IMG/VR virus record: IMGVR_UViG_3300033153_013547
Span: 197,125-261,124 of that record
Strand: one strand, 5' to 3'
DNA length: 64,000 nucleotides
In this document: positions 1-64,000 of the stretch, one piece after another
Numbering within the stretch: position 1 is the stretch's first letter
Layout of the letters: each line of letters starts with the position of its first letter
Made by a program: the position numbers and the translations under genes
The notes under the pieces: generated by a model
Databases searched by the model: none
What the model saw: only the letters and a program-made list of their open reading frames with translations
What the model was told of the DNA's origin: nothing

Positions 1-45
1 AAAATATCTGATAGAGGACTAATCTCAAGGGATCCTTGTTGTACC

Positions 46-1389
46 ATGCATTCTTCTAATATATCATTAGGATCTGCCAACCCAAAACCAACCAATTATT
101 CTTATGCTTATTCTAATAGAAATATAGACCAGAACGTGGGAACGGCATTGAGCTCAGATTTAGATATTGACATGCTACTACCCATAATAGATGGATATAT
201 TGAAATAACCAATGATCTGTCTAATTTTAGTGAAGATATTGATCTTGTTTCAAAAGAATTTGCTAATACCAGGGAAGAATCAATAGCCATTGGGCAAACA
301 GTAGGGGTTGCCAACCCAATTGGAAGTGTTTCCCCAACACTATTAGACAAAATCTCTGAATTAGAAACGTCTGTTAATAAGGTGATTCAAATGTCAGCTG
401 TTTCAGGTGTAACTGACAGCATAGACGATCTCTCCATTGCTGAAAGATACAGCACTCTGAAAGAACTGGCTAACAAAATTGGTGCAGCAAAATTTGGCAT
501 AACAAATGCTGACATAATGAACTTTGCTAAGTCTGACCAAACAACCAGGATACTCAAGATATTTAGGGATATATTAGGCATTCTTGCTCTCAAAGATTCA
601 ATAGATAATATAGTAAGCAACCCCAACTTCAAGGGTATAAACAACATTGCTATTGGAAGTAATGGAGGGCAGTCTTGTTTGATGGATGTTGCTACTGATG
701 ATGAGCTTCAGGGAAGTCTTAATACCAGCATAAGTCTTGGAGATTTTTTCAATGCCCATTGTGATATCTATCCAAGAACAGTTGTGCCCTATCATTTCAT
801 AGCAGGACCATTAGATAAATCTTCAGCTCAAAAAGAATATTATCAAAGCATTCAGTGGAATATAGATAGCATTGACATGGCTGAAACAACAGATGTTGTA
901 ACAGATATTAAACTTAGTGCCAACGGTGCTGGCAATGTTTTTACTATTATTGTTACTACTTCCATGCCAGATATGTTTAGGCAAAATCAAGGGCTTGTGG
1001 GTTTCTGGTTCAAATTAAAAGACGAATACAATTTTAGTCCACATGTACCATCAAGATATGGCTTTGATGAAGGCCCCAATCATTTTATAACCAATTATAT
1101 ATATGATTCCACAACAGAAAGAGGAACCATAACATATAGAGGAAGACTCACCGCCATCATGAAATATATGGGCCCAATCACATTGATCACTTTCAATTCA
1201 GGAAAGATAAATGTGGGATGGCAGACCCACTTTGGCAACCCCGAAAGCGACAAAGATTACGGCACTTGGTCTACATTTGGATGGATTGCTGTGAGAAATG
1301 ATTTTATTGGAGCTACAAGAAATGGGCTCCAACACGTGGGTATATACACAGAAGCACCTACTGACGAGGATATGTTAGGTTATATTTAG
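46..1389 (+). CDS. hypothetical protein, probable virion structural protein (447 aa)
   Basis: Long ORF with a helical N-half and an aromatic/beta-rich C-half; coupled to the next large ORF; no recognised motif. Confidence 0.45.
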   Translation: MHSSNISLGSANPKPTNYSYAYSNRNIDQNVGTALSSDLDIDMLLPIIDGYIEITNDLSNFSEDIDLVSKEFANTREESIAIGQTVGVANPIGSVSPTLLDKISELETSVNKVIQMSAVSGVTDSIDDLSIAERYSTLKELANKIGAAKFGITNADIMNFAKSDQTTRILKIFRDILGILALKDSIDNIVSNPNFKGINNIAIGSNGGQSCLMDVATDDELQGSLNTSISLGDFFNAHCDIYPRTVVPYHFIAGPLDKSSAQKEYYQSIQWNIDSIDMAETTDVVTDIKLSANGAGNVFTIIVTTSMPDMFRQNQGLVGFWFKLKDEYNFSPHVPSRYGFDEGPNHFITNYIYDSTTERGTITYRGRLTAIMKYMGPITLITFNSGKINVGWQTHFGNPESDKDYGTWSTFGWIAVRNDFIGATRNGLQHVGIYTEAPTDEDMLGYI

Positions 1390-4300
1390 TGATGACATTT
1401 AACAATACAACTTTTATCAGATCTTATGATGAGTGGAAATCTGACATAGCATGGTCACACTCAGATTACACTGATCTCACTCCAGACATATTCAGCACCA
1501 AGGTGCATTTATATTCATCAGATCTCAGAGATGCTATCATTGCCAGGCTGGGAGCAGAATATGCAGTTAGCAATCATACATATAATCCTGATACAGATGA
1601 TATAAAATACTACAAAAGAATCATGCCCAACACTGTCATTTATGCTAGACATGTGACAGATGGTATTAAGGCTATTTTGGATATAGATTCTAATGTTATA
1701 GCAGCCTCTGATACACTTGATCAATTGTGGGATTATACTGGTCTACTTGGTCAAGACACAATTTCTTATGTTTTAGTTTCTCAAGTGCTGGCTAATCTAA
1801 AAACAATCCATGATGTTTGTTTTTCATATAACTTTAATCTTTACAATGAATCATATCAGACGTTGTTCAATGCCACAACAGAACAATACCGTCAACTGGG
1901 TTCTCTTTTCAACATTTTCTTTGGACATGATTATGGATCATATACAGATGCCACAACTGATTCATTGCCAATAGCAATGCTTCCTCGTTGTGACTATGCT
2001 TTCCCATATATGCTGAATATCAATAGGTCTTTATTTGGTGATCATTCATTTGTCAATGAAGAAACAAGAAAAACACTGAATATCAGCAACATATTTGGAA
2101 ACATCAAATCCATATATCTCAATTATTATAGAGATCTTCTTACCCTTGACAACTATAAACATTCTCTATATGATACAATCAGACTACTCATAATTGGATC
2201 AGCATTATCTGGCTCAACCCTAACTGGAGTAGGAAGATTATATCATAATAAACTAAGCCCCTATGCATATTTCAATGTCAATAACTACACTTTCAAAGAC
2301 AAAAGTTATTCCTACACTCCAGGAGTAACTGCTAACGTGTTGTATGCTGGAGACAATCTTTCCATATCTGACAAATTGTGTTATATGGACGAATATTATG
2401 ATGGAATGTATCTAACTGGCACGGACAATGCCTCAAGCATGGCCACATCAATGGGACACATTGTTATAGATAGATTTATTGGCTGGCGTTTTGATTCTGA
2501 TAACACTTCATTTGTCAATAATCCTACAATTCATGTTTCAAAAGTTCATGACAATCATCCAAAAATTGAGATTATACAAACATCTTCTTCTGATTACAGT
2601 ACATCAGAACTGAAGAATATTTGTGAGAGAATCTTGGATGATTCCGTTTTTGATAGTGATAAAATTGTATTTCACAATGCTTCCATTATAGATTACAGAC
2701 TTTACTCCCGATTCAATCTAAAATACTTCTTTCCTTCTTCCACAGGAATCAAGACGGTTGTAAACATAGAAGAAATGATGTTTTCCACTGGCGGTGCAGA
2801 TATCAATATAGGAAGCACAGGATCTTATGGTACGGAAGATGATCAACTTGGTAGAAGTTTTGATTATAATACAAGATATAGCCTGTATCCTTCATCACTA
2901 ATTGATGTCTTTAACAATCTTAGTAAAATCAACAAGGTATATTTAGCAGATGGAACATTCTACACTAATAGCAACAATACTGATCCAGAATACTTGAAAT
3001 TTCCTATTCCTTTTGGCACAGTCGATGCAGAAGGCGGAAATATTAAAATAGATGAGGGAAATTTAGACCCCCTTGGTTGTTGCAATGATGATTTAGTAGG
3101 AATGTATGATGAAATAACTTACACAACCACGGCGTCTCCTCCTACCATTCATAAAATTTTCAAATCATCCAGAAGTACAGCGGCTGATTATTCAAATTCT
3201 GATAGTCATTATTGCACTCTCGAAATTAGGCCAGATGTTGACAGTATAGAATCCATATCACAATCTAATATTTTTTACAATGGCATCAGTCATGGTGATC
3301 TTGGTTTCCTTGATAGTAAATATTCTTATAACAACAACTATCCAGCAGCCATGGTGCTTGATGATGGATCAATCAAGGTATGTTTTTATGGAGAAATACA
3401 TCCCAATGGATTTGGAACATATCCTTATTATCTTGGCCTATTCCAAATAAGGTTTTATAGAAGGCCTACATATAGTTCTACTCACTCAACAACTTTGGAT
3501 CCCCTGTTCATAAATACCATCAATGCCAATGCAACTGCTGGTAAAACAGACAAGCTTATTAGATCAGCCAAGGTGCTTGCAGATGAGGTTGGTAGCACAA
3601 GTGGGGATCAATTAGCAGGTAGTATCAAAAAATTAGAAACATTTGTCAACACTTTGTTATCTAAATCAATACCACCAGGTAGCACAGCTAAACCTGCTTT
3701 GGCAACCCAAAATGACTTTACCTTGACCAACAGCAATGATTCACAAAAAACATTTGTGTCTGACAATCCTATAATATATTATGGAATACAGAGAATTGAT
3801 GGTACTGTTGCTGGCAATGAGGATAATATAGGTGATCCAATGCTTGAATATATGTGTGGAGGGTTTGGTGGATTTGAGATGGGGGATCTTAGCACATATA
3901 AAGACAACATGGTTGTTTGGCACAATGGACAGACCTATAATATTGCCAGCATTGTTGGTGGGCTAATAACTTTAGAGGCAGGAGAAGACCCAGCCATTCC
4001 TTTGGGTGATCCATATGTCATTAAGTGGAGAAATAGTGATATAAGTGAGATTTCTAAACTCAATGCAATCTTTGGTGGATCTGATGAGTTTGTAGGTAGT
4101 ATAGGATATTTCCCCAAACACGACCATGCTCGTTTATTGTCAGAACTACGTATACGTTTAGATCAAGCCAAAAATCACAAGATATTTGAAGCATACAATA
4201 GTATCAATGCACCTATTGCTATATCTGGAGAATTTGGAATTAGTATTGGTGGATCAGGAGAAGTAATAATACCAAACTCTTCTGGTTGGACAGATGCCCC

Positions 4301-4532
4301 TGCTGTTATGTGTGCAGGGACTTCTTTCAGAAATCCGGGTAACAATGATTATAGTAAGGGTGATGGACCACCAATGACCCTGGATTATAGTGTTATTCGC
4401 GGTAGTACTGCCATCACTGACAACTGGAAAATTGCTTGGACACATACGGGCAACTTTACATCACTAATGACGGTTTCATATCTTGCCGTCAGATCATATC
4501 TCATTTCACCTTCAATTTATACCGCAGGATAG
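1389..4532 (+). CDS. large hypothetical protein, probable baseplate/tail structural protein (1047 aa; ATG at 1392)
   Basis: Very long S/T/N/Y/D-rich ORF; C-terminus (WKIAWTHTGNFTSLMTVSYLAVRS) resembles beta-sandwich tips of tail proteins; function inferred only. Confidence 0.45.
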   Translation: MMTFNNTTFIRSYDEWKSDIAWSHSDYTDLTPDIFSTKVHLYSSDLRDAIIARLGAEYAVSNHTYNPDTDDIKYYKRIMPNTVIYARHVTDGIKAILDIDSNVIAASDTLDQLWDYTGLLGQDTISYVLVSQVLANLKTIHDVCFSYNFNLYNESYQTLFNATTEQYRQLGSLFNIFFGHDYGSYTDATTDSLPIAMLPRCDYAFPYMLNINRSLFGDHSFVNEETRKTLNISNIFGNIKSIYLNYYRDLLTLDNYKHSLYDTIRLLIIGSALSGSTLTGVGRLYHNKLSPYAYFNVNNYTFKDKSYSYTPGVTANVLYAGDNLSISDKLCYMDEYYDGMYLTGTDNASSMATSMGHIVIDRFIGWRFDSDNTSFVNNPTIHVSKVHDNHPKIEIIQTSSSDYSTSELKNICERILDDSVFDSDKIVFHNASIIDYRLYSRFNLKYFFPSSTGIKTVVNIEEMMFSTGGADINIGSTGSYGTEDDQLGRSFDYNTRYSLYPSSLIDVFNNLSKINKVYLADGTFYTNSNNTDPEYLKFPIPFGTVDAEGGNIKIDEGNLDPLGCCNDDLVGMYDEITYTTTASPPTIHKIFKSSRSTAADYSNSDSHYCTLEIRPDVDSIESISQSNIFYNGISHGDLGFLDSKYSYNNNYPAAMVLDDGSIKVCFYGEIHPNGFGTYPYYLGLFQIRFYRRPTYSSTHSTTLDPLFINTINANATAGKTDKLIRSAKVLADEVGSTSGDQLAGSIKKLETFVNTLLSKSIPPGSTAKPALATQNDFTLTNSNDSQKTFVSDNPIIYYGIQRIDGTVAGNEDNIGDPMLEYMCGGFGGFEMGDLSTYKDNMVVWHNGQTYNIASIVGGLITLEAGEDPAIPLGDPYVIKWRNSDISEISKLNAIFGGSDEFVGSIGYFPKHDHARLLSELRIRLDQAKNHKIFEAYNSINAPIAISGEFGISIGGSGEVIIPNSSGWTDAPAVMCAGTSFRNPGNNDYSKGDGPPMTLDYSVIRGSTAITDNWKIAWTHTGNFTSLMTVSYLAVRSYLISPSIYTAG

Positions 4533-4713
4533 GCAAAAAGCAATAATTTACATTTTTTTGGGTATAATATACTGTGATTCGAAAAATTATTTCAATAATT
4601 GGTATTCTCTTCTCAATATATTGTCTGTATCAATATATCAAGAAACACAAAGTCAATCCTGCTGTTCTACATACCTACAAATTGCTAAGCAATGGGCTAC
4701 GCTTAGCTATGTC

Positions 4714-5304
4714 ATGTGGGGTGAAGATGTAAATTTGACTGATAATTATATCTATGGCATTGATCCATCTATACACAACACTGGTTTCTGTATAAGCTTG
4801 CTGGACAAGTCATCTATAATTTTTGCTACTAACATTGTGGGTACTCATGATAATTACTATGACAATGCTATCAAGATCACCAATGTTATTGGTGATTATG
4901 TAAAAAAATATCCTCCTAAATATGCTATCATTGAGTCAGTATATTCTGGTTTCAATGCCCAAACAACAATAAAATTATCTATGTTAAGAGGTATGCTATG
5001 TTATGTGCTAAATAGCCGTGCTAAATGCAATGTTTACACTGGATATCTCTCTACTGCCAAACATTTACTAGGCATAAAAAAAGAAACAGATTTACTATTT
5101 CCTCACATGTGGTCAGGTCCAAGGATCAAAAAATTCAATAATAAACCATCTATAAAAGACACAAAAATAGCATCTCATAATTATATCTTTCACAATAAAG
5201 TGTGGGATAAACCAATAGATGACAACATATCTGATGCAATCATTCTTGCTCATACTTTTCAGAAATATCCCAATGGATTTTCCAGTATAAAGGATTTTGT
5301 ATAG
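4714..5304 (+). CDS. ruvC: RuvC-like Holliday junction resolvase (start ATG 4714 or TTG 4735)
   Basis: IYGIDPSIHNTGF, AIIESVY, TIKLSMLRG and DNISDAIILA match the RuvC catalytic D/E/D-D motifs. Confidence 0.85.
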   Translation: MWGEDVNLTDNYIYGIDPSIHNTGFCISLLDKSSIIFATNIVGTHDNYYDNAIKITNVIGDYVKKYPPKYAIIESVYSGFNAQTTIKLSMLRGMLCYVLNSRAKCNVYTGYLSTAKHLLGIKKETDLLFPHMWSGPRIKKFNNKPSIKDTKIASHNYIFHNKVWDKPIDDNISDAIILAHTFQKYPNGFSSIKDFV

Positions 5305-5305
5305 C

Positions 5306-6085
5306 ATGGCAACAAAAAAGGCAAGAAAAAAAAGAAAGATCTCTGATGCCCAGAAACAAAAAGAAGCAAGAATCACAGAATTAGTGATTGAGTACCAGAA
5401 TGGTAGTGTTGCATCTGATGAATTATTGGATTACTACAACAACTTGTTTAATGCCTATAAATCTTTACTTAAAGATGGGAATTACAGGGTCAATAGCAAA
5501 AGTGTGACGGAATTTGTCAAATTATTCATGGGAGACAAGGTATCACGTCGAAAAACAAAAAGATACAAGGTTTATAGTGAATTTTACAACACAGTAAATC
5601 ATATAAGATATTATATGCAGGATCTTGATGCCAAAGACATAGAACATGAGCTCAAAGTCATATTTCTAACTCTTGCTAAAAATTGGAAGAAGATGGAGGG
5701 AATCGTATTTACAGGATACATAAATGGATTATTTCACTACTATGTCAAGGACTGGGTTAAACGCCACATGACTGGCGTTCCTAAAGACAAAGATCAAGAA
5801 GACATTAATTCTCTCACAAACGTCGTTGCTGATCATGAAGATCCTGCTGATATTGTTATTTCTGACGATATTGACGAAGACTGGGTTGTAGGACTTACTT
5901 GTAAATGGCCATGGACAGAACTAACCAAAGAAGAAAGAGAAGATGTTGTCCTACTTTGGCAAAAAAAGCTCAATCGTAAAGAATATGCCTATCTCAAGTG
6001 TATGAGGCAGTTGGCAGATGTTAGTACAAGAAAAAAACAGATCAAAGACAAGATCAGAACAATTATTAACAAAGGAAAACAATGA
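5306..6085 (+). CDS. phage sigma-70-like RNA polymerase sigma factor
   Basis: Region-2-like DIEHELKVIFLTLAKNW...FTGYINGLFHYYVKDWVKR and region-4-like WTELTKEEREDVVLLWQKKLNRKEYA...VSTRKKQIKDKIR. Confidence 0.6.
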   Translation: MATKKARKKRKISDAQKQKEARITELVIEYQNGSVASDELLDYYNNLFNAYKSLLKDGNYRVNSKSVTEFVKLFMGDKVSRRKTKRYKVYSEFYNTVNHIRYYMQDLDAKDIEHELKVIFLTLAKNWKKMEGIVFTGYINGLFHYYVKDWVKRHMTGVPKDKDQEDINSLTNVVADHEDPADIVISDDIDEDWVVGLTCKWPWTELTKEEREDVVLLWQKKLNRKEYAYLKCMRQLADVSTRKKQIKDKIRTIINKGKQ

Positions 6086-6345
6086 TTGACATAAACAAAG
6101 TAAAAATGATCAAGAACAAAGTGTTGATAAAGAAAAATGCCCTGGAAGACATTGTACTAAACTCAGGTATTATTATTACTAAAGGAGTTCAACAAAGAAC
6201 CAACAATGGTGTGGTTTTGAGTGTTGGACCAAAGGCAAAATCTGTCAATGTGGGAGACCATGTATGCTTTGTGAATTTGATCTGGGATATAAGTGCTGAT
6301 TATGTTGTTGTGCTAGACAAAGATGTTATTTTGAAATGGAGTTAG
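6082..6345 (+). CDS. groES: co-chaperonin GroES/Cpn10 paralog 1
   Basis: NKVLIKK...SGIIIT...GVVLSVGP...VNVGDHVCF...VVVLDKDVIL follows the Cpn10 pattern. Confidence 0.8.
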   Translation: MIDINKVKMIKNKVLIKKNALEDIVLNSGIIITKGVQQRTNNGVVLSVGPKAKSVNVGDHVCFVNLIWDISADYVVVLDKDVILKWS

Positions 6346-7325
6346 CCCCACATCTCCAAAAAATCATTTTTTAGATTTAGCTCTTCTCCTAATATTCCAT
6401 CCATATAAGGTATAATCTGATCTATAGCATCAGATACAGCCTGTTTGACATTCTTTGTTTCAGTCATTTTTACTTTGAGACCTGTAACCAATGCTTGGGT
6501 GATAGGATGAAGAACTTCCTCCTGCTTATCAAATGTCAACGAGTAATTCATCGCATACGCGGCGTTCGATGCGACTTCAAATATATCGTCAGGATCAGGT
6601 AAATCAATTTTCCCATAGGCACTTCGTAACACCGAAACAGATAAAATGCAATCACATTCAATATCTGCATAATGCATAAAATTACTCACACTACCATCTG
6701 GAACTAATTCCAAGGTTCCGCCATCTATAAATTTACGTGTTCCAATATCCATTGGTCTAAATACACATGGAATAGCACTCGACGCTCGCACAAGATCAGA
6801 TAGTCTCAAGGTAGGTTCGTAAACAAAATTCCACTTGTTCTCCTTGATTACCTCTTGGCTCACAAACTGAAAATCATATGGAGGAACACCATCAATAGCT
6901 GCTGTGGTAATTAATAATGGGAGATCTACATCTATCATGAGCTTTTTGTTATAAAGTTTTTCTAAAGCTTTATGAAGGGCAGTCCCTCTCAATAAACCTG
7001 TGAAATCAGAATTCTTTCTAAACTTACCCAATATTGGTAGCCTATCTAAAATATATTGTGTAAGATCTTGATCAAGAATATTTTTCTTCTTGAATTTAGA
7101 AATAGCGTCAATCATTTGTTTAATAACAAAGGGATCTTCTAAGACTTTTTTATGATTGAGGGCAATATGAGCTGCTGCTATAGCCCCTCCAGAGGCTCCT
7201 GCAACAGCCACCAACTCTACTTTATCTTTCAGAAGATTACTAAGAATATAATAAGCACCTATACCTGCAGCATAGCTTTTTAGAGAACATACAGAAATTG
7301 ATAATGCAATTTTTTTTCTACTCAT
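6342..7325 (-). CDS. patatin-like phospholipase
   Basis: GASGG nucleophile elbow (VAGASGGAIAAA), LVRASSAIPCVF and FIDGG catalytic Asp motif. Confidence 0.85.
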   Translation of the reverse strand: MSRKKIALSISVCSLKSYAAGIGAYYILSNLLKDKVELVAVAGASGGAIAAAHIALNHKKVLEDPFVIKQMIDAISKFKKKNILDQDLTQYILDRLPILGKFRKNSDFTGLLRGTALHKALEKLYNKKLMIDVDLPLLITTAAIDGVPPYDFQFVSQEVIKENKWNFVYEPTLRLSDLVRASSAIPCVFRPMDIGTRKFIDGGTLELVPDGSVSNFMHYADIECDCILSVSVLRSAYGKIDLPDPDDIFEVASNAAYAMNYSLTFDKQEEVLHPITQALVTGLKVKMTETKNVKQAVSDAIDQIIPYMDGILGEELNLKNDFLEMWG

Positions 7326-7344
7326 TGGCAATTATGTTCTCCCT

Positions 7345-7602
7345 TTAATTTGTGTTGCCATTTTTCTTGATAAGACTAAGAAAACCAGGAAATTTATACA
7401 GGTTTGCTGAGGAAATCACACCCAAAGTCAAAATATACAAATAGGGATCAGCAGAAATTTGTATTAGCTCAGGATACCAAATAATCATTATTTTACTAGC
7501 CCAAGACAAAATAATATTTAGGGCTAGCAAACTAAATGAAGCTATGATCAATGACATATGCAATGCACTAATTTTATCTGATCCTCTGCGTCTTTCTGTC
7601 AT
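7345..7602 (-). CDS. holin-like membrane protein
   Basis: 85 aa, two hydrophobic segments, basic N-terminus (ERRR), downstream of the endolysin. Confidence 0.55.
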   Translation of the reverse strand: MTERRRGSDKISALHMSLIIASFSLLALNIILSWASKIMIIWYPELIQISADPYLYILTLGVISSANLYKFPGFLSLIKKNGNTN

Positions 7603-7690
7603 GTTTTTGTTCCTTCTGTGTGTTGCTTATAGTAATTTGGCACACATCACTGATCCATAGGTTGGATCCGTATAATTCACTGTTTTGTTT

Positions 7691-7768
7691 TTAGCCAGCA
7701 CTAAGAGTTGCTACTGCAGCTGCTCCCAAAATAATTGCCATTATTGTATAAAGAATCAATTCAAGCAT
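7691..7768 (-). CDS. 25-aa hydrophobic micropeptide MLELILYTIMAIILGAAAVATLSAG
   Basis: Translated by hand; GGTGA RBS-like element upstream; similar to the peptide at 8778-8852. Confidence 0.5.
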   Translation of the reverse strand: MLELILYTIMAIILGAAAVATLSAG

Positions 7769-7783
7769 CGTTATCACCATTTT

Positions 7784-8536
7784 TCAATAAGTCAGTATAC
7801 CATACAAACTACTAATTTTTCTTTCTCTAATATAAACTCCTCCACCTTCTCTTGATCCTGATGGATTAGTATTCCCTTCAATAGTTACTACATAACCTGG
7901 TCTATCAGATAATCGAACGATAAATCCAATATGTCCAACTCTCTTCAGTTTTTTATAATATAACAAAAAACATGCCCCTGGCTTGATCAATTTCCAATCA
8001 GCAAGCAAAGAATTGACAGGCAACCATGTTTTAGATTTCTTAGCTGCATTTAACCAACTTGGAGTGTATCCTTTATATGCTGTGGGAATTTTTATAGGAG
8101 AGGATTTGCCCAAGGTTGCTGCAGCTTCTGCAATACACCACCATGTAAAGGCAGCACACCATGGTTGAGGAGAATCATAGCCAGCAGATTTCAAATATTT
8201 CTTTACTGGTCCCCAATTGCTATTTTTAGGCACTTCTCTAACACCATTTTCTTCAAGAGCTATTTCCAGTGCCTTTTTCATCATACCTTTAGGTTTAGCA
8301 GTATTCCATCCTGGTACTTGAGAATTGTTGAGAGCCCACCAAGTTGCTGGTCCAACTATTCCATCTATTTCCAGTGGAAGATCATCTGGTCCATCACACT
8401 TGGCTTGAAAATCTAATACAGATTCCAGTGTTTTAGGACCAAATATACCATCTACTACAATCTTGAAACCAACTGATTTCAATAGACGTTGTAGTTTTTT
8501 TACAGGTGCACCCTTAGTACCAATTGTGATCCACAT
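7784..8536 (-). CDS. endolysin: peptidoglycan-binding domain + CHAP amidase/peptidase
   Basis: PG-binding repeats (VKKLQRLL, DGIFGPKT, DGIVGPATW); CHAP motifs WCAAF, GHIGFI, TIEGNT. Confidence 0.9.
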   Translation of the reverse strand: MWITIGTKGAPVKKLQRLLKSVGFKIVVDGIFGPKTLESVLDFQAKCDGPDDLPLEIDGIVGPATWWALNNSQVPGWNTAKPKGMMKKALEIALEENGVREVPKNSNWGPVKKYLKSAGYDSPQPWCAAFTWWCIAEAAATLGKSSPIKIPTAYKGYTPSWLNAAKKSKTWLPVNSLLADWKLIKPGACFLLYYKKLKRVGHIGFIVRLSDRPGYVVTIEGNTNPSGSREGGGVYIRERKISSLYGILTY

Positions 8537-8601
8537 TGTGTCCTCCAGTAATCATATATTTATTAGTTTGTTTTTTACTATTTTTTTCATTTATATGCTA
8601 C

Positions 8602-8718
8602 TTATTTGTTGTCTTCTTCCTTCTTCCTAACAAAAGCCCCAATCAAAGACCAGAAGACAGTTCTAAGTCCTTTCCAAATTGATTTACGAATTATTGTCCA
8701 GTTAATTTTCTTACTCAT
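8602..8718 (-). CDS. 38-aa cationic amphipathic peptide MSKKINWTIIRKSIWKGLRTVFWSLIGAFVRKKEEDNK
   Basis: Translated by hand; GGAGG RBS; lies between the tail fibre and the endolysin. Confidence 0.55.
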   Translation of the reverse strand: MSKKINWTIIRKSIWKGLRTVFWSLIGAFVRKKEEDNK

Positions 8719-8777
8719 TGTTGTTATCCTCCAGTGGCCCTTCTGTTTTTCATTGTTGTTCCTCTTTTGTTGTTGTG

Positions 8778-8852
8778 TTAGGCAAAGGTGGCTACAGCTG
8801 CAATACCCAAAACAACTGCAAGCACTGTTGCAATAATTAGGTCAAAAAACAT
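8778..8852 (-). CDS. 24-aa hydrophobic micropeptide MFFDLIIATVLAVVLGIAAVATFA
   Basis: Translated by hand; GAGGTG RBS 6-7 nt upstream of ATG. Confidence 0.55.
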   Translation of the reverse strand: MFFDLIIATVLAVVLGIAAVATFA

Positions 8853-8886
8853 TTTCTGCACCTCATTTTTATTATTATCCACATAA

Positions 8887-11800
8887 TTACCCTGCCCATA
8901 TCCTTATACCAATCCACTCAACATAGACATTTATCAATTCCATAGTTGGTCCAGGGGCAGGTATATCATTTCCTACTGCCCATACCCCTATTCTCAAGCC
9001 ACCATTAGTAGCAACAGTTGGAAGTGTTATGTTCCATGAGGCTTCATACCATGTATCATTAGCCATGTTCCCAAGCACATCTGTTCTTCCTCTGGTTGTT
9101 ATGGCATTAGCATTTGAAACATCATTCCACCACAAATAGAATTTATCCAAATAACTAACATCATTCACTTTTATCCTTGCCCTAATAGTTGCATCACCAC
9201 CATTAGCCCATGCTTTGATTGGCACACCTATTGATACTTCAGACTGCTCATATGTAGGAACATCATCTCTTCGTGCCATCCATGACCATATTCCATGAGC
9301 ATCTGTGCATCCATAATTAGCTCCAAAAGTGAAACCATATACTGGAGCAGCAGTTACTGTGGCTGCTGCAGTTTCCCCACCATGAGCAGTCATATCAGAA
9401 TACCATCTTAGCCCACCTTCAGCATCTTCAGCAAGGTCTTGACCTTGGAAAACTTCTCCATTTTCAATACCTAATTGATGAACTTTTCCATTTGGGTCTA
9501 CACCTTTGAAACGATTGTCATTGCTGTCATTGATCCATTGCCCATAATTAGCAATTATATCAGGGAGACCCAGATTTTGTTCCCTAGTAGAAAGAACACC
9601 CTCAACAGTTAGTAAAGTTACTGGTGCTGCTGTTCCTATACCAATTCTATCAAGACCAGCATCCAAGAAGAATAAATTAGCATCTCCAGTAGAAGCCATC
9701 CTCCAATTGAAATCCCCTGCAGCATTATTGATCACAGTATCTGCCGTAGGTTGTCTTAACACATATTGGGTATGAACATCTCCAACAGCAAGATTGTTCA
9801 ATACATTGTGATCAATAGCAGTTTCATCTAAATCTATAGTAACAAAGTCCCCACCATCTGTGTAGGTTAAGGGTGTTAAAGTTCTCAAAACCCCATCATT
9901 AGAAGCTGCACCAATATATCCTGCTGTTGCTGCTGCATCTATTTTTACTTTTTCATCTGCTCCTCCTCCTGCTCCCCAACTAAGGACACCCCCACCATTT
10001 GTTTGTAAGACATCTCCTGCTCCACCATCAGCATTGGGTAACACCCAAATTTGATCTGCTCCTAGAGCAGGAGCCTCAAATCCTACATAATTAGTGCCTT
10101 CATAAAATCTACACTCACCTTGATCTTTGATCAGAACGTTTGTTGCTACTTGTAATTGGTCAGTTACATTTGTGCCTGTATAAGTAATTGTTCCAGAGGT
10201 TGAGTTGTTGATCAATACACAATCATGCAACTCTACAGTGCCACTGCTACTTGACTTTACATCATCATCTGTGGCATTGAATACACAATTATCTGCATAA
10301 ATATAGGCATTATCACCAGATGCATTGCTACCATAACTACTGGCTGCTGCACTTTCAGTAACCAATGTAGAACAATTGTATAAATACAGAAAAGCATCAT
10401 TAGAGGAACCATTATCATAACAATAAAATCCCCGTCCAGAGCCGCCACCAATAGAAAGCGTAGTTTGCACATTATAACAACGTAGAGTGGTGGCTGCCTC
10501 AGAACTTGCAGTAGTATAATAGTAAATACCATAACAAGAATTATCAGTGGAAGTAATATTTATAGTTGTGTCCCAGATCTCACCACTGGCACACAAGAAA
10601 TAAATACCTCTCTGAATGCCAGTATGACTGTTCATATTTATCTCAACATTTTGGATAAAAATGTCAGTCAAATTATTTCCACCACTACCATCAGCTCTGA
10701 TACTATAACAACCTGCAGCAGTGACATCAATAGTTAGATCTCTGATACACACATGGCTAACAATAATATCAAAAATGCTCTTACTGTCTGTAACACAGGT
10801 AATTGTAGTAATGCCCTTGCCCTGGCCAACAATAGATATACTTTTAGTAATATCAATATTGTCTGTAATAGTATATGTGCCAGCAGCCAATACCAGAGTG
10901 TCACCTGCAGTTGCTGCGGTTATGGCAGCATCAATATCATCAGTAATATCTAAATAAGTAATGTTGCTACCAGTAATCTCAAGATTTTTTGTAGTTGTTT
11001 TCCCAGTGGTGATTAGGTTTTCGTCATCAAAACTGATATCTCCACCAGTGGCAGTTATCTCAAGATCTGCACTTACTGCAGCGATATGACATATATCTGG
11101 GATAGTGGTTGTTGTAAAACTTAGATAATTAGTATTATCACCACTTGCTTTTAGATTGAAAGATCCTGTGGTTTTGAAGTCAAAATTACCACCATCTGAA
11201 TTAACGCCGTCATGTTCTAAAACATCTCCATCATGAAGATGTGCAGGTATGGGCCCCCAAGACAGAACTCCTGCTCCATTGGTTATCAATAGATCATTGA
11301 GATTTCCATCAACAGCAGGTAATACCCAGATCTGGTCCGCACCTAATGCTGGAGCCTCAAATCCTACATAATTAGCACCCTCATAAAAACGAAGTTCGTT
11401 GTTGGAACCTCCAATAAGTATGTTGCCACTTGTCTGCAAACTATGAATATCTACATCCCCATTCTTATCCCATTCATAGAGTGTAACAACACCAATCTTC
11501 ATTGTAGTAGGTATTGGTGCCCCTGGGTCTGGGTTGGCTGTTCTGATAATTTTTATCCAATAGCCTGCACTTGTTTCTGCACCACCTGGGTCTCCATTAT
11601 TTGTCCAGAGAGCAGATATGTCTTCTAAGGGCCAGTGAATAAGCCCTGATTTCTGGAAACCATCTGTGGCATCTTCTGGATAAAATTGTGTCCAAGTATC
11701 TGCTGCTGTATTATACCAAAAAGTTGGGGTCACAGGCTTTGTCCCTGGTGTCCCCATAACAACTTCTATTTCTGAAAATTGAGAAGTAGAGCCAATATAA

Positions 11801-13566
11801 ACCTCATCATTTTTTTTCACAAAACATTCTATGCCATCTATACCATCAGCCCAATTTACTCCACTATTGATTTTTCTACCAGCATATTCTGTCTGTGAAG
11901 GAGAGGCATAAGTGCCAATATGTTGATGAATAGGTGCAACATAAGCATGAACACCCAGCCCCACAATCTTCCCACTTGGCTCACCATTAGCAGTAGAAAC
12001 ATCAAAGAAATGAATATGTGAATTGGCATGTTGCAAACTTACATCAGCAATAGCATCATAAGCAGTAAAAAGTGCTCCTGCTGTGTTTGGAACAGAGAAG
12101 TCATGATGAATGTCTCCCTCTGTAATATGAATTGCATCTGTATTAGCTCTTGCTGGGCCAATAAGACCAGAAGGCATTACAATCCTAATACCCTCAAGGC
12201 TTTCTGGAACATTAGACGCATCTACTCCACTCAAATTAACGGCTATTCCTCTAATTCTTGTGTCTGCTCCAGTGGGGTCTAAAGCATCACCCAAAATACG
12301 AAGACAAGTAAGATGAGCCTCAGCATCCAGTGCAACTTGGTTCTGTATGTCTATAATTTGATTACCTGTTCCAGTAGCAATAGATGGCTTTACTTCAAGT
12401 GCTCCTGTGAGTGGATCATTTGAACAATCTAACTTTAGAAAAGTAGCATCTACTTCTGCTTCTGTGTAATATCTATTATCTAACTGCCCAGCATCAAGTT
12501 CTACTTGAGTATAAAATCTTGCTTCTGGGTCTTGCCAGGCAGGAATGCCTGCTGCTATACCAAGATAATCACCTGCACTGCCTATACCAAGTCTTGTGGG
12601 TGTGCCTGTGTTGTTAGAGGAATAAATAATGTCTCCAGTGGTTGTAAGGGGGTTGGTTATTGCTGCTACCCATGCTGTATTGTTGCCATAATACATGGTG
12701 TGGGTATCTTCTGCATAAATTACTTTGCTCTCATCATCTGCTGTCCATGTTGGTAAAGTTTCTGCACGTTCTATTTCACAATATCCATTGAAATAACTTA
12801 CTGGTAGCTCAAATCTTGAAAGGGTATTCCCCTCCACATATATTTCTATAGTTGGATCAACAACTGAAGAACCCTCAAGATCATCAACTATAATGGCATG
12901 TAGTTTTACAACAATTCTATCTGTCTGGCTGATCAAATGATCCCTGAGTTTGATCTCAAGATTGAATTCTTCTTGGGGTATGTATTCAGATGGTATAGTG
13001 TCAGACGTTTCTCTCTGTAATTCTGGAGATAATTGACTAATTGCCAATAGGGTTTCTACCCCAGTTTCACTCCTGGAGTAAATATCATAATATAGTCTTA
13101 TGCCTCTATATTGAGCACTTATTCTCAATGCATGAATATGCATGTGAGCTATTCCATCACCAATTACTTCAACTCCAGGAACACCTACGTCTGTGATCCA
13201 TTGACCTATAATATTGTCTTCATATGTAAGCACAAAACGTAGAGCTGTTACATTGTTGGGTGATCTTGTCTCCAACATTTCCATGTAATCAGTTACATCA
13301 GAAGTGGATTCATCTGAATATAAATAATAATATATGGAATTAGGGTTGTGTCCTAATGGTTCCCATCCAAAATAATCTCCTGAATAATTTACTCCTTCAT
13401 TTCTTTCATATATCAAGGAACCCTGTCTTCTTTCTGTCCAGTGGGGTAAAGATAACAATCTACGGATAAGTGATCCATTTTGTGTAAGAGTATTGACTGT
13501 ATTCCTAACCAACGTTTGTTGCTTGTTGATTAGTTCTCTTTTCAGGGATTCTTGTGATTGAGCCAT
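8887..13566 (-). CDS. tail fibre/tailspike with a central parallel beta-helix (depolymerase-like) module, ~1560 aa
   Basis: G/A/T/D-rich; tail-fibre motifs (GDIIYS...RLGIGSAGDYL, RIGIGTAAP); DIDAAITAATAGDTLVLAAGTYTITDNIDITKSISIVGQG is a typical beta-helix cap; internal ~48-aa repeat. Confidence 0.75.
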   Translation of the reverse strand: MAQSQESLKRELINKQQTLVRNTVNTLTQNGSLIRRLLSLPHWTERRQGSLIYERNEGVNYSGDYFGWEPLGHNPNSIYYYLYSDESTSDVTDYMEMLETRSPNNVTALRFVLTYEDNIIGQWITDVGVPGVEVIGDGIAHMHIHALRISAQYRGIRLYYDIYSRSETGVETLLAISQLSPELQRETSDTIPSEYIPQEEFNLEIKLRDHLISQTDRIVVKLHAIIVDDLEGSSVVDPTIEIYVEGNTLSRFELPVSYFNGYCEIERAETLPTWTADDESKVIYAEDTHTMYYGNNTAWVAAITNPLTTTGDIIYSSNNTGTPTRLGIGSAGDYLGIAAGIPAWQDPEARFYTQVELDAGQLDNRYYTEAEVDATFLKLDCSNDPLTGALEVKPSIATGTGNQIIDIQNQVALDAEAHLTCLRILGDALDPTGADTRIRGIAVNLSGVDASNVPESLEGIRIVMPSGLIGPARANTDAIHITEGDIHHDFSVPNTAGALFTAYDAIADVSLQHANSHIHFFDVSTANGEPSGKIVGLGVHAYVAPIHQHIGTYASPSQTEYAGRKINSGVNWADGIDGIECFVKKNDEVYIGSTSQFSEIEVVMGTPGTKPVTPTFWYNTAADTWTQFYPEDATDGFQKSGLIHWPLEDISALWTNNGDPGGAETSAGYWIKIIRTANPDPGAPIPTTMKIGVVTLYEWDKNGDVDIHSLQTSGNILIGGSNNELRFYEGANYVGFEAPALGADQIWVLPAVDGNLNDLLITNGAGVLSWGPIPAHLHDGDVLEHDGVNSDGGNFDFKTTGSFNLKASGDNTNYLSFTTTTIPDICHIAAVSADLEITATGGDISFDDENLITTGKTTTKNLEITGSNITYLDITDDIDAAITAATAGDTLVLAAGTYTITDNIDITKSISIVGQGKGITTITCVTDSKSIFDIIVSHVCIRDLTIDVTAAGCYSIRADGSGGNNLTDIFIQNVEINMNSHTGIQRGIYFLCASGEIWDTTINITSTDNSCYGIYYYTTASSEAATTLRCYNVQTTLSIGGGSGRGFYCYDNGSSNDAFLYLYNCSTLVTESAAASSYGSNASGDNAYIYADNCVFNATDDDVKSSSSGTVELHDCVLINNSTSGTITYTGTNVTDQLQVATNVLIKDQGECRFYEGTNYVGFEAPALGADQIWVLPNADGGAGDVLQTNGGGVLSWGAGGGADEKVKIDAAATAGYIGAASNDGVLRTLTPLTYTDGGDFVTIDLDETAIDHNVLNNLAVGDVHTQYVLRQPTADTVINNAAGDFNWRMASTGDANLFFLDAGLDRIGIGTAAPVTLLTVEGVLSTREQNLGLPDIIANYGQWINDSNDNRFKGVDPNGKVHQLGIENGEVFQGQDLAEDAEGGLRWYSDMTAHGGETAAATVTAAPVYGFTFGANYGCTDAHGIWSWMARRDDVPTYEQSEVSIGVPIKAWANGGDATIRARIKVNDVSYLDKFYLWWNDVSNANAITTRGRTDVLGNMANDTWYEASWNITLPTVATNGGLRIGVWAVGNDIPAPGPTMELINVYVEWIGIRIWAG
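9973..10110 (-). repeat. internal repeat copy 2 in tail fibre (RFYEGxNYVGFEAPALGADQIWVLP...TNGxGVLSWG)
   Basis: Shares exact 25-mer ggagcctcaaatcctacataattag (10070-10094) with 11351-11375. Confidence 0.9.
11257..11394 (-). repeat. internal repeat copy 1 in tail fibre
   Basis: Protein repeat visible twice in the translation; exact 25-bp DNA core. Confidence 0.9.
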
Positions 13567-13580
13567 GAACACTACATCCA

Positions 13581-13619
13581 ATTATATCATACATGCAGTC
13601 CTAAGTTTTTTTAGGACTG
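13581..13619 (-). promoter_or_regulatory. extended -10 element (TGaTATAAT) preceded by a 9-bp inverted repeat, upstream of the tail fibre
   Basis: Minus strand reads CAGTCCTAA-AAAAAC-TTAGGACTG-catgtaTGATATAAT; no U-tract follows the hairpin. Confidence 0.45.
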
Positions 13620-13620
13620 G

Positions 13621-14208
13621 CTATTCAACTATAAATGATTCTCCATTGGTGTTGAGTATTTTATAAGGAGGCTTTACATTAGAAGCTGTAGCTCCACCAG
13701 TTCTAAGAGTTAGAGCCAACCTATCTATTGAACTCATATTTAGATTCATAGTTGCATATAAAGCACCATAGGCTTGTGAAACAGCAATACCAATTGCAGC
13801 AAAGTCATAAGGATGTTCAATATGAGCAAATGATCCATCAATAATATACATATTCCCAGGCCAAGCTACAATGGTGTGACCAAGAATGTAGGCTCTGTTG
13901 TTGTCTTCAGAAATAAATAGGCCATCTCCCGTGGCCTCAATCAAGTTGTTGATGAATTCCCACATAATTTGGTCAGAAGATCGAAAGTTCCCTCTTTTGT
14001 CAGTAGTTTTAGGGAATTTCATGCTGTTCTGGAGTATTTTGATAAATCTCACACAACCAGCAGAGCCAACAATAAATCCATCCTTGGCAAAAACTTTAAG
14101 CAAATTAGAATTAGATATACAATACTCATCACCATCCACACTGATACTACTATCAGCACCCATCCAAATTACGTCGTCTTTACCATGAATACCAACAACA
14201 AGTGTCAT
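13621..14208 (-). CDS. HslV/proteasome-beta-like Ntn-hydrolase peptidase
   Basis: N-terminal M-T-LVVG (Thr1 nucleophile), MGADS, KVF, GSAG, FAAIG...AYGAL. Confidence 0.75.
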   Translation of the reverse strand: MTLVVGIHGKDDVIWMGADSSISVDGDEYCISNSNLLKVFAKDGFIVGSAGCVRFIKILQNSMKFPKTTDKRGNFRSSDQIMWEFINNLIEATGDGLFISEDNNRAYILGHTIVAWPGNMYIIDGSFAHIEHPYDFAAIGIAVSQAYGALYATMNLNMSSIDRLALTLRTGGATASNVKPPYKILNTNGESFIVE

Positions 14209-14621
14209 ACACAACTCCTGACAAAAGCTTTCCTGTCTAATATATTAGTCTCAATACCAAATTTCTGTAGTATATTCTCAAATATTTCTGTGTGGCTCTG
14301 TGATGATCTTATTGTAAGTGTTTTCTGTGTAGCAACTTGTGAAATTCCTTCAATCAATATAACCATGTAGTCAGCACTATGACCAAATCTAATAATAAAC
14401 ACTGGTATGCTATTATTAGCCATAGCTCGTCTAAAATGGACTACTAAACCTTCTCTGCTCAAAATATATTTATTACTTGACGTATGTTTGGCTTCTACAT
14501 AGTAGCCCTGCCCACGAACATCAGATTTGTCTATAGGTTTGGCGCCGGAGGCGACCGTGCGCCTCCCGGATAGGTCCTTGGCAATGTCTTCCTCCAAAAT
14601 TATCCAGTTAGGCTTTCCCAT
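14205..14621 (-). CDS. PD-(D/E)xK nuclease, Hjc-like Holliday junction resolvase
   Basis: SGA...KSDV...YVEAKHT motif. Confidence 0.7.
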   Translation of the reverse strand: MGKPNWIILEEDIAKDLSGRRTVASGAKPIDKSDVRGQGYYVEAKHTSSNKYILSREGLVVHFRRAMANNSIPVFIIRFGHSADYMVILIEGISQVATQKTLTIRSSQSHTEIFENILQKFGIETNILDRKAFVRSCV

Positions 14622-14872
14622 TATCCCCTGATATTTCTTGGATCCTTGCCATATGTTCTCTTGTCCTTGGATATTGTGCCATCTACATTGTGAATAGTTA
14701 GCTCTGCCTTACCACCTTCTTCCTTGATAGCACGACCAACTTCTACAGCCTTCCTGACTGTCTTTGACTTAGTGCTATACACGTCTAATATCCTTCCGTT
14801 CTTCTTGACTTTCCACTCTTTGCTTTTTTTATTATACGTTACACTCAAATTTTGTCTTTTCTTACTCATCAT
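14621..14872 (-). CDS. DUF2188-like protein
   Basis: WKVKKNG...ELTIHNVDGTI...TYGKDPRNIRG pattern. Confidence 0.7.
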   Translation of the reverse strand: MMSKKRQNLSVTYNKKSKEWKVKKNGRILDVYSTKSKTVRKAVEVGRAIKEEGGKAELTIHNVDGTISKDKRTYGKDPRNIRG

Positions 14873-15196
14873 TTATTCCTTTGCAAAACCTTTTCCATTA
14901 TCATACATATCTAAGGGATTACACACAATCTCTTCATCCATATCAATCTTTTGAGCAAGATATTGGGACACTATTCCTGCCTCAAAAATAGCTGAAGACC
15001 CAGACATCGCAAAACCCTTATGGTTTGTCACAACAACCTGATCATTATCTACAAGTATTTCCCAAAGAAAATAACATTGCTTGTTTTCATCATGAGTCTT
15101 AGTAATTGTTACAACAAACAAGAAATTGAAATATTTGAACTTGGCTACTGACATGCCATCCATTCCTTCTACTTCTTCAAAATATAGATCCATCAT
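14873..15196 (-). CDS. hypothetical protein
   Basis: ORF abutting neighbours on the coding strand. Confidence 0.6.
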   Translation of the reverse strand: MMDLYFEEVEGMDGMSVAKFKYFNFLFVVTITKTHDENKQCYFLWEILVDNDQVVVTNHKGFAMSGSSAIFEAGIVSQYLAQKIDMDEEIVCNPLDMYDNGKGFAKE

Positions 15197-15523
15197 TTAC
15201 TCCTCAATTCTTTTTACCTGATCAATTGAAATAGGCTCATAGCACCTTATTTGCCAATCATCACCTGCATACTTTCCTACAGGCAGCGTTACTTCCAACA
15301 ATACTTCTGGAACAGCCCATTCTCCACTGCCATCGTTTTTGCCATATCGAGCATGTTCTTTCTTCAAAGCAAGCCATGTTACACGACTCATCAAAGAGCC
15401 TTCCCAATATTGGTTCTTACGCCCCCATAAAACCCCTTCTTCCTGTATTTCCTTCCATGCTTTCTCTGTTGTGGCATGATATGCCTTAAAGACTGGTTTA
15501 TTCATCAACACTTCTTCCGTCAT
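15197..15523 (-). CDS. small protein with possible ADP-ribosyltransferase-like fold
   Basis: AYHATT...EIQEEGVL...VTWLA...ARYG...VLLEVTLP resembles the YHxT strand and following elements of ART-fold proteins. Confidence 0.4.
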   Translation of the reverse strand: MTEEVLMNKPVFKAYHATTEKAWKEIQEEGVLWGRKNQYWEGSLMSRVTWLALKKEHARYGKNDGSGEWAVPEVLLEVTLPVGKYAGDDWQIRCYEPISIDQVKRIEE

Positions 15524-15612
15524 TTATTTTGTCACCCCAATGACTATACATACTTCCTGCCATCAATAAATCTCTGTAAAACTTTCTCTTGAATGCTCTT
15601 GTTCAGTTCATT

Positions 15613-15900
15613 TTACTCATCATCCAAATACTCAGGCTCATATTCTTCCCCATCCATATATGCCTGTATTTTTTTATATGCTTGTTTTCTATTGTTGTCA
15701 GCCTCAGCATTTTTCTCTGCATTCTCTGCTGCTTTTCTTAATATTGTGGTTGTTTTGTATTTCAACACTTCTTCTACTCGTGAATCTGGCTGATCATCTC
15801 TCCATGCCTTACATTTAGGACAGCATTCCATAGACTTTGGATGAATATAATCATGCTCACATTCACAATCCCAATACCTTGGATCAAGTTCAATAGTCAT
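15613..15900 (-). CDS. hypothetical protein with Cys/His cluster (CEC..YIH...CCPKC)
   Basis: ORF with RBS; probable Zn-binding. Confidence 0.55.
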   Translation of the reverse strand: MTIELDPRYWDCECEHDYIHPKSMECCPKCKAWRDDQPDSRVEEVLKYKTTTILRKAAENAEKNAEADNNRKQAYKKIQAYMDGEEYEPEYLDDE

Positions 15901-15906
15901 TTTGTC

Positions 15907-16257
15907 TCACCTCACATTCACTGGTTTGTCTGTTATATCTATCAGACAAAGATTTGGGGCATCTCCATAACCATCAGACCCATCTATCTCAAGATAGAAG
16001 ATCTTCTTCTCTTGTAGAACATTGTATAAATAGTCAATGATACCATCTATATCATATTGATCTATCTTATTTACAAATGCCTTTGTAAAATAACTATATT
16101 CATCCTCATCAAAAGATCCTGATGTAATAGAACTCTTGATGTTATCAAGATCTGGCTTGAACCGTTTAAACAGATTCTTTATGCCTTCTTTGCTATAATT
16201 CACTAGATAAATATATTCACCACCAAATGAAGTATAAACTATCATTGTTGTCGTCAT
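15907..16257 (-). CDS. hypothetical protein
   Basis: GGAGG RBS; ORF on the coding strand. Confidence 0.6.
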   Translation of the reverse strand: MTTTMIVYTSFGGEYIYLVNYSKEGIKNLFKRFKPDLDNIKSSITSGSFDEDEYSYFTKAFVNKIDQYDIDGIIDYLYNVLQEKKIFYLEIDGSDGYGDAPNLCLIDITDKPVNVR

Positions 16258-16471
16258 TGTGCTTCCTCCACTTTTTATTATTGACTACCAGCAGAATTAC
16301 CCAGTTAGGTTTTTTCATTCTGACCCCTGTTTATCAACCCATTATATGATTGTTGCTCTATACAAATGGACATTCCCGTCATCTGCTATAGCATAGAAAT
16401 ACCATGTAACCTGATCATTAGAATAGTACGCTACTCCATCTATTATAACTGTATAAGCAAAACCACTGTTA

Positions 16472-16810
16472 TCACTTACATCCCCAAATAAAGTAGATTA
16501 TATGAATAATTATGGACGATACAGATAGCAAGATTGCCCAATTGGCTTTCCAGATAGCACTTCTACCAAGAAAAATGTCTCTCGCATCCTTCAGATCATT
16601 TTTCCAGTGTTCCTCGCTTAAACATATTTCTCTACCATAATAAATTGCGCTCGGATCAGCGTAAATTTTAACCCTCCACCACTTATTTCGTATATCAATA
16701 ATGGTTTTGTCTGGCAGCATTTTAGAATACAAACTTTCTAAACGCAATCTTTCTTTACTTTCACGGGTAGGCAGATCTGACTTACTTTGTCCTATGATCT
16801 CATCATTCAT
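16472..16810 (-). CDS. C-terminally membrane-anchored protein, paralog of 20873-21184
   Basis: Shared SKE.R.E..Y.K..P.K.I..I...WWR...Y.D...G.E.CL....WK.DL.DA...F and C-terminal TM helix. Confidence 0.65.
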   Translation of the reverse strand: MNDEIIGQSKSDLPTRESKERLRLESLYSKMLPDKTIIDIRNKWWRVKIYADPSAIYYGREICLSEEHWKNDLKDARDIFLGRSAIWKANWAILLSVSSIIIHIIYFIWGCK

Positions 16811-16867
16811 TTTTTCACCTCTTACCTCTTTATTATCCTTATCCCATCTCCTTCCATGATCACCCAG

Positions 16868-17221
16868 TTAGGTTTGGGGAACAATAGCAACACCTGCTAC
16901 TCCTTCATCAGAATCATTTAGTAATTGATCTATAAGGTCTTGAACTTTTTTGTCATCTTGCTGGGCTTTTTTTATTGCAATTATCAGTTGAATAGCATCA
17001 ACAATACTCATAACAGACATGATCAAGAGCAATGCAGCAGCAATTTGGGGATTGATGCCAAGGAACTTGACGAGACGAAATGCCTGTGTTTTAGCGTTTC
17101 CTTTTAGAATATACCTGCCAACAAACACAGTCAGACCCCTAATACCATATATGCCTCCAATACCGATAGTCATCCCATCACGAGTTTTTTGCCACCAAGA
17201 TTTTGACTGTTCGTTCATCAC
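16868..17221 (-). CDS. hypothetical membrane protein
   Basis: Two hydrophobic segments. Confidence 0.55.
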   Translation of the reverse strand: MMNEQSKSWWQKTRDGMTIGIGGIYGIRGLTVFVGRYILKGNAKTQAFRLVKFLGINPQIAAALLLIMSVMSIVDAIQLIIAIKKAQQDDKKVQDLIDQLLNDSDEGVAGVAIVPQT

Positions 17222-17236
17222 TTGTTCTCCTATCTC

Positions 17237-17758
17237 TTATTTCTTCAAGTTTCTATCCAAATCCAGCATACGAATTATGATTTGCTGGGGATTGATATCA
17301 GATCCTTTGCTACGATTGAACGATTTATCAACCATCATCATATTTGACACGGTTGTTTGACCGCCTTTTGAATATGGTATCACATGATCTGCATCCATAT
17401 TGCTCAATGCCTTATCAAGATTATAGTATGTTTTGTCTGTCATAGGACATTGCATGCCTTGTTTGGCAGCAACTTCTGCACGTATTTTATCACTAAAAAT
17501 ACGCTTACTTCCACCAGCAAATCGTCCATTATAAATGAATCCTGCTATATTGATCACATTTGCCACACAATATGTTGCAAGCAATAGACCAATAGTCATT
17601 CCCAAGATGTTTTTGTTAGCATTTTCTATAACTATGTAACCATCTTTGTAATAGTTTTGCACAAGAAACTTTGCATTTTCGTATGATAATCTGCCATCAC
17701 GAACTAATTGTCTGATGTCTTGATAGTCTATACGATAGCCCGTGTCCTTCTGTTTCAT
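17237..17758 (-). CDS. HNH endonuclease with a central hydrophobic segment
   Basis: CPMT...MDADHVIPYSKGGQTTVSNMMMVDKSFNRSKG. Confidence 0.75.
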   Translation of the reverse strand: MKQKDTGYRIDYQDIRQLVRDGRLSYENAKFLVQNYYKDGYIVIENANKNILGMTIGLLLATYCVANVINIAGFIYNGRFAGGSKRIFSDKIRAEVAAKQGMQCPMTDKTYYNLDKALSNMDADHVIPYSKGGQTTVSNMMMVDKSFNRSKGSDINPQQIIIRMLDLDRNLKK

Positions 17759-17774
17759 TTACTTTTACCTCAAG

Positions 17775-18218
17775 TTAATCAGATACAGAAACCGAATAAT
17801 AATGTTCTCCAGTTTCTCTATTTATCCAGCTCCATGTACAGGTTATCAAATAACCTTCATCGTCCAATCGTCCTTCCCAAATCTCGTCAGCATGACCATA
17901 TGGAGAAACTTTTTTGAAACCACAAACATGCATTCTATTCAAAAATGTTTGATAATCACCCTTCATGTGATTACCAAAACCTATTTTGATGACTTGTATA
18001 TCTTGTGTGTGATCATCAGTTATATGATTGTCGATTGTCTCTTTAGCGGGTGCTATAATATCTGTTTTCCCCTTGTCAATGGTTTCTTCTGATATAAAGG
18101 ACGACATTGATAAACTCTGTAAAATCATTCCAACAAACAATGAAATGATAATACATACGATAAGGGCTCCGGCAGGTACACCCTGCCCCTTTGGCTTGTT
18201 ACTATATTTGTTGGTCAT
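17775..18218 (-). CDS. N-terminally anchored membrane protein
   Basis: ALIVCIIISLFVGMIL TM helix. Confidence 0.55.
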   Translation of the reverse strand: MTNKYSNKPKGQGVPAGALIVCIIISLFVGMILQSLSMSSFISEETIDKGKTDIIAPAKETIDNHITDDHTQDIQVIKIGFGNHMKGDYQTFLNRMHVCGFKKVSPYGHADEIWEGRLDDEGYLITCTWSWINRETGEHYYSVSVSD

Positions 18219-18233
18219 TAGCCACTCTCCCGA

Positions 18234-19316
18234 TTACTTCCCAGATTTAGCTCTATTACATGCCTTACATAACATTTGACAATTTTCAGGAATTGTCTTT
18301 CCACCCTTATGCCATGGGGTTATGTGATCTGCTTGCATTTCATCTATCTCAAAATGCTTTTCACATTTTACACAAATGCCCTTCTGCCTTTCATATGCTT
18401 CCCTCTTCTGTCCTTCTGTAAATGCTCTAATATTTAGGTATTTTTCTTCTCTTGTCAAAACATATGAAAAAATACCAGACTTCTTGGTCACATCCTCATC
18501 TTGCATCAATTCAAATATTTCCTTATCCAACTTAACGGGGTCTATTTGTTTGTCTTTGAATTTATTGTATAAAAGTCCAAGTGGAACTTTCTTTATTTCC
18601 CTACGATAGGTAAGAAAAGTAGTTCTTGTCCAATTTATAACACGTTGGAAATATGTCCATAGATCAAGGGCGTCTGAATTATGCTGATTACGAGCCATAT
18701 AATCTTCAATATTTTTATCACTGATCCACTCAATTGCAGTTTCTAAATAATCTTGACGAATTGGAGAACCAGGCACATAATCATGAGCCAAATCATAAGC
18801 AGGACAACCAGTCTTACTGAAATATCTTTTTGCATCAGTCAACCAAGGACCAGTGTAAATAGCATTACGAAGTTCTTGATCTGTCAACTTCTCACCAGCT
18901 ATATTGATGGTTTTAAACCAGTCTAACTTTTCCTTGTCATTTCCTTCACAAAAATAAATCATCAACTTATAGTCAAGAATCTGCTCTTTCTCTGTGTCCT
19001 CAAGATTGTGAAAATACTGATAATCCAGTGAGAAATTGCCTGCTACATATTCACAAATGCTTATGGTTCTTTGCTGTCCATCCATAACTTCATAGGAACC
19101 ATCTGTGTTCTTGACCCAATACATTACATTTAGGGGAAAATCCTTTCTTACTGTTTCAATTACAGCTGCCCTTTGCTTGTCTTTGTAAATAAATTCTCGT
19201 TGATATTTTGGACGAATGTTGAGCTTTCCACCATAACCAATAACACCTTCTTCGTTGTTATTGATGTATTCATTTACTACTTCTCTGATAGTAATTTCTT
19301 TAAGTTCTATTTTCAT
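18234..19316 (-). CDS. DUF262 (GmrSD-like) + HNH endonuclease
   Basis: PKYQREFIY, EVMDGQQRT, FKTINIAGEKLT (DUF262); C-terminal CVKC...ADHITPWHKGGKT...NCQMLCKACN. Confidence 0.9.
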   Translation of the reverse strand: MKIELKEITIREVVNEYINNNEEGVIGYGGKLNIRPKYQREFIYKDKQRAAVIETVRKDFPLNVMYWVKNTDGSYEVMDGQQRTISICEYVAGNFSLDYQYFHNLEDTEKEQILDYKLMIYFCEGNDKEKLDWFKTINIAGEKLTDQELRNAIYTGPWLTDAKRYFSKTGCPAYDLAHDYVPGSPIRQDYLETAIEWISDKNIEDYMARNQHNSDALDLWTYFQRVINWTRTTFLTYRREIKKVPLGLLYNKFKDKQIDPVKLDKEIFELMQDEDVTKKSGIFSYVLTREEKYLNIRAFTEGQKREAYERQKGICVKCEKHFEIDEMQADHITPWHKGGKTIPENCQMLCKACNRAKSGK

Positions 19317-19332
19317 TTATTTATCCTGATAT

Positions 19333-19617
19333 TTATAAAATAACAACTGCATCAAGATGACCTGGTTCAAAATCTTCAAATGTAACAAAGAAATATTCGT
19401 CTTGACCATTATCAGGAGGAGATCTATTAATGATTAGGTAAGTTAGATATCCTGGTCTATATATTGCATACCATTCTTCGTTTTCGTTTCTATCTTTCTG
19501 TGATATTCTTTGTAATGATTTTTTAAACTCAGATTTTAATCTATGTTGTGCATCAATAAATGAATCAATCCCCTTCAGTAATTTTTCTAATTCACTTTTA
19601 TGTTTGGCCTGTGTCAT
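19333..19617 (-). CDS. hypothetical protein between MTase and nuclease
   Basis: ORF overlapping the MTase stop. Confidence 0.55.
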   Translation of the reverse strand: MTQAKHKSELEKLLKGIDSFIDAQHRLKSEFKKSLQRISQKDRNENEEWYAIYRPGYLTYLIINRSPPDNGQDEYFFVTFEDFEPGHLDAVVIL

Positions 19618-20555
19618 TTCATTCTCCTGTTTTTTATGAAAATTCTACTATACATTCTTTTGCCATTTATATACCCACGCCCTTTGGAAATTTCTAAATC
19701 ATACTCATTTCCCAATATTTCAAACTGCTCAGGATTGTATTTACTTAAAAATGTAATAGGCACACCCATAACACCATCATAATCCATGGGTATATTTTTC
19801 ACTTTATTAACCTCGATAGCATCGTAGTTATCATATTTTGGGTAGACCTCTTCATTTTTATAGTATTTCTTATACAAAATCAAATCTTCATGTCTTTTGG
19901 GATAGTCTAAATTGGTGAACCAACTTATAGCAGGAACCTTCCCATATTTCTTGCCAGTTTTTTCATCAATTCTATTCCATCTTTCATAATCATCAGATAG
20001 TCCAAATTCCATTACTATATTGGAGCTATTGCCCAACCAAATCTTATTTTCCTTGATCAACTTGAAAATTTCTTTGTAAGTAATAGCATTTTGATTACCA
20101 ATTATTATAAATTTCTTGTCATATTCTATCAATTGATCAACATATTCCCTAAACAATGAAAAGGGTGGATTGGTGACTACAACATCTGCTTCCTTCAATA
20201 TCTCTATACATTCAGGACTTCTAAAATCACCATTTTGCTTCAAGGGGGTTTTTATGGTGTCCATCTTATTTATCTTGCCATCATCATTGATGTCAGCAAT
20301 AAGTTCCAGTTTATATGACGGCTTATCTGTCTCAAAATGGGTGGCAATTAGTTTTTTTAGCCCCAGATGCTCAAAATTCAAGGCAAAATAATTCCAGAAA
20401 TTACTCTCTTCAGGATCATCACAATTGCAGAATATAATTTTACCTTTTAGGTGATCTTTATAGTGCTTCAATTCCCTTTCTATATCTGCTAATTGCGTAT
20501 AAAATTCATCATTCTTTGCTTTCTTTGCTTGATGTAAATTTTTATTGGCTGCCAT
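19614..20555 (-). CDS. adenine-specific DNA methyltransferase, EcoRI-methylase family
   Basis: KNDEFYT, CNCDDP, NGDFRS.EC, VVTNPPFSLFREY, GVMGVPITFL. Confidence 0.9.
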   Translation of the reverse strand: MAANKNLHQAKKAKNDEFYTQLADIERELKHYKDHLKGKIIFCNCDDPEESNFWNYFALNFEHLGLKKLIATHFETDKPSYKLELIADINDDGKINKMDTIKTPLKQNGDFRSPECIEILKEADVVVTNPPFSLFREYVDQLIEYDKKFIIIGNQNAITYKEIFKLIKENKIWLGNSSNIVMEFGLSDDYERWNRIDEKTGKKYGKVPAISWFTNLDYPKRHEDLILYKKYYKNEEVYPKYDNYDAIEVNKVKNIPMDYDGVMGVPITFLSKYNPEQFEILGNEYDLEISKGRGYINGKRMYSRIFIKNRRMK

Positions 20556-20824
20556 CACTCATCCCTCATCATACTAATATCTTTCAATCTTTCTACTGCC
20601 TTCTCATAATATTCCATACTTTCGACAACATGTTTCCATTGAATATAAACAACATCAAGCTGTCCATGTTCATCAACAAGTTTTTTGGCTGATTCCAGTA
20701 CTGCTTGTTCTGTATTTTCTGCTGGAATATCAATAAATTTTAGAAATGTTGTGTCTAATTTCACAACATACCAGCCATCCTCTTCTCCGTCCATTTCTGT
20801 TATACGATATTTATCTTCGCCCAT
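20555..20824 (-). CDS. hypothetical protein whose C-terminus duplicates the MTase end at 22538-22572
   Basis: YYEKAVERLKD vs YYDKAVERLKD. Confidence 0.55.
   Translation of the reverse strand: MGEDKYRITEMDGEEDGWYVVKLDTTFLKFIDIPAENTEQAVLESAKKLVDEHGQLDVVYIQWKHVVESMEYYEKAVERLKDISMMRDE
20579..20613. repeat. 35-bp direct repeat, copy 1
   Basis: atctttcaatctttctactgccttctcataatatt; 34/35 identical to 22538-22572. Confidence 0.9.
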
Positions 20825-20872
20825 CTAATCACCTCGGTTATCATTCCACTTTGTCCAGGAATTGTCTTTCCA

Positions 20873-21184
20873 CTAAATATAGTATAAGCCAACAATACTT
20901 ACCACAACAGACGTGATAGACACAACGAGCGCCGTGATACTTATTGCACGATTCCTTTGTCCCTCCCAGTATACCATAAAAACCTCTGCAGCGTCCTGAA
21001 GATCTTGCTTCCATTTGTCTATGCCCAGACATTTTTCTATGCCCATATTATCTATATATGGATCAATCCTCCACCACATATCACCAATGGCTTTTATTTC
21101 TTTCAAGGGCATAATTTTGGCATATATTCGTTCGACCCTAGCTTTTTCCTTGCTTCGGTGTATTGACTTGTATTTTTTGCTCAT
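20873..21184 (-). CDS. C-terminally membrane-anchored protein, paralog of 16472-16810
   Basis: Alignment by eye with 16472-16810; C-terminal TM helix. Confidence 0.65.
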   Translation of the reverse strand: MSKKYKSIHRSKEKARVERIYAKIMPLKEIKAIGDMWWRIDPYIDNMGIEKCLGIDKWKQDLQDAAEVFMVYWEGQRNRAISITALVVSITSVVVSIVGLYYI

Positions 21185-21185
21185 T

Positions 21186-21800
21186 TTACTTTCTTAGTAC
21201 GAATTTGTCGATACTTCGCTGATACACTTTCCATCGATCAAATATTTTATCTTGATCTGATATCTCGAAGCGAATTGCGTATTCGTTGTTGGTATTGTTC
21301 TTGCCTGATTCCCTTGTGCCATGAGCATAACCAGCCTTAGTTAGATCAAGCTCTTTATGCATTTCATTATTGGTTAATAGGAAAGTATAACGAACGAACT
21401 CCTCACTTCTTATGTCAAATGCTTCAACAATATAGTCTACTTCCTGCCAAGGTCTGATCTGCACTATGTTTACATTGGAACCATCGTGCATCAGCAGCGA
21501 GCACTTATATTCGAAATGGATACCATTAGCATTTCTACAATCTCCCCTACCATCAGATGCCTTGACTTTCACCAGCCCGTTTTCTCTTATGAATCTATTT
21601 TCTATTCTAGGAGCAAATGCCTGACTACTTAAGAACGACATACCATATATAAAATATTCCCAACTTTCATTGTTTCCCCAGCTCCTATCTTTGCCAATAG
21701 TTGTCTTGATATAGTTCGGTATTTTACTAGCCTCTTTTAATTGTTGCAAAGTTAGCTTGATTTTCTGCAATTCTTTTGACCGCCTTGTCGTAAAACTCAT
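21186..21800 (-). CDS. putative type II restriction endonuclease (PD-(D/E)xK)
   Basis: GRGD...HFEYKCS, NIVQIRPWQEVDY; directly downstream of an MTase. Confidence 0.6.
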   Translation of the reverse strand: MSFTTRRSKELQKIKLTLQQLKEASKIPNYIKTTIGKDRSWGNNESWEYFIYGMSFLSSQAFAPRIENRFIRENGLVKVKASDGRGDCRNANGIHFEYKCSLLMHDGSNVNIVQIRPWQEVDYIVEAFDIRSEEFVRYTFLLTNNEMHKELDLTKAGYAHGTRESGKNNTNNEYAIRFEISDQDKIFDRWKVYQRSIDKFVLRK

Positions 21801-22479
21801 TATTAGATTCTATACCAACGAATTGCCTATTCAAATTAGTAGCGGCTACAGCCGTAGTCCCACTACCAATACAATTATCTAAAACTAAATCATTTTCATT
21901 GGTATATACTTTGATTAAATACTCAAATAACTCAAGTGGTTTTTGGGTAGGATGCCCTCCCTTGATCCTCGGATTACTTATTTTGATCACGGACCTGGCA
22001 TGTCTGAAGCCTTCGTTATTTTTATAGCTTGATTTTTGCTGATTATACATATCACTTTTGTAACCAGCCTTTCGGCTTATGGAATATGGTGTTCCAATCG
22101 TTTTCTGCTCATTATATACTGGTATTTTCGTGTAAAATACCAGTATATTCTCATGCACTCTTAGGGGCTGGTGTTTTATGTTGAGCTGTCCTGATCCTAT
22201 AGTCTTTTCCCATATCAACTCATATTTAAATAACTCAATATTACTTGCTATCAATAATGAAGTAAATGGTTGTGAAGCCGTCAAGACGATGGCCCCGTTG
22301 TTCTTGATAATCCTTTTATATTCTTTCCACAATGGCTCAAAAGGTATGATCACATCCCATTTACAGTTGGTCGTTCCATATGGCAAATCACACAGGATCA
22401 TATCAATAGATCCGTCTTCAATATGTGGCATTATATCCAAACAATCTCCAAGGTAGATATTATTAGGCTCTATTTTCAT
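21727..22479 (-). CDS. beta-class N6A/N4C DNA methyltransferase
   Basis: CDLPYG (motif IV), HPTQKP, VLDNCIGSGTT (motif I). Confidence 0.9.
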   Translation of the reverse strand: MKIEPNNIYLGDCLDIMPHIEDGSIDMILCDLPYGTTNCKWDVIIPFEPLWKEYKRIIKNNGAIVLTASQPFTSLLIASNIELFKYELIWEKTIGSGQLNIKHQPLRVHENILVFYTKIPVYNEQKTIGTPYSISRKAGYKSDMYNQQKSSYKNNEGFRHARSVIKISNPRIKGGHPTQKPLELFEYLIKVYTNENDLVLDNCIGSGTTAVAATNLNRQFVGIESNNEFYDKAVKRIAENQANFATIKRG

Positions 22480-22480
22480 T

Positions 22481-23254
22481 TTACATCAACCCTTCTTCCT
22501 TCTCCTTCACATCATCCATTTCTGCATGCCTTCTTACATCTTTCAATCTTTCTACTGCCTTATCATAATATTGTTTGTCTAATTCACAACCCATAGCATT
22601 TCTACCTTGCTGTATTGCAGCTACAAGCATAGTGGCAGATCCACAAAAAGGATCCAAAACAACATCTCCAGCATTAGAATGTATATCTATAAGCTCATGC
22701 ATCAATTTCAATGGTTTTTGGGTAGGATGTAATCTCTTGCCCCCATCTCTATGTATTGGCTGACTAAAAACACCATTATGATATTTTGCATGAAATGTAG
22801 GTTTTGATCCCTTTGTGGCTACAATAGCAACTTCACGAGCATTTGTCAAATAAGATACCTTAGAATTTATAGGCACAGGAATTGTCTTGATCCATTCAAT
22901 GAAACGAAGCATTTTGAACTTTTTGCTCTTCAGCAGACAAGCCAGGGATTCTAATTTCCATAGATCATAGAACACAATGATAGTGCCCCCTTTTCTTAGC
23001 ACACGATAACATTCTCCAAAAACATTGTCAAATAAACTAGCATGATCTTCTGCAGCAATCTTGTCCCACTTACCAAAATCCATAGATATTCTTAGACGCT
23101 CAACTCCCTTGTCACCCATAGCCTGAAACCCTGTTTTCTTTGATATTTGATAAGGTGGATCAGTAAGCACAAGATCAATAGAATTATCATCTATTTCCTT
23201 GAGAAAGTCCTGGGCATCTCTATTTTCAAAAACAAGATTAGGCTTTATCTCCAT
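22481..23254 (-). CDS. beta-class N6A/N4C DNA methyltransferase
   Basis: TDPPY, HPTQKP, VLDPFCGSAT. Confidence 0.9.
   Translation of the reverse strand: MEIKPNLVFENRDAQDFLKEIDDNSIDLVLTDPPYQISKKTGFQAMGDKGVERLRISMDFGKWDKIAAEDHASLFDNVFGECYRVLRKGGTIIVFYDLWKLESLACLLKSKKFKMLRFIEWIKTIPVPINSKVSYLTNAREVAIVATKGSKPTFHAKYHNGVFSQPIHRDGGKRLHPTQKPLKLMHELIDIHSNAGDVVLDPFCGSATMLVAAIQQGRNAMGCELDKQYYDKAVERLKDVRRHAEMDDVKEKEEGLM
22538..22572. repeat. 35-bp direct repeat, copy 2
   Basis: atctttcaatctttctactgccttatcataatatt. Confidence 0.9.
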
Positions 23255-23902
23255 CTACACCAGTTCCTCTTTCACAACATCTAAAAGATTGTTGTATATT
23301 ATGCCCAATCCATTATGGAATTCTTTATCTAATTTGTTGCCTATATCCAGATAGTTTTTATTACTAACAGAATGTAATCCACTGAAATAATTATAGCCAT
23401 CATTGGGTATTGATGTGGTTATTTGATCGCCACTACTACGAAGGTTGGGTATATCCTCCCTCGATATCACGGCAAACCCTATATCCATTGTTCCCTTGCG
23501 ATTGTTGCCTCTTTGTATAGTCATTAGATAGTCAAACTCTAAATCATGTACATCTGGATCTTGACTATTATTACCCAATTTATTCTTGATCACTATTGAC
23601 TTTGCAGTTGTGAGTCGATTGGGAGATTTTTTGAGCGGTTGTTGAAACATATATGTCTGGATTTTGACAGAGATTCTATCTTTATTATTGTACATTAAAT
23701 CATATCCAACATTGTACGATGATTCCAAAACATTCTTACCAACATAAGGCTTAACAATAGTATAACACAACAAATGACTAATATGAAATCTATAATCGGG
23801 CTTATTCATTTCTGGCGGTATTCCTCTAGACGCCATCTCAATAGATTTTAATATATTGTTATGTTCCAATCGACAAAATCGTATAAAACTGCATCCAAAC
23901 AC
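23255..23902 (-). CDS. putative restriction endonuclease-like protein
   Basis: GYDL...ISVK (PD-(D/E)xK-like), IVIKN, FDYL; coupled to the upstream MTase. Confidence 0.45.
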   Translation of the reverse strand: MFGCSFIRFCRLEHNNILKSIEMASRGIPPEMNKPDYRFHISHLLCYTIVKPYVGKNVLESSYNVGYDLMYNNKDRISVKIQTYMFQQPLKKSPNRLTTAKSIVIKNKLGNNSQDPDVHDLEFDYLMTIQRGNNRKGTMDIGFAVISREDIPNLRSSGDQITTSIPNDGYNYFSGLHSVSNKNYLDIGNKLDKEFHNGLGIIYNNLLDVVKEELV

Positions 23903-24885
23903 TACTTACTTCCTTTACAATACTTGTCTATAATATTTTTGATTGAGAATTTTCCTCTTCCGTATTTCTGTTGCAAGAATAAATTCACTTCGCCCTGTCC
24001 TAAACCTTTGTCTAACAACGATTTATAATCATTACGGATCGAGGCAATTTCTCCTTCTTCTATCTTTTTGCCCTGATTTTTGGGCACAACATTTACCACT
24101 TTTTTCATGTTATCAAGATCACAACCAAATTTTATCTCTCCCAATTTACTAATATGATGATCAAAAATACTCTTATTAATCTCATATCCCACTATCTTTC
24201 TGCCCAATTTGATAGCATTATATGCTGTAGTAAAATTACCCATAAAAAAATCACACACCATATCCCCAGCATTGGATGAATATAAAATCATTTTTCTAAC
24301 CAATTCATTTGGTAGTTTGTTTTGGTTTTTTGGTATTTTGGGATCATATTCTTTATTAATAATAAAGACATCTTCTAGATCCTGATATAACAATGACTTA
24401 CCTGTGGAGGTCTTTTCTTGTGATCCAAATCTACAATAGGTATTGAAAATATTTTTGCTTTTTATGCTTTTGCTATAATATAAAATATGATAATGTGAAG
24501 TTACATATTTCTTTTTTGTATACACACCAAAATTATATTTCCAGATAATATGATTAATCTCATGTAACTTTAGGGCATAAGCTGCATTTAACACATGCCT
24601 CAAATTACTATGTCCCATGATAATATACATTGACCCATTTGGTTTCAATATTCTGGATGCTTCTGTCATCCACTCATGCGTCCATTTCCCGTAATCTGCA
24701 GGGGCTTCGACATAACCATCTATGATATTAGACGAATCTCTTTTATAGTGTTTATCAAATGATATCTCATCAATGCCAAATGGTGGATCATATATCCCTA
24801 AATCAACATGATTATCTGGGATATCTGCTCTGCTGCTCATACAATCAGCATTAAATATCTGAATTTTGGGTTTTCTTTCTCTCAT
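23902..24885 (-). CDS. beta-class DNA methyltransferase with C-terminal extension
   Basis: YDPPF, SSNAGDMVCDFFMGNFTT. Confidence 0.85.
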   Translation of the reverse strand: MRERKPKIQIFNADCMSSRADIPDNHVDLGIYDPPFGIDEISFDKHYKRDSSNIIDGYVEAPADYGKWTHEWMTEASRILKPNGSMYIIMGHSNLRHVLNAAYALKLHEINHIIWKYNFGVYTKKKYVTSHYHILYYSKSIKSKNIFNTYCRFGSQEKTSTGKSLLYQDLEDVFIINKEYDPKIPKNQNKLPNELVRKMILYSSNAGDMVCDFFMGNFTTAYNAIKLGRKIVGYEINKSIFDHHISKLGEIKFGCDLDNMKKVVNVVPKNQGKKIEEGEIASIRNDYKSLLDKGLGQGEVNLFLQQKYGRGKFSIKNIIDKYCKGSK

Positions 24886-24919
24886 TTAACCATCTCTCTT
24901 ACGTGTCATCACCATCCAT

Positions 24920-25243
24920 CTACTCTTCCTCATAATACTCAAGAAGTTCTTGAATAAGATTAGCTTTCTCTATGCTTTTTGTATAACCTGCTCGTATTCT
25001 AGCATGGTGTTGCCTTTTCACAGAATCCTTCGTTTCTTCTGGTTCCTGACATTCCTTGGTCTCTTCACCATAAATCTTGATAGACTGTGGCTGATATTGT
25101 GGATCACTATGTTGCGCACAATAAACCAAACAAGCCAAATCAGACAAGTCTTCTAATTTCTGAAGAGCTTCTCTCTTTGTCTGTGCCTCAACCATTACTT
25201 CTGCATCAATAATCCATTCAACAGGAATGATAAATTGTTTCAT
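24920..25243 (-). CDS. DpnD/PcfM-like small protein
   Basis: MKQFIIPVEW...VMVEAQTKREALQKL. Confidence 0.5.
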   Translation of the reverse strand: MKQFIIPVEWIIDAEVMVEAQTKREALQKLEDLSDLACLVYCAQHSDPQYQPQSIKIYGEETKECQEPEETKDSVKRQHHARIRAGYTKSIEKANLIQELLEYYEEE

Positions 25244-25256
25244 TATAACTCCTCCA
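25238..25256. repeat. 19-bp direct repeat at RBS/stop/start junction (second copy 25447-25465)
   Basis: tttcattataactcctcca occurs at both ends of gene 25243-25452. Confidence 0.85.
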
Positions 25257-25452
25257 CAAAATCTTCCATTTCCTCTATAGAATCTTCATCAACATGAAAC
25301 GAGTCATCTACATACCAAGCATCTCCTCCACTTTCAACACATTCTCTAGTAGACATTTTCCATGCTAATTCTAGTGCCTCTTTCTCTGTTTCAGCTTTAA
25401 CATATACATCAACACCTACTCTCCATGTAACGAAGATGGCAAACTCTTTCAT
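25243..25452 (-). CDS. DpnD/PcfM-like small protein
   Basis: MKEFAIFVTW...VYVKAETEKEALELA. Confidence 0.5.
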   Translation of the reverse strand: MKEFAIFVTWRVGVDVYVKAETEKEALELAWKMSTRECVESGGDAWYVDDSFHVDEDSIEEMEDFVEEL

Positions 25453-26024
25453 TATAACTCCTCCATAACTTTTTCCAAAATCTCATCAAGGTCAAGTGGT
25501 TTTCCTAATAATTCAGCCCATTCTGTCAACTTGATTGTTTGATGATAATCACCATCAGGATAGTAATTGGAAAGATAGGGCCAATCAAACTCAGTAAGCA
25601 CTTGTTTAGCATATTCTTTTGCTATGCCATAGGCTGTTTCATGATCATCTGCTATGATCTCAAAATAAAATTTGAAGTCGTGGCCTTTTGGTTTATAAAA
25701 TCGTTTTATAATATCATGTTCACCATAAACCGTATAACAAGGACGATGCTCCCACAATTTGAGATTCTCATCAGCACCTTCGTCTTCAATAATAATATAA
25801 CCCTTACGATCAGTATAAAAGTCCCAATTAGCTTCAGTTATACTGAAACTATATTTCATTTGGTAATCCACAATAGTCTCTATTGGATAACCAAGGATTT
25901 CACAATACTGTTGCTGATCACTATCTAATTTAGCAACAGATTTCTCAGCCAGTTCTTCTGTAGCAAACACTCCATGAATAGATGCCTTGCAATCCCTGTT
26001 GATAACTACCCATACTTCTACCAT
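25452..26024 (-). CDS. hypothetical protein
   Basis: VWVV...IHGVFATEELAE, a common phage small-domain pattern. Confidence 0.55.
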   Translation of the reverse strand: MVEVWVVINRDCKASIHGVFATEELAEKSVAKLDSDQQQYCEILGYPIETIVDYQMKYSFSITEANWDFYTDRKGYIIIEDEGADENLKLWEHRPCYTVYGEHDIIKRFYKPKGHDFKFYFEIIADDHETAYGIAKEYAKQVLTEFDWPYLSNYYPDGDYHQTIKLTEWAELLGKPLDLDEILEKVMEEL

Positions 26025-26248
26025 TCCTCTCCCTCCTCATACTCTTCCACAGGACAAACAGATTCAAGAACTCCATAATCTGTGATCTTAGCATAGAATT
26101 CCTTGCCTTTTTGTAGCAAACCTAGATCTTGTAGAGTTTCTATACCTCTGTGTTCTACATATACCATTTGATCAATTAGTTCAAGGACACCAATTGTGCC
26201 ACCATTGTAGTTGAAATCAACTACCTCTACTAATTTATAATCTGTCAT
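26018..26248 (-). CDS. hypothetical protein
   Basis: AGGAG RBS; coupled ORF. Confidence 0.55.
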   Translation of the reverse strand: MTDYKLVEVVDFNYNGGTIGVLELIDQMVYVEHRGIETLQDLGLLQKGKEFYAKITDYGVLESVCPVEEYEEGEEW

Positions 26249-26256
26249 TTTCTCTC

Positions 26257-26754
26257 CTAATTAGGCTCAATTTCTTTTACAGACACAATGTCTTTCCACG
26301 TATTAGGCACATCCATATTGTAAGACAAGTGAAGTTCTGCTTCACCCAATGTCTTTACAATTTCTTTAGCATGCTTGGCATTCTTTGCAACAACATGTGT
26401 AGTATAATTTTTGGTAACATCCAGTTCCACAGCATATTCTTTACCCTCAGTGTTTTCTGAATCTTCAATAATTTCTACATCCATTAGAGAAGCCACAAGA
26501 CTAAGATCTAATACCACAGGTGTGCAATCCATTTTACCTATCCCAGACTCATACCATCTATAGATTGTAAGATTGTGCCGTTTATTATAATCCTGCGTAT
26601 CAGCACTTGCCTCATCTTCTTCTACCAATCCATAAGATGGATCATGATCATCTTCTGGCAATCCTAATTCCATGGTATATTCAGAAATACCAGCAATCTT
26701 TGTTCTTGCATATGCCAAAAATACCTTAGGAGTCATTTTGGTTTTCTCTGTCAT
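26257..26754 (-). CDS. hypothetical protein with C-terminal DpnD-like module
   Basis: EYAVELDVTKNYTTHVVAKNAKHAKEIVK. Confidence 0.5.
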   Translation of the reverse strand: MTEKTKMTPKVFLAYARTKIAGISEYTMELGLPEDDHDPSYGLVEEDEASADTQDYNKRHNLTIYRWYESGIGKMDCTPVVLDLSLVASLMDVEIIEDSENTEGKEYAVELDVTKNYTTHVVAKNAKHAKEIVKTLGEAELHLSYNMDVPNTWKDIVSVKEIEPN

Positions 26755-26761
26755 AATGTCC

Positions 26762-27016
26762 TCACTTTGCTTTAAAATTGAACATACTAAGACAAATACT
26801 CAATAGAAGAGCTTGCCAATAATTGATAGCAGGTAGGCCAAATATACAACACATAAACCACACATTCCAGAATAACTGGATAAACAAAGCAATCACAAAT
26901 ATTAAGCAAACTCCTGCCACAATTGCTCCCCACATTGTTTGTTTCTCATTCATCATTTTTCCTCTCAAGATCTTCTGTCTCTTGCTCAAGATCTCTAATA
27001 TCTTGTTTGAGATCAC
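26762..27016 (-). CDS. small membrane protein (true start probably ~26953)
   Basis: Hydrophobic; LPAINYWQALLL motif. Confidence 0.55.
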   Translation of the reverse strand: MISNKILEILSKRQKILRGKMMNEKQTMWGAIVAGVCLIFVIALFIQLFWNVWFMCCIFGLPAINYWQALLLSICLSMFNFKAK

Positions 27017-27206
27017 CCACTTTCTCTTGCAGAAATTCTTTGTCTTCTTTCAATGTGTTTCTGGTATCAAGCAATGTTGTATATTGTTTCCAATAATCAA
27101 TTAAGGCTCTTACCTCTCGTTGTGACAACTGCACAAATTCATTGTCTAACAGCCTTTTCTCTATATCTGAAATATCTTCCTTGCCTAATCTATATTCATA
27201 TACCAT
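26946..27206 (-). CDS. coiled-coil hypothetical protein
   Basis: Heptad-like C-terminus. Confidence 0.5.
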   Translation of the reverse strand: MVYEYRLGKEDISDIEKRLLDNEFVQLSQREVRALIDYWKQYTTLLDTRNTLKEDKEFLQEKVGDLKQDIRDLEQETEDLERKNDE

Positions 27207-27329
27207 TCCTCAATCTCCTTTGGACTATAATACTGGTAATTTATTGTTATGCCATGAATGCAAATCTTCTGCCAAACCTGATCCAGTGCATCCAGCAAGT
27301 TCAATGTTTTCTAAATGGTAATTCATTTT

Positions 27330-27527
27330 CTACTCCTCCAATTCATTTACTGTCCACTCATCTGGATCAAGGGTGTGATTATATTCAAAACCAGTGAGCA
27401 TAATTCCCTTTGATTCGTCCTCTTCACAAAGACCATCATTTAACTTTTTGACTGCTTCTTCTTTTGAACCAGCATTAACTACAAAATATGCGAAATGAAT
27501 TTCCTTGACTCCTACTTCAAATTTCAT
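27330..27527 (-). CDS. DpnD/PcfM-like small protein
   Basis: MKFEVGVKEI...VVNAGSKEEAVKKL. Confidence 0.55.
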   Translation of the reverse strand: MKFEVGVKEIHFAYFVVNAGSKEEAVKKLNDGLCEEDESKGIMLTGFEYNHTLDPDEWTVNELEE

Positions 27528-27587
27528 TTTACACCTCGTCAGATAATTGCACCATCCATCGATCAACATTTTGTTTTTCTTCAGTCA

Positions 27588-28073
27588 TTAGTCAGGCATA
27601 GATGAATAGTGATAAGTATAATAAACCTCCATCCGCACGGGGATCGCCCCATATTGTCTGGTATCAGTGTATGTTTGGCCAGTTATACAACCCACAGCAG
27701 TCGTTACAATATCTCCGAAAAACACAACGCGTTCCATAGACCCAAGCCTGTGTCGCAATTTTATTGTGTCTCCACAATCAAGATAAGCAGAGTGTTTAAG
27801 GACTGCTTTATCTTTTTCTCCTGATGTATTTAAAAATACAAAACTTACTGTAATTTGCTTGATAGGTTCTTTAGTATAATTGACAATATAAGCTTCTACT
27901 ACGTTGATATCTCCATTATTACGATTGTTTGATCTGATTTTCTCCAGTAGTTTTGTATTACCTTCTGGCGATGTATATGGGATCGTGTCAGACTCATAAT
28001 TATTACAACAAATATAGTAAATAATTATTCCGACTATTATAATACCCAATGTCACGAAGATCCACATAATCAT
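27588..28073 (-). CDS. N-terminally anchored membrane protein
   Basis: N-terminal TM helix then a beta-rich domain. Confidence 0.55.
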   Translation of the reverse strand: MIMWIFVTLGIIIVGIIIYYICCNNYESDTIPYTSPEGNTKLLEKIRSNNRNNGDINVVEAYIVNYTKEPIKQITVSFVFLNTSGEKDKAVLKHSAYLDCGDTIKLRHRLGSMERVVFFGDIVTTAVGCITGQTYTDTRQYGAIPVRMEVYYTYHYSSMPD

Positions 28074-28326
28074 TTTATTTCTCCTCTATGCTTACTCCCC
28101 AAAGAATCCTATCAGACTATCAAAAAGTTCATAGATTGATTGACTATTCACTTCTTGTTCCAAGAGCGTTTTTACTAAGAGACCTCTCACTTGCGCTCCA
28201 TTTGGTTACTTTTATTGTTAGTTTACCTTCATCATCTGACGGATGCAATCCAATATTCACACCACCACTACCGTCCTCAAAATTTAGGGTAAACCCTATT
28301 TTCTTATTCAGTTTCATTGTCTACCC

Positions 28327-28530
28327 TCACTTGTCTTTGTTTTTTCTTCCCAATACTTCATCCAACCATTTTTGTGTTTCCTCAGGGAGATCTTCGTCAT
28401 CATCGCCCATCAATTTTTCTAACTTTTTGTCAATACTATATGAGCTCTCAAGGATCTTGATCAATATTTCAGCAATGAGTTTCTCACCATCTGTGGCATA
28501 CTTATTGGTCATTCTGTTCCTCTCCATCAT
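28327..28530 (-). CDS. hypothetical protein
   Basis: Coupled ORF. Confidence 0.45.
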   Translation of the reverse strand: MMERNRMTNKYATDGEKLIAEILIKILESSYSIDKKLEKLMGDDDEDLPEETQKWLDEVLGRKNKDK

Positions 28531-28930
28531 CTACTGTCGCGGCAATCATATGATCAGCAGCAACTTTTATTACAGGCTTATCAGGCATCATCTGTTTTAG
28601 TTCTTCTATAGGATTGATACTATTCCAGTCTGAATTTTCAATAGCATGAACAACCATTTCTACCCCATGTTTGTCTTCAAGATCAGATAAAAACTCTTTG
28701 TGGTTTTCAGAACCCACATTGCTAAAATCTATATCACGCAGCCCTGGAAACTGTTTTAGAAGACGTTCCTTTGCCCAATCAAATGCTCGTGGAATCTGAT
28801 GAGTGTAAATCTCATCTCCCGTCAGGAAGTTTAGTATTTCATATACTTCAGACATTCCACATAATAGTCTACCACCAATAACTGTCAAAACAGCACCTGT
28901 ACTAAAAACTTTTGACTTTATTTCACTCAT
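28502..28930 (-). CDS. conserved phage hypothetical protein
   Basis: GRLL...VYEILNFLTGD...THQIPR pattern. Confidence 0.6.
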   Translation of the reverse strand: MSEIKSKVFSTGAVLTVIGGRLLCGMSEVYEILNFLTGDEIYTHQIPRAFDWAKERLLKQFPGLRDIDFSNVGSENHKEFLSDLEDKHGVEMVVHAIENSDWNSINPIEELKQMMPDKPVIKVAADHMIAATVDDGEEQNDQ

Positions 28931-29189
28931 CAGAACCCTCTTTTTTATTTATTATTCTCATAAATTCTTCATGTGAATAATAATTATCATTGATTGTTAT
29001 ACCTTTTTCAATCTCTATTGCAAAATCGAACAAGATTGTTTCGCCTTCGTCAGCATGAGCCATAACATCTCGAAGTAACATAACATCGTCTATGATCAAT
29101 TCTTTATGATAACTCCCATAATAATTGTTATAGTCATCATTCAAAACATATCCATACAAAACATTATCATGTATATCAGTAAACTTCAT
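28923..29189 (-). CDS. hypothetical protein
   Basis: Coupled ORF. Confidence 0.5.
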   Translation of the reverse strand: MKFTDIHDNVLYGYVLNDDYNNYYGSYHKELIIDDVMLLRDVMAHADEGETILFDFAIEIEKGITINDNYYSHEEFMRIINKKEGSDE

Positions 29190-29228
29190 AGCCCTGAGAC
29201 TAACCCAGTTAGACGTCTTTCCATCCTC

Positions 29229-29570
29229 CTATGGATCCCACACAGTATTTACATAGTTATCCACCATAGTATATTCACCATTGGATTCCCATGCATAGAT
29301 TTCCATACGCCAATTAGGATATTCATAGGTGATTACAGTAACAACAGAACCATTAACACAGGTCAGAATATATGTCCTTGTATTTTCCTTTTTCACAGCC
29401 AGAACATACCCATCATCATATAATTCTTTCTCAAGATTTATAAACACTGGTGATTTCCAATCTGGACCATTGACTGTTTGTTGCTGATGATGACTCATAA
29501 GAAATATAGTTATGATTCCACAAATACAGACAAGAAGCCACAAACCTTTTGTATAACTATTTGTGTTCAT
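29229..29570 (-). CDS. membrane-anchored hypothetical protein
   Basis: N-terminal TM helix. Confidence 0.5.
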   Translation of the reverse strand: MNTNSYTKGLWLLVCICGIITIFLMSHHQQQTVNGPDWKSPVFINLEKELYDDGYVLAVKKENTRTYILTCVNGSVVTVITYEYPNWRMEIYAWESNGEYTMVDNYVNTVWDP

Positions 29571-29920
29571 TATCCTACCACTTCAAGCCCAAACTTTTTG
29601 CAAACACTCCATAAAACCTCATCCCTCATTTGAGCACTCAATGGATCAAGTAGTTCTGTTATCTGAATACATACACTGTTTTCACGAGCATTAAGAGCCC
29701 TGTCATACTCATGGCTTACTAATATTTCAAGATGTCTGATCAGATCTCTCATATCAGGTTTATCCAGAACAACCCATAAGTTATCATGGCCAATAAGTAT
29801 GCCAAACTCTTTTCCATCATCTCCACTGGAAAAATAGATCTGATTCCCCTGATTGTCACCTATTTCTATTTCCATAACGGGATCATCTTTCTTGTTTGGC
29901 CTTGTTTGTTTTACTGCCAT
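29570..29920 (-). CDS. hypothetical protein
   Basis: AGGAG RBS; coupled ORF. Confidence 0.5.
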   Translation of the reverse strand: MAVKQTRPNKKDDPVMEIEIGDNQGNQIYFSSGDDGKEFGILIGHDNLWVVLDKPDMRDLIRHLEILVSHEYDRALNARENSVCIQITELLDPLSAQMRDEVLWSVCKKFGLEVVG

Positions 29921-29930
29921 TTTATTCTCC

Positions 29931-30248
29931 TTATTCCATTCCTAAATCTATACCTTCAGTGCTATCAACAGTCCCAACTATGTTTTCTTCTTTGGCTACA
30001 AATAGAGCTTGTCCATCCTCTATGATCTCAGTAGTCCCAAACTTTCTGAATAATACTATCTGATCTGTTTTTAGCTCTTCTTTACAATCAGGACCTACAC
30101 TCATTACTATACCAAGAGCAAGTCTGTCTCTCACACCCTCTCTTTCTACCACTGATTCTGGTATAATAACTCCACCATCTGTTTTCTTCTCTGATGGTTC
30201 AACAGCTAATTTCAAAACAACTCTATCAAACAGAGGTATGACTGTCAT
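29931..30248 (-). CDS. groES: co-chaperonin GroES/Cpn10 paralog 2
   Basis: VIPLFDRVVLK...KKTDGGVIIPES...GIVMSVGP...VLFRKFGTTEI...KEENIVGTV. Confidence 0.9.
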   Translation of the reverse strand: MTVIPLFDRVVLKLAVEPSEKKTDGGVIIPESVVEREGVRDRLALGIVMSVGPDCKEELKTDQIVLFRKFGTTEIIEDGQALFVAKEENIVGTVDSTEGIDLGME

Positions 30249-30549
30249 ATTGATCTCCTTTTCCATGCACAACAAGATACATATTTTCTACAGCACACAT
30301 TTTATTACTTGCTGCCAATTTGTAAATTACAAAGTCAGCATTGTCACTTTGAGAATGTCTCAGTTTATCAAATCTTCTACACCTATATTCTATACCTTGA
30401 CTATCTTTGAAGCCAACAGATGGTACTGCTATACAAGCTTGACAAGCTATTTTGAAAATGAGTTCTGGAAGATCATCAAAACCTATGTGAGGATCTCCCC
30501 TTACCCATGTAATACGAAAATCGTTGGACATATCATTGATCGTTATCAT
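30226..30549 (-). CDS. hypothetical protein
   Basis: Coupled ORF. Confidence 0.45.
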   Translation of the reverse strand: MITINDMSNDFRITWVRGDPHIGFDDLPELIFKIACQACIAVPSVGFKDSQGIEYRCRRFDKLRHSQSDNADFVIYKLAASNKMCAVENMYLVVHGKGDQYDSHTSV

Positions 30550-30796
30550 TGTTATCCTCTTCGTTATACTCCAATACTATCTCGTATTCGTCCTCAGACT
30601 CTTCACAACATTCTTCGTGGTCTATCTCGTAAAAACAATAACCATCTGTAGTTGTAAGTTCGTCATTAACTCGATATACTTCGCAGTCTAAATGGCTTTT
30701 CAGTTTTTCTACGGCTTCTTCCAGACTATCTGCCTCTACCATCTCAGTCATATATTCGGAATTGATCCACCAGTATTTCAAATCAAATTTAGTCAT
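30533..30796 (-). CDS. DpnD/PcfM-like small protein
   Basis: MTKFDLKY...TEMVEADSLEEAVEKLK. Confidence 0.5.
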   Translation of the reverse strand: MTKFDLKYWWINSEYMTEMVEADSLEEAVEKLKSHLDCEVYRVNDELTTTDGYCFYEIDHEECCEESEDEYEIVLEYNEEDNNDNDQ

Positions 30797-30808
30797 TTAT
30801 TTATACCT

Positions 30809-31114
30809 CTATACATCAATTTCATCATCAGTATTGAGCTTAACTTCCATCTTTTGTGAAGCCTTGAATCCCACAGCCTTACGTGCTGGAATAATAATAG
30901 CCTCTCTGGTTCTTGGATTATATCCACCACGTTCCTTCTTTGTCTTGACAAATATTTTACCAATACCTCTCAATGATACACCATTACCTGCAGATAGCTG
31001 ATCCTCAATTACCTCACAAAATGCATCATACATTTTTCTACCAGTGGTAGTGTAGCAATTGAGCTTTTCAGCTAGTGCTTTAGCAACTTCTTCTTTACCA
31101 CAAATATCAGACAT
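30809..31114 (-). CDS. hup: HU/IHF-family DNA-binding protein
   Basis: VSLRGIGKIFV...RGGYNPRTREAIIIPARKAVGFKAS. Confidence 0.9.
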   Translation of the reverse strand: MSDICGKEEVAKALAEKLNCYTTTGRKMYDAFCEVIEDQLSAGNGVSLRGIGKIFVKTKKERGGYNPRTREAIIIPARKAVGFKASQKMEVKLNTDDEIDV

Positions 31115-31486
31115 TTTATCTATTCTCCTTTGAATTCTATACATAATACCTACTATGTAGTGAGATTATTGCATATTTCAGGATATTTACACAACCTAAC
31201 GTTTTTCATTTTACTTGCTTCTACAATTGACTCAATAATTGTGCAGACACTGTCTCCAAATATTCTGCTATAACCTTAGCAGAATCTTTGAGGTCCAGCA
31301 TAATTTGATCCATAGACATAGACTACCCATAAGTCCTACCTTGTATCAAAATTGGTCTCCAGGCAAGTTTGCTATCTATTGCTTCTAAACGTGCATATGC
31401 AGACATTCCTATATCTTCTCTAAAATCCCAGATTTCATAAACCAGTCGTATATGATTGTTATTATAGACTACTGTTTCTTTCCCTG

Positions 31487-31807
31487 TCACTTCCATAAGC
31501 CATTTTCCTTGGAAACATTATATTCATCTTCATCTAAGAGTCCAATAGGCAAATATACATAGCCATACCTATTGACCACATGACTACCACGACACATAAA
31601 AACATGTTCTTCTACATCATCATAGTCCATAAATACTGTCCACTGTTCCATCCCAGTTGTATCACCAAGATCCAGGGGTGTATCATGAACATTCATTACA
31701 ATTTTCAACTTTGTTGCTGCCTTGGCACTGGCAAGCACAAATCCTATGGAAAGATTATTAGAATCCTCTGGAACTATAAGAACAGGTCCTTGCGTAAGCA
31801 TAAACAC
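31487..31807 (-). CDS. hypothetical protein
   Basis: ORF with AAGGAAG RBS after a terminator. Confidence 0.5.
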   Translation of the reverse strand: MFMLTQGPVLIVPEDSNNLSIGFVLASAKAATKLKIVMNVHDTPLDLGDTTGMEQWTVFMDYDDVEEHVFMCRGSHVVNRYGYVYLPIGLLDEDEYNVSKENGLWK

Positions 31808-31841
31808 TACAAATACTTCCTTTAGATATATTCAGGCAAAT

Positions 31842-31878
31842 AAAAAAGGGATGGGCCGTTGACCTTCAGACCCATCCC
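31842..31878 (-). terminator. Rho-independent terminator
   Basis: Minus strand GGGATGGG-15 nt-CCCATCCC followed by TTTTTT. Confidence 0.75.
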
Positions 31879-31946
31879 ACACGTATGGAGGAGGAGGAAC
31901 AATTTTACTTGTCATATTACTATTAGTGCATTTTTAGCCAATTTTA

Positions 31947-32381
31947 TCAATCATGATGTCTGTAAAACACATTGAGAATAAAGCCTAACTGATCACAATA
32001 GCCCACCAGTGCTTTCAAACGTGAGGTAATAGCAGTAGCTTCTTCCATAGCATCATTTACTTCACTATACTCTTCTGCAAACATCAGATGAGCAGCACTT
32101 TTTCTATCAGTTACACTTGATCCTTCCATTTGTCCAACCATTGGATCAAATATGTTATTTTTCTTGATATTCAAAGCATCTAACAACCCATCCCAACGTC
32201 CATATTCATCTCTCAAAGCCAAGGATATCTCAGTAAATCTATTAAGCACTCTTTTCCTGCCAGCCTGTGTCATAACATCAGCACTATTCATGTCTTTAGT
32301 TATTTCTTGTAAAACCTCATGAAACTTGTCACACTGGCTTATGTGTTCTTTAATTCTATCTACTACTTCTTGTCCTGTCAT
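31947..32381 (-). CDS. helical protein, possibly UvsY-like recombination mediator
   Basis: All-helical; SVTDRKSAA...EY and LKALV..C...GFILN loosely recall UvsY. Confidence 0.3.
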   Translation of the reverse strand: MTGQEVVDRIKEHISQCDKFHEVLQEITKDMNSADVMTQAGRKRVLNRFTEISLALRDEYGRWDGLLDALNIKKNNIFDPMVGQMEGSSVTDRKSAAHLMFAEEYSEVNDAMEEATAITSRLKALVGYCDQLGFILNVFYRHHD

Positions 32382-32398
32382 AATAATTTTCTCCTACT

Positions 32399-32581
32399 TT
32401 ACTCTTGTGATGATATAATATTATCACACACTTTGGAAATGAGTAAATCTATCCTTTCCTTTATTCTATCTATTTCTGTTGTAAGATCATTGATTTTATC
32501 CTCAACAGTTACCAACCTATTTTCCAATTTGATAGGACTAGTTTCATAATTGAGAGTCATCATATATCTCCTACACATCAT
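32399..32581 (-). CDS. short coiled-coil protein
   Basis: LENRLVTVEDKINDLTTEIDRIKERID heptads. Confidence 0.5.
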   Translation of the reverse strand: MMCRRYMMTLNYETSPIKLENRLVTVEDKINDLTTEIDRIKERIDLLISKVCDNIISSQE

Positions 32582-33278
32582 ATGTCATTATTGCTGGTGA
32601 TAGTGTTTTGAACAAAACTTTCTTTACTGCTCTATGGAGATCCTCAATAGTTCCATCATTGATCACCATAGCATCTATACCTTCAATAGAATCAACAAGA
32701 GTCTCACTTGGATGACCATCATCATCAGACATCCCTGGTCTATACACTTTTAGAATAAAAGCACCAAATTTGTCAGCCAATAGTTTTCTCTCATAGGGAA
32801 ACCTACAGTCTGATATTACAATTAGATCTTGTCTATCTTCTGCAATCCTATCTATTGTATATTGTAGCCACACATCCTGTCCAAATATTCTTCTAGTTAT
32901 ATCTCCCAACAGCTGTAACATTATCCTTGGCTTGTTACCTTCCATTACGGGAAATAGTCTATTATCAATTGTCACAAAAGCATTAGATGCATATATGTAA
33001 TCAGCAATGTTCATGGCAATTTCAGGAACTGATTCACTACCCTTATACTGAATTGTTCCTACTATTTCATACACATGCTGAATTATACTCACAGCCATAG
33101 ACATCCTGTCTGTAGCTTTATAGCATTCATTGTTTGTTTGCAAAGCCAGTGTTATACTATTAGCCATTTCTTTTAGTTTAGCAGCAAACACATATTGTTT
33201 GAAACCCAAGCTAGACAGAGCATTAGCACATTCGTCCTTACCATGACGTTTTTTGCCTGTTATTGCTACTACGAACAC
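32571..33278 (-). CDS. deoxynucleoside monophosphate kinase (T4 gp1-like)
   Basis: ITGKKRHGKD P-loop, FAAKLK, PRIMLQ.LG, ISDCRFPYE, HPSE. Confidence 0.85.
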   Translation of the reverse strand: MFVVAITGKKRHGKDECANALSSLGFKQYVFAAKLKEMANSITLALQTNNECYKATDRMSMAVSIIQHVYEIVGTIQYKGSESVPEIAMNIADYIYASNAFVTIDNRLFPVMEGNKPRIMLQLLGDITRRIFGQDVWLQYTIDRIAEDRQDLIVISDCRFPYERKLLADKFGAFILKVYRPGMSDDDGHPSETLVDSIEGIDAMVINDGTIEDLHRAVKKVLFKTLSPAIMTYDV

Positions 33279-33352
33279 CCTGCTGTCTCCTCTGATTTAT
33301 CTTATCTTTATTTGATTCTACTGAATAATATAGATACACAAGACTTGTGGCT

Positions 33353-33652
33353 TCAATTAGACCACAACATTCTTGCCATAGCCTTTACTTCATCTATCAA
33401 TTCTTTATTTTTTATACCTTCATCACCCAATGTTTCAACTGACATTTTCTCAGCAGCATCCTTCAATATTTCACCAAGATCATGTGCTAACTCGTCATTC
33501 TTTGACTTTTTGGCATAGCCAAATAATGCCAGCCAAGCAGCAGGATCTGAATATGGCTTCAAAACGAAACTTGTCTTATCCATGACATCTACTGCTTCTT
33601 TCATCAATGATGACGTTGGTATAATTCTATATTTATCTCTAAATCCAGGCAT
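33353..33652 (-). CDS. conserved phage hypothetical protein
   Basis: FVLKPYSDPAAWLALFGYA pattern. Confidence 0.6.
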   Translation of the reverse strand: MPGFRDKYRIIPTSSLMKEAVDVMDKTSFVLKPYSDPAAWLALFGYAKKSKNDELAHDLGEILKDAAEKMSVETLGDEGIKNKELIDEVKAMARMLWSN

Positions 33653-33656
33653 TTAT

Positions 33657-35018
33657 CTATCCCTTCCTTTTAAATCCCATTGTAGCCACATGTTTCTGGA
33701 AATATTCCATAGATTGATTCATGGTGTCTTGATCTATTATTACTTTCTTTTTCTTGTTCTTGCTTTTAGCAAACTCTGTTATAACAGCAAAATCAATAAT
33801 CTCTCTTAGCTGGGCACCAGTAAGGCCTGCTTCCACACATTCCTTAGCCAATTTATCCATATCAAAATTACATGTTGCTTGCTTATTGTCTTTTAGAAAC
33901 AAATCAATCATATCTCTACATTGTTTCTCGTTAGGAGGCTTAAATTCTAACACTTTGTCAAAACGACCTGGTCTATCCTTAAGTGCCTGATCAATAGACT
34001 CAAGGTTATTTGTTGTTGCTACAGTAACAACACATTTCTTGTCATTTAGTCCCTGCAAACATTGTAACATTTCAGACAAGGGATCAGCATACCCACTACC
34101 TCTAGTTGGTATAGCCAAATCTATATCTTCCATAATCAACAAAGTAGGAGAAAGAGATTCTGCTGTTTTGTATATTTGTGATATGTGCTGAGGAGATGAA
34201 AGATCTGATCCATAAGCAAGAATTATTGTGCATTTGCCCATCAATTCTCTACATATAGCCATAATTGTCCTAGTCTTCCCTGTTCCTGGCATTCCATATA
34301 ATATAGTGCCTCTACTTCTGGCAATTCCCATAGACTCAAACATATTGCCATTTGTTATAGGCTGAATGCAATTTAGCCTAAGCACGTTCTCTATTTCACG
34401 ATCTATGATTACATCATCCCATGATGTTTCTTGAATACTTGATGAAGACACAAATTGTATGTTGGTGCCATTTTCAATTCTCAAAAGCTGATCTTTGAAT
34501 ATGTTTCCATATTTTAGTTTGTGTTTTATAGATTTTGTAAATGCTTCAGCACTATCGTTATCAGCAGCAGTGATATAATAATTACTGTTACTTCCCCCAT
34601 TGCCATAAACTATCTTTACATTTCCATCAGTAATAAAAAACAAATCACCAGTCTCCATCTGACGATATTGATCAGGACCTATCAATACATCAGAGAAATC
34701 CTTTCTGGTTGAAACACAAATATTGCTGTCATCATCATAATCATATGATTTGATGCTCTTTATCCTAAAAGTTCTTTTCTTATCAGCCACTATGTTAGTA
34801 AATCCATCATGCAAGACTTTCAATATAAACATCATGCTCAATGGATCAGATTGCACTGTAACTTCAATGAAATTTGCAGACTTTACTCCCAAAAACTTCT
34901 CCATATCCTCAGTCTGTTCATTGGTAGTTTCTTGAATAGGTAGCTTGTTGATGATACGTACAAACATTTTGATAAATATATCTAAGAGCTTCCTTGTGAC
35001 ATTATCAGATGTTGACAT
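33657..35018 (-). CDS. AAA+ ATPase (classical AAA clade)
   Basis: ILYGMPGTGKT, LLIMEDID, TTNNLESIDQALKDRPGRFD (second region of homology). Confidence 0.9.
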   Translation of the reverse strand: MSTSDNVTRKLLDIFIKMFVRIINKLPIQETTNEQTEDMEKFLGVKSANFIEVTVQSDPLSMMFILKVLHDGFTNIVADKKRTFRIKSIKSYDYDDDSNICVSTRKDFSDVLIGPDQYRQMETGDLFFITDGNVKIVYGNGGSNSNYYITAADNDSAEAFTKSIKHKLKYGNIFKDQLLRIENGTNIQFVSSSSIQETSWDDVIIDREIENVLRLNCIQPITNGNMFESMGIARSRGTILYGMPGTGKTRTIMAICRELMGKCTIILAYGSDLSSPQHISQIYKTAESLSPTLLIMEDIDLAIPTRGSGYADPLSEMLQCLQGLNDKKCVVTVATTNNLESIDQALKDRPGRFDKVLEFKPPNEKQCRDMIDLFLKDNKQATCNFDMDKLAKECVEAGLTGAQLREIIDFAVITEFAKSKNKKKKVIIDQDTMNQSMEYFQKHVATMGFKRKG

Positions 35019-35044
35019 ATTGTTATTTTACTCCTGGAAATTTA

Positions 35045-35425
35045 TTACAAATTACGATTACATTGAAGGGCTTTTATGCCATATTTGCCAACCACAGCAA
35101 ATCCAAACAATAACCTAAGATTAGTTGCAATCATAATATCTCTTGAAAAATATGATGTACTACTTTGCCAATTGTCAAAGTTCATTACAACATCTTTACG
35201 TACAAAAACAATTATTTCATCTTTTTTTTTGCCCTTTATAAAGATATAATCCTTGGTGCTTACAACACCAACAACTAGAAACATATCAAGAGCAATTGAA
35301 ATATCATCAGTATGTTCTGTTGCCTTTTTAGGAAAAGAACCTGGTGGTCCAGGAGATCTTTTTAGTGATTCTATAACCCCAGGTAAGGTGATTTTAGAAC
35401 CTGCTTTTAGTATAACTTCCATCAT
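35045..35425 (-). CDS. hypothetical protein
   Basis: Coupled ORF. Confidence 0.45.
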   Translation of the reverse strand: MMEVILKAGSKITLPGVIESLKRSPGPPGSFPKKATEHTDDISIALDMFLVVGVVSTKDYIFIKGKKKDEIIVFVRKDVVMNFDNWQSSTSYFSRDIMIATNLRLLFGFAVVGKYGIKALQCNRNL

Positions 35426-36129
35426 GCATGCCTATCACTTACATAAAACTCAATCACTTTATCCACTGGTAATTTTACTATATGTCTCTTGAGAATTGGA
35501 GAATCATTGTGAGGATCAGTGGGCACAGCAGCCACCAAAGAATCCATATCTACCTTTATATCTGCTATATGAACACCACCAGTGCCTGCATCTCCAGCCT
35601 TGACATAGGCATCATAAATATCAGGATGACTGCTCAAGTCAGGCTCAAAACCTATGTGTGATGATTGTGTTCTATATTCTATATCATAACCAGCAGTAAC
35701 AACAGCATAAACTGCATTGCCACCAAATCTACTAGTGCTTCTAAAAGCAACAGACCCCACTATGTGAGTCTCTTGACCCTTAGACGTATGCACAATAAGC
35801 AGACACTGCTTGTCCACAAACTGCAAGTCTGCATTGTTATGTAATTTGATAGTGGTCTTGTTAGGAATAAAGCATCTATATCTCATATCATACAAATCTG
35901 CCATTACATTGTTGTCAACATGTTTAGGTCTTACATCAAAATAGAATAACCATGATTCATCATCATAATATATTCCACATTCTATGATATGATCTGTACA
36001 CAATTGCATATCATAATATAGTTCAACTTGTCTTGTTGGAACAGTAGATTCTTCTGAGTCATTGATGGAGACCATTATGTCTTTATCACTGGGTCTCAGA
36101 GACACTTTGTGCAAATTATCATGAGGCAT
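35422..36129 (-). CDS. hypothetical protein
   Basis: Coupled 235-aa ORF. Confidence 0.55.
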   Translation of the reverse strand: MPHDNLHKVSLRPSDKDIMVSINDSEESTVPTRQVELYYDMQLCTDHIIECGIYYDDESWLFYFDVRPKHVDNNVMADLYDMRYRCFIPNKTTIKLHNNADLQFVDKQCLLIVHTSKGQETHIVGSVAFRSTSRFGGNAVYAVVTAGYDIEYRTQSSHIGFEPDLSSHPDIYDAYVKAGDAGTGGVHIADIKVDMDSLVAAVPTDPHNDSPILKRHIVKLPVDKVIEFYVSDRHA

Positions 36130-36577
36130 AATAATTATCCTTTTCCATCCAGTAATAAATGCTGGACCAACTGGTAACTAACCAGTCTCTATCAAGGTTA
36201 TATTTTAGTCTATTTAGCACCACACTGAAACTTCCAAATCCTATGATCATGCCAGGCTTTAGCCTTTTATTGCCACATGAGTAGACTATTCCTTCATAAC
36301 AGTCATTATTTCCAAACTTATAAGCCAATGTGTGTATTACTACATGAGATTTTGTCATAGGAACAGAATATTCTACATCCACCGTGCCATTATCCAATAC
36401 TTTTAGCGTTTCTTTATCAACAGAGGAATCCTCAGGCAAAACTGATACCATATCTGATTCTTCTCTAAACAGTTTCTGCCTCTCACGTGTTAGCAAAGGA
36501 ATAACTATTATGTTATCTCCAAAAGCCTTGATCTCACCAAAATTTTTTATGATCAGTTTTTTATTCTTCATCTTCAT
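36119..36577 (-). CDS. divergent GroES-like paralog 3 with greatly expanded mobile-loop region
   Basis: IKAFGDNIIVIP...EGIVYSCGN.RLKPGMIIGF...WLVTSWSSIYYW aligns to Cpn10 strands. Confidence 0.55.
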   Translation of the reverse strand: MKMKNKKLIIKNFGEIKAFGDNIIVIPLLTRERQKLFREESDMVSVLPEDSSVDKETLKVLDNGTVDVEYSVPMTKSHVVIHTLAYKFGNNDCYEGIVYSCGNKRLKPGMIIGFGSFSVVLNRLKYNLDRDWLVTSWSSIYYWMEKDNYYAS

Positions 36578-37142
36578 TCCAGGGCACAAAATCCGCAGGA
36601 TTGTCACGACGGTTCCATGCTCTTGCAGCTTCCATAGATGTCTTATGACAACCATTGGTACACAAACCACAATCCATACATTCTATCCATGCGAAGGCAA
36701 CCCCTTCCACATCTCTATCTGTGGACATTATTCTTTGTGAACCACAACAAGGGCATTGTTTTATAACAGCAGGCAAATCTACTTCTACAGGTTCAGGGCA
36801 AAAACACTCAATCAACTTAGAATCAGCTTGATCTAATATTTTCCCAAAATTATCGCCCGAGAAAGAGATTCTAAATGCTCTGCCGCTAGCGTCTTTAGCA
36901 ATTCTATAACTCTTGTTTTTGTCATAATAAAGATTGATTGTTGCATTAATCACAGCATCAGTAGGATACATAACCCTCAAAGTAGCATACCAATGATCAG
37001 ATAACATTTTACGATAACGAAGGAGATGGTGAGTAGGAAATGGATCACCCTCATTAACAAACTTCATCCATCTTTCAGATTTTATTTTCTCCTTACTAAA
37101 GGTAAGGGAAAATTCATCCATTCTATCTGTCCAAATCTTCAT
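36561..37142 (-). CDS. protein with C-terminal Lar-like (restriction alleviation) zinc ribbon
   Basis: CPCCGS...WIECMDCG...EAARAWNRR. Confidence 0.7.
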   Translation of the reverse strand: MKIWTDRMDEFSLTFSKEKIKSERWMKFVNEGDPFPTHHLLRYRKMLSDHWYATLRVMYPTDAVINATINLYYDKNKSYRIAKDASGRAFRISFSGDNFGKILDQADSKLIECFCPEPVEVDLPAVIKQCPCCGSQRIMSTDRDVEGVAFAWIECMDCGLCTNGCHKTSMEAARAWNRRDNPADFVPWNEDEE

Positions 37143-37187
37143 GTTGCTCTCCTTTTATATGCCTACTATTCCCACACCATTAAAAAA

Positions 37188-37457
37188 CTATATTGGCCAC
37201 TGCCCTGCATCTTTCAACTCAATCATTATGTCTTCTAACCCTGACCAAAAGTATTCCATCAAAACATCTCCAAGACACTCTCCTATATGCTCCAGATCAT
37301 CTTGTGTGATAACAATACCACGAAATCCACCAGACTCGTGGGTGGGCATACGTGTTATAACCCCATAGACATCTTCAGCTGATAATTTTACAACAACAAC
37401 GGGCTCAACTTTTTCTTTGCTTACCATTTTATTCCTCACTGTAATTATAGGACTCAA
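37188..37457 (-). CDS. hypothetical protein
   Basis: ORF on the coding strand. Confidence 0.5.
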   Translation of the reverse strand: MSPIITVRNKMVSKEKVEPVVVVKLSAEDVYGVITRMPTHESGGFRGIVITQDDLEHIGECLGDVLMEYFWSGLEDIMIELKDAGQWPI

Positions 37458-38417
37458 CTAAAACCCCAACAGTTCCTTGACTTCCTTCAGACTAAATTCA
37501 TCAGGATCCATACCATATGGGGTGTCAATAATAGTGGTTACACCCCTATATCCTACACTATTCATCATAGTCAAAAACCTTGTTGCCATATCATCTCCGC
37601 CTTCATCTCCATCTCTAAAGCACAAGATATGATCAAATGAAGATAAGAGCTGAGCTTGTATAAAACTTATTGACTTACCCATGGAAGCTACTGCCTGAAT
37701 TCCATATTCAAACATTTTCATAACCTTGAACTCACCTTCCACAAGCACAATATATGATGAATCATCTATGTTGCTGTAATTGAATAATATTCTTGACTTA
37801 CTGACACCAGAGGGAACTGTCACATATTTACTGTGTGCTTTACCTGATATATCTCTCAACTTAAACATAACAGGATCACCCACACAATTAAATACAGGAA
37901 TAACAACCCTATCACGAAAGATGCCATAAGGCTTGCCCATAGCTATCTGAAAAAACTTGAGAGTATATGGATTGAAATCTCTATATGTATTGATAGACAT
38001 ACAATGCTCTCTATATGCCACTCTTAGATCATGCACTATCTGAGGATTTGCTGTAAATTCTTCTCCATCTCCAAAACCAACTAAAGGATGTTGTTGAGAA
38101 TGATATTTATTAGGAATCTTTCTACCCAAAAGTCCTTCAAGTTTTTTCTTTGCAGCAGCAATGTCACAATGTTCTACAAGTGATATGAGCTGGGCAATAC
38201 TACCCCCTGCTTGACATTTTGTGTGACATATGTACACAAGCTTCTGGTAATTTACATTGAGAGCTTGTGGATTGGTTCCTCCATGGATTGGGCAAGAGGA
38301 GTAAATTTCATGCCTTGCTGGATTGACTCTTACATTTATAGCTCCATATCCACTGAGTAACTCTACAATAACATCACAGCTTGATCTACTCTCATTACTG
38401 GATGTTTTGTTGCTCAT
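37458..38417 (-). CDS. dnaG: DnaG-type DNA primase (Zn finger + TOPRIM)
   Basis: CPIH...CHTKC zinc finger, RVVIPV, LVEGE, CFRDGDEGG, DPDE. Confidence 0.9.
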   Translation of the reverse strand: MSNKTSSNESRSSCDVIVELLSGYGAINVRVNPARHEIYSSCPIHGGTNPQALNVNYQKLVYICHTKCQAGGSIAQLISLVEHCDIAAAKKKLEGLLGRKIPNKYHSQQHPLVGFGDGEEFTANPQIVHDLRVAYREHCMSINTYRDFNPYTLKFFQIAMGKPYGIFRDRVVIPVFNCVGDPVMFKLRDISGKAHSKYVTVPSGVSKSRILFNYSNIDDSSYIVLVEGEFKVMKMFEYGIQAVASMGKSISFIQAQLLSSFDHILCFRDGDEGGDDMATRFLTMMNSVGYRGVTTIIDTPYGMDPDEFSLKEVKELLGF

Positions 38418-38430
38418 ATTTTGCTCATCA

Positions 38431-39438
38431 CTACATCTCAAAACAGGATGTGGCTTGTTTCCCTGACTCAATAGCAGAATAAATTGTTTTATATTTTTCT
38501 ATACACTTATTATAGCCAAAATTGTTAATCACATGATCAAAGATTTTGCTATAATTCATAGCAGTTGTCATACATTTCTTATACGACAATCCTGCTTGCT
38601 CAATCAATGATAGAATATTAGCATCAGGATTCTTCCGATTCTTACGCATGATAGCATCAGCTATGTACATAGAAGATATTTCTGTTACAGCATCACCCAA
38701 TGTACGCATTTCACTGGTACTTATATTGGGTGGATTGAAGTCACTATTGTACAGTAACTCCCAACTATTAGGAATTACTGGTGCAACTTTACCAGTACTA
38801 TAGTTGGGTATCAAAACAGGCACCTTAGAAGCCAAACATGCTAAAACTTTGATACCTGATGTTATAACACAAGCACTTTTCTTTGCTACAAGATTGATTA
38901 GTGGCACAATAGGTGCTATCTTTAGTATTTCTGGAGGCATCTTCTCTTTGATCACAAGTTGATTCATCTCATCAACTCTATCAAAAGGTACCATCAATAT
39001 CATTGACATATTCATGCTCAGAAAAAATCTGACTGTTGATAGAGCAAGCCTACAGGCAGCAAGAGGGTTTTGGTGTTCTATCATTACTACCGTGCCACAA
39101 TAGGACCTTTTTTCTGTTATAACACAAGGAGGAGCTCTAGGTATTCCATACTTTCTGGATAAAACCAGTGAGTGACATATTGTATTTTCAGGATGTAAAT
39201 TCAGTGCTTGCTTGCATTCTTTGTCTGAATACACACTCCAAAGTACTTTATGATCCTTGAGAATATCTTTATCAAAAAGATATCCATGATAGTGCAAAAC
39301 ACCTGATCCATGCTCTGAAAAATTGTCTAAATGAACCAATTCTGACATATTGCCATTAGTCAATTGCAGAGCATGGAATACTGAATCCTCAGTTGAATAG
39401 ACATCCTGTTTATTCAATACTTGTAAAACTTTACTCAT
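38431..39438 (-). CDS. hypothetical protein, possible GT-B-fold glycosyltransferase-like
   Basis: KKSACVITSGIKVLACLASKVPVLIP loosely resembles the GT-B C-terminal Rossmann motif. Confidence 0.3.
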   Translation of the reverse strand: MSKVLQVLNKQDVYSTEDSVFHALQLTNGNMSELVHLDNFSEHGSGVLHYHGYLFDKDILKDHKVLWSVYSDKECKQALNLHPENTICHSLVLSRKYGIPRAPPCVITEKRSYCGTVVMIEHQNPLAACRLALSTVRFFLSMNMSMILMVPFDRVDEMNQLVIKEKMPPEILKIAPIVPLINLVAKKSACVITSGIKVLACLASKVPVLIPNYSTGKVAPVIPNSWELLYNSDFNPPNISTSEMRTLGDAVTEISSMYIADAIMRKNRKNPDANILSLIEQAGLSYKKCMTTAMNYSKIFDHVINNFGYNKCIEKYKTIYSAIESGKQATSCFEM

Positions 39439-39883
39439 CGACCTGCAAGCCTAAGTCCTTATCAAGTTGTGCCATTGATCTCTTATATGCTGCTTCTGTA
39501 TATGAAGATGACCACCCATAGCGTGCTCCAAATCTCATCAGAAAACTGGCAGCTCTTTTCATGGCAGTAATCCTCTGAGTTGGTGCCATAGTTACATCAA
39601 CCTGCATGGCATCAATGATTACCATAGCCACATGCAATGGATCATCTTTGCCAAAGATCTCTTCGTCCCTTTCTCTTATACGTTGTTCTATTTCTGCTAA
39701 CTGCTTGTAAGTGATCTGATCACCTGGCTTGATGTGTGGCTTGATATGTGGAGGAATAAGTTCCTCTGGAACCATATCATTTTCACTAGGCTTGGCATCT
39801 ACTTCCTCAGCAGGCTGTTCCCTTTTGTCCTCTACCACAACTTCTTCAATTACTGCCTCTTCAATCAATTTTTCATCACTCAT
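39431..39883 (-). CDS. hypothetical protein
   Basis: Acidic N-terminus; coupled ORF. Confidence 0.55.
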   Translation of the reverse strand: MSDEKLIEEAVIEEVVVEDKREQPAEEVDAKPSENDMVPEELIPPHIKPHIKPGDQITYKQLAEIEQRIRERDEEIFGKDDPLHVAMVIIDAMQVDVTMAPTQRITAMKRAASFLMRFGARYGWSSSYTEAAYKRSMAQLDKDLGLQVDE

Positions 39884-39924
39884 ACGTTCAAATACCTCCG
39901 TCTATTTATCAAACAATATCATAG

Positions 39925-40176
39925 TTAATGTTGCAATGTAGCAATAACACTCACTATATGATCGAATTTTACATAATAATATCGATCAATAACCGTAGGT
40001 TTGGTGACATCAAACATCGATCCACAGATATCTCTTCTGTCTTTCATTTGATGAACCAATTCTTCTACTTCATGAGAAGATATGTTCTCTAAATCTATTA
40101 CATGTAACTCCCCATGAATTTCCACTTTTATTTCAACATCATAGAAATCATCATCTCTAAAATTCAGTTCTTTCAT
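39925..40176 (-). CDS. hypothetical protein
   Basis: Coupled to DnaE part 3 stop. Confidence 0.55.
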   Translation of the reverse strand: MKELNFRDDDFYDVEIKVEIHGELHVIDLENISSHEVEELVHQMKDRRDICGSMFDVTKPTVIDRYYYVKFDHIVSVIATLQH

Positions 40177-41294
40177 GATGGTTCTTTTACCTCCAACTGT
40201 TCCAACTCAAACACTTTCTTAATTACTATTGTGCCTCTATTACTTACCTTTCCCTCAATACACACAGGATTATTATTAACCAGTAATCCCAGTGAGGCAA
40301 TATCTTTCTCATCATCTTCATCATAAAAATATATGCATGGTAGATGAGTTATCCCGTCAGAAATTTCAAACACAAGGTAAGGGGTTCCTTTTCTGCTAAT
40401 AAATGATCTTCTTGAAGAAACAAGACCAACATACTGCCCCTGAACCTTGCCTATTTGTCTTGATTCCGTAGGATTATGAGCTCCTGCAGGTATATTATAA
40501 GCATCTAAAATGCCACCAGAAATATACACTCCCAAGATCTCAAACTCCATGGAACTTAATTCAGCCTTACTAAACTCCCCTATGATTACAAGTTCATCTA
40601 TATCTAGATCAAGAGGTAATGGCTCACGTGATTCTGCCTTTTTATTCTTTAGCCTTGCTTTATTCTTAGCATTCCATTCATGTATTTTTCTATAAGCATA
40701 TAAGAGAGCTTTACGTGTCAGCACAACATCACTATTATCTAACAGAGGTATACCATCAAACGCACCTATTTTGATTAGATTAATCATTCCATCTTTACGT
40801 GCTGTGCCCCTAACTACAATATCCTGCACAGATTTATATGGTCCATTGTCTTCTCTGTTTTTTACAATGACACTGGCTGAATTTAGCCCCACCTTCCTTA
40901 CAGAAGTCAGCCCAAACATAATATGTCTAACTTTGTCATCGTCTTCATATGGTGTAAACATAGTACCAGAAATGTTGATCCTTGGTGGTGAGAGCTTTAT
41001 TTTCAATTGTTTACACTCCTTCATGAAATCCCTAAGAGTATTCTCAAGATCATCTCCACTTTTAGACTCAATAGCATCAATCATAGATGCAGCAATAAAA
41101 ATATGTGGCCAGTATGTTTTTACATAGGCAGTATGATAGGTCAAGATAGCATAAGATACTGAATGACTGTTCTGACTAACCAAAAATTGTTTAGCCCTTT
41201 CATCTGTTACTAGATAATTGTGAGGAGGACCATCAAGTGAAAGACTTATAAAGGCTTTTTTATTCATACCTTGTTCCCATCCATCTACAGACAA
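40173..41294 (-). CDS. dnaE: DNA polymerase III alpha part 3: C-intein (33-42 aa) + C-terminal fingers/HhH/OB domains
   Basis: ...PPHNYLV...LVSQN|SHSVSYA...AYVKTYWP, FGLTSVRKVG, LIKIGAFD, EFEILGVYISG; start TTG 41294 or ATG 41267. Confidence 0.9.
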   Translation of the reverse strand: MSVDGWEQGMNKKAFISLSLDGPPHNYLVTDERAKQFLVSQNSHSVSYAILTYHTAYVKTYWPHIFIAASMIDAIESKSGDDLENTLRDFMKECKQLKIKLSPPRINISGTMFTPYEDDDKVRHIMFGLTSVRKVGLNSASVIVKNREDNGPYKSVQDIVVRGTARKDGMINLIKIGAFDGIPLLDNSDVVLTRKALLYAYRKIHEWNAKNKARLKNKKAESREPLPLDLDIDELVIIGEFSKAELSSMEFEILGVYISGGILDAYNIPAGAHNPTESRQIGKVQGQYVGLVSSRRSFISRKGTPYLVFEISDGITHLPCIYFYDEDDEKDIASLGLLVNNNPVCIEGKVSNRGTIVIKKVFELEQLEVKEPS

Positions 41295-41748
41295 TTAATC
41301 CAGAATTGATCTTTTCATAATTCACACAAATATCCAAAAACTGATCAACAGTAGCAATAGCACTATCAGTTCCTGCTGTTTTTAGTGCTCTTGCAAATAT
41401 TTGCCTATTTTTATCCTGATCTATTACACCACGAATATTCTCCATTACATTCCACTTTTGAGCCATTTGTCTAATACAAGTCCAGTGAGTCATCAATATA
41501 GGATCCTTGTTGATATTACGTCCATATCCACGAATTGTGGGTAGTTCAGAGGCACCAGCCTGCTTAAATACTTTTGACATACTACGTATTATGCTTGATC
41601 CCTTACAATAAAAATAATCAGTTCCTGGTAACTCATCACGTTTAACTACAATAGCTGTTGTTGATCTCATCCTTGTATCTTTAGGTAATTTGATCAAATA
41701 GTAATTATTACCACATATACTAACTTTGCCAATTATATTGTTATCCAT
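41260..41748 (-). CDS. unknown 162-aa protein between the split-intein halves
   Basis: ATG overlaps the N-intein stop (ATGGATAA); its own stop overlaps the in-frame ATG of the C-intein gene (ATGAATAA). Confidence 0.7.
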   Translation of the reverse strand: MDNNIIGKVSICGNNYYLIKLPKDTRMRSTTAIVVKRDELPGTDYFYCKGSSIIRSMSKVFKQAGASELPTIRGYGRNINKDPILMTHWTCIRQMAQKWNVMENIRGVIDQDKNRQIFARALKTAGTDSAIATVDQFLDICVNYEKINSGLIVCRWMGTRYE

Positions 41749-43417
41749 CAATTAATAGTCCTTTATTATCTATTACAACTAGACAATTACACTCATTTGG
41801 CATTTTATACCCATCTTCATTGAGGAAGTAATGATCTCTTGTGCATTCTATTTCAACATTTTCATTGCCTACTTTAACTATTGGTTCATCAAAAGCAAAA
41901 GTTACTGCTCTCACAGTATTAGTTATTATTCCACCATTGCCCACATAAGAATAAATAGTATCTCCAAAGTTCAACTGATCTATTCTTACAAGACCACTTG
42001 GTGTCAAAACCAAAGTATCTTCACTCAGACACTTATTGAAACCATAATTTCCAAAACCTTCTATCTGTTCCCATAGTTTGGTAGCTTCTTCTAACGTCCA
42101 GCCTGAATGACGGACACAACCATCAATAAATTTTGGCTTAGCCTGAGCAAGCTTAGAGGACAACTTTTTACCAACAATTCTTCTTAGGTTATCCCCCTCA
42201 TTAGGACTAAACCCAGCAATTTTCTGAGCTATTTCTATAATACTTTCTTGGTATATGATAAGACTAGAAGTTTTTTCCAATATAGGTTTCAGATCATCAT
42301 GCAAATATTCTGGCTTTGTCCTTCCATGCCTAAGAGAAAGGTATTTTTCTTCAAATCCTGCTGACATAGGTCCAGGTCTGTGTAGAGCTATAACATCTGA
42401 AATATCTTCTATGCTAGTAGGCATACATTTCTGCATAGTTTTCCTGATCCCCACAGATTTCATTTGAAATAACCCAGCATACAAGCCTTTTTGCATAAAT
42501 TCAAAAACCTTAGGATCATTCATGGGAATATCATCAATAGTCATACTATTTTCAATGTATCCCATGCTATGAGCCATATTCAAAGTGTTTTGTATAACTG
42601 ACAATGTGCCAAGACCTAAAAAATCTATTTTACATAAGCCTGCTAACCCTGCAGACTTCATATCTAGTTGCACAACATTGTTACCACTAGCATCTACATA
42701 CATAGGCACAATTGACTGCAATGGCTCATTAGATATTATGATCCCAGCAGCATGCAATCCAGTCTGTCTATAATTTTGCCTGAGGGAATTAAATATAGCA
42801 ATAAATTCATCTATGTCCTCAAGACAATTTTCACCCAAAGTCTGCTTGCTTACCTCAACAATTTTAGCAACATACTGCCTTAGTTCTTCATGAATAAATA
42901 TTTCATCAGTCCCTATCCAGTCTCCAGTGCTCATATCTACATTAGTAGCAGGCAAATACATTTTAGATATCAAGCCAACAGATGCTTCTTCACTGCTTCC
43001 ACATATACATCTAACTATGTCTCTAAAAGCAGACTTAGGTTTGTATTCTGCATAAGTGCCTATGCTGGCAAAATATTTGTTACCATATTTACTTCTGACA
43101 GCATCTTTCACTCTGTCTCTACCATACTTGTCAAAATCTATGTCAAAATCTGGTTGCTCTCTTTTGACAACAAGACCAAACTCTCCATCAGGTTTTTTGC
43201 TTGTGATCCCAAGAGCATATGCTAACAATGAATTAGTCTTGTTCTTGTTGCCTGCTCCACAATCACAAGCCTTATTGATCATATAAATCATATGATCATC
43301 AACATGATAGAATTCATATAAATCAAGTTCGTTAGAGATCCTGTCCATCTCTTCTTTACTAAACTTTTTCTCCCATCGTTCAGTCTGCTGGTGACAAAAA
43401 TCCCTTAGTTGGCTCAT
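41741..43417 (-). CDS. dnaE: DNA polymerase III alpha part 2: catalytic palm/thumb/fingers + 96-aa N-intein
   Basis: PDFDIDF, HAAGIIIS, KIDFLGL, ALHRPGP, IIYQE, YGFNK|CLSEDTLVLTPSG...IECTRDH. Confidence 0.92.
   Translation of the reverse strand: MSQLRDFCHQQTERWEKKFSKEEMDRISNELDLYEFYHVDDHMIYMINKACDCGAGNKNKTNSLLAYALGITSKKPDGEFGLVVKREQPDFDIDFDKYGRDRVKDAVRSKYGNKYFASIGTYAEYKPKSAFRDIVRCICGSSEEASVGLISKMYLPATNVDMSTGDWIGTDEIFIHEELRQYVAKIVEVSKQTLGENCLEDIDEFIAIFNSLRQNYRQTGLHAAGIIISNEPLQSIVPMYVDASGNNVVQLDMKSAGLAGLCKIDFLGLGTLSVIQNTLNMAHSMGYIENSMTIDDIPMNDPKVFEFMQKGLYAGLFQMKSVGIRKTMQKCMPTSIEDISDVIALHRPGPMSAGFEEKYLSLRHGRTKPEYLHDDLKPILEKTSSLIIYQESIIEIAQKIAGFSPNEGDNLRRIVGKKLSSKLAQAKPKFIDGCVRHSGWTLEEATKLWEQIEGFGNYGFNKCLSEDTLVLTPSGLVRIDQLNFGDTIYSYVGNGGIITNTVRAVTFAFDEPIVKVGNENVEIECTRDHYFLNEDGYKMPNECNCLVVIDNKGLLIDG
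41744..42031 (-). mobile_element. N-terminal half of a naturally split intein
   Basis: Cys1 after FNK; block A CLSEDTLV; block B TxxH (TRDH); ORF ends after 96 aa. Confidence 0.88.
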
Positions 43418-43460
43418 ATCCTCTCCACTATATTTCTTTTGTCTCAGTAGCTTCTTTGTC

Positions 43461-43580
43461 TAATGGTTCTCTCATTCAGTCTGCTTCTTTGTCAAACAAC
43501 TGGGGCATCATGGATTCTAACATATCTGTTACATCATCTAACCTTTCCTTTAGTATATCAATCTTTTCTTCCAGTGCTTC
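43461..43580. repeat. degenerate ~120-bp direct repeat (other copy ~44441-44560)
   Basis: Encodes ILK(E/D)(R/K)L(D/E)D..DMLES.MP.L.DKEAD in both genes. Confidence 0.8.
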
Positions 43581-43793
43581 AAGCTTCTGACTCATGTCTT
43601 CTGTATAGATCACATGGGTTGGAGCAGGAGGATAACCACCATCAGGATAAGGTAAGGGAGTACCAATAAATGAGTCAGGAATTAGTGGATCCTGCTTCCA
43701 TGTATAATCAGTTGTTCCACTATCTGTGATTTCTATCCAATTGTGATCATTGGTGCGGTAAATTCCATGCATACTATTATCATCACTAAACAT
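43476..43793 (-). CDS. hypothetical protein with coiled-coil C-terminus, paralog of 44415-44786
   Basis: Shared C-terminal ~40 aa. Confidence 0.65.
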   Translation of the reverse strand: MFSDDNSMHGIYRTNDHNWIEITDSGTTDYTWKQDPLIPDSFIGTPLPYPDGGYPPAPTHVIYTEDMSQKLEALEEKIDILKERLDDVTDMLESMMPQLFDKEAD

Positions 43794-43801
43794 TTACACT
43801 C

Positions 43802-44440
43802 TCACTTCCTTTGGTAATTGTGCGCCAATAATTGTATATCATCACTATGACGCAAACCTACTTTCTCTAACCTCTCTGCCTCGCGTTTTATTACATACAA
43901 ACACAATGACGGCTTAGCAAGTAACATTCGCTTTGTTGCAGTAAAGGCATAATCATTACAATAACCATAATAACCACCCTTACACAAATTATCTAATTTG
44001 TGGGCATAACGTTTGCCTGCAGAGGTAAGATCTAGTCTATAGGTGAATTTTTCATTCCACTCTAACATTTGAAAGGGAAATTCTGCCACATAATGACTTT
44101 CTATGTATGCCCTATATGGATCAAGTAAATAAGCATGTCGACCTGCATTTATTCTGGTAGTCTTGATCATCCCAAATGCCACTAAATAATTTATTGCTTC
44201 AAATAGTTGCTTACTACATGCACCATACTTTGTCATAATAAAATCATTTTTCAGATTTATTTTATTATGCCTATGTCCTAGTATACCTATACCAGGATGC
44301 ATGTAAAGACACAGATAAGTCATGTCATCAAGACCCAGCACAGGTTTACTATTGTTATAAAACAGTATTCTAACAACATAATCACGTATACCAAGGTCTA
44401 GAGGTTGCCATGTATTACCATTCATGAGCACTATCCTCAT
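43802..44440 (-). CDS. winged-helix protein, possibly DUF4065/SocA (Panacea)-like
   Basis: DFIMTKYGACSKQLFEAINYLVAFGMI...LTSAGKRYA resembles the F...YGP.S..L...L...G.I / LT..G pattern. Confidence 0.35.
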   Translation of the reverse strand: MRIVLMNGNTWQPLDLGIRDYVVRILFYNNSKPVLGLDDMTYLCLYMHPGIGILGHRHNKINLKNDFIMTKYGACSKQLFEAINYLVAFGMIKTTRINAGRHAYLLDPYRAYIESHYVAEFPFQMLEWNEKFTYRLDLTSAGKRYAHKLDNLCKGGYYGYCNDYAFTATKRMLLAKPSLCLYVIKREAERLEKVGLRHSDDIQLLAHNYQRK

Positions 44441-44786
44441 CTAACGATTTTCTCATCCAATCTGCTTCCTTATCAGACAATTTTGGCATCGCAGATTCTA
44501 GCATATCTATTATGTCTTCTAACTTATCTTTTAGTATGCCAATATCTTCTTGCAATTTATCAATCTTTTCTGCCATGGATAGAGGCATAGCATATGATAA
44601 CATGTTGGACATCATTGCCTGTGTATCTATTGCAACATCATTGTTGGGATCATTAAGAACACGTAAATCATCAATATGATAATCACCCTGCACTCTATTT
44701 ACGTCTGCTACCAATCTTGCTCTTGCTGGCTCTGACAACGATGACCAATCAAAAGATTGCAGAATTTCACCATCGTAATATACCAC
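44415..44786 (-). CDS. hypothetical protein with coiled-coil C-terminus, paralog of 43476-43793
   Basis: Shared C-terminal ~40 aa. Confidence 0.65.
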   Translation of the reverse strand: MVYYDGEILQSFDWSSLSEPARARLVADVNRVQGDYHIDDLRVLNDPNNDVAIDTQAMMSNMLSYAMPLSMAEKIDKLQEDIGILKDKLEDIIDMLESAMPKLSDKEADWMRKSLDEDSAHEW

Positions 44787-46018
44787 TATTCTTCACCTAT
44801 TCCAAAATCATCATAGCACACAGTAGATCTACCATAATTCAAAAACCTGCTAAACATCAGCCCATACTTTATTGGATCAACACTAGTTATACCAAGTGAG
44901 TATGCTGCAATTGATCCTGCTCCAGAACCTCTGCCTGCACCCACACCAACATTCAGCGTCCTTGCAGTATCTACTATATCAGACACTAAAAGAAAATAAT
45001 CTACATAGCCCATCTTGTCAATAATGAACAATTCATGATCTAATCTATCAGTAATTTCTTTAGACAAATTCTGGCTATAGAGTTGTCTGGCTCCATCATA
45101 GCATTTGTCTCTAAGAATTTTTGTCTTATATGCATATGAAAGTGTCTTGTCTCTGATCCTAAATTCAGGCATATATGATTTGCCAAGAGCAAGTTTAAAC
45201 TCTACCTTATCTACTATTTCCATTGTATTCTGACAAAGAGGGATTGCATCTATGCCCACACTATTATATCTTTCTATAATTTCATCATATGAATGAAGAT
45301 AATAAGAATGAGTGCCTGAGAATGGTTTAATACCTATTTTGTTAGATGAAGAAAACCTTACTGCCTGCAAGAAGCCATGAGCCTTCCAGTCAGAAGCATT
45401 TAGATAATGGGCATCTGTGGCACAAATAGTTTTGATGCCCATCTCATTCAGAAATACTTCTGCCACAACCTTTTCTTCTGGAATATCATGTGCATGAACT
45501 TCAAGATAAAAATCTTCCTTGAAGGCTTCTACAAACCTATCAAGCAGGGTTTTATACACATCCATATGTCCTGATGTAATAAGCCTTTGCAGACTTCCAG
45601 ATATACAACTTGCTGTTGCTATGAGACCTTCAGAATTCTGCAAAACGCTGTCCATGGGAAAAATCGTTCGGCTGATATTGTCTCTACCCACTCTCGTTTT
45701 AGAAGCACCCAAAAGCTTGAGAAGATTATGCCAGCCTGCTTCGGTCTTTGCTATCAGAACCAGATGTGACTTAGGATATTCTATGCCAAAATCAGAGTTG
45801 ATATACTTTACATAAGCTTCTATTGCTATAATAGGTTTAATACCATAATTCTCACATTCAATAGTTTGCTCAACACAAGCACCCAATGAGCCATGATCAC
45901 TTATGGAGACTGCTTTTTGTCCTAGTTCTATAGATCTTTTAATAATATCTTTGGGTCTTCCAAGGGCATCAAGAACAGAATAAGAACTATGAATATGAAG
46001 ATCACAGAATTCACTCAC
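44786..46018 (-). CDS. dnaE: DNA polymerase III alpha part 1: PHP domain + start of palm
   Basis: LHIHSSYSVLDA, SDHG, HLVLIAK, ATDAHYL, GYVDYFL, GRGSGAGS, ITSVDP, FSRFLNYGR, then stop. Confidence 0.92.
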   Translation of the reverse strand: MSEFCDLHIHSSYSVLDALGRPKDIIKRSIELGQKAVSISDHGSLGACVEQTIECENYGIKPIIAIEAYVKYINSDFGIEYPKSHLVLIAKTEAGWHNLLKLLGASKTRVGRDNISRTIFPMDSVLQNSEGLIATASCISGSLQRLITSGHMDVYKTLLDRFVEAFKEDFYLEVHAHDIPEEKVVAEVFLNEMGIKTICATDAHYLNASDWKAHGFLQAVRFSSSNKIGIKPFSGTHSYYLHSYDEIIERYNSVGIDAIPLCQNTMEIVDKVEFKLALGKSYMPEFRIRDKTLSYAYKTKILRDKCYDGARQLYSQNLSKEITDRLDHELFIIDKMGYVDYFLLVSDIVDTARTLNVGVGAGRGSGAGSIAAYSLGITSVDPIKYGLMFSRFLNYGRSTVCYDDFGIGEE

Positions 46019-46260
46019 TATCTATCTCCCTTCAGGCTTTTCTCATTTTTATGCAATTGCATTTGTATTTTCTTGATACAATCTCGTAGAGAGTCTATAG
46101 AAAGCATGGCAAGTGCTATTTCATGTGTCTCCTCATCCAATATATGCTTATTTGATATAAATTCTAACACATTAGCCTCAAGCCATTCTAAATTAAGAAG
46201 ACAGACATCTCCTTTATCTACTACAGACTGAGCACTTTCTGGTGCTTTTATTACATTCAT
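46018..46260 (-). CDS. hypothetical protein
   Basis: Coupled ORF. Confidence 0.5.
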   Translation of the reverse strand: MNVIKAPESAQSVVDKGDVCLLNLEWLEANVLEFISNKHILDEETHEIALAMLSIDSLRDCIKKIQMQLHKNEKSLKGDR

Positions 46261-46958
46261 TATGCATCTCCTGCAACATCAAGACCACCAAATGTTTTCA
46301 TGTCTGGCAGACTAATAGAAGGTTTTATGTCTTGATTACCTTGACTTGAGAATTGTTTATGCTCTTCTCTGCTACTAAATAAATCTAGATAGGTAGCATG
46401 GGCTATCATTATGGCTGCTGCAATAACTCCACCAACATCCTCCCTACCAAGAATTTTAGATCCCAACATAACACCTGTTAAGATCTCTTGTCTGTTATCA
46501 TTTATTCCAAGCCGTTGATCCCTAGTAAATACTGGTAGCAAATGGAAGAGCATCTTAGACACAAAATCTACCCACATATCAGTTACATCATAATATTTGT
46601 GCTTGCAAGACCCCAATATGAAATTGATAAATATTGCCGTCGTTACTACAGATTCTATGAGCAATGGATGCTCAAGATCACCTAAATCAACGTCACTCAA
46701 AACTAATTGCATATCCAATGTTTCATTTAATTTACCACCATCAAAATCAAGCCTACGCAATTCGTTTGTTCCTGCTGATATGAATTCTTTACTGATACTA
46801 TCTGCGGATTTGGTTATCATTTTGACAGCTTCTGCAGGAGTTAGTGTAACGACCTCAGCACCAGATTTCTCCTCTAGCTCAGATTCAATCTCACTCAAAT
46901 CTTTTGCGTTTTTCATCCTAGACAATTTTCCACCCATAAGATCATTCAAAATTGACAT
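46260..46958 (-). CDS. hypothetical protein
   Basis: Coupled 232-aa ORF. Confidence 0.55.
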   Translation of the reverse strand: MSILNDLMGGKLSRMKNAKDLSEIESELEEKSGAEVVTLTPAEAVKMITKSADSISKEFISAGTNELRRLDFDGGKLNETLDMQLVLSDVDLGDLEHPLLIESVVTTAIFINFILGSCKHKYYDVTDMWVDFVSKMLFHLLPVFTRDQRLGINDNRQEILTGVMLGSKILGREDVGGVIAAAIMIAHATYLDLFSSREEHKQFSSQGNQDIKPSISLPDMKTFGGLDVAGDA

Positions 46959-47395
46959 TATTTGTCTCCCTCAACATCTATTGGAACTAGATCTACGGTA
47001 ATACTCTTGACAGTATCATACTGTAGATTATTTATTATGTTTCTGCCTTCTATCAATTTGGCAGAAACCACAAAACACATGTTGTTAGACTCAATCTCCA
47101 ACGATACATCATATAGTTTCTTACCATCTTCTACAATATAATCGTTGGCATCAACAACAATTACAGCATATATTGCTTGATCACAACAGAGCACTGGGTA
47201 TATGCTGTTTCTAGTTATTCCTAATTCATGTAATATTTGATGATAAGCCTGTCCTAGCTGTATAAATGCTTCTGCATTACCATGATCCATATCTGGATGA
47301 ACTTCTTTAGCAAGCTTTTTATATGCTCTATCAAGAGACTGCTTGGACAATTTCTCCATCTTTTGCTTCAACAGAGCGTGATAATTCTGCTTCAT
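46958..47395 (-). CDS. J-domain (DnaJ-like) protein
   Basis: AYKKLAKEVHPD...AFIQLGQAY. Confidence 0.8.
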   Translation of the reverse strand: MKQNYHALLKQKMEKLSKQSLDRAYKKLAKEVHPDMDHGNAEAFIQLGQAYHQILHELGITRNSIYPVLCCDQAIYAVIVVDANDYIVEDGKKLYDVSLEIESNNMCFVVSAKLIEGRNIINNLQYDTVKSITVDLVPIDVEGDK

Positions 47396-48050
47396 GTTCT
47401 AATACCAACTCAATTACTGTAGAAAGTGCATCTACCATACGAGATCTAACCTGTATAGCTTTATTAGTATTTTGGCTCAACATTCTATGGTAAAAAGCTG
47501 GATGATACATGGGCACAAACTTACAACTAACTCCATTCCTAGTAACATCATATGTTCCACCACAACATTTACTAATTGGGATATGAATATCAAACAACTT
47601 TAGCACTGCAGCTCCACATCCCAACACAACAGAAGGACGAACATGATTCCACATATGATCAAATACTGGAATACAAGCAGCATATTCATCATCAGAAGGT
47701 GTTCTGTTACGTTGTGTTCCTTCAAACACAAACTGGCATCTGGCCATATTAGTAAATAATCCTCTTCTTAGAGGTGTATCATCAGAATCTGTGTCCTTTT
47801 GCCAATTAGTCTGGGCTTCTTTCATTATACCTCTTAGAACCTTACCAGCTGCTCCTACAAATGGTCTGCCCTGTTTGATTTCGTCTCTGCCAGGATTCAT
47901 GCCAATTATTACATAGCTAGGATCTGCTGCCCCTTCATCAAAAACAGGTCTTAGCCCATTGACTGGATCATTGTAACGTATAGCTCCTGGGCATTTCTGA
48001 CAATCAAAAAAATCTTTGTAAAACAACACATTGTTAGGTTTGTATATCAT
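47331..48050 (-). CDS. udg: family-4 uracil-DNA glycosylase (Fe-S)
   Basis: CQKC, IGMNPG..E..QGRPFVGAAG, TNMARC, NRTP...E..AC, YHPA. Confidence 0.9.
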   Translation of the reverse strand: MIYKPNNVLFYKDFFDCQKCPGAIRYNDPVNGLRPVFDEGAADPSYVIIGMNPGRDEIKQGRPFVGAAGKVLRGIMKEAQTNWQKDTDSDDTPLRRGLFTNMARCQFVFEGTQRNRTPSDDEYAACIPVFDHMWNHVRPSVVLGCGAAVLKLFDIHIPISKCCGGTYDVTRNGVSCKFVPMYHPAFYHRMLSQNTNKAIQVRSRMVDALSTVIELVLEHEAELSRSVEAKDGEIVQAVS

Positions 48051-48447
48051 CTACATCACCCTGTTCTTTCAATACACTTTGTGGATCTTGCTCCATCATT
48101 TCTGTGAGTTCTTGAGCTATTTTTTCATGCATTTCATTGGCTTCTTTATCACTACCATGATTGATATGATCTATATGCCATGGGCTGGAAAAGCAAGATA
48201 TCTGCCTGCTAATATCAGCATCCCAATATGGATCATCCCAATGTGCATGAAAAACCATAGTTTCATAATAACGATCAAGTCCTATTTCCTCAAATTCCTT
48301 ACCTTCTGACATTTGCATTGCTCCAACACTCGAAACCACTATACGAATGTCACCACACTCCAAAAGTGTATTACGTCTGAAATTACAATGATGAGCAGCA
48401 CCAAAATGTGCAGTCCAACCGCGCTCTGTTCTGGTTACTCTATTCAT
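48034..48447 (-). CDS. conserved phage hypothetical protein
   Basis: ERGW.AHF...C.FRRNTLL...RYYETM.F pattern. Confidence 0.6.
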   Translation of the reverse strand: MNRVTRTERGWTAHFGAAHHCNFRRNTLLECGDIRIVVSSVGAMQMSEGKEFEEIGLDRYYETMVFHAHWDDPYWDADISRQISCFSSPWHIDHINHGSDKEANEMHEKIAQELTEMMEQDPQSVLKEQGDVDDIQT

Positions 48448-48866
48448 TTTCTCTCTCCGACTAACCCGGGATTATCATGAATATTGCCCAATTTCTTATA
48501 TTTTCCTTTCTTCTGCACCATAAGTGCCAATTCATTATAACCTGAATCCAGATCTGGTGTTAGATCAAATGCTGGGTAGTTCCTATCATCACAATATGTA
48601 ACCACACGCACATCAGTAGGATCATCAGGATTGGGAAGATAAACATCTCCCTCAAATATTTTTTCTTCATTATAGTCTAACAATCCAGTATATTGCCCAA
48701 CTGTATCAGGATCTACTACAACATATCTAAATCCATTAGTTATACAACATTCTTTGCTGCTAATCCACATAATCCAGCCATAAACCCACTTGCCATATGT
48801 ATGTGACAACATACTTGATGTATCTATACTTTTAGCACGAAACCAAATCTCTCTCATTTTAATCAC
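48444..48866 (-). CDS. yopX: YopX-family protein
   Basis: MREIWFRAK...WVYG...TVGQYTGL.D...IFEGD...GNIHDNP. Confidence 0.85.
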   Translation of the reverse strand: MIKMREIWFRAKSIDTSSMLSHTYGKWVYGWIMWISSKECCITNGFRYVVVDPDTVGQYTGLLDYNEEKIFEGDVYLPNPDDPTDVRVVTYCDDRNYPAFDLTPDLDSGYNELALMVQKKGKYKKLGNIHDNPGLVGERK

Positions 48867-48868
48867 CT

Positions 48869-50053
48869 CTATAATCCAGCAGCAAATCCTGTTTTCTCAT
48901 GATCAACAGGATCACCACGTAATCCCACGCTCAGTTCAATAGCTCTTGTAATCACTTCATCTACTAAACCAAGTTCTTTCAACTTTATAGCTAGCCTACC
49001 CTCACCCTGTTCCTTAACTTCTGTTCCATCAAGAGATTTATAATTATACCATGAACCAGATCTTGTAATTAGTCCCTCTATCTTCCCTGCCTGGATTACT
49101 CCATGCAAATTGTCAAATCCTGGTTCATGAAAACCATAAAATTGACTCTTACTATCAGCTATATTGACTTGTTTCACCCAAAATCTTGTGGCCACAGGTT
49201 CATTACCAAATGGAGAACCATATTTATTCTTCATTACACGAACATTGATTTCATAGGCATATGCCTCTTTGATCTTGTTCTTGTCAATATCATTAGCAGT
49301 TATACATGGCTTGGTATATTTATAGAGATCTATTCTCTGCTGAGCATAATATGGCAAAGCCCTTCCTCCACCACCAATCTTAGTCTTAGCCCCAGGCATT
49401 GTAGCCATTGTTGCTCTATACTGATTGGTGATCAAAAGAGTGCATTCATTAGGTGAAAGTAACCTAGGAATCCTCCTAAAAAAAACAGAATTTAGCTTAG
49501 GTTTGGTGTCCCTGATTCGAGCATCTATATTCATCTGCCCATCACTCTTACCTCTGATTTTGTCAATAGTATCTGCTGTTTGCATAGTATCCATAGAATC
49601 TATGATCACTAACCCAAACAAACCAGTAGCTACTGCTTCATTTATGAAATTGTAGATCTCCTCAGCACTTTCAATGCTAGACATATTATCTACAACAAAG
49701 AGCTTATTACTCTTAGTATCACCCTCATAGTTGCCACCTAGTGCATTATACCATGAAGGATCTAAGGATTGTTCTAGATCAAAAAACAACACTGATCTAT
49801 CATAATTCTTGATCATGCTTATAGCTGATACAATACACAAGGCTGTTTTGCCACTATGTTCATCACCCAGTATTTCAACTGTCTTACCAACACCCCATCC
49901 TCCATGCAACATATAATCCACTGCAGAAGAACCTGTGGCATAAAACTTCTTTTCCATAACCTTATCTGTTTTGAGAGGAATGTTGAACTTGGCTCTCAGA
50001 TCATTGAGAATTTGGGAGGCAGGAGTGACTTTACTAACTTCTTTCTTACTCAT
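48869..50053 (-). CDS. recA: RecA/UvsX-like recombinase
   Basis: EILGDEHSGKT, FDLEQSLDP, IIDS, ITNQYR, GGRALPYYA..RIDL, KNK. Confidence 0.88.
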   Translation of the reverse strand: MSKKEVSKVTPASQILNDLRAKFNIPLKTDKVMEKKFYATGSSAVDYMLHGGWGVGKTVEILGDEHSGKTALCIVSAISMIKNYDRSVLFFDLEQSLDPSWYNALGGNYEGDTKSNKLFVVDNMSSIESAEEIYNFINEAVATGLFGLVIIDSMDTMQTADTIDKIRGKSDGQMNIDARIRDTKPKLNSVFFRRIPRLLSPNECTLLITNQYRATMATMPGAKTKIGGGGRALPYYAQQRIDLYKYTKPCITANDIDKNKIKEAYAYEINVRVMKNKYGSPFGNEPVATRFWVKQVNIADSKSQFYGFHEPGFDNLHGVIQAGKIEGLITRSGSWYNYKSLDGTEVKEQGEGRLAIKLKELGLVDEVITRAIELSVGLRGDPVDHEKTGFAAGL

Positions 50054-50102
50054 AAATACATAACTTCCTATATCCTAATTCCTTGTTCATCAGTCCAGCC
50101 TT

Positions 50103-50510
50103 CTAAATATCTATACCATCAGTGCTTGGTACAGCAGTAGTACTTGCTTCTTCTCTGTTATCAACCTTGGGAATGATTTTGATGTTATACGGAGTAATCT
50201 GAGACCTAACATCAGCATCTTCCCCAGCAGGCTTCCAGTAGTCAAAGACACCAGAAACTACCAACTGATCCCACTTCTTGGCTGTTTTGTAGTAATTGAT
50301 CTGCCCTTCACTATACACTAACTGACTTATGTTATAGGTCTGACTGATCCATTCTACTGACCCATCTGTTCCCTTGAGTCTTTTACTATCTTTTACAAAG
50401 AAACTTACACTCCATGCCTTTCTGCTACTACCATCTCTACCTACAATTTCTTTTTCTGTAATAGTAGGCAAGCACAACAGAGTTACAACACCAGTTACAT
50501 ACAAACTCAT
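50103..50510 (-). CDS. ssb: single-stranded DNA-binding protein (OB fold)
   Basis: OB-like strand pattern (KWDQLVVSG), acidic/hydrophobic tail (DGIDI), between RecA and Rad52-like gene. Confidence 0.55.
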   Translation of the reverse strand: MSLYVTGVVTLLCLPTITEKEIVGRDGSSRKAWSVSFFVKDSKRLKGTDGSVEWISQTYNISQLVYSEGQINYYKTAKKWDQLVVSGVFDYWKPAGEDADVRSQITPYNIKIIPKVDNREEASTTAVPSTDGIDI

Positions 50511-50526
50511 ACGTTTTCTCCTTTAA

Positions 50527-50754
50527 CTAATCCTTGATTTTTTTCTGTCTCTTTAGATCCCTTACTTGATCTAATCCACACTCTCCACAAGTTTTGATTG
50601 TACAATCCTCAAATTTCCACACAATGTGAGGTACAGTAAACATCCTTTTTGCATCTTCACCACATTTAGGACATGTTGTTATACCAGGTGCTTCACCAAG
50701 TCTAAATGATATTTCTTGCTCTCCACACTTTTCACACCAATATGAATAGATCAT
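50527..50754 (-). CDS. FmdB-family zinc ribbon protein
   Basis: YSYWCEKCG...CPKCG...KRMFTVP. Confidence 0.75.
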   Translation of the reverse strand: MIYSYWCEKCGEQEISFRLGEAPGITTCPKCGEDAKRMFTVPHIVWKFEDCTIKTCGECGLDQVRDLKRQKKIKD

Positions 50755-51065
50755 ATATTTTCCTCTCCCTCAACAACGATACTATCTATCGTTGAGAATG
50801 CATTATAAACCTTTTCTGCTGCAGATTGTATCTTGGCATTATCAATAACAGACATATCTTCTATTACTAGCAACAAATCATAAGAAGTAAGCATAAGAGA
50901 CTTTAGGAACTCTATGGCTGTGTGATTATCATTACACATACACCCAAACCCTGTTAGCAGCTTTCTAACAGTATCACCAAATAATACTGGATCCTCACAT
51001 TCATCAAAAATTTGGATCAGTGTAGCCATAAACACTCTTGATATTTCTGTAAGGTCATTAGACAT
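50751..51065 (-). CDS. hypothetical protein
   Basis: Coupled ORF. Confidence 0.5.
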   Translation of the reverse strand: MSNDLTEISRVFMATLIQIFDECEDPVLFGDTVRKLLTGFGCMCNDNHTAIEFLKSLMLTSYDLLLVIEDMSVIDNAKIQSAAEKVYNAFSTIDSIVVEGEENI

Positions 51066-51855
51066 AAGGACTCCATGGTCTGCCTGATCTTTCCTCCATG
51101 ATTATAGACAGATCTCTCATAACTTTAGTAAAAGTACTTGGATCCTTCTTAGAATCCAATTTGCTAAGATCATATTCATAGTCAATATTGTGTTCCTTCA
51201 ACCACGCTGTAATTGCTTCCCAATCTGTTTTACCATCAGCTTTAGCAGCAATTCCAGCATTACGCCATGCTTGTGTAAACCTTACAAGATCTATAGTATT
51301 AACTTTACAGGTATCGTCTCCCTCCATGATATCTTTTAGCACGCTTCCTTTATACATTTGTAGTCCAATACCAAAAAGCGTAGCAGCCTTTTTCATAGCA
51401 TCACTCACAGCACCTTTAATAGCAGTATCTACACCACCTGCTGTTACGGTGCAAGTGCCAGTATGAGACCTCTTCCCAACGCCTTCTATACCAATAGACA
51501 CACATGCATTAACATATGGTTCTATTATTATATTAAGCTCCTGAACCACATAATACTGGTTCTTTATAGACACAAGTCTTTTTGCCCTAGGATCATCCGA
51601 GTCGCGCAATTTAACATATTCTTCCTTGCTAATTTTCGTTTTATCAAAAGACTTCAACATACAACCATCATGTAATTCTACATTTTCTACGGTAAGATCC
51701 CATGGTATTCTCGCCTTATTTAGTATATCGATCACAACAGGTGGACGAATGTATTCATGACCACCATAATCTTTATCTATATGTTTTTGATCTATAGAAC
51801 CATAGAAAACAGAGTATGCCTTCTGTACTGTAGACACTGATTTTTCATTAACCAT
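51058..51855 (-). CDS. Rad52/Rad22 (Sak)-family ssDNA-annealing protein
   Basis: HEYI...VIDILN...WD, KGAVSDAMKKAATLFGIGLQMY. Confidence 0.85.
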   Translation of the reverse strand: MVNEKSVSTVQKAYSVFYGSIDQKHIDKDYGGHEYIRPPVVIDILNKARIPWDLTVENVELHDGCMLKSFDKTKISKEEYVKLRDSDDPRAKRLVSIKNQYYVVQELNIIIEPYVNACVSIGIEGVGKRSHTGTCTVTAGGVDTAIKGAVSDAMKKAATLFGIGLQMYKGSVLKDIMEGDDTCKVNTIDLVRFTQAWRNAGIAAKADGKTDWEAITAWLKEHNIDYEYDLSKLDSKKDPSTFTKVMRDLSIIMEERSGRPWSPYV

Positions 51856-52097
51856 TACAGACCTCCTGGTCCTTTTTTACCTAGTGGACATATGGGTCGT
51901 ATCCACTGAATTTCTCCACCAGAGCAATAATCCAGAGCATATTGTTTAGCCTGTTCCACACTTTTAGCACTAACCAACACCGTTGCTACCCCAGAATCAC
52001 ACAAAAAAGATTTTTCCAATAATAATACTCTTACTTCAAATGATCTCAACTTAGTACTTAAATATCCAACTCTGATGATATGATGTTTATCTAACAT
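51855..52097 (-). CDS. hypothetical protein (DpnD-like V.A.S.E.A motif)
   Basis: VLVSAKSVEQAKQYA. Confidence 0.45.
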   Translation of the reverse strand: MLDKHHIIRVGYLSTKLRSFEVRVLLLEKSFLCDSGVATVLVSAKSVEQAKQYALDYCSGGEIQWIRPICPLGKKGPGGL

Positions 52098-52482
52098 ATG
52101 CTATCACATCTTTCTCCAGAACAATAACAATATCATCAGATACTTTAGTAGGCCTTGAATCATTTTCAAATGCTATTAAATTTAGTAGATCAAGATGATA
52201 CCTGCTACCTTGTCTAGCCTTTTGGTACATTTCCACAGCACCATCAATATCATCATTCAATATTTTGTTGAGCCATCTATTTGGTCCTTTTATGATAACT
52301 TTTTGCCCTACAGTCACACTATTGATATCATTAGCTACAGCCAAAACAATACCACTTAAACTAGACACTTTGGTTGCCCCATAATCAGGTATTACTATTC
52401 CTGAATCCAAGACGTTGTCTATTGCTTTCATTCGTATCATCACAGCTTTGGAAGGAAGATTGATCTTTGAGTAATCCATCAT
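52087..52482 (-). CDS. GroES-like paralog 4 with internal insertion
   Basis: AVMIRM...SGIVIP...GIVLAVA...VTVGQKVII...IVLEKDVIAYV. Confidence 0.75.
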   Translation of the reverse strand: MMDYSKINLPSKAVMIRMKAIDNVLDSGIVIPDYGATKVSSLSGIVLAVANDINSVTVGQKVIIKGPNRWLNKILNDDIDGAVEMYQKARQGSRYHLDLLNLIAFENDSRPTKVSDDIVIVLEKDVIAYVR

Positions 52483-52487
52483 GTCTC

Positions 52488-52715
52488 CTACAAATCAATT
52501 TCTGGAAACCTTAATTCAGTTTTAGAAGAAGATTGCCTAACCAAATAATATCCACCCACAATCTTCCCATTAGCCTTCCTTGCTTTCTGTACTGCTTCAG
52601 CCGGAGCAAGAGCCACTACTCTAGTAGTAAATCTAATTTCATTATTACAATCAAACGCCTTTACGAAATACATTCTATCATTACGTTTTCCTCCACAACC
52701 TTTGCAGCCCATCAT
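52488..52715 (-). CDS. hypothetical protein
   Basis: GCKGCGG N-terminus; V.A....EA motif. Confidence 0.5.
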   Translation of the reverse strand: MMGCKGCGGKRNDRMYFVKAFDCNNEIRFTTRVVALAPAEAVQKARKANGKIVGGYYLVRQSSSKTELRFPEIDL

Positions 52716-53134
52716 TCGTTATACCGCCACGTATTATAACCAATGCTATCATAAAACTTACCATTGAATAATGTTTCCAATATTTCTGCCATCTCTGCGG
52801 AAATATCGGACCAATTATCTAAATCATCCCATATAGTTCCCCGAGGATCAATTGTGGTTTTATAATAGTCTCCGCTGGTTTCATAATCTCCAATAATAAC
52901 TATTCTATCACCAGCCCATCTACCTACAAACCTCATCTGTGTTTTTGTAAGCCCATCAATATCTCCACCACCACGTGGTCCATTCTTACAACTTCCAGCA
53001 AGCAGGATTGTAAGTGCTTGCTCAGGACCAGGATAGGTACCCATTATTTCCATTACCTTCAACCCAGATCCAAGATGATGTGGATCAAGATACTCTCTCT
53101 TGTCTAAATTACATATCCTATGATATTGTCCCAT
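52712..53134 (-). CDS. conserved phage hypothetical protein
   Basis: MGQYH...NLDKREY...GLK..E...GRWAGDRIVIIGDY pattern. Confidence 0.7.
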   Translation of the reverse strand: MGQYHRICNLDKREYLDPHHLGSGLKVMEIMGTYPGPEQALTILLAGSCKNGPRGGGDIDGLTKTQMRFVGRWAGDRIVIIGDYETSGDYYKTTIDPRGTIWDDLDNWSDISAEMAEILETLFNGKFYDSIGYNTWRYNE

Positions 53135-53143
53135 GATATCCTC

Positions 53144-54454
53144 CTACAATTCCATAACTTTCATTCTTGATAAATCAAAATACAAAAGAACTCTAGCATC
53201 TAACCCTCCAAACCTTCCTTTTAACACATGAAGACTAAGGTTGGCATTAGGTTGCCCACAGGCTGCTGCCTTTGCTTCACTTAGGGGTTCCAAAGCAATA
53301 ATATTATCTAAGTGTCTCACAATGCCATAAGAATCCCCCATACTACGTAAAGTAAGTTCTTCTCCTATTGTTGATCCTCCAGACGATCCTCTTTTGGATT
53401 GAGCAGCAGTTACTACTGCTACTTGATGTTTCTGTGCAATATTATTTTTCAACCTATCTGCAAATCTTGAAAGAGTTTTGTACCAGTTATCTGCATCAGA
53501 ATCAGATTCTGGCTTGATATGATCTAATACAATAACTTCTGTACCATAAACCTGAATATGCTTTAACATTATGTTAAACATTTCCTCATATTTAACAAAG
53601 GACATATACAAGAATTTACAATCATTAGTCTTGGAAACCTGAGTAAAAACATCTTCCAATTTCTTCTTGTAAGAAATAGATGCAATAGCCTCTCCACTCT
53701 CTATATCCTTGATCCTAACTCCAGACAGATTGGCTACTATTTTCACAAAGATCTCATCTTCATTCATTTCTGTGTTTATATGAAGAACTTTAAGTCCTTG
53801 TTGATAAGCCAATTTTGCTGTCAATACTGATAACAATGAAGACTTGCCAACACCTGAATTTGCTAAAAAACAAGTAACATTTCCAGGGACAAGCCCCCCT
53901 AATCCTTTATATGAATCATCTAAAGTAGGAAACCCCATAGGGTATCCCTCTACTGCTGGCCTACCAGTACGATATTTATCAATGAGCCCATGCCCCAGTG
54001 ATGTTGTAGTACTTTCTGCCGTCCCAGCTCTCAATACATCAACAACATTAGACACATGATTTACAATTTCAGCCTCACTGGTTGATGAAGAAATTTTGTT
54101 ACCAATATTACTGAGTTGCCCTTTGGCTAACTCTTTAGTCCTTTCACATCTTATAAAATCTATGTGTTCAGATATGTTGTCCTTACTTTCTCCTAAATTT
54201 CTCAACCTTGAGCATTCTTCCATGAACATTGCTTGATCAGTAACAACATTAGCTCTTGTTAACATTGTTAGAATAGCATGTTCAGTTATAGTTCTTCCAT
54301 CTTCTGTTATTGAATGAGCAGCAAATACTATACGCTGAAACAATTTATTCGAAAACAGCGTATAATCCAACCTATCAATATATCTAACCCATACCTCTGG
54401 ATTGTTCAGTAGTGCTGATAATAACGCTTCTTCTGCTCTTTTTGTATCACTCAT
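53144..54454 (-). CDS. dnaB: DnaB-like replicative helicase
   Basis: GFPTLD...GGL.PG, ANSGVGKS, NTEM, IVLDHI, AAQ, VLKGRFG. Confidence 0.9.
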   Translation of the reverse strand: MSDTKRAEEALLSALLNNPEVWVRYIDRLDYTLFSNKLFQRIVFAAHSITEDGRTITEHAILTMLTRANVVTDQAMFMEECSRLRNLGESKDNISEHIDFIRCERTKELAKGQLSNIGNKISSSTSEAEIVNHVSNVVDVLRAGTAESTTTSLGHGLIDKYRTGRPAVEGYPMGFPTLDDSYKGLGGLVPGNVTCFLANSGVGKSSLLSVLTAKLAYQQGLKVLHINTEMNEDEIFVKIVANLSGVRIKDIESGEAIASISYKKKLEDVFTQVSKTNDCKFLYMSFVKYEEMFNIMLKHIQVYGTEVIVLDHIKPESDSDADNWYKTLSRFADRLKNNIAQKHQVAVVTAAQSKRGSSGGSTIGEELTLRSMGDSYGIVRHLDNIIALEPLSEAKAAACGQPNANLSLHVLKGRFGGLDARVLLYFDLSRMKVMEL

Positions 54455-56448
54455 AAATTTTCCCTCAAATCATCAGGCACTATTACTTGTTTGTCTGGAT
54501 CACCTACAGCATCAAAAATATCAATCTGCTTACTATGAGATGTTGTTGTTATTGTATCCACAAGTTTCATAGCAACAGCTATGCAATACCCAACAGGTTT
54601 GATATCTTTCTTATATTTCATTCTCTGCTCAGTAATTTCAATAGCCTTTTTTATGAGTGTATTAGGTATTTGCTTTTTCTTACAAGCACCAAAAATAGCC
54701 TTGTATTCCTTAGGTGAAATCACAGGAAGATCCATCTTCTTCACAGAAATAGATCTATTATTTGTTGTTTTGATCCCTTCATCCGTGACATTAGCTTGTT
54801 TTATGAATCTTGATACTATTGCTGGTTGTAGAAACTTCCCTTTGCCAACAGTTCCTAAGTTTGTTGGGTAATTTATACTCAGGAAGTGCTTAGCTCTTGT
54901 CATAGCTACATAAAATAACCTAGCTTCTTCATGTAGGTTTTCGTTTCTTTCATGAGGTATATTGCCATCATACACATCAACAATATACACATCTGACCAT
55001 TCAAGTCCTTTGGCACCATGCATAGTACTGATAATAACTCTATCTTTATTATCATTTTTACTTCTGTCCTCAGCAAGTGCCACACTTTCTATGAGTTGAT
55101 CAGAACTTTCACAGCCCAATATAAATTCTTCTATGTTTGTTGGAATGTCTAAAAGATCAATAAAGGGCTCTACAAGATTACCTGAACCAGGTAAGTTTGC
55201 AATGAAACTATCATATATTTCTCTTAGTCTAATTACTTTTTTGTTAGCAGACTCTGGATCAGCAAGCATCAAATCCACTGTTTTCTTGCCAATACCCTTG
55301 GTCATTTTCATATCAATACCAATAATTCTATACCAACTAACAAAGTCTTTTTGGTTTTGCTTGAGCCTATAAAAAGCAACAATGTCTTTTAGTACTGCTC
55401 TTTCAGAAATTGATATACCATATTTCATTTTATATGGAATATTACTAAGCTTTATGTCCTTCTCTATATTTAACAGACTGCTTGCTGTTCTACCTAATAC
55501 AACCATCTGACAATAAGGAACACCTGTTACACCATGACGTGTTCGTATGCTTTTGATCACATGCTCTGCCTGTGCTTTCTGAGTAGAAAACGATTTGACA
55601 TTGACAATCCCTGTCTCATTGCTACAAGAAATCAATGAGACACTAGGCCCATGCTCTCCAATGAACTTAGATGCTGCACCTAATATCTTTGAGTCAGACC
55701 TATAATTGACATCCAAAGAAATAACTTCAGCATTTTTATATCTATCAGCAAAATTCAACATAAAACTTGGTTCAGCATATCTAAAACTTTCATAGATGCA
55801 CTGGTTAGGATCACCAATAACAAACAATTTCCCTGTATACAATAAGTCAATCAGTTTTTGTTGATAACAATCTATATCTTGATATTCATCAATCAAGATG
55901 TGATCAAATTTATTGTTCCATAGTGAGTTTCTATCAGACAAGAGATCTATTGCTCTTTCTATCATTCTATCAAAATCAATAGCTTCACACTCTGCCAAGT
56001 GTGCATCATATTTCTCAATATCTGCAACACGTGTCATAGGACAATCTGGTGCATCTAATGCAAATATAGAAAGATACTCAATAGGACTTGTCCCCTTTGG
56101 GACTATTATGCCAAGTTTTTTAGCACATCGTTTTACATCATCTTCATCATATATAGTAAGTTTGCCAAAAGCCTCAGTGCATATTTGATATGCCAAACCA
56201 TGAAAAGTTATGGCAAATACTTTATTATTGTGGATCCTATCTTTGAGCTCCTTTGCTGCTTTATTGGTAAATGTAACAGCAAGTATATTACAAGGATCAA
56301 CCCCTTCTTGGATGAGCCTATCAACTCTATGTTGCAAACAAAATGTCTTGCCAGACCCAGGGACAGCAACAATGGCTATATTATCAGAACCAGATGTTAT
56401 AGCAAGCTTCTGCTTGTCATTGGCATATTCAGGTGGTTTATAATTCAT
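54451..56448 (-). CDS. uvrD: UvrD/PcrA superfamily-1 helicase
   Basis: AVPGSGKT, VTFTNKAA, DEYQD, GDPNQCIY, TMHGAKGLEW, EARLFYVAMTRAK. Confidence 0.93.
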   Translation of the reverse strand: MNYKPPEYANDKQKLAITSGSDNIAIVAVPGSGKTFCLQHRVDRLIQEGVDPCNILAVTFTNKAAKELKDRIHNNKVFAITFHGLAYQICTEAFGKLTIYDEDDVKRCAKKLGIIVPKGTSPIEYLSIFALDAPDCPMTRVADIEKYDAHLAECEAIDFDRMIERAIDLLSDRNSLWNNKFDHILIDEYQDIDCYQQKLIDLLYTGKLFVIGDPNQCIYESFRYAEPSFMLNFADRYKNAEVISLDVNYRSDSKILGAASKFIGEHGPSVSLISCSNETGIVNVKSFSTQKAQAEHVIKSIRTRHGVTGVPYCQMVVLGRTASSLLNIEKDIKLSNIPYKMKYGISISERAVLKDIVAFYRLKQNQKDFVSWYRIIGIDMKMTKGIGKKTVDLMLADPESANKKVIRLREIYDSFIANLPGSGNLVEPFIDLLDIPTNIEEFILGCESSDQLIESVALAEDRSKNDNKDRVIISTMHGAKGLEWSDVYIVDVYDGNIPHERNENLHEEARLFYVAMTRAKHFLSINYPTNLGTVGKGKFLQPAIVSRFIKQANVTDEGIKTTNNRSISVKKMDLPVISPKEYKAIFGACKKKQIPNTLIKKAIEITEQRMKYKKDIKPVGYCIAVAMKLVDTITTTSHSKQIDIFDAVGDPDKQVIVPDDLRENL

Positions 56449-56734
56449 CTTTTATATCCTTAGATTCTGCATCCTTCATAAATTTGTCATGTTCTTCACA
56501 CACAAACATGATGTCATCTGTCGTTAATTCTGCTAATCCACCATGTTCTTTTTCCCACAACCAAAATGCCACAGCAGGCTTTCCACAATCCACATGATCA
56601 TTATCGTTAGACACATCAAATTGGCATGTTGGAAAGCCAACACGTGAAGCATGAGGATAGTCAAAACCATCATAATCTACATGAAACAATCCACACAACA
56701 CATCAACTAATTGCATTACATGACCCTTACTCAT
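56438..56734 (-). CDS. putative Zn-binding protein, paralog of 58874-59284
   Basis: PTC...CGKPA...W.W...DI..C..HD shared. Confidence 0.6.
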   Translation of the reverse strand: MSKGHVMQLVDVLCGLFHVDYDGFDYPHASRVGFPTCQFDVSNDNDHVDCGKPAVAFWLWEKEHGGLAELTTDDIMFVCEEHDKFMKDAESKDIKDEL

Positions 56735-57626
56735 CCTCTTGACTCCTTGTTACATATACACTATCAAAATTATATGTTATTCCAGGAAAAGCCAAAAATC
56801 TTCTGCTTGCATAATAATCTGCTTCCTGCACTATTTGACTTACAACAGAAGGCACAAAAGGACTTACTGATGGCTTACCCCATATACCATAATGATTAGC
56901 CACACTTGCTATTGCTTCTTCCAACATACCTAATATAACAAGACCAGTAGTGCCTTGTGTTTTCAGTTCAGATCTTATCCCCATTTCTTCCATAACTTCT
57001 TCCATAAGTTCTGCACCAAGTCTTGGGTGATCACTAGTAGTATGCCACCATCCATCATTGCCAACAAACTTTGCCATATCATGACATAAAGCACCAATTA
57101 TAGATGCAGTTGCCACAACTTTATTGTTCTCCATTCCATATCTACGTATAGCTTCATCTGTCATATGCAAAACCTTCCACACATGTTTAGCATTACCACC
57201 CAGATCAAGCAAAATAACTTTCTGATCATCAGTAATAACAGGCATATCACTATGAACCACTACTTCATGATCTACCCTAGAAATAACAGAATTGTTTCCT
57301 TCAAGAACTTTTTTACATAAAGCACTGACAGCACTATTATATGCTGCTCCACCTAACCCATTTTTGTCTTTTACAATGAGCCATGTTGCATGCTTTGTCT
57401 CATCTTTGGCATGATATTTACCAGAAGTAGATGCTGCAGTAAGGAACACCCTGTGGCTTGCTTTCTTATAACACTCTATCACAAAGGTAGATGACAAGTA
57501 ACCCACTACAGGATTACAAATAGCAATGTAGTATTTCTCAAAAACCTTTTCCAGCACATATTGGTTAAGATTAGCAATATCAATAGTTTTTATATTAATC
57601 ATTATAGTCATCCTCAGGATTGTCAA
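56727..57626 (-). CDS. HD-domain phosphohydrolase (YhaM-like phage family) with insertion
   Basis: ASTSGKYH, H, HD (CHDMAK), HP, H.G.W, ADY.ASR. Confidence 0.8.
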   Translation of the reverse strand: MTILRMTIMINIKTIDIANLNQYVLEKVFEKYYIAICNPVVGYLSSTFVIECYKKASHRVFLTAASTSGKYHAKDETKHATWLIVKDKNGLGGAAYNSAVSALCKKVLEGNNSVISRVDHEVVVHSDMPVITDDQKVILLDLGGNAKHVWKVLHMTDEAIRRYGMENNKVVATASIIGALCHDMAKFVGNDGWWHTTSDHPRLGAELMEEVMEEMGIRSELKTQGTTGLVILGMLEEAIASVANHYGIWGKPSVSPFVPSVVSQIVQEADYYASRRFLAFPGITYNFDSVYVTRSQEDE

Positions 57627-58014
57627 TTATGTCTATAGTACCTGGTGAGTGTCCATCAAACAATACTCTGATCACTATTTCAGGAATAGCAACAAGATAC
57701 ACAACCTCTGTAGGTTGTGCTCCATTAGATGCATCTGTTGAAGCATGCACACCAGGCTCCAGCCATTGATAACACTGAATATTCCCACGCATGTTGCTGT
57801 GAGACAATTTGATCCAGCTATACAAAACAGAGCCATTTTCTTCAGCAAAAATTCTTGCTTCACCAACTTCATGCTCTGCAAAAGTAGCTATTCCATGCAT
57901 AGGACAAGCTATATTAAGATCAATCTTTTCCATACTACTACTCCTCCTTTTTGTACTCTGGCCACACAACCCTAGACCATACAATGCTACCATCAGTATA
58001 AATTCTAAAACCAC
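57595..58014 (-). CDS. hypothetical protein (true start probably MEKIDL)
   Basis: ORF on the coding strand. Confidence 0.45.
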   Translation of the reverse strand: MVLEFILMVALYGLGLCGQSTKRRSSSMEKIDLNIACPMHGIATFAEHEVGEARIFAEENGSVLYSWIKLSHSNMRGNIQCYQWLEPGVHASTDASNGAQPTEVVYLVAIPEIVIRVLFDGHSPGTIDIIDNPEDDYND

Positions 58015-58333
58015 TACCCCAACACGTGCCAGGGCGCATCACATTACATAAGTAAATTACTCCAAACTCTAGAAAATCACGTCCTGCCGCCTCAATCGTT
58101 TTCCCAATAAGCCGTAGTACATCATCACTAAATCCATCAAGATCCATGTCATTTTTTGCATATAAGAACACATCTACCTGCTTAGAATTTGCGTGTACCC
58201 GCAAATCTGCAGTAAATCCATGAAAATAATTACTATCCTCAGACTGAGACAGTGCTTTTACAAGTAAGTCTGCTTTGGGTCTACAAACTGTAAGTACATC
58301 ATTTGCAGTACACTCTGTATACCAATCTGCCAT
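57938..58333 (-). CDS. hypothetical protein
   Basis: GGAGG RBS. Confidence 0.55.
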   Translation of the reverse strand: MADWYTECTANDVLTVCRPKADLLVKALSQSEDSNYFHGFTADLRVHANSKQVDVFLYAKNDMDLDGFSDDVLRLIGKTIEAAGRDFLEFGVIYLCNVMRPGTCWGSGFRIYTDGSIVWSRVVWPEYKKEE

Positions 58334-58352
58334 TGTTGTCCTCCAGATAAAC

Positions 58353-58874
58353 CTACATGTTCAGATAGTCTCCCCTTGCCTTTTTGTATGAAATTGCTAA
58401 TTTACGTATCTTTTCCCATTTACTTTTCACATGATCAAAACTTGGATAAGCTAAATCAGCACAAGCATATGCCCATGAATCTATAAGATCCATATCATTG
58501 ACACCATTACCTAAGTAAATGACAGAAGGGATTCCATTCATAAAGGTAAACGTCAATTCAGAACCAGTACCTGATCCCATATGCTTAGGATCCCAATAAG
58601 CCAACATAAGATCAGAATTAGATAACAATTCCAAATCGAGCCTAATTATTTCCCTAGTAATTTCACAAAACCTGGCTCTTGTAGTATCATTATGTTTCAT
58701 AGCATGAAATTCTGTGACATCTATACCTAATGATCGTAGCAATCCATCTTCTGTCTTCTCCAAAGGACTAATAGGCTCGTCACCCTGACTTAATATAAAT
58801 TTAGATACTTCAGTCCTAAATCCTCTACCAAAATCGGGCATACGGGATACGGGGCCACCAAGATATACTTTCAT
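58353..58874 (-). CDS. nucleoside 2-deoxyribosyltransferase-like / nucleotide hydrolase
   Basis: KVYLGGP, DLELLSNSD, SGTGSEL. Confidence 0.8.
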   Translation of the reverse strand: MKVYLGGPVSRMPDFGRGFRTEVSKFILSQGDEPISPLEKTEDGLLRSLGIDVTEFHAMKHNDTTRARFCEITREIIRLDLELLSNSDLMLAYWDPKHMGSGTGSELTFTFMNGIPSVIYLGNGVNDMDLIDSWAYACADLAYPSFDHVKSKWEKIRKLAISYKKARGDYLNM

Positions 58875-59284
58875 TATAATTTTTCGTCCTCAGTTTGCTC
58901 TTCTGCCGATACTATGGCGTCGTGATGCTCACATAACCACAAGATATCATATGTTGCGTAATTCTCATCGTCCTCTTTATTCCAATACCAAAGAGCATGG
59001 GCAGGCTTACCACAGGGATCTACACTTTCGCCACCATCGTGGGACACACCATATTCACATGTTGGCAACTCTATACGGGTGGCATATAAATAACTATCAT
59101 TATCAATTAGATCCTCTGGATGCAAATGCTTTAGAAGATCTATAAATTGCTCAATACGTGAAACCCGCATTGATGTCTCATCTACCATGATAGTTTCCTC
59201 CATACATTTAGTTATTTCCATCTGACAAGCTTTCCATAGACTCACAATGAAAACAATAAGCACAAACCAGATCATTAATATCAT
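58874..59284 (-). CDS. putative Zn-binding protein, paralog of 56438-56734
   Basis: PTC...CGKPA...C..HD. Confidence 0.55.
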   Translation of the reverse strand: MILMIWFVLIVFIVSLWKACQMEITKCMEETIMVDETSMRVSRIEQFIDLLKHLHPEDLIDNDSYLYATRIELPTCEYGVSHDGGESVDPCGKPAHALWYWNKEDDENYATYDILWLCEHHDAIVSAEEQTEDEKL

Positions 59285-59453
59285 TCATATAGGCTCTTTC
59301 AAGAGAGAACTTATTTTTACAACGACTGCAAACAAAATGGTTTTGTCCAAGCCTTTGCAATTTTAAGATATCTTGATCAGAGAGTTTGTATGCTGATATG
59401 TATCTTTCTATACCACCAGAACTCATTGTCTTTCCTCCACAAATTTCTTCCAA
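59208..59453 (-). CDS. small Cys-rich protein
   Basis: CSRC...CAYC. Confidence 0.45.
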   Translation of the reverse strand: MEEICGGKTMSSGGIERYISAYKLSDQDILKLQRLGQNHFVCSRCKNKFSLERAYMNDINDLVCAYCFHCESMESLSDGNN

Positions 59454-59767
59454 GTAAGATTTGGCTCATCTACGTCTTCAACAGACTCTACAACATCCAG
59501 AATTGTCTGTTGCAGTTCTTTACATTCTTTTGTCATAGAATTGTTGTCTGCATTCAAGCCTATTTCTTCCCATAACATCAACACTTCTTCTAACAATATA
59601 GAAAAGGCTTCTTCCATTTCAAGCCCATAGCTATCACAACCAATGATTTCATCTACAAAACAGCAGACCCCATCTTTATTGATATACCAGTAAAAAATCA
59701 TGGGTTCTTTGAATATCACTTGCTTCTTATTGTAAATAAATTGTTTGATCTGTATTTTGTGCATCAT
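59423..59767 (-). CDS. HicB-like fold protein
   Basis: IGCDSYGLEMEEAFSILLEEVLMLWEE. Confidence 0.4.
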   Translation of the reverse strand: MMHKIQIKQFIYNKKQVIFKEPMIFYWYINKDGVCCFVDEIIGCDSYGLEMEEAFSILLEEVLMLWEEIGLNADNNSMTKECKELQQTILDVVESVEDVDEPNLTWKKFVEERQ

Positions 59768-59965
59768 GTCTCCTAACAAATTGTGATCAATGAAGATAAA
59801 CTATCTATAACACAAAAATCCTGGTTCCCAGCATATCAAGCACAATCTGCTTATTAACTTTGCTCATCAAACGTCTTATCATTAACTCCTTTTGCTCTTC
59901 TGGTCATTAGTTCGATATACACCAACGCTAATGCCTTATACGTTGTTTTACATGCTTATCGCGTG

Positions 59966-60667
59966 TCATTCCTGTGCCCCTTTTGCTATTTCTAGCGCGG
60001 CCTCAAACTCAATCGCACGTTTACACAGCCAGTGCAAGTTAGGCAGTTTCTTCGCCGGTTTACTATCGATATCGGCAACATAGATAACAGCATAAGCAAC
60101 ACGGGCGGCGGCATAGGCAGCGGCATAGGCAATAGCAGGAACGGCGATATCGGCAGCATAGACAACAGCAGAAGCAACGCGGGCGGCGGCATTGGCAACA
60201 TCGACAGCATCGGCGGCAATGGTGGCATAGATGGCATGGGCACAGACAGCGCGGGCAGCACTTTCACTTCTATCGCTGCCGTTCAACCAAGCGACCGCCC
60301 ATCGCATAAAATCTTTGTGCTTGCAAATAACCCTTGCTAATTCTGTTGCCACATGAATACGTGCTAACAAGGGAAACTCCGGTACTTGTATTTCCCGCCT
60401 GAGCGTAATTGTATGGCAATCGCACTTGCAATATTCCTCACGGCTAATTTCGCCATCAGCCACAAACAAGCGCATAGTTGATTCGTCAAAATCAGTCTGT
60501 GTAGGATTCATTAAAACGGCCTGCAATGGGCTAGTGTAGGCATGATAATGATCGGCACTACACAACCCACGCTTTCCCGACAGCCACGGTACAGGCTTGC
60601 CGAGTTCCCACTGGAACCCGTCATAGGTTTGCATATTTGCATCCGTTAACTTATATACTCGCGTCAT
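59966..60667 (-). CDS. phage protein with Ala-rich helical repeats
   Basis: YKLTD...T...QW..G; AARAV/AAYAAA repeats; tandem DNA repeats at ~60080-60195. Confidence 0.65.
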   Translation of the reverse strand: MTRVYKLTDANMQTYDGFQWELGKPVPWLSGKRGLCSADHYHAYTSPLQAVLMNPTQTDFDESTMRLFVADGEISREEYCKCDCHTITLRREIQVPEFPLLARIHVATELARVICKHKDFMRWAVAWLNGSDRSESAARAVCAHAIYATIAADAVDVANAAARVASAVVYAADIAVPAIAYAAAYAAARVAYAVIYVADIDSKPAKKLPNLHWLCKRAIEFEAALEIAKGAQE

Positions 60668-60747
60668 TTTGTGTCCTCCCTTGCTGTCCCCAGTAAACAA
60701 GCACAATGTCGTCCAGCTTATCCGCCTGCGCTGTTATCTTAACCGTG

Positions 60748-60969
60748 CTACCATCCAACAACGTATGGACGAAACTCGCGGTCTCGGTCACGACGGGCGG
60801 TTCGGGGGAGCGATTCTAAATTAGTCCCTATGGTTTCACCAACCAAAAAACATATCAAACCAAGCAGTAATACTCCATAGAATCCATTCAGCTTTTTACT
60901 AATCCAATCGCGCATCGTTAATGTACCTCTCAAGTAGACTTTCCAGATATACCCGCGTATTAAAGGCAA
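60748..60969 (-). CDS. small membrane protein (true start probably MRDWISKK)
   Basis: One TM helix. Confidence 0.4.
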   Translation of the reverse strand: MPLIRGYIWKVYLRGTLTMRDWISKKLNGFYGVLLLGLICFLVGETIGTNLESLPRTARRDRDREFRPYVVGW

Positions 60970-61402
60970 AGCGCATCTTGTGTTTGTTGGCCTTGTACCA
61001 TTCGAGAACGCTAAGTTTTGAACCCTGCGCTTTAGCTGCTCCCCACCAGTCGCAAATCATTTCCTTTATAGCGGAGCCAGACATCGAATAACACTTCAAC
61101 CCGTCTTCTGTGCCTATTACCCAATGTTGCCAGTGATGGTCATTGTGATGCACATGATGCAGCCACGCACGCTCGAAAGCGGGGTCTCCCGTATCTGTCG
61201 GCTTGTAGTAACCAGTCGGATTCCGCGGGTTCTTGTTAGCAAAAAAACGTGCATATGGAAAGAATTCGGCGGGTGTCCATTTCGATAAATCGTGAATCAA
61301 GCCACGCCAGTACAGCCCGCAACGAAAACAGGCAAGCCGCACATACCATTGGTGGCGCAATAAGTACACGGCATATTTCAACAGTCCAATCATCTCACGC
61401 AT
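60899..61402 (-). CDS. DUF5662-like HD-superfamily protein
   Basis: LLRH.WYV...GLIHDLSKW...AWLHH.H.N.HH...EMICDW. Confidence 0.75.
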   Translation of the reverse strand: MREMIGLLKYAVYLLRHQWYVRLACFRCGLYWRGLIHDLSKWTPAEFFPYARFFANKNPRNPTGYYKPTDTGDPAFERAWLHHVHHNDHHWQHWVIGTEDGLKCYSMSGSAIKEMICDWWGAAKAQGSKLSVLEWYKANKHKMRFAFNTRVYLESLLERYINDARLD

Positions 61403-61805
61403 CGTTTTTCTCCTTTATTGTTATACCGTCCAACGCAGCACTCAGCGGCGTACCATATTTATCTAGCATTTTACCCAATGCTTCTGCGTATCGCGAGCCA
61501 AAGCCCTTGTGTTTTTCATCTATCTCCGGCGGGATATCGTCCACTACGCCCAGGAAATAAATGAACTGCATCAGTGCCTTGGTAGCATTGTAGAAGCGCT
61601 CACACTCGACTAAGAACTCACGTAAATCAATGACGTCTTGCTTATCCATCGTTGCCACAATCCAACCCGCGCGTACCAAATGGTACAATTCGCGGCGTGT
61701 CAATGTGGCTAGAAACCGCGCGCAAACCATCTTTTTTGAGCCACACCCCCAACACTTCTTCAGCATCGGGCCGGGATCGATTCCGAGTGTCCAATTACTC
61801 ATCAT
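61395..61805 (-). CDS. hypothetical protein
   Basis: GGAGG RBS before ATGATG at 61805/61802. Confidence 0.5.
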   Translation of the reverse strand: MMSNWTLGIDPGPMLKKCWGCGSKKMVCARFLATLTRRELYHLVRAGWIVATMDKQDVIDLREFLVECERFYNATKALMQFIYFLGVVDDIPPEIDEKHKGFGSRYAEALGKMLDKYGTPLSAALDGITIKEKNDA

Positions 61806-62016
61806 CGGCCTCCTTAAAGCGCTTATAAAAGGATTTACAAGCACAAATGAAGGCCTTGGTTTTATTAAACGCAGAACCGAAATCTCGAATAACGAAGCCT
61901 CCTTTTTCATGCGCTTCACTTAGTACCCACCCGTAAGTTCCAGGTACTAAATCTAACCCAATTCTTATCCTTGCCTCTTTATTTGGTTTACAGGTAATTA
62001 AATATATCTCACTCAT
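61795..62016 (-). CDS. small protein, paralog of 63266-63502
   Basis: AF..ACK.FY...E.DDE shared. Confidence 0.6.
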   Translation of the reverse strand: MSEIYLITCKPNKEARIRIGLDLVPGTYGWVLSEAHEKGGFVIRDFGSAFNKTKAFICACKSFYKRFKEADDE

Positions 62017-62476
62017 TACCCACCTCCAGCAATTCGGGGTTGTCGTAACGGTTGCCGACGCGCTTTAAGCGCAACAAGTCACATATAACAAAGTCGTACT
62101 CCAGATGGTCTTTATTTGCAATATCAACAAGTACAAAGCAGGGGTTCACTTTGTCATATTCCACCGTTGCTGTCCAAATCCTTTCGGTTTTGGGATATCG
62201 CACAATGCCCTTTTGAACGTAAGAAACGTATTCACACTGCACCACGTCCCCCTCGTAAATCTCAGCGCCGTCAACGTCCAGCAGGTCGGTGAACTGGCCG
62301 ACGGTTTCGGGGTCTACCCTTTGATCGAGCCAACCCCATCTATAGCTTTCAAACGGTGTATCGCGGTAGGGTTTGGTTTGGGGTATGATGTAATAATCAT
62401 CATCCAATACCACCAGGTTACCATAAATCCACTCGCCGTTATCAACGCGCTTACCTCTAAACTTAATCTCTCTCAC
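62009..62476 (-). CDS. yopX: YopX-family protein (tandem copy 3)
   Basis: MREIKFRGK...TVGQFT...IYEGD...GNRYDNPELL. Confidence 0.9.
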   Translation of the reverse strand: MREIKFRGKRVDNGEWIYGNLVVLDDDYYIIPQTKPYRDTPFESYRWGWLDQRVDPETVGQFTDLLDVDGAEIYEGDVVQCEYVSYVQKGIVRYPKTERIWTATVEYDKVNPCFVLVDIANKDHLEYDFVICDLLRLKRVGNRYDNPELLEVGNE

Positions 62477-62858
62477 TTTTCACCTCCAGCAATTCGGGAT
62501 TGTCGTAACGGTTGCCGACGCGCTCGCAACGCCTCAGGTCAAGCATTGAAATAGAAACGTTTTTTTGCTGGTGCTCACCGCGCTTATAAGGGCGAAAAGC
62601 ATAGTTCGACCATACAATCTCATATACGCCTATGCAGCCATCTCGCTTGTATAGCGAACTAACAATATCTCCTTCCCAAATTTCCACACCGTCCTTATCC
62701 TTGAAACCGGTGTATTGCCCGATGGTTTCAGGGTCAGCAGCATGACGTTGACCGTCAATAATGATGTAATGGACACCATTAAAGTATTCGTAACCGCCTG
62801 TCCTCCATTCGCGCTGGCCATACGTCCATACTTTGCCCCTAAACTTAATTTCTCTCAT
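62463..62858 (-). CDS. yopX: YopX-family protein (tandem copy 2)
   Basis: MREIKFRGK...TIGQYTG.KD..G.EIWEGD...GNRYDNPELL. Confidence 0.9.
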   Translation of the reverse strand: MREIKFRGKVWTYGQREWRTGGYEYFNGVHYIIIDGQRHAADPETIGQYTGFKDKDGVEIWEGDIVSSLYKRDGCIGVYEIVWSNYAFRPYKRGEHQQKNVSISMLDLRRCERVGNRYDNPELLEVKSERD

Positions 62859-63282
62859 CGTTAGCCTCCAGCAGTTCGGGATTGTCGTGGATATTTCCAA
62901 TGTGTTCTAGTTCATACTCGGTTAGAGGAAATAACTGTTCCATTGGGCGCCTATTCTGCGTGATTTCTTGCCAAAGAAACATTCCGTCGGCGAAAATAAT
63001 TTGCCCTATACCGTAATCACCCTTGGTGGAGTGCTTCGCCCGCTCTATATCACCTTGCCAAATTTCAGCGCCGTCGTGACCGTGCAGATAAGTATACTGC
63101 CCGACGGTTTTGGGGTCTACGGGCTTACCTACATCACGACCCCCAGGATTCAGTTTTAGTCGCAACCGAGTATTGCTGGGACTTGGAAATATAAACACTT
63201 GGTCACCAATCAACACAAGCGAACCATAAGCCCATTCGCCGTTATCAACACGCTTACCCCTAAACTTAATTTCTCTCATCAT
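62845..63282 (-). CDS. yopX: YopX-family protein (tandem copy 1)
   Basis: MREIKFRGK...TVGQYT...EIWQGD...GNIHDNPELL. Confidence 0.9.
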   Translation of the reverse strand: MMREIKFRGKRVDNGEWAYGSLVLIGDQVFIFPSPSNTRLRLKLNPGGRDVGKPVDPKTVGQYTYLHGHDGAEIWQGDIERAKHSTKGDYGIGQIIFADGMFLWQEITQNRRPMEQLFPLTEYELEHIGNIHDNPELLEANDERN

Positions 63283-63502
63283 CGACCTCCATACATTCAT
63301 AAAATGCTTTACAAGCCTGGCTAAACGCATGTTTCTCCGTTTCTGCGTAACCAGTACGATGAATTTTCCTACGTTTATCCGGCTGTATCTCTACAAGAGT
63401 CCATGTCCACTTGTCTGGTTCGAGAATTCCGGTGAGATTTTCTAAAGATATAAAGTAATGACTCTTGATACCTTCACCACCCATAGCATAAATCTTAGCC
63501 AT
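63266..63502 (-). CDS. small protein, paralog of 61795-62016
   Basis: GGAGG RBS; shared C-terminal motif. Confidence 0.6.
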   Translation of the reverse strand: MAKIYAMGGEGIKSHYFISLENLTGILEPDKWTWTLVEIQPDKRRKIHRTGYAETEKHAFSQACKAFYECMEVDDERN

Positions 63503-63595
63503 CGTCGACCTCCTTAGGTATACTTAATACCTTATCCGCCCACTCTTTGTCGCTCTCTTTTTTTTCTGCTCGCTCAACTGACTAAAACATCCCTA

Positions 63596-64000
63596 TTATT
63601 CAAACAGCAGTTCCTCATCCTTGACACGCTTCTTTGCAGTTTCAAGGTAATCTTTCTCTACCTCGAATCCGATGAACTTCCTTCCGATCTTGTACGCAGC
63701 TACAGCCGTCGTTCCCGATCCGAGGAACGGATCCATTACAACATCGTCCGGATTTGAACCAGCGCGTATGATCCTATCGAGCAAAGCAATTGGCTTCTGT
63801 GTTGGGTGTTTACCGTACTTCTTTTCGCTTTTTGCGGGTGGGTAAATCTCCCAAACAGATTTCATTTGTTTGCCGCCATTTTCGGCTTTCATTTCGCTGT
63901 AGTTATACGTATGACGGCTTTTTTCGGATTTCGCCGCCCAGATTATCTCCTCGCTCGCGTGTGTGAAATAACGGCACGACAGATTCGGTGGCGGATTGGG
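63596..64000 (-). CDS. dpnA: DpnA (M2.DpnII)-like beta-class N6A MTase, 5' end outside the window
   Basis: Hand translation from 64000: PNPPPNLSCRYFTHASEEIIWA...NY..MK..NGGKQM..VW...EKKYGKHPTQKP...DPFLGSGTT. Confidence 0.75.
   Translation of the reverse strand, partial: PNPPPNLSCRYFTHASEEIIWAAKSEKSRHTYNYSEMKAENGGKQMKSVWEIYPPAKSEKKYGKHPTQKPIALLDRIIRAGSNPDDVVMDPFLGSGTTAVAAYKIGRKFIGFEVEKDYLETAKKRVKDEELLFE

What the first reader, a model, noticed from the sequence alone, without database searches (positions are those of the whole stretch)
17237..24885. Phage-borne restriction-modification island with three MTase-nuclease pairs
Seen: four MTases (EcoRI-family, three beta-class) interleaved with nuclease-like genes. 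The pairs are 23902-24885 + 23255-23902, 21727-22479 + 21186-21800, and 19614-20555 + 18234-19316; there is also a solitary MTase and an extra HNH. Established: phages commonly carry orphan MTases for protection, while complete RM pairs are typical of host defence islands. Inference: the phage may restrict competing elements or degrade host DNA while protecting its own.
Basis: partly seen in the sequence, partly recalled or inferred. Interest (0 to 1): 0.65.

Follow-up and report, generated by a model that had tools for sequence, protein, structure and literature searches.

The report
Jumbo phage carries three restriction-modification cassettes
A complete 261-kb metagenomic jumbo phage carries, in one 7.6-kb gene run, three methyltransferase-plus-nuclease cassettes that recur as pairs in unrelated genomes, so they are most likely real restriction-modification systems; two of the nucleases belong to unnamed families.

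Summary
All genes lie on the minus strand at the stated coordinates.

- **Methyltransferases (MTases):** there are four, three beta-class (N6_N4_Mtase) and one EcoRI-family.
- **Pair 1:** R1 (23255-23902) has no Pfam hit. It folds confidently (pLDDT 94.5) into a restriction-endonuclease fold closest to ThaI and NaeI.
- **Pair 2:** R3 (21186-21800) has an invariant GD…ExK motif and a predicted symmetric homodimer. Its fold was not confidently modelled.
- **Pair 3:** R4 (18234-19316) is not PD-(D/E)xK. It is DUF262 plus HNH and matches a PADLOC Type II REase model over its full length (7e-142).
- **Linkage:** homologues of each nuclease sit next to a methyltransferase in other genomes. These partners are mostly orthologues of the window's own MTase (47-66% identity).
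- **Other genes:** M2 (22481-23254) is a phage-type orphan MTase. The 173-aa HNH protein is unpaired.
- **Host genome:** a complete phage record (direct terminal repeats; portal, tail sheath, replication genes; no tyrosine integrase found).

Recognition sites, activity, and the proposed role of cutting host or rival DNA are untested. Phage-borne RM is already described for jumbo phages, so this is a new member of a known kind.

The parts
23902..24885 (-). M1: beta-class DNA methyltransferase, 327 aa, DPPF motif, probably N6-adenine.
   Evidence: Pfam N6_N4_Mtase 3.9e-33. PADLOC MTase_II PDLC03296 1.2e-87, near full length. It is 52-66% identical to the MTases adjacent to R1 homologues in L011, L012 and L013. 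The DPPF and CDFFxGNFT motifs are conserved in those orthologues. Nearest solved relatives are CcrM and M.RsrI.
23255..23902 (-). R1: candidate Type II restriction endonuclease, 215 aa, PD-(D/E)xK fold with a D…SxK variant motif. Its start overlaps the M1 stop by 1 nt.
   Evidence: No family hit. 59 homologues found by exhaustive HMMER. D68, S78, K80 and N107 are invariant and position 36 is always acidic. AF2 model pLDDT 94.5, pTM 0.90. VIA-align best matches: 3ndh_B Z 10.6 (162 aligned, rmsd 3.2), NaeI Z 9.8, SwaI Z 8.1, NhoI Z 7.9, DpnI Z 6.8. The 13 best matches are all nucleases of the restriction-endonuclease fold: 12 restriction enzymes and the homing endonuclease I-Ssp6803I. An MTase is adjacent in 5 of the 6 homologue contigs examined.
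22481..23254 (-). M2: solitary beta-class methyltransferase, 257 aa, DPPY motif, of a phage orphan type.
   Evidence: Pfam N6_N4_Mtase 3.5e-39. About 52% identical to the methyltransferases of lytic E. coli phages such as vB_EcoM_PHB05 (Justusliebigvirus), where no recognisable nuclease is annotated beside it. Only 24-25% identical to M1 and M3.
21727..22479 (-). M3: beta-class methyltransferase, 250 aa, with an unusual but conserved DLPY motif.
   Evidence: Pfam N6_N4_Mtase 4.9e-31. PADLOC PDLC03251 2.9e-86. It is 59-62% identical to the MTases directly upstream of R3 homologues in L015, L018 and L019. CDLPYG and GSGTT are conserved in those orthologues. The nearest solved relative is M.MboIIA.
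21186..21800 (-). R3: candidate Type II restriction endonuclease of an unnamed family. 204 aa from the ATG; the database gene call is 194 aa. It overlaps the end of M3 by 44-74 nt.
   Evidence: No family or PDB sequence hit. 47 homologues. Invariant residues: G86, D87, E97, K99, N111, Q114, I115, R116, Q119, H160, G161, T162, N169, E173, R189, W190, Y193. An MTase is immediately upstream in the window and in every other place seen whole except L001 (a transposase) and L023 (solitary): L015/L016, L018, L019, the P0102 contig, L024, L025, L026 and L027. Its class differs between lineages. Homodimer prediction: ipSAE 0.57 against a best control of 0.00, partner pLDDT at least 81, at least 82% of contacts shared between runs. 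Protein-language-model neighbours include Bsp6I and PvuII clusters, a lead only. The AF2 model from 2 sequences was poor, pLDDT 42.
20873..21184 (-). 103-aa ORF of unknown function, with a hydrophobic C-terminus by reading.
   Evidence: ORF list. No Pfam hit.
20555..20824 (-). 89-aa acidic ORF of unknown function. It overlaps the M4 start by 4 nt.
   Evidence: ORF list. No Pfam hit.
19614..20558 (-). M4: EcoRI-family (gamma-class, NPPF motif) adenine methyltransferase, 314 aa.
   Evidence: Pfam EcoRI_methylase 1.1e-126, covering profile positions 1-344 of 345. PADLOC PDLC03297 4.2e-125. It is 47-51% identical to the MTases directly upstream of R4 homologues in phage laban6-1 and scaffold MT835503. 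It is complete but compact, with internal loop deletions.
19333..19617 (-). 94-aa ORF inserted between M4 and R4, function unknown.
   Evidence: No family hit. It is not a split C-terminus of M4. In the other cassettes checked, M and R overlap directly.
18234..19316 (-). R4: DUF262 (ParB-like, DGQQR motif) plus HNH nuclease, 360 aa. It belongs to a REBASE-derived Type II REase model family.
   Evidence: Pfam GmrSD_N 2.4e-18 plus HNH 5.7e-13. PADLOC REase_II PDLC03418 7.4e-142, residues 1-360 against profile positions 1-372 of 372. DGQQR, two CxxC pairs and DH…N…N are readable in the translation. Homologues at 47-63% identity occur on 50 plasmid records, most listed beside an 'adenine-specific methyltransferase EcoRI family protein'. 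An overlapping M-R pair occurs in Flavobacterium phage laban6-1.
17775..18218 (-). 147-aa ORF of unknown function, with an N-terminal hydrophobic segment by reading.
   Evidence: ORF list. No family hit.
17237..17758 (-). Unpaired small HNH protein, 173 aa, with a hydrophobic segment before the HNH domain.
   Evidence: Pfam HNH_4 2.9e-05 and HNH 1.6e-04. PHROG HNH endonuclease families. Its HNH domain is 31% identical to that of R4, E 7e-10. No methyltransferase partner.

Best explanation
The 17.2-24.9 kb stretch of this phage genome is a co-directional, tightly packed gene run. It holds three complete Type II-style restriction-modification cassettes, one phage-type orphan methyltransferase and one unpaired HNH protein.

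The three cassettes:
1. M1 plus R1. M1 is a beta-class, probably N6-adenine, MTase. R1 has a ThaI/NaeI-like PD-(D/E)xK-fold with a D…SxK active-site variant.
2. M3 plus R3. M3 is a beta-class MTase with a DLPY motif. R3 is a homodimeric GD…ExK protein from an unnamed family.
3. M4 plus R4. M4 is an EcoRI-family gamma-class MTase. R4 is a DUF262 plus HNH nuclease.

Shown here:
- The domain and fold assignments for the four MTases, R1 and R4.
- Intact conserved residues in all three nucleases.
- Each M-R pair recurs as an adjacent, co-varying two-gene module in unrelated phages, plasmids, bacteria and archaea.

Inferred:
- Each MTase methylates the phage genome at the site its partner nuclease cuts.
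- In an infected cell the nucleases therefore cut unmethylated DNA, meaning the host chromosome and co-infecting phages or plasmids, while the phage's own DNA is protected.
- In each cassette the MTase gene precedes its nuclease gene. In the first two the nuclease gene overlaps it; in the third a 94-aa ORF lies between them. This order favours methylase being made first.
For: - **MTase domains.**. The unusual catalytic motifs are conserved in orthologues.
- **R1.** AF2 pLDDT 94.5. The best structural matches are Type II restriction enzymes: 3ndh_B Z 10.6 with 162 residues aligned, NaeI Z 9.8, SwaI Z 8.1. The weak Foldseek hits are also dominated by restriction enzymes. D68, S78, K80 and N107 are invariant and position 36 is always acidic across 44 homologues.
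- **R3.** Invariant GD87…E97xK99 plus QIR. Homodimer score 0.57 against a best control of 0.00. That mark was reached by 20 of 30 proteins solved as pairs of one chain and by 1 of 23 solved as single chains. The runs share at least 82% of contacts and partner pLDDT is at least 81.
- **R4.** Full-length match to PADLOC REase_II PDLC03418, 7.4e-142.
- **Co-inheritance.** Partner MTases are 52-66% identical to M1, 59-62% to M3 and 47-51% to M4, whereas M1, M2 and M3 are only 24-25% identical to one another and M4 shows no BLASTP match to them.
- **Synteny.**. The R3 family is also found directly downstream of a different MTase class in three bacterial genomes, the partner swapping typical of RM.
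- **Phage identity and completeness.**
- **Composition.** The island matches its flanks.
- **Precedent.** Jumbo phages are reported to deploy their own R-M systems against rivals (PMC7824862).
Against: - No recognition site, methylation or cleavage was measured.
- R3 has no confident fold. The AF2 model from two sequences reached pLDDT 42, and there was no Pfam or PDB sequence match.
- R1 carries Ser where the canonical motif has Asp or Glu.
- DUF262 domains are best known as sensors of modified DNA in Type IV-like systems such as GmrSD, BrxU and SspE. R4 may therefore not be an orthodox Type II enzyme.
- I could not identify which characterised enzyme underlies the PADLOC model.
- A 94-aa ORF separates M4 from R4, unlike in the other cassettes checked.
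- Two R3 homologues lack an adjacent MTase (L001 and L023).
- No controller protein was found.
- No expression data: no sequencing run was listed.
Confidence: 0.78

Rival explanations
1. The cassettes are selfish addiction modules that merely ride in the phage genome. They are real RM pairs, but they persist through horizontal mobility and post-segregational killing rather than because they help the phage attack host or rival DNA.
For: Each cassette is found in very different genomes: plasmids of many phyla, archaeal and bacterial MAGs, and other phage-like contigs. Transposases lie beside some R3 cassettes. In L012 a comparable stack of MTases and nucleases sits between YqeY and Rad52, where L013 has only one pair. 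That pattern suggests a cargo hot spot.
Against: The island's GC content and skew match the rest of the phage, so it is not a recent arrival. The genes are intact, with every family-invariant residue kept. Keeping three cassettes plus extra MTases in a virus suggests selection. This rival also differs from the main explanation only in who benefits.
Confidence: 0.3
2. Pair 3 is not an orthodox Type II system. R4's DUF262 domain senses a DNA modification, as in GmrSD, BrxU or SspE. R4 would then be either a modification-dependent nuclease aimed at rival phages or a nuclease regulated by the M4 mark, rather than an enzyme simply blocked by methylation at its cut site.
For: DUF262 is described as a sensor of modified DNA in several defence systems. 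R4 also gives weaker PADLOC hits to NsnA (1.1e-27) and PD-T4-2_A (1.8e-12). The ParB-like DGQQR motif is present.
Against: The best PADLOC match by a wide margin is a full-length Type II REase model at 7.4e-142. The nuclease domain is a classical HNH (PF01844), not the DUF1524 of GmrSD. The tight, widespread pairing with an EcoRI-family MTase would be self-destructive if R4 cut M4-methylated DNA.
Confidence: 0.15
3. The methyltransferases are only protective orphans against host restriction. The neighbouring ORFs would be unrelated phage nucleases such as homing endonucleases or recombination and repair nucleases, or non-enzymatic proteins.
For: Phages commonly carry orphan MTases. M2 and the fifth MTase at the contig junction look like orphans. 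The unpaired 173-aa HNH is typical of free-standing phage HNH genes. R1 and R3 have no annotated family.
Against: Homologues of R1, R3 and R4 are almost always adjacent to an MTase, usually the orthologue of the window's partner. This holds in non-phage genomes too. R1's nearest folds are almost all Type II restriction enzymes; resolvases appear only lower in the list and a single homing endonuclease at rank 9.
Confidence: 0.07
4. The island is host or other foreign DNA joined to the phage contig by misassembly.
For: The genome is a metagenome assembly, and read support could not be checked because no sequencing run was listed.
Against: GC content and GC skew are continuous with both flanks. 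All genes are co-directional with the flanking phage genes, with minimal gaps. The contig closes on itself with a 114-bp identical overlap and is rated complete. R1 relatives occur mainly on phage-like contigs.
Confidence: 0.03

Closest known systems
Orthodox Type II restriction-modification systems with PD-(D/E)xK enzymes of the EcoRV-like branch (ThaI, NaeI, SwaI, DpnI, PvuII)
   Same: - A separate small nuclease gene sits next to a separate MTase gene.
- R1's model superposes on ThaI (3ndh) over 162 residues at Z 10.6, and on NaeI, SwaI, NhoI and DpnI.
- R3 is predicted to be a symmetric homodimer through its N-terminal helices.
   Different: - There is no detectable sequence similarity to any named REase family.
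- R1 has D…SxK instead of D…(D/E)xK, with a conserved acidic residue at position 36.
- The partners are beta-class MTases whose recognition sites are unknown.
- The systems sit in a virus genome.
EcoRI restriction-modification system
   Same: M4 is a clear member of the EcoRI methylase family: PF13651, 1.1e-126, NPPF motif.
   Different: The partner nuclease is DUF262 plus HNH, not an EcoRI-type PD-(D/E)xK enzyme. M4 is shorter, with loop deletions. Specificity need not be GAATTC.
GmrSD / BrxU / SspE (DUF262-containing Type IV-like nucleases)
   Same: An N-terminal DUF262 ParB-like domain with the DGQQR motif, followed by a His-Me finger nuclease.
   Different: - The C-terminal domain is classical HNH with zinc-binding cysteine pairs, not DUF1524.
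- The gene is consistently paired with an adenine MTase.
- The best model match is a Type II REase family.
Virus-encoded RM systems (chlorovirus R.Cvi/M.Cvi pairs, phage P1 EcoP1I, RM systems noted in jumbo phages)
   Same: These are viral genomes with complete M plus R pairs, thought to degrade host DNA or exclude rivals while the viral DNA is methylated. The chlorovirus and P1 examples are from my own knowledge; the jumbo-phage statement is from PMC7824862.
   Different: Here three unrelated Type II cassettes plus two further MTases are combined in one bacteriophage-type genome. None is close in sequence to a characterised viral enzyme.

Membership tests
Type II restriction-modification system (each of the three pairs) | Adjacent, separately encoded DNA methyltransferase and endonuclease genes. 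| tested here: met
   M1/R1 overlap by 1 nt. M3/R3 overlap by 44-74 nt. M4 and R4 are separated by a 94-aa ORF.
Type II restriction-modification system (each of the three pairs) | The methyltransferase has SAM-binding and catalytic (D/N/S)PP(Y/F)-type motifs. | tested here: met
   Pfam and PADLOC hits. Motifs read: DPPF (M1), DLPY (M3, conserved in orthologues) and NPPF (M4).
Type II restriction-modification system (each of the three pairs) | The endonuclease has a nuclease fold with intact catalytic residues. | tested here: inconclusive
   R1 met: fold Z 10.6 to a Type II REase, with invariant D68, S78 and K80. R4 met: HNH domain with the DH…N…N motif. R3: only an invariant GD…ExK motif and a dimer prediction, with no confident fold.
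Type II restriction-modification system (each of the three pairs) | M and R are co-inherited as a module across genomes. | tested here: met
   Partner MTases are orthologous to the window's MTases at 47-66% identity. Synteny is shown.
Type II restriction-modification system (each of the three pairs) | R cleaves at a defined sequence, and cleavage is blocked by methylation from the cognate M. | not testable with these tools
   This needs enzymology and a methylome.
PD-(D/E)xK restriction endonuclease superfamily (R1) | An alpha-beta-beta-beta-alpha-beta core with D at the start of strand 2 and (D/E)xK in strand 3. | tested here: inconclusive
   The fold is met. D68 precedes a strand and S78-x-K80 lies in the next strand. 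Ser replaces the acidic residue, and an invariantly acidic position 36 may supply it. Residue-level superposition on ThaI was not available.
PADLOC REase_II model PDLC03418 (R4) | A full-length match to the family profile. | tested here: met
   7.4e-142, 470.9 bits, residues 1-360 against profile positions 1-372 of 372. The characterised enzyme behind the model was not identified.
GmrSD-type Type IV restriction enzymes (R4) | DUF262 fused to a DUF1524 nuclease, acting alone on modified DNA. | tested here: not met
   The C-terminal domain is HNH PF01844 or HNH_5, and no DUF1524 hit was found. The gene is consistently paired with an MTase.
EcoRI RM system (pair 3) | An EcoRI-family methylase together with an EcoRI-type endonuclease. 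| tested here: not met
   The methylase is met. The nuclease is DUF262 plus HNH, with no EcoRI-type hit.
Phage orphan methyltransferase (M2) | An MTase whose relatives occur in phages without a cognate nuclease. | tested here: met
   Orthologues at 52% identity occur in lytic E. coli phages next to only a 143-aa hypothetical protein. Neither adjacent nuclease family pairs with M2-type MTases elsewhere.

The most novel reading that the evidence does not exclude
R1 and R3 found two previously unnamed Type II restriction endonuclease families, and R1's family is mainly phage-borne. A probably lytic jumbo phage stacks three RM systems plus extra methyltransferases as an offensive battery. The battery would destroy host and competitor DNA while the phage's own genome carries at least five methylation marks.
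Probability: 0.35. Interest if true: 0.62.

Novelty: new member of a known kind. Interest (0 to 1): 0.5.

Why it matters
- **New enzymes.** If the two unnamed nucleases are active, they add two restriction-enzyme families (about 50-60 known relatives each) whose recognition sites may be new. That is useful for enzyme discovery and for annotating many 'hypothetical' genes beside methyltransferases.
- **Phage biology.** Three complete RM cassettes in one phage that shows no tyrosine integrase is a clear case for asking whether phages use restriction offensively, against host DNA or rival phages, rather than only evading it.
- **A practical method.** MTase-anchored synteny combined with co-variation recovers restriction enzymes that profile libraries miss.

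Tried and rejected
- **DNA and protein searches in the phage collection.** Megablast of the island found nothing. tblastn of R1, R3 and M1 found nothing.
- **Sequence searches of R1 and R3 against solved structures.** Only noise. The A3 profile against PDB gave nothing significant.
- **Pfam scan of all 44 R3-family members.** The only recurring hit was a spurious short Ribosomal_L23 match.
- **AF2 model of R3.** It was built from a two-sequence alignment and reached pLDDT 42. I did not use it for fold searches.
- **Profile-profile comparison of the R3 and R1 families.** No relation.
- **Looking for related phages, to see whether the island is an insertion.**
  - Flanking proteins found no relatives in the viral contigs.
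  - The 1564-aa protein found one partial match of no use.
  - The two-sequence R3 alignment (A1) found none.
  - A2 was too divergent to give a search pattern.
  - A4 found none.
- **Read support and expression.** No sequencing run was listed for the island.
- **Promoter and terminator scans.** Not above shuffled expectation.
- **Is the 94-aa ORF a split-off C-terminus of M4?** Rejected.
- **Source names for R1 and R3 homologues.** Only 'hypothetical protein'.
- **Which characterised enzyme underlies PADLOC model PDLC03418?** Literature searches did not reveal it.
- **Temperate lifestyle.** No tyrosine integrase was found. Serine recombinases were not searched.

Full report
**Setting**

The window is the last 64 kb of a single 261,124-bp contig. 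The contig's two ends share an identical 114-bp overlap. It is an IMG/VR virus record classed as having direct terminal repeats, with a CheckV completeness of 100%.

It is a tailed phage of jumbo size:
- A portal, a tail sheath and a ribonucleotide reductase lie outside the window.
- DnaB-like and Dda-like helicases, a UvsX-like recombinase and a DnaE-like polymerase lie inside it.
- The portal is 25-27% identical to those of Bacillus phage 0305phi8-36-like jumbo phages and of Moorella phage MTATph1. This suggests a host among the Bacillota, but only as an inference.
- No tyrosine integrase, C5 methylase or D12-class Dam methylase was found.

**Observation check**

Four are DNA methyltransferases:

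| Gene | Coordinates | Pfam hit | E-value |
|---|---|---|---|
| M1 | 23902-24885 | N6_N4_Mtase | 3.9e-33 |
| M2 | 22481-23254 | N6_N4_Mtase | 3.5e-39 |
| M3 | 21727-22479 | N6_N4_Mtase | 4.9e-31 |
| M4 | 19614-20558 | EcoRI_methylase | 1.1e-126 |

The other genes:
- R4 (18234-19316) carries DUF262/GmrSD_N and HNH domains.
- The 173-aa ORF at 17237-17758 has a weak HNH hit.
- R1 (23255-23902) and R3 (21186-21800) matched nothing in Pfam, PHROGs, NCBIfam or PADLOC.

From 24885 down to 21186 the genes M1-R1-M2-M3-R3 abut or overlap: a 1-nt overlap, a 0-nt gap, a 1-nt gap, then a 44-74-nt overlap. GC content (0.34-0.36) and negative GC skew are continuous with both flanks, so nothing suggests a chimeric join.

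**Pair 1 (M1 and R1)**

An exhaustive HMMER search found 59 relatives of R1. In an alignment of 44 of them:
- D68, S78, K80 and N107 are invariant.
- Position 36 is always acidic.

With that alignment AlphaFold2 gave pLDDT 94.5 and pTM 0.90. VIA-align against 48,161 PDB representatives gave these best matches:

| Match | Z | Note |
|---|---|---|
| 3ndh_B | 10.6 | 162 of 215 residues aligned, rmsd 3.2; titled 'Restriction endonuclease in complex with substrate DNA' |
| NaeI | 9.8 | |
| SwaI | 8.1 | |
| NhoI | 7.9 | |
| DpnI | 6.8 | |

From memory, 3ndh is ThaI. NlaIV, SfiI, MspI, EcoRV, PvuII, BcnI and BglI follow. The 13 best matches are all nucleases of the restriction-endonuclease fold: 12 restriction enzymes and one homing endonuclease (I-Ssp6803I). 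Foldseek hits were weak (best E 3.8e-3) but likewise dominated by restriction enzymes.

D68 precedes one strand and S78-x-K80 lies in the next. That is the position of the PD…(D/E)xK motif, with Ser replacing the acid. From general knowledge, Cfr10I and NgoMIV use such an SxK variant.

Context supports the pairing. Five of the six homologue contigs examined have an adjacent N6_N4 MTase. In the sixth, the upstream gene is cut by the contig end. Those MTases are 52-66% identical to M1, whereas M1 is only 24% identical to M2 and M3. The gene order (M then R, or R then M) varies between contigs, as in mobile RM cassettes. The contigs look phage-like (Rad52, YqeY, GIY-YIG, a Holliday-junction resolvase). 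The nearest ESM Atlas structural clusters are unannotated viral proteins.

**Pair 2 (M3 and R3)**

A single-sequence search found one relative. A profile search then found 47. Across 44 of them the invariant residues are G86, D87, E97, K99, N111, Q114, I115, R116, Q119, H160, G161, T162, N169, E173, R189, W190 and Y193. This amounts to a GD-x9-ExK motif.

What failed:
- No Pfam or PDB sequence similarity was found.
- The only structure job left was run on two sequences and failed, with pLDDT 42.

What supports a nuclease:
- A homodimer prediction using the 44-row alignment passed. The score was 0.57 against a best control of 0.00.
- That mark was reached by 20 of 30 proteins solved as pairs of one chain and by 1 of 23 solved as single chains. 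Because my own alignment was used, these calibration counts hold only roughly.
- The three runs share at least 82% of contacts, and partner pLDDT is at least 81.
- The symmetric interface uses residues 16-59.
- Protein-language-model neighbours include Bsp6I and PvuII clusters. This is a lead only.

Context is again the strongest evidence:
- An N6_N4 MTase lies immediately upstream on the same strand in L015/L016, L018, L019 and the P0102 contig.
- A Woesearchaeota MAG (L024) shows the same arrangement.
- The MTases in L015, L018 and L019 are 59-62% identical to M3.
- They share M3's unusual CDLPYG motif.
- In two Poribacteria genomes and an Arenicellales genome the upstream gene, overlapping the R3 homologue in two of them, is a different MTase of 276-286 aa. 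It has an NPPF motif and matches PADLOC MTase_II PDLC03255 at about 1e-32.
- In L025 the cassette sits beside an MjaI RM system.
- Two homologues lack an MTase neighbour: L001 beside a transposase, and L023.

A nuclease-sized protein that keeps an MTase neighbour while the MTase class changes is best explained as a restriction endonuclease.

**Pair 3 (M4 and R4)**

R4 matches PADLOC REase_II model PDLC03418 over its whole length at 7.4e-142. Hits to NsnA and PD-T4-2_A are much weaker. The translation shows DGQQR (the ParB-like DUF262 signature), two CxxC pairs and a DH…N…N HNH motif.

Homologues:
- Relatives at 47-63% identity occur on 50 plasmid records from Bacillota, Bacteroidota, Pseudomonadota and Actinomycetota. 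Most are annotated beside an 'adenine-specific methyltransferase EcoRI family protein'.
- Flavobacterium phage laban6-1 has the overlapping MTase-DUF262 pair.
- A human-faecal phage scaffold has the same arrangement.
- Those MTases are 47-51% identical to M4.

M4 is complete but compact. The 94-aa ORF between M4 and R4 is not a detached piece of M4.

DUF262 is known mainly from modification-sensing nucleases. R4 may therefore differ mechanistically from textbook Type II enzymes. However, it lacks DUF1524 and is consistently tied to an MTase.

**Remaining genes**

- M2 is about 52% identical to the methyltransferases of lytic E. coli phages, which have no recognisable nuclease beside them. I read it as a phage orphan MTase.
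- The 173-aa HNH protein has no MTase partner. Its HNH domain is 31% identical to that of R4.
- A fifth beta-class MTase spans the artificial contig junction. Nothing nuclease-like is detectable beside it.

**Mechanism**

Shown:
- Three co-inherited M-R modules with intact conserved residues.
- All sit in one tightly packed, co-directional gene run inside the phage's replication-gene arm.

Inferred:
- Each MTase marks phage DNA at its partner's site.
- The nucleases then cut unmarked DNA in the infected cell, either host DNA or competitor DNA.
- Precedents are virus-encoded RM in chloroviruses and phage P1 (my own knowledge) and the statement that jumbo phages deploy their own R-M systems against rivals (PMC7824862).

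An alternative is that the cassettes persist as selfish modules. The two readings are not mutually exclusive.

**Novelty and score**

Phage-borne RM is known. All three nucleases fall into known mechanistic classes, though R3's assignment rests on a motif and a dimer prediction rather than a fold. This is therefore a new member of a known kind.

What is noteworthy:
- Three unrelated cassettes plus two further MTases in one complete jumbo phage.
- Two nuclease families with no name in any library searched.

Interest is 0.5.

Noticed in passing
window 40173-46018 (minus strand): The DnaE-like DNA polymerase (phrog_405) is encoded in three consecutive ORFs: 44786-46018 (profile positions 42-440), 41741-43417 (433-793) and 40173-41294 (794-1042). 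They are separated by ORFs with no Pfam hit (43476-44786 and 41260-41751). This may reflect introns, mobile insertions or a naturally split polymerase.
   Followed up: partly
window 63596-64000 continuing into genome 1-579 (L005): A fifth beta-class N6_N4 methyltransferase spans the artificial contig junction. No nuclease-like neighbour was detected, so it looks like another orphan MTase.
   Followed up: partly
window 60000-64000, and genome about 70-80 kb: Two segments have 46-48% GC against a background of about 36%. The one in the window holds three tandem YopX paralogues (62009-63330), a DUF5662 protein and a DUF7666 protein.
   Followed up: no
whole genome (G000): Several 4-bp palindromes are strongly under-represented against a Markov expectation: TTAA 0.40, CTAG 0.43, GTAC 0.48, GGCC 0.57, AGCT 0.62, TGCA 0.69. 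GATC (1.21) and CGCG (2.2) are over-represented and AATT is neutral at 0.96. This may reflect avoidance of host restriction at sites the phage's MTases do not cover.
   Followed up: no
L012:1345-5905 and L013:1782-6701: In L012 the stretch between YqeY and Rad52 holds a similar stack: N6_N4 MTase, R1 homologue, M1 orthologue, unknown ORF, D12 MTase, PDDEXK_11 protein. In L013 the same YqeY-to-Rad52 stretch holds only the R1 homologue and M1 orthologue as RM genes, beside a few unrelated ones. This looks like a cargo hot spot for RM genes in a phage lineage.
   Followed up: no
L025:205-3381: In a Candidatus Poribacteria MAG, the R3-family cassette (NPPF-type MTase plus R3 homologue) lies directly after an MjaI-type RM pair (N6_N4 MTase plus RE_MjaI, 7.3e-63). 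Together they form a small RM island.
   Followed up: partly
window 17237-17758 and 17775-18218: Both small proteins downstream of R4 contain a long hydrophobic segment by reading. The 173-aa protein would be an HNH nuclease domain attached to a possible membrane anchor, which is unusual for phage HNH proteins.
   Followed up: no
genome 36755-36826 and 49139-49222: ARAGORN found only two tRNA genes in the whole 261-kb genome, tRNA-Thr(tgt) and tRNA-Leu(taa). None lies in the window.
   Followed up: no

Follow-up and report, generated by a model that had tools for sequence, protein, structure and literature searches.

Genes fractured by split inteins and accompanied by free-standing homing endonucleases, three DnaE loci among them, were described by Dassa et al. 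(2009; PMC2677866), and fractured DnaE loci carrying split inteins at sites other than the cyanobacterial one were already part of that description. In the published cases the N-terminal intein half (IntN) is 88-105 aa and the C-terminal half (IntC) 33-54 aa long, and the gap between them holds the gene of a free-standing GIY-YIG or Vsr-like homing endonuclease, which is preceded by a 27-51-nt spacer with a hairpin and overlaps the start of IntC by 6-69 bp (PMC2677866). In this study we analysed a 64,000-nt stretch (the window) of the genome of an uncultured ~261-kb phage, in which a DnaE gene is broken up in a very similar manner. The evidence presented below makes it likely that a class-1-type naturally split intein interrupts this phage DnaE at FNK|SH in the fractured-gene layout.

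The strand and gene order were the same as in the published fractured genes, i.e., the N-extein-IntN gene, a free-standing ORF of 162 aa (ORF163) and the IntC-C-extein gene follow one another, tightly packed, on the minus strand (Table 1). Likewise, the intein resides in a replication enzyme encoded by a phage-like genome, a stop codon terminates IntN, IntC has its own start nearby on the same strand, the middle gene overlaps that start, and the lengths of both intein halves lie within the published ranges; as in the DnaE loci of Dassa et al., the site is not the cyanobacterial one. However, the 27-51-nt spacer is lacking here, the ATG of ORF163 overlapping the stop codon of IntN (ATGGATAA), and ORF163 is neither GIY-YIG nor Vsr-like. 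At its other end the stop codon of ORF163 overlaps the ATG of IntC (ATGAATAA), the overlap amounting to 8 nt if IntC starts at this ATG and 35 nt if it starts at an upstream TTG, and ORF163 thereby fills the space between the two intein genes exactly. The three ORFs occupy three different frames, and the stop codons after IntN and ORF163 are both TAA. Because no terminator-like site was found between them (the region searched was 39800-46300), the three genes are probably co-transcribed. The neighbouring genes encode a primase, a UvsX-like recombinase, DnaB and a helicase and constitute a phage replication module.

Table 1. Features of the interrupted DnaE locus (positions in the window).
Feature	Length	Coordinates	Strand	Remarks
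DnaE piece 1	410 aa	44786..46018	-	PHP domain and first ~100 positions of palm (NTPase) domain
DnaE piece 2 (N-extein)	462 aa	42032..43417	-	palm and fingers, ending EGFGNYGFNK
Whole N-piece gene	 	41741-43417	-	N-extein, IntN and stop codon
IntN	96 aa + TAA	41744-42031, stop 41741-41743	-	CLSEDTLV (block A), ECTRDH (block B), ends LLIDG
ORF163	162 aa from ATG + TAA	coding 41263-41748, stop 41260-41262	-	orphan between IntN and IntC
IntC	33 aa from ATG or 42 aa from TTG	41169-41267 or 41169-41294	-	HNY ... FLVSQN, then Ser+1; assigned by position and residues
DnaE piece 3 (C-extein)	331 aa + TGA	40173..41168 (coding 40176-41168)	-	remainder of fingers, HhH and OB-like regions

The polymerase itself is encoded in three pieces. 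Piece 1, which ends in TAG, corresponds to positions 42-440 of phrog_405 and matches the Pfam families PHP (E 5e-37) and DNA_pol3_alpha (positions 2-101 of 260). No intein accompanies its separation from piece 2, whose first ~100 residues duplicate the end of piece 1 in degenerate form (31% identity by tblastn of piece 1 residues 302-400 against 43109-43408). Piece 2 covers positions 3-260 of the 260 of DNA_pol3_alpha, followed by DNA_pol3_finger, and spans positions 433-793 of phrog_405 and 348-752 of NCBIfam PRK05673. Piece 3 begins SHSVSYA and matches phrog_405 at 794-1042, PRK05673 at 752-1052 and Pfam HHH_6 (E 1.5e-16). Such an arrangement means that at least three gene products have to come together to form the replicative polymerase of this phage.

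The extein profiles were exactly contiguous at the junction of pieces 2 and 3: phrog_405 stops at 793 in the N-piece and resumes at 794 in the C-piece, and PRK05673 reaches ~752 in both, so that removal of the intein restores an uninterrupted conserved host sequence. For this reason we regard the split intein as more than a chance resemblance. The joined exteins also match intein-less DnaE proteins, for instance that of Companilactobacillus (EKFGNYGFNKSHSVAYS). The insertion site, FNK|SH, lies in the fingers domain of this Pol III alpha-like DnaE, and the conserved Ser of FNKSH serves as the +1 nucleophile of the C-extein. The inteins of the cyanobacterial DnaE sit four residues further upstream, at Y|CFNK, the C-junction of the wild-type Ssp DnaE intein being CFNK (PMC2664965). 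In these respects our results agree with an earlier sequence-only reading of the same DNA, which had proposed a naturally split intein in a fractured phage DnaE gene, the reconstitution of FNKSH by splicing and a site four residues away from the cyanobacterial one; all sequence strings quoted there were found on the minus strand at the positions given.

IntN is a Hint domain according to its sequence, its family profile and its predicted fold. Its Cys1, which is Cys463 of piece 2, coincides in alignments with the first residue of Hint/intein-like N-termini, and the block-B residues T-R-D-H align with TKDH of Npu and with TLDH of the allelic inteins described below, in which the His is invariant. 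The TIGR01445 (intein_Nterm) model matched over positions 1-82 of 83 with E 6e-4, although the score of 20.6 bits is below the cutoff of 24.5. A HMMER search with IntN against 1.84 billion representatives yielded 76 proteins at E<1e-3, and nearly all of the 62 that were inspected align from the Cys that opens a Hint/intein-like N-terminus. Moreover, a profile of the inteins at FNK|S that was built without the present sequence recovered IntN in a six-frame search of the window at E 2e-9; the last ~18 positions of this model remained unaligned. The best eight phmmer matches of IntN in the PDB were all inteins. The AF2 model of IntN alone (pLDDT 74.9) resembles the Hint fold's N-terminal portion, and in a fold search it retrieved the Npu DnaE IntN chain as the best match (TM 0.58, prob 1.00), with Hint/intein structures throughout ranks 1-40.

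The C-terminal half was much harder to recognize. Its comparison with family and subgroup IntC HMMs, built without the present sequence, was not significant (E 0.65-2.8), and phmmer gave no match in the PDB. The assignment of this statistically undetectable segment as an IntC is suggested by its position, its size and two residues, His25 and Asn42, which are the only invariant ones in the family IntC alignment and are both present here. The tail reads PPHNYLVTDERAKQFLVSQN: block F contains the His of HNY, which is invariant in the family, and has Ser at the position of the usual Asp, whereas block G has the terminal Asn preceded by Gln. The ATG start (41267) has better translation signals than the TTG (41294), which directly follows a TAA. 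However, the 33-aa IntC that begins at the ATG is devoid of the first beta-strand and of a conserved Gly found in all allelic IntCs, while the 42-aa form keeps this Gly.

The site had been taken by the sequence-only reading as a new one, and this did not hold. Using the strict pattern [NR]Y[GA]FNKC over IMG/VR, we detected 24 further loci (L005-L028) with an intein at FNK|S, 19 of them split, four contiguous and one cut by a contig end; one more split allele (P0026) came from the HMMER search, and four chromosomal DnaE genes of Gemmatimonadota carry contiguous inteins of 427 aa at the same point. With at least 20 split alleles, FNK|S is thus a site much frequented by inteins in phages, and the present intein is not a new kind but a further case of the fractured-gene layout at a widely used site. 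In the 19 split viral alleles the IntN of 88-114 aa ends in a stop codon and IntC-DnaE is a separate gene, mostly on the same strand after a gap of 0.3-1.7 kb; the gap measures 3.8 kb in L022 and 4.3 kb, with opposite strand, in L012. The gap contents vary, several loci having DUF559/Vsr-like or LAGLIDADG genes there and others unknown genes or none. The family IntN profile matches the Npu and Ssp DnaE inteins (E ~1e-18 to 1e-19), and the family IntC profile matches solved intein C-termini ending at the terminal Asn.

The sequence-only reading had also called the intein atypical with respect to its penultimate Gln, the Ser at the block-F Asp and Ser+1. All three residues are indeed present, but they are largely family traits rather than peculiarities of this copy, because Ser+1 and a penultimate residue other than His (S, K or R) occur in 19/19 split alleles. 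In addition, the alleles fall into two IntC types, and in one of them only, the HNY subgroup, the block-F Asp is replaced by Ser or Asn. The present copy hence shares with the alleles the insertion point, Cys1, Ser+1 and, for most of them, the split with a gene in the gap; it also shares the absence of the penultimate His with the split alleles and the HNY motif with one subgroup. On the other hand, its IntN is only 19-34% identical to theirs and has ~5 extra residues in the tail, its F-G loop is longer, its IntC falls outside the family profile, no other allele seen has a penultimate Gln, and its middle gene is unrelated to theirs.

In the databases searched the present copy is a singleton without a close relative. 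Megablast of the region 40000-46100 against GenBank phages gave no match, word-based searches of pieces 2 and 3 against 5.8e9 proteins returned only themselves, and a single-protein scan of IMG/VR recovered only the present contig. No isolated phage in GenBank was found to have an intein at FNK|S, and a literature search produced no paper in which FNKSH appears together with an intein. The only GenBank record that possibly carries this intein site is MT835601.1, an unannotated faecal metagenome record.

ORF163 occupies the slot that in the allelic loci is the place of free-standing homing endonuclease genes. By our estimate, 163 stop-free codons would arise by chance at this base composition with a probability of ~6e-6, and the frame is therefore unlikely to be open by chance. 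Searches of Pfam, PHROGs, NCBIfam and PADLOC nevertheless gave zero matches and no nuclease signature, a word-based search of 5.8e9 proteins found ORF163 itself alone, and phmmer and tblastn comparisons with the gap ORFs of 20+ allelic loci revealed no similarity. Structural approaches were equally unproductive: the ESM Atlas gave no usable lead (best feature matches 0.80, unnamed clusters), and the single-sequence AF2 model was poor (pLDDT 49.6) and had no Foldseek match. Folding of the region around the start of ORF163 was not better than that of shuffled sequences (z -1.0), and a hairpin sequestering the ribosome-binding site before ORF163 was thus unsupported. Most likely, ORF163 is a mobile element, or the remnant or replacement of one, that broke a once-contiguous mini-intein and at the same time rewrote the tail of IntN and the head of IntC.

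Of the well-studied inteins, those of the cyanobacterial DnaE (Ssp, Npu) share with the present one the host protein and the class-1 chemistry, and they were the best PDB matches of its IntN in both sequence and fold, although the sequence match was weak (E 0.018). The Npu intein also has no penultimate His, since it ends with IASN. They differ in having Cys instead of Ser at +1, and their two genes are located at distant loci with no intervening gene. The next-best PDB match was gp41-1, which likewise originates from phage metagenomes and from a fractured gene; however, its host protein is the gp41 helicase, and it ends with THN, i.e., with a penultimate His.

Several features speak against an active split intein: IntC is not recognized by profiles and is short if started at the ATG, the IntN tail does not align, Gln occupies the penultimate position, Ser stands in place of the block-F Asp, and ORF163 bears no nuclease signature. 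Apart from the last one, all of these would also be expected of a decayed split intein, the halves of which may still bind each other without splicing; DnaE would then either function with its pieces tethered non-covalently through these halves or be degenerating into a pseudogene. The loss of the first strand from an ATG-started IntC fits such decay, as does the fact that the same DnaE already tolerates an intein-free split between pieces 1 and 2. We nevertheless consider decay unlikely. All residues invariant in the family or directly required by the class-1 chemistry have been kept (Cys1, the Thr and His of the block-B TxxH, the block-F His, the terminal Asn and Ser+1), the penultimate His is absent from the 19 split alleles and from the characterized Npu intein as well, and one allele subgroup also lacks the Asp. 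Furthermore, the fingers motif that contains the break is the most conserved one, and retention there of ~130 aa of unspliced Hint domain would presumably be poorly tolerated. The lack of significant similarity of IntC to anything raises another question, namely whether only IntN is intein-derived and the 33-42-aa leader of piece 3 stems from the inserted element, in which case no Hint fold could form. We find this improbable, given that the Asn stands exactly before the conserved Ser, that His-Asn-Tyr is found as in the HNY subgroup, and that at 42 aa the leader has the right length and retains the conserved Gly.

As the sequence comes from a metagenome assembly and there is no second copy for comparison, one contiguous intein with an endonuclease insert could also have been disrupted by two false frameshifts. 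This would take two separate -1 shifts. Moreover, each junction shows a clean ATGnnTAA overlap of the type usual for coupled genes, ORF163 has no similarity to intein endonucleases, and IntN and IntC agree in length with 19 split alleles that were assembled independently; we therefore find an artefact of assembly or sequencing very hard to credit. Recoding of stop codons as the cause of the breaks was rejected, too. The two stops in question are TAA, usage of all three stop codons is normal (25 TAA, 16 TAG and 15 TGA at ORF ends in the window), and recoding of any single one lengthens the ORFs of the window unspecifically.

If the intein is active, IntN and IntC would be expected to associate after translation into one Hint fold and to splice in trans. 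An N-S acyl shift at Cys1 would then be followed by transesterification to Ser+1, cyclization of the terminal Asn and an O-N shift, and the product would be a polymerase chain with the junction GFNK-SHSVSY. It is conceivable, although rather doubtful, that the pair functions with an unusually short 33-aa IntC, having no first strand and Gln before the terminal Asn, at an interface rewritten by the inserted element, that ORF163 is the first representative of a novel type of homing nuclease or gene-fracturing mobile element, and that the cyanobacterial DnaE split inteins, four residues away, have their closest kin in the phage FNK|S inteins, which would imply that the cyanobacterial ones are of phage origin.

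An active pair would add one more natural trans-splicing intein with Cys1/Ser+1 chemistry, and its sequence, being far from those of Npu and gp41-1, would make it a candidate tool for orthogonal protein ligation. Taken as a whole, the FNK|S alleles may be more useful than the single copy. Moreover, the split and contiguous loci at FNK|S together provide a natural series in which the disruption of inteins by mobile genes and the subsequent evolution of the split forms can be followed.

The DnaE coding region of the IMG/VR viral contig UViG_3300033153_013547 (261,124 bp) was found, from gene calls and profile matches in the window, to be split over three pieces, which lie on the minus strand together with ORF163, located between the two intein halves, and the neighbouring replication module genes. 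The ATG of ORF163 overlaps the stop codon of the N-terminal intein half, IntN (ATGGATAA), and its TAA overlaps the next ATG, at the start of piece 3 (ATGAATAA). The leader of piece 3, assigned as the C-terminal half (IntC), ends in ...AFISLSLDGPPHNYLVTDERAKQFLVSQN directly before SHSVSYA, and the C-extein includes a HhH + OB-like region. Judging by their overlapping starts and stops, the N-extein-IntN, ORF163 and IntC-C-extein genes appear to be expressed in a coupled manner; no terminator-like sites were found in 39800-46300.

Features of the DnaE locus, the replication module and two large unmatched ORFs (window coordinates)
Feature	Coordinates	Strand	Content
1047-aa ORF	1389-4532	plus	no PHROG match
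1564-aa ORF	8887-13581	minus	no PHROG match, no Pfam match
Primase	37458-38471	minus	replication module
DnaE piece 3	starts ATG 41267 or TTG 41294	minus	leader (IntC), then SHSVSYA + 331 aa DnaE
ORF163	41263-41748	minus	162 aa, between IntN and IntC
DnaE piece 2	41741-43417	minus	558 aa; complete palm, fingers as far as ...EGFGNYGFNK, then IntN
IntN tail of piece 2	41744-42031	minus	96 aa; CLSEDTLV ... ECTRDH ... LLIDG, then TAA
Three ORFs, function unknown	43443-44786	minus	123, 212, 105 aa; between DnaE pieces 1 and 2
DnaE piece 1	44786-46018	minus	410 aa; PHP domain + first ~100 palm-domain positions
UvsX-like recombinase	48869-50053	minus	replication module
DnaB-like helicase	53144-54454	minus	replication module
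Helicase	54451-56448	minus	replication module

The tail of piece 2 is the N-half of a Hint domain. It aligned with TIGR01445 over 82 of 83 positions (E 6e-4, below the curated cutoff), and the best eight matches in a PDB sequence search were inteins, Npu DnaE IntN first. HMMER returned 76 matches to IntN at E<1e-3 among 1.84 billion proteins, and nearly all of the 62 inspected begin at the Cys opening a Hint/intein-like N-terminus; a family HMM built without the window sequence recovered IntN with E 2e-9. The best fold match of the AF2 model obtained from the family alignment (pLDDT 74.9) was the Npu DnaE IntN chain, and ranks 1-40 were all Hint/intein structures. Moreover, three independent DnaE profiles or comparisons run uninterrupted across the junction. 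The last phrog_405 position in piece 2 is 793 (Lys462) and the first in piece 3 is 794 (the Ser after QN), the NCBIfam PRK05673 alignments of the two pieces meet at position ~752, and bacterial DnaE without an intein at the junction reads EKFGNYGFNKSHSVAYS.

Despite the absence of a close relative of the window phage in any collection searched, the insertion site FNK/S (slash, junction) proved to be well populated. Scanning IMG/VR with the pattern [NR]Y[GA]FNKC yielded 24 loci beyond the window copy: 19 split (IntN of 88-114 aa, then a stop), four contiguous (144-378 aa) and one cut by the contig end. The IntC-DnaE gene was found in all 19 split loci, usually on the same strand 0.3-1.7 kb downstream, once 3.8 kb away and once inverted, 4.3 kb away. 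In P0026, a further split allele from the HMMER search, DnaE ends RYAFNK/CLANDTL... with a stop 91 aa after the Cys. Chromosomal DnaE of Gemmatimonadota (Longimicrobium, Gemmatimonas and relatives; loci L029, L040, L100, L107) carries 427-aa contiguous inteins at FNK/SH that end IIVHN/SHS, and no isolated GenBank phage with an intein at FNK/S was found. The sequence-only reading had thus overstated the novelty of a site that many uncultured phages use, while its proposal of a naturally split intein in phage DnaE with fractured-gene layout was borne out by the Hint matches of IntN, the extein continuity and the recurring architecture. The orthogonality of the pair and its necessity for phage replication, likewise proposed in that reading, are conjectural. 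We regard the window intein as a genuine natural split intein and as a new, strongly diverged example of an arrangement already known.

The residues described earlier as atypical are present, and most of them are shared. Ser+1, being the conserved Ser of the FNKSH motif, is universal at FNK/S. A penultimate His occurs in none of the 19 split alleles (Ser in 8, Lys in 7, Arg in 4); at this site it is confined to the bacterial inteins and to three of the four contiguous viral ones. In the alignment Npu DnaE likewise lacks it (...IASN). In one IntC subgroup (TYSPEM...HNY...H[KR]N), as in the window copy, the block-F Asp is replaced, by Ser or Asn. Only the penultimate Gln is copy-specific among these residues; further peculiarities are a longer F-G loop and an IntN tail about 5 residues longer. 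The IntN tail and IntC head could not be aligned to the family and are precisely the segments bordering the inserted gene, which fits the proposal that the invading element brings an upstream stop and a downstream start (PMC2677866).

The most likely reading, which we consider quite probable, is a working intein whose halves would splice in trans and rebuild the DnaE fingers motif. The evidence for IntC is much weaker than that for IntN: it matched no PDB sequence and scored significantly against neither the family nor the subgroup IntC HMMs, as would be expected if only IntN were intein-derived. We nevertheless judge that alternative improbable, and assign IntC on four grounds: the leader ends precisely where the extein sequence picks up again, its length fits, it keeps the two family-invariant IntC residues (block-F His and terminal Asn), and it carries the HNY motif common to one allelic subgroup.

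A decayed, non-splicing pair is unlikely, since the recurrence of Ser+1, the non-His penultimate residue and the block-F Ser among split alleles, the IntC subgroup and Npu DnaE speaks, as judged from sequence, for a habit of the lineage and against decay. An assembly artefact is hardly credible: the three ORFs each occupy a different frame and could be fused only through two separate frameshifts, and many loci that were assembled independently share this architecture. Stop-codon recoding was also considered as a cause of the breaks; both stops are TAA, and recoding does not explain them because TAA, TAG and TGA are all normal stops in the window.

For the probable trans-splicing intein, two candidate IntC starts were compared. 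ATG 41267 gives a 33-aa leader without the first strand and the allele-wide Gly, whereas TTG 41294 gives a 42-aa leader of family length that keeps this Gly, with a stop codon directly upstream. Of 40 gene starts sampled in the window, almost all are ATG, and a GGAG-type Shine-Dalgarno sequence precedes most of them by 6-10 nt; ATG 41267 is preceded by a weak purine-rich stretch and TTG 41294 by none. The published fractured-gene IntC range of 33-54 aa takes in both lengths (PMC2677866).

The 162-codon frame of ORF163 fills the gap exactly and is very unlikely to be open by chance (~6e-6 at 35% GC, by our own estimate). It matched nothing in the family libraries (Pfam, PHROGs, NCBIfam, PADLOC), no other protein among 5.8 billion and none of the gap genes of the allelic loci; the ESM Atlas provided no clue to its function (best feature hits 0.80, unnamed clusters), and the single-sequence model was poor and had no fold match. 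For this reason we treat ORF163 as an orphan that occupies the homing-endonuclease slot and do not class it as a homing endonuclease. GC at third codon positions was 0.18 in IntN, 0.24 in ORF163 and 0.21 in IntC versus 0.27-0.30 in the exteins, a weak hint of an insert with a different history. The only recognisable homing-type nuclease found in the window (18234-19316, minus; 360 aa, endonuclease domain of the HNH type at the C-terminus) is unrelated to ORF163.

Among the gap genes of the allelic loci are ones for DUF559/Vsr-like proteins and for LAGLIDADG endonucleases; Pfam had no match for several larger gap proteins, and in locus L008 the gap is empty. The window layout matches the fractured genes of Dassa et al. 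2009, who described split inteins at non-cyanobacterial sites in three DnaE loci, one with a Vsr-like gene (PMC2677866). Since the gap protein of the L005 type (DUF559 at 207-292 of 301 aa) resembles their DnaE-2 endonuclease (Vsr-like region at 196-315), FNK/S may already be among these published loci. The cyanobacterial DnaE split intein sits four residues further upstream, at Y/CFNK (PMC2664965). The family IntN profile comes closest to the DnaE inteins of Npu and Ssp (E ~1e-18 to 1e-19 versus 1e-10 for gp41-1), and the IntC profile has no preference for them.

Other divisions of DnaE were also observed. Window pieces 1 and 2 (43109-46018, minus) are separated without an intein and overlap in content, residues 301-400 and 4-100, respectively, both matching palm-profile positions ~2-101 (31% mutual identity). 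As a degenerate palm segment also opens the IntN-bearing gene in P0026 and most allelic loci, the PHP/polymerase split appears to be long-standing in this lineage of phage DnaE. Close to the corresponding position, at a GRG/SAAGS motif, the DnaE of the allelic locus L010 (6715-8064, plus) is interrupted by a further split intein; the gene that carries IntN opens with an IntC (...HTYNAEGLAVHN/SAAGSLVSY). P0026 (L002:6001-9072) combines a contiguous LAGLIDADG-type intein (FGVV/CFDSNT...IIVKN/CFQEQ) with the split IntN at FNK/C, and its halves appear dispersed, because the 5 kb downstream contain no DnaE C-piece. In one subgroup of the allelic phages (L005-L009, L015) only ~180-200 aa of N-extein precede IntN, the gene starting just before the GxTKGVFQLES motif with no obvious IntC-like leader, so that their DnaE is divided still further.

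Among the ORFs between window pieces 1 and 2, those of 123 and 105 aa flank the 212-aa ORF in direct-repeat-like fashion and have a common C-terminal segment (53-59% identity), the similarity continuing beyond the TGA of the 105-aa ORF, where its paralog has TGG (Trp). At 60001-64000 the GC content rises from ~0.36 to ~0.47; this region, which may be a separately acquired block, encodes three tandem YopX-family paralogs (62009-63330) as well as DUF5662 and DUF7666 proteins.
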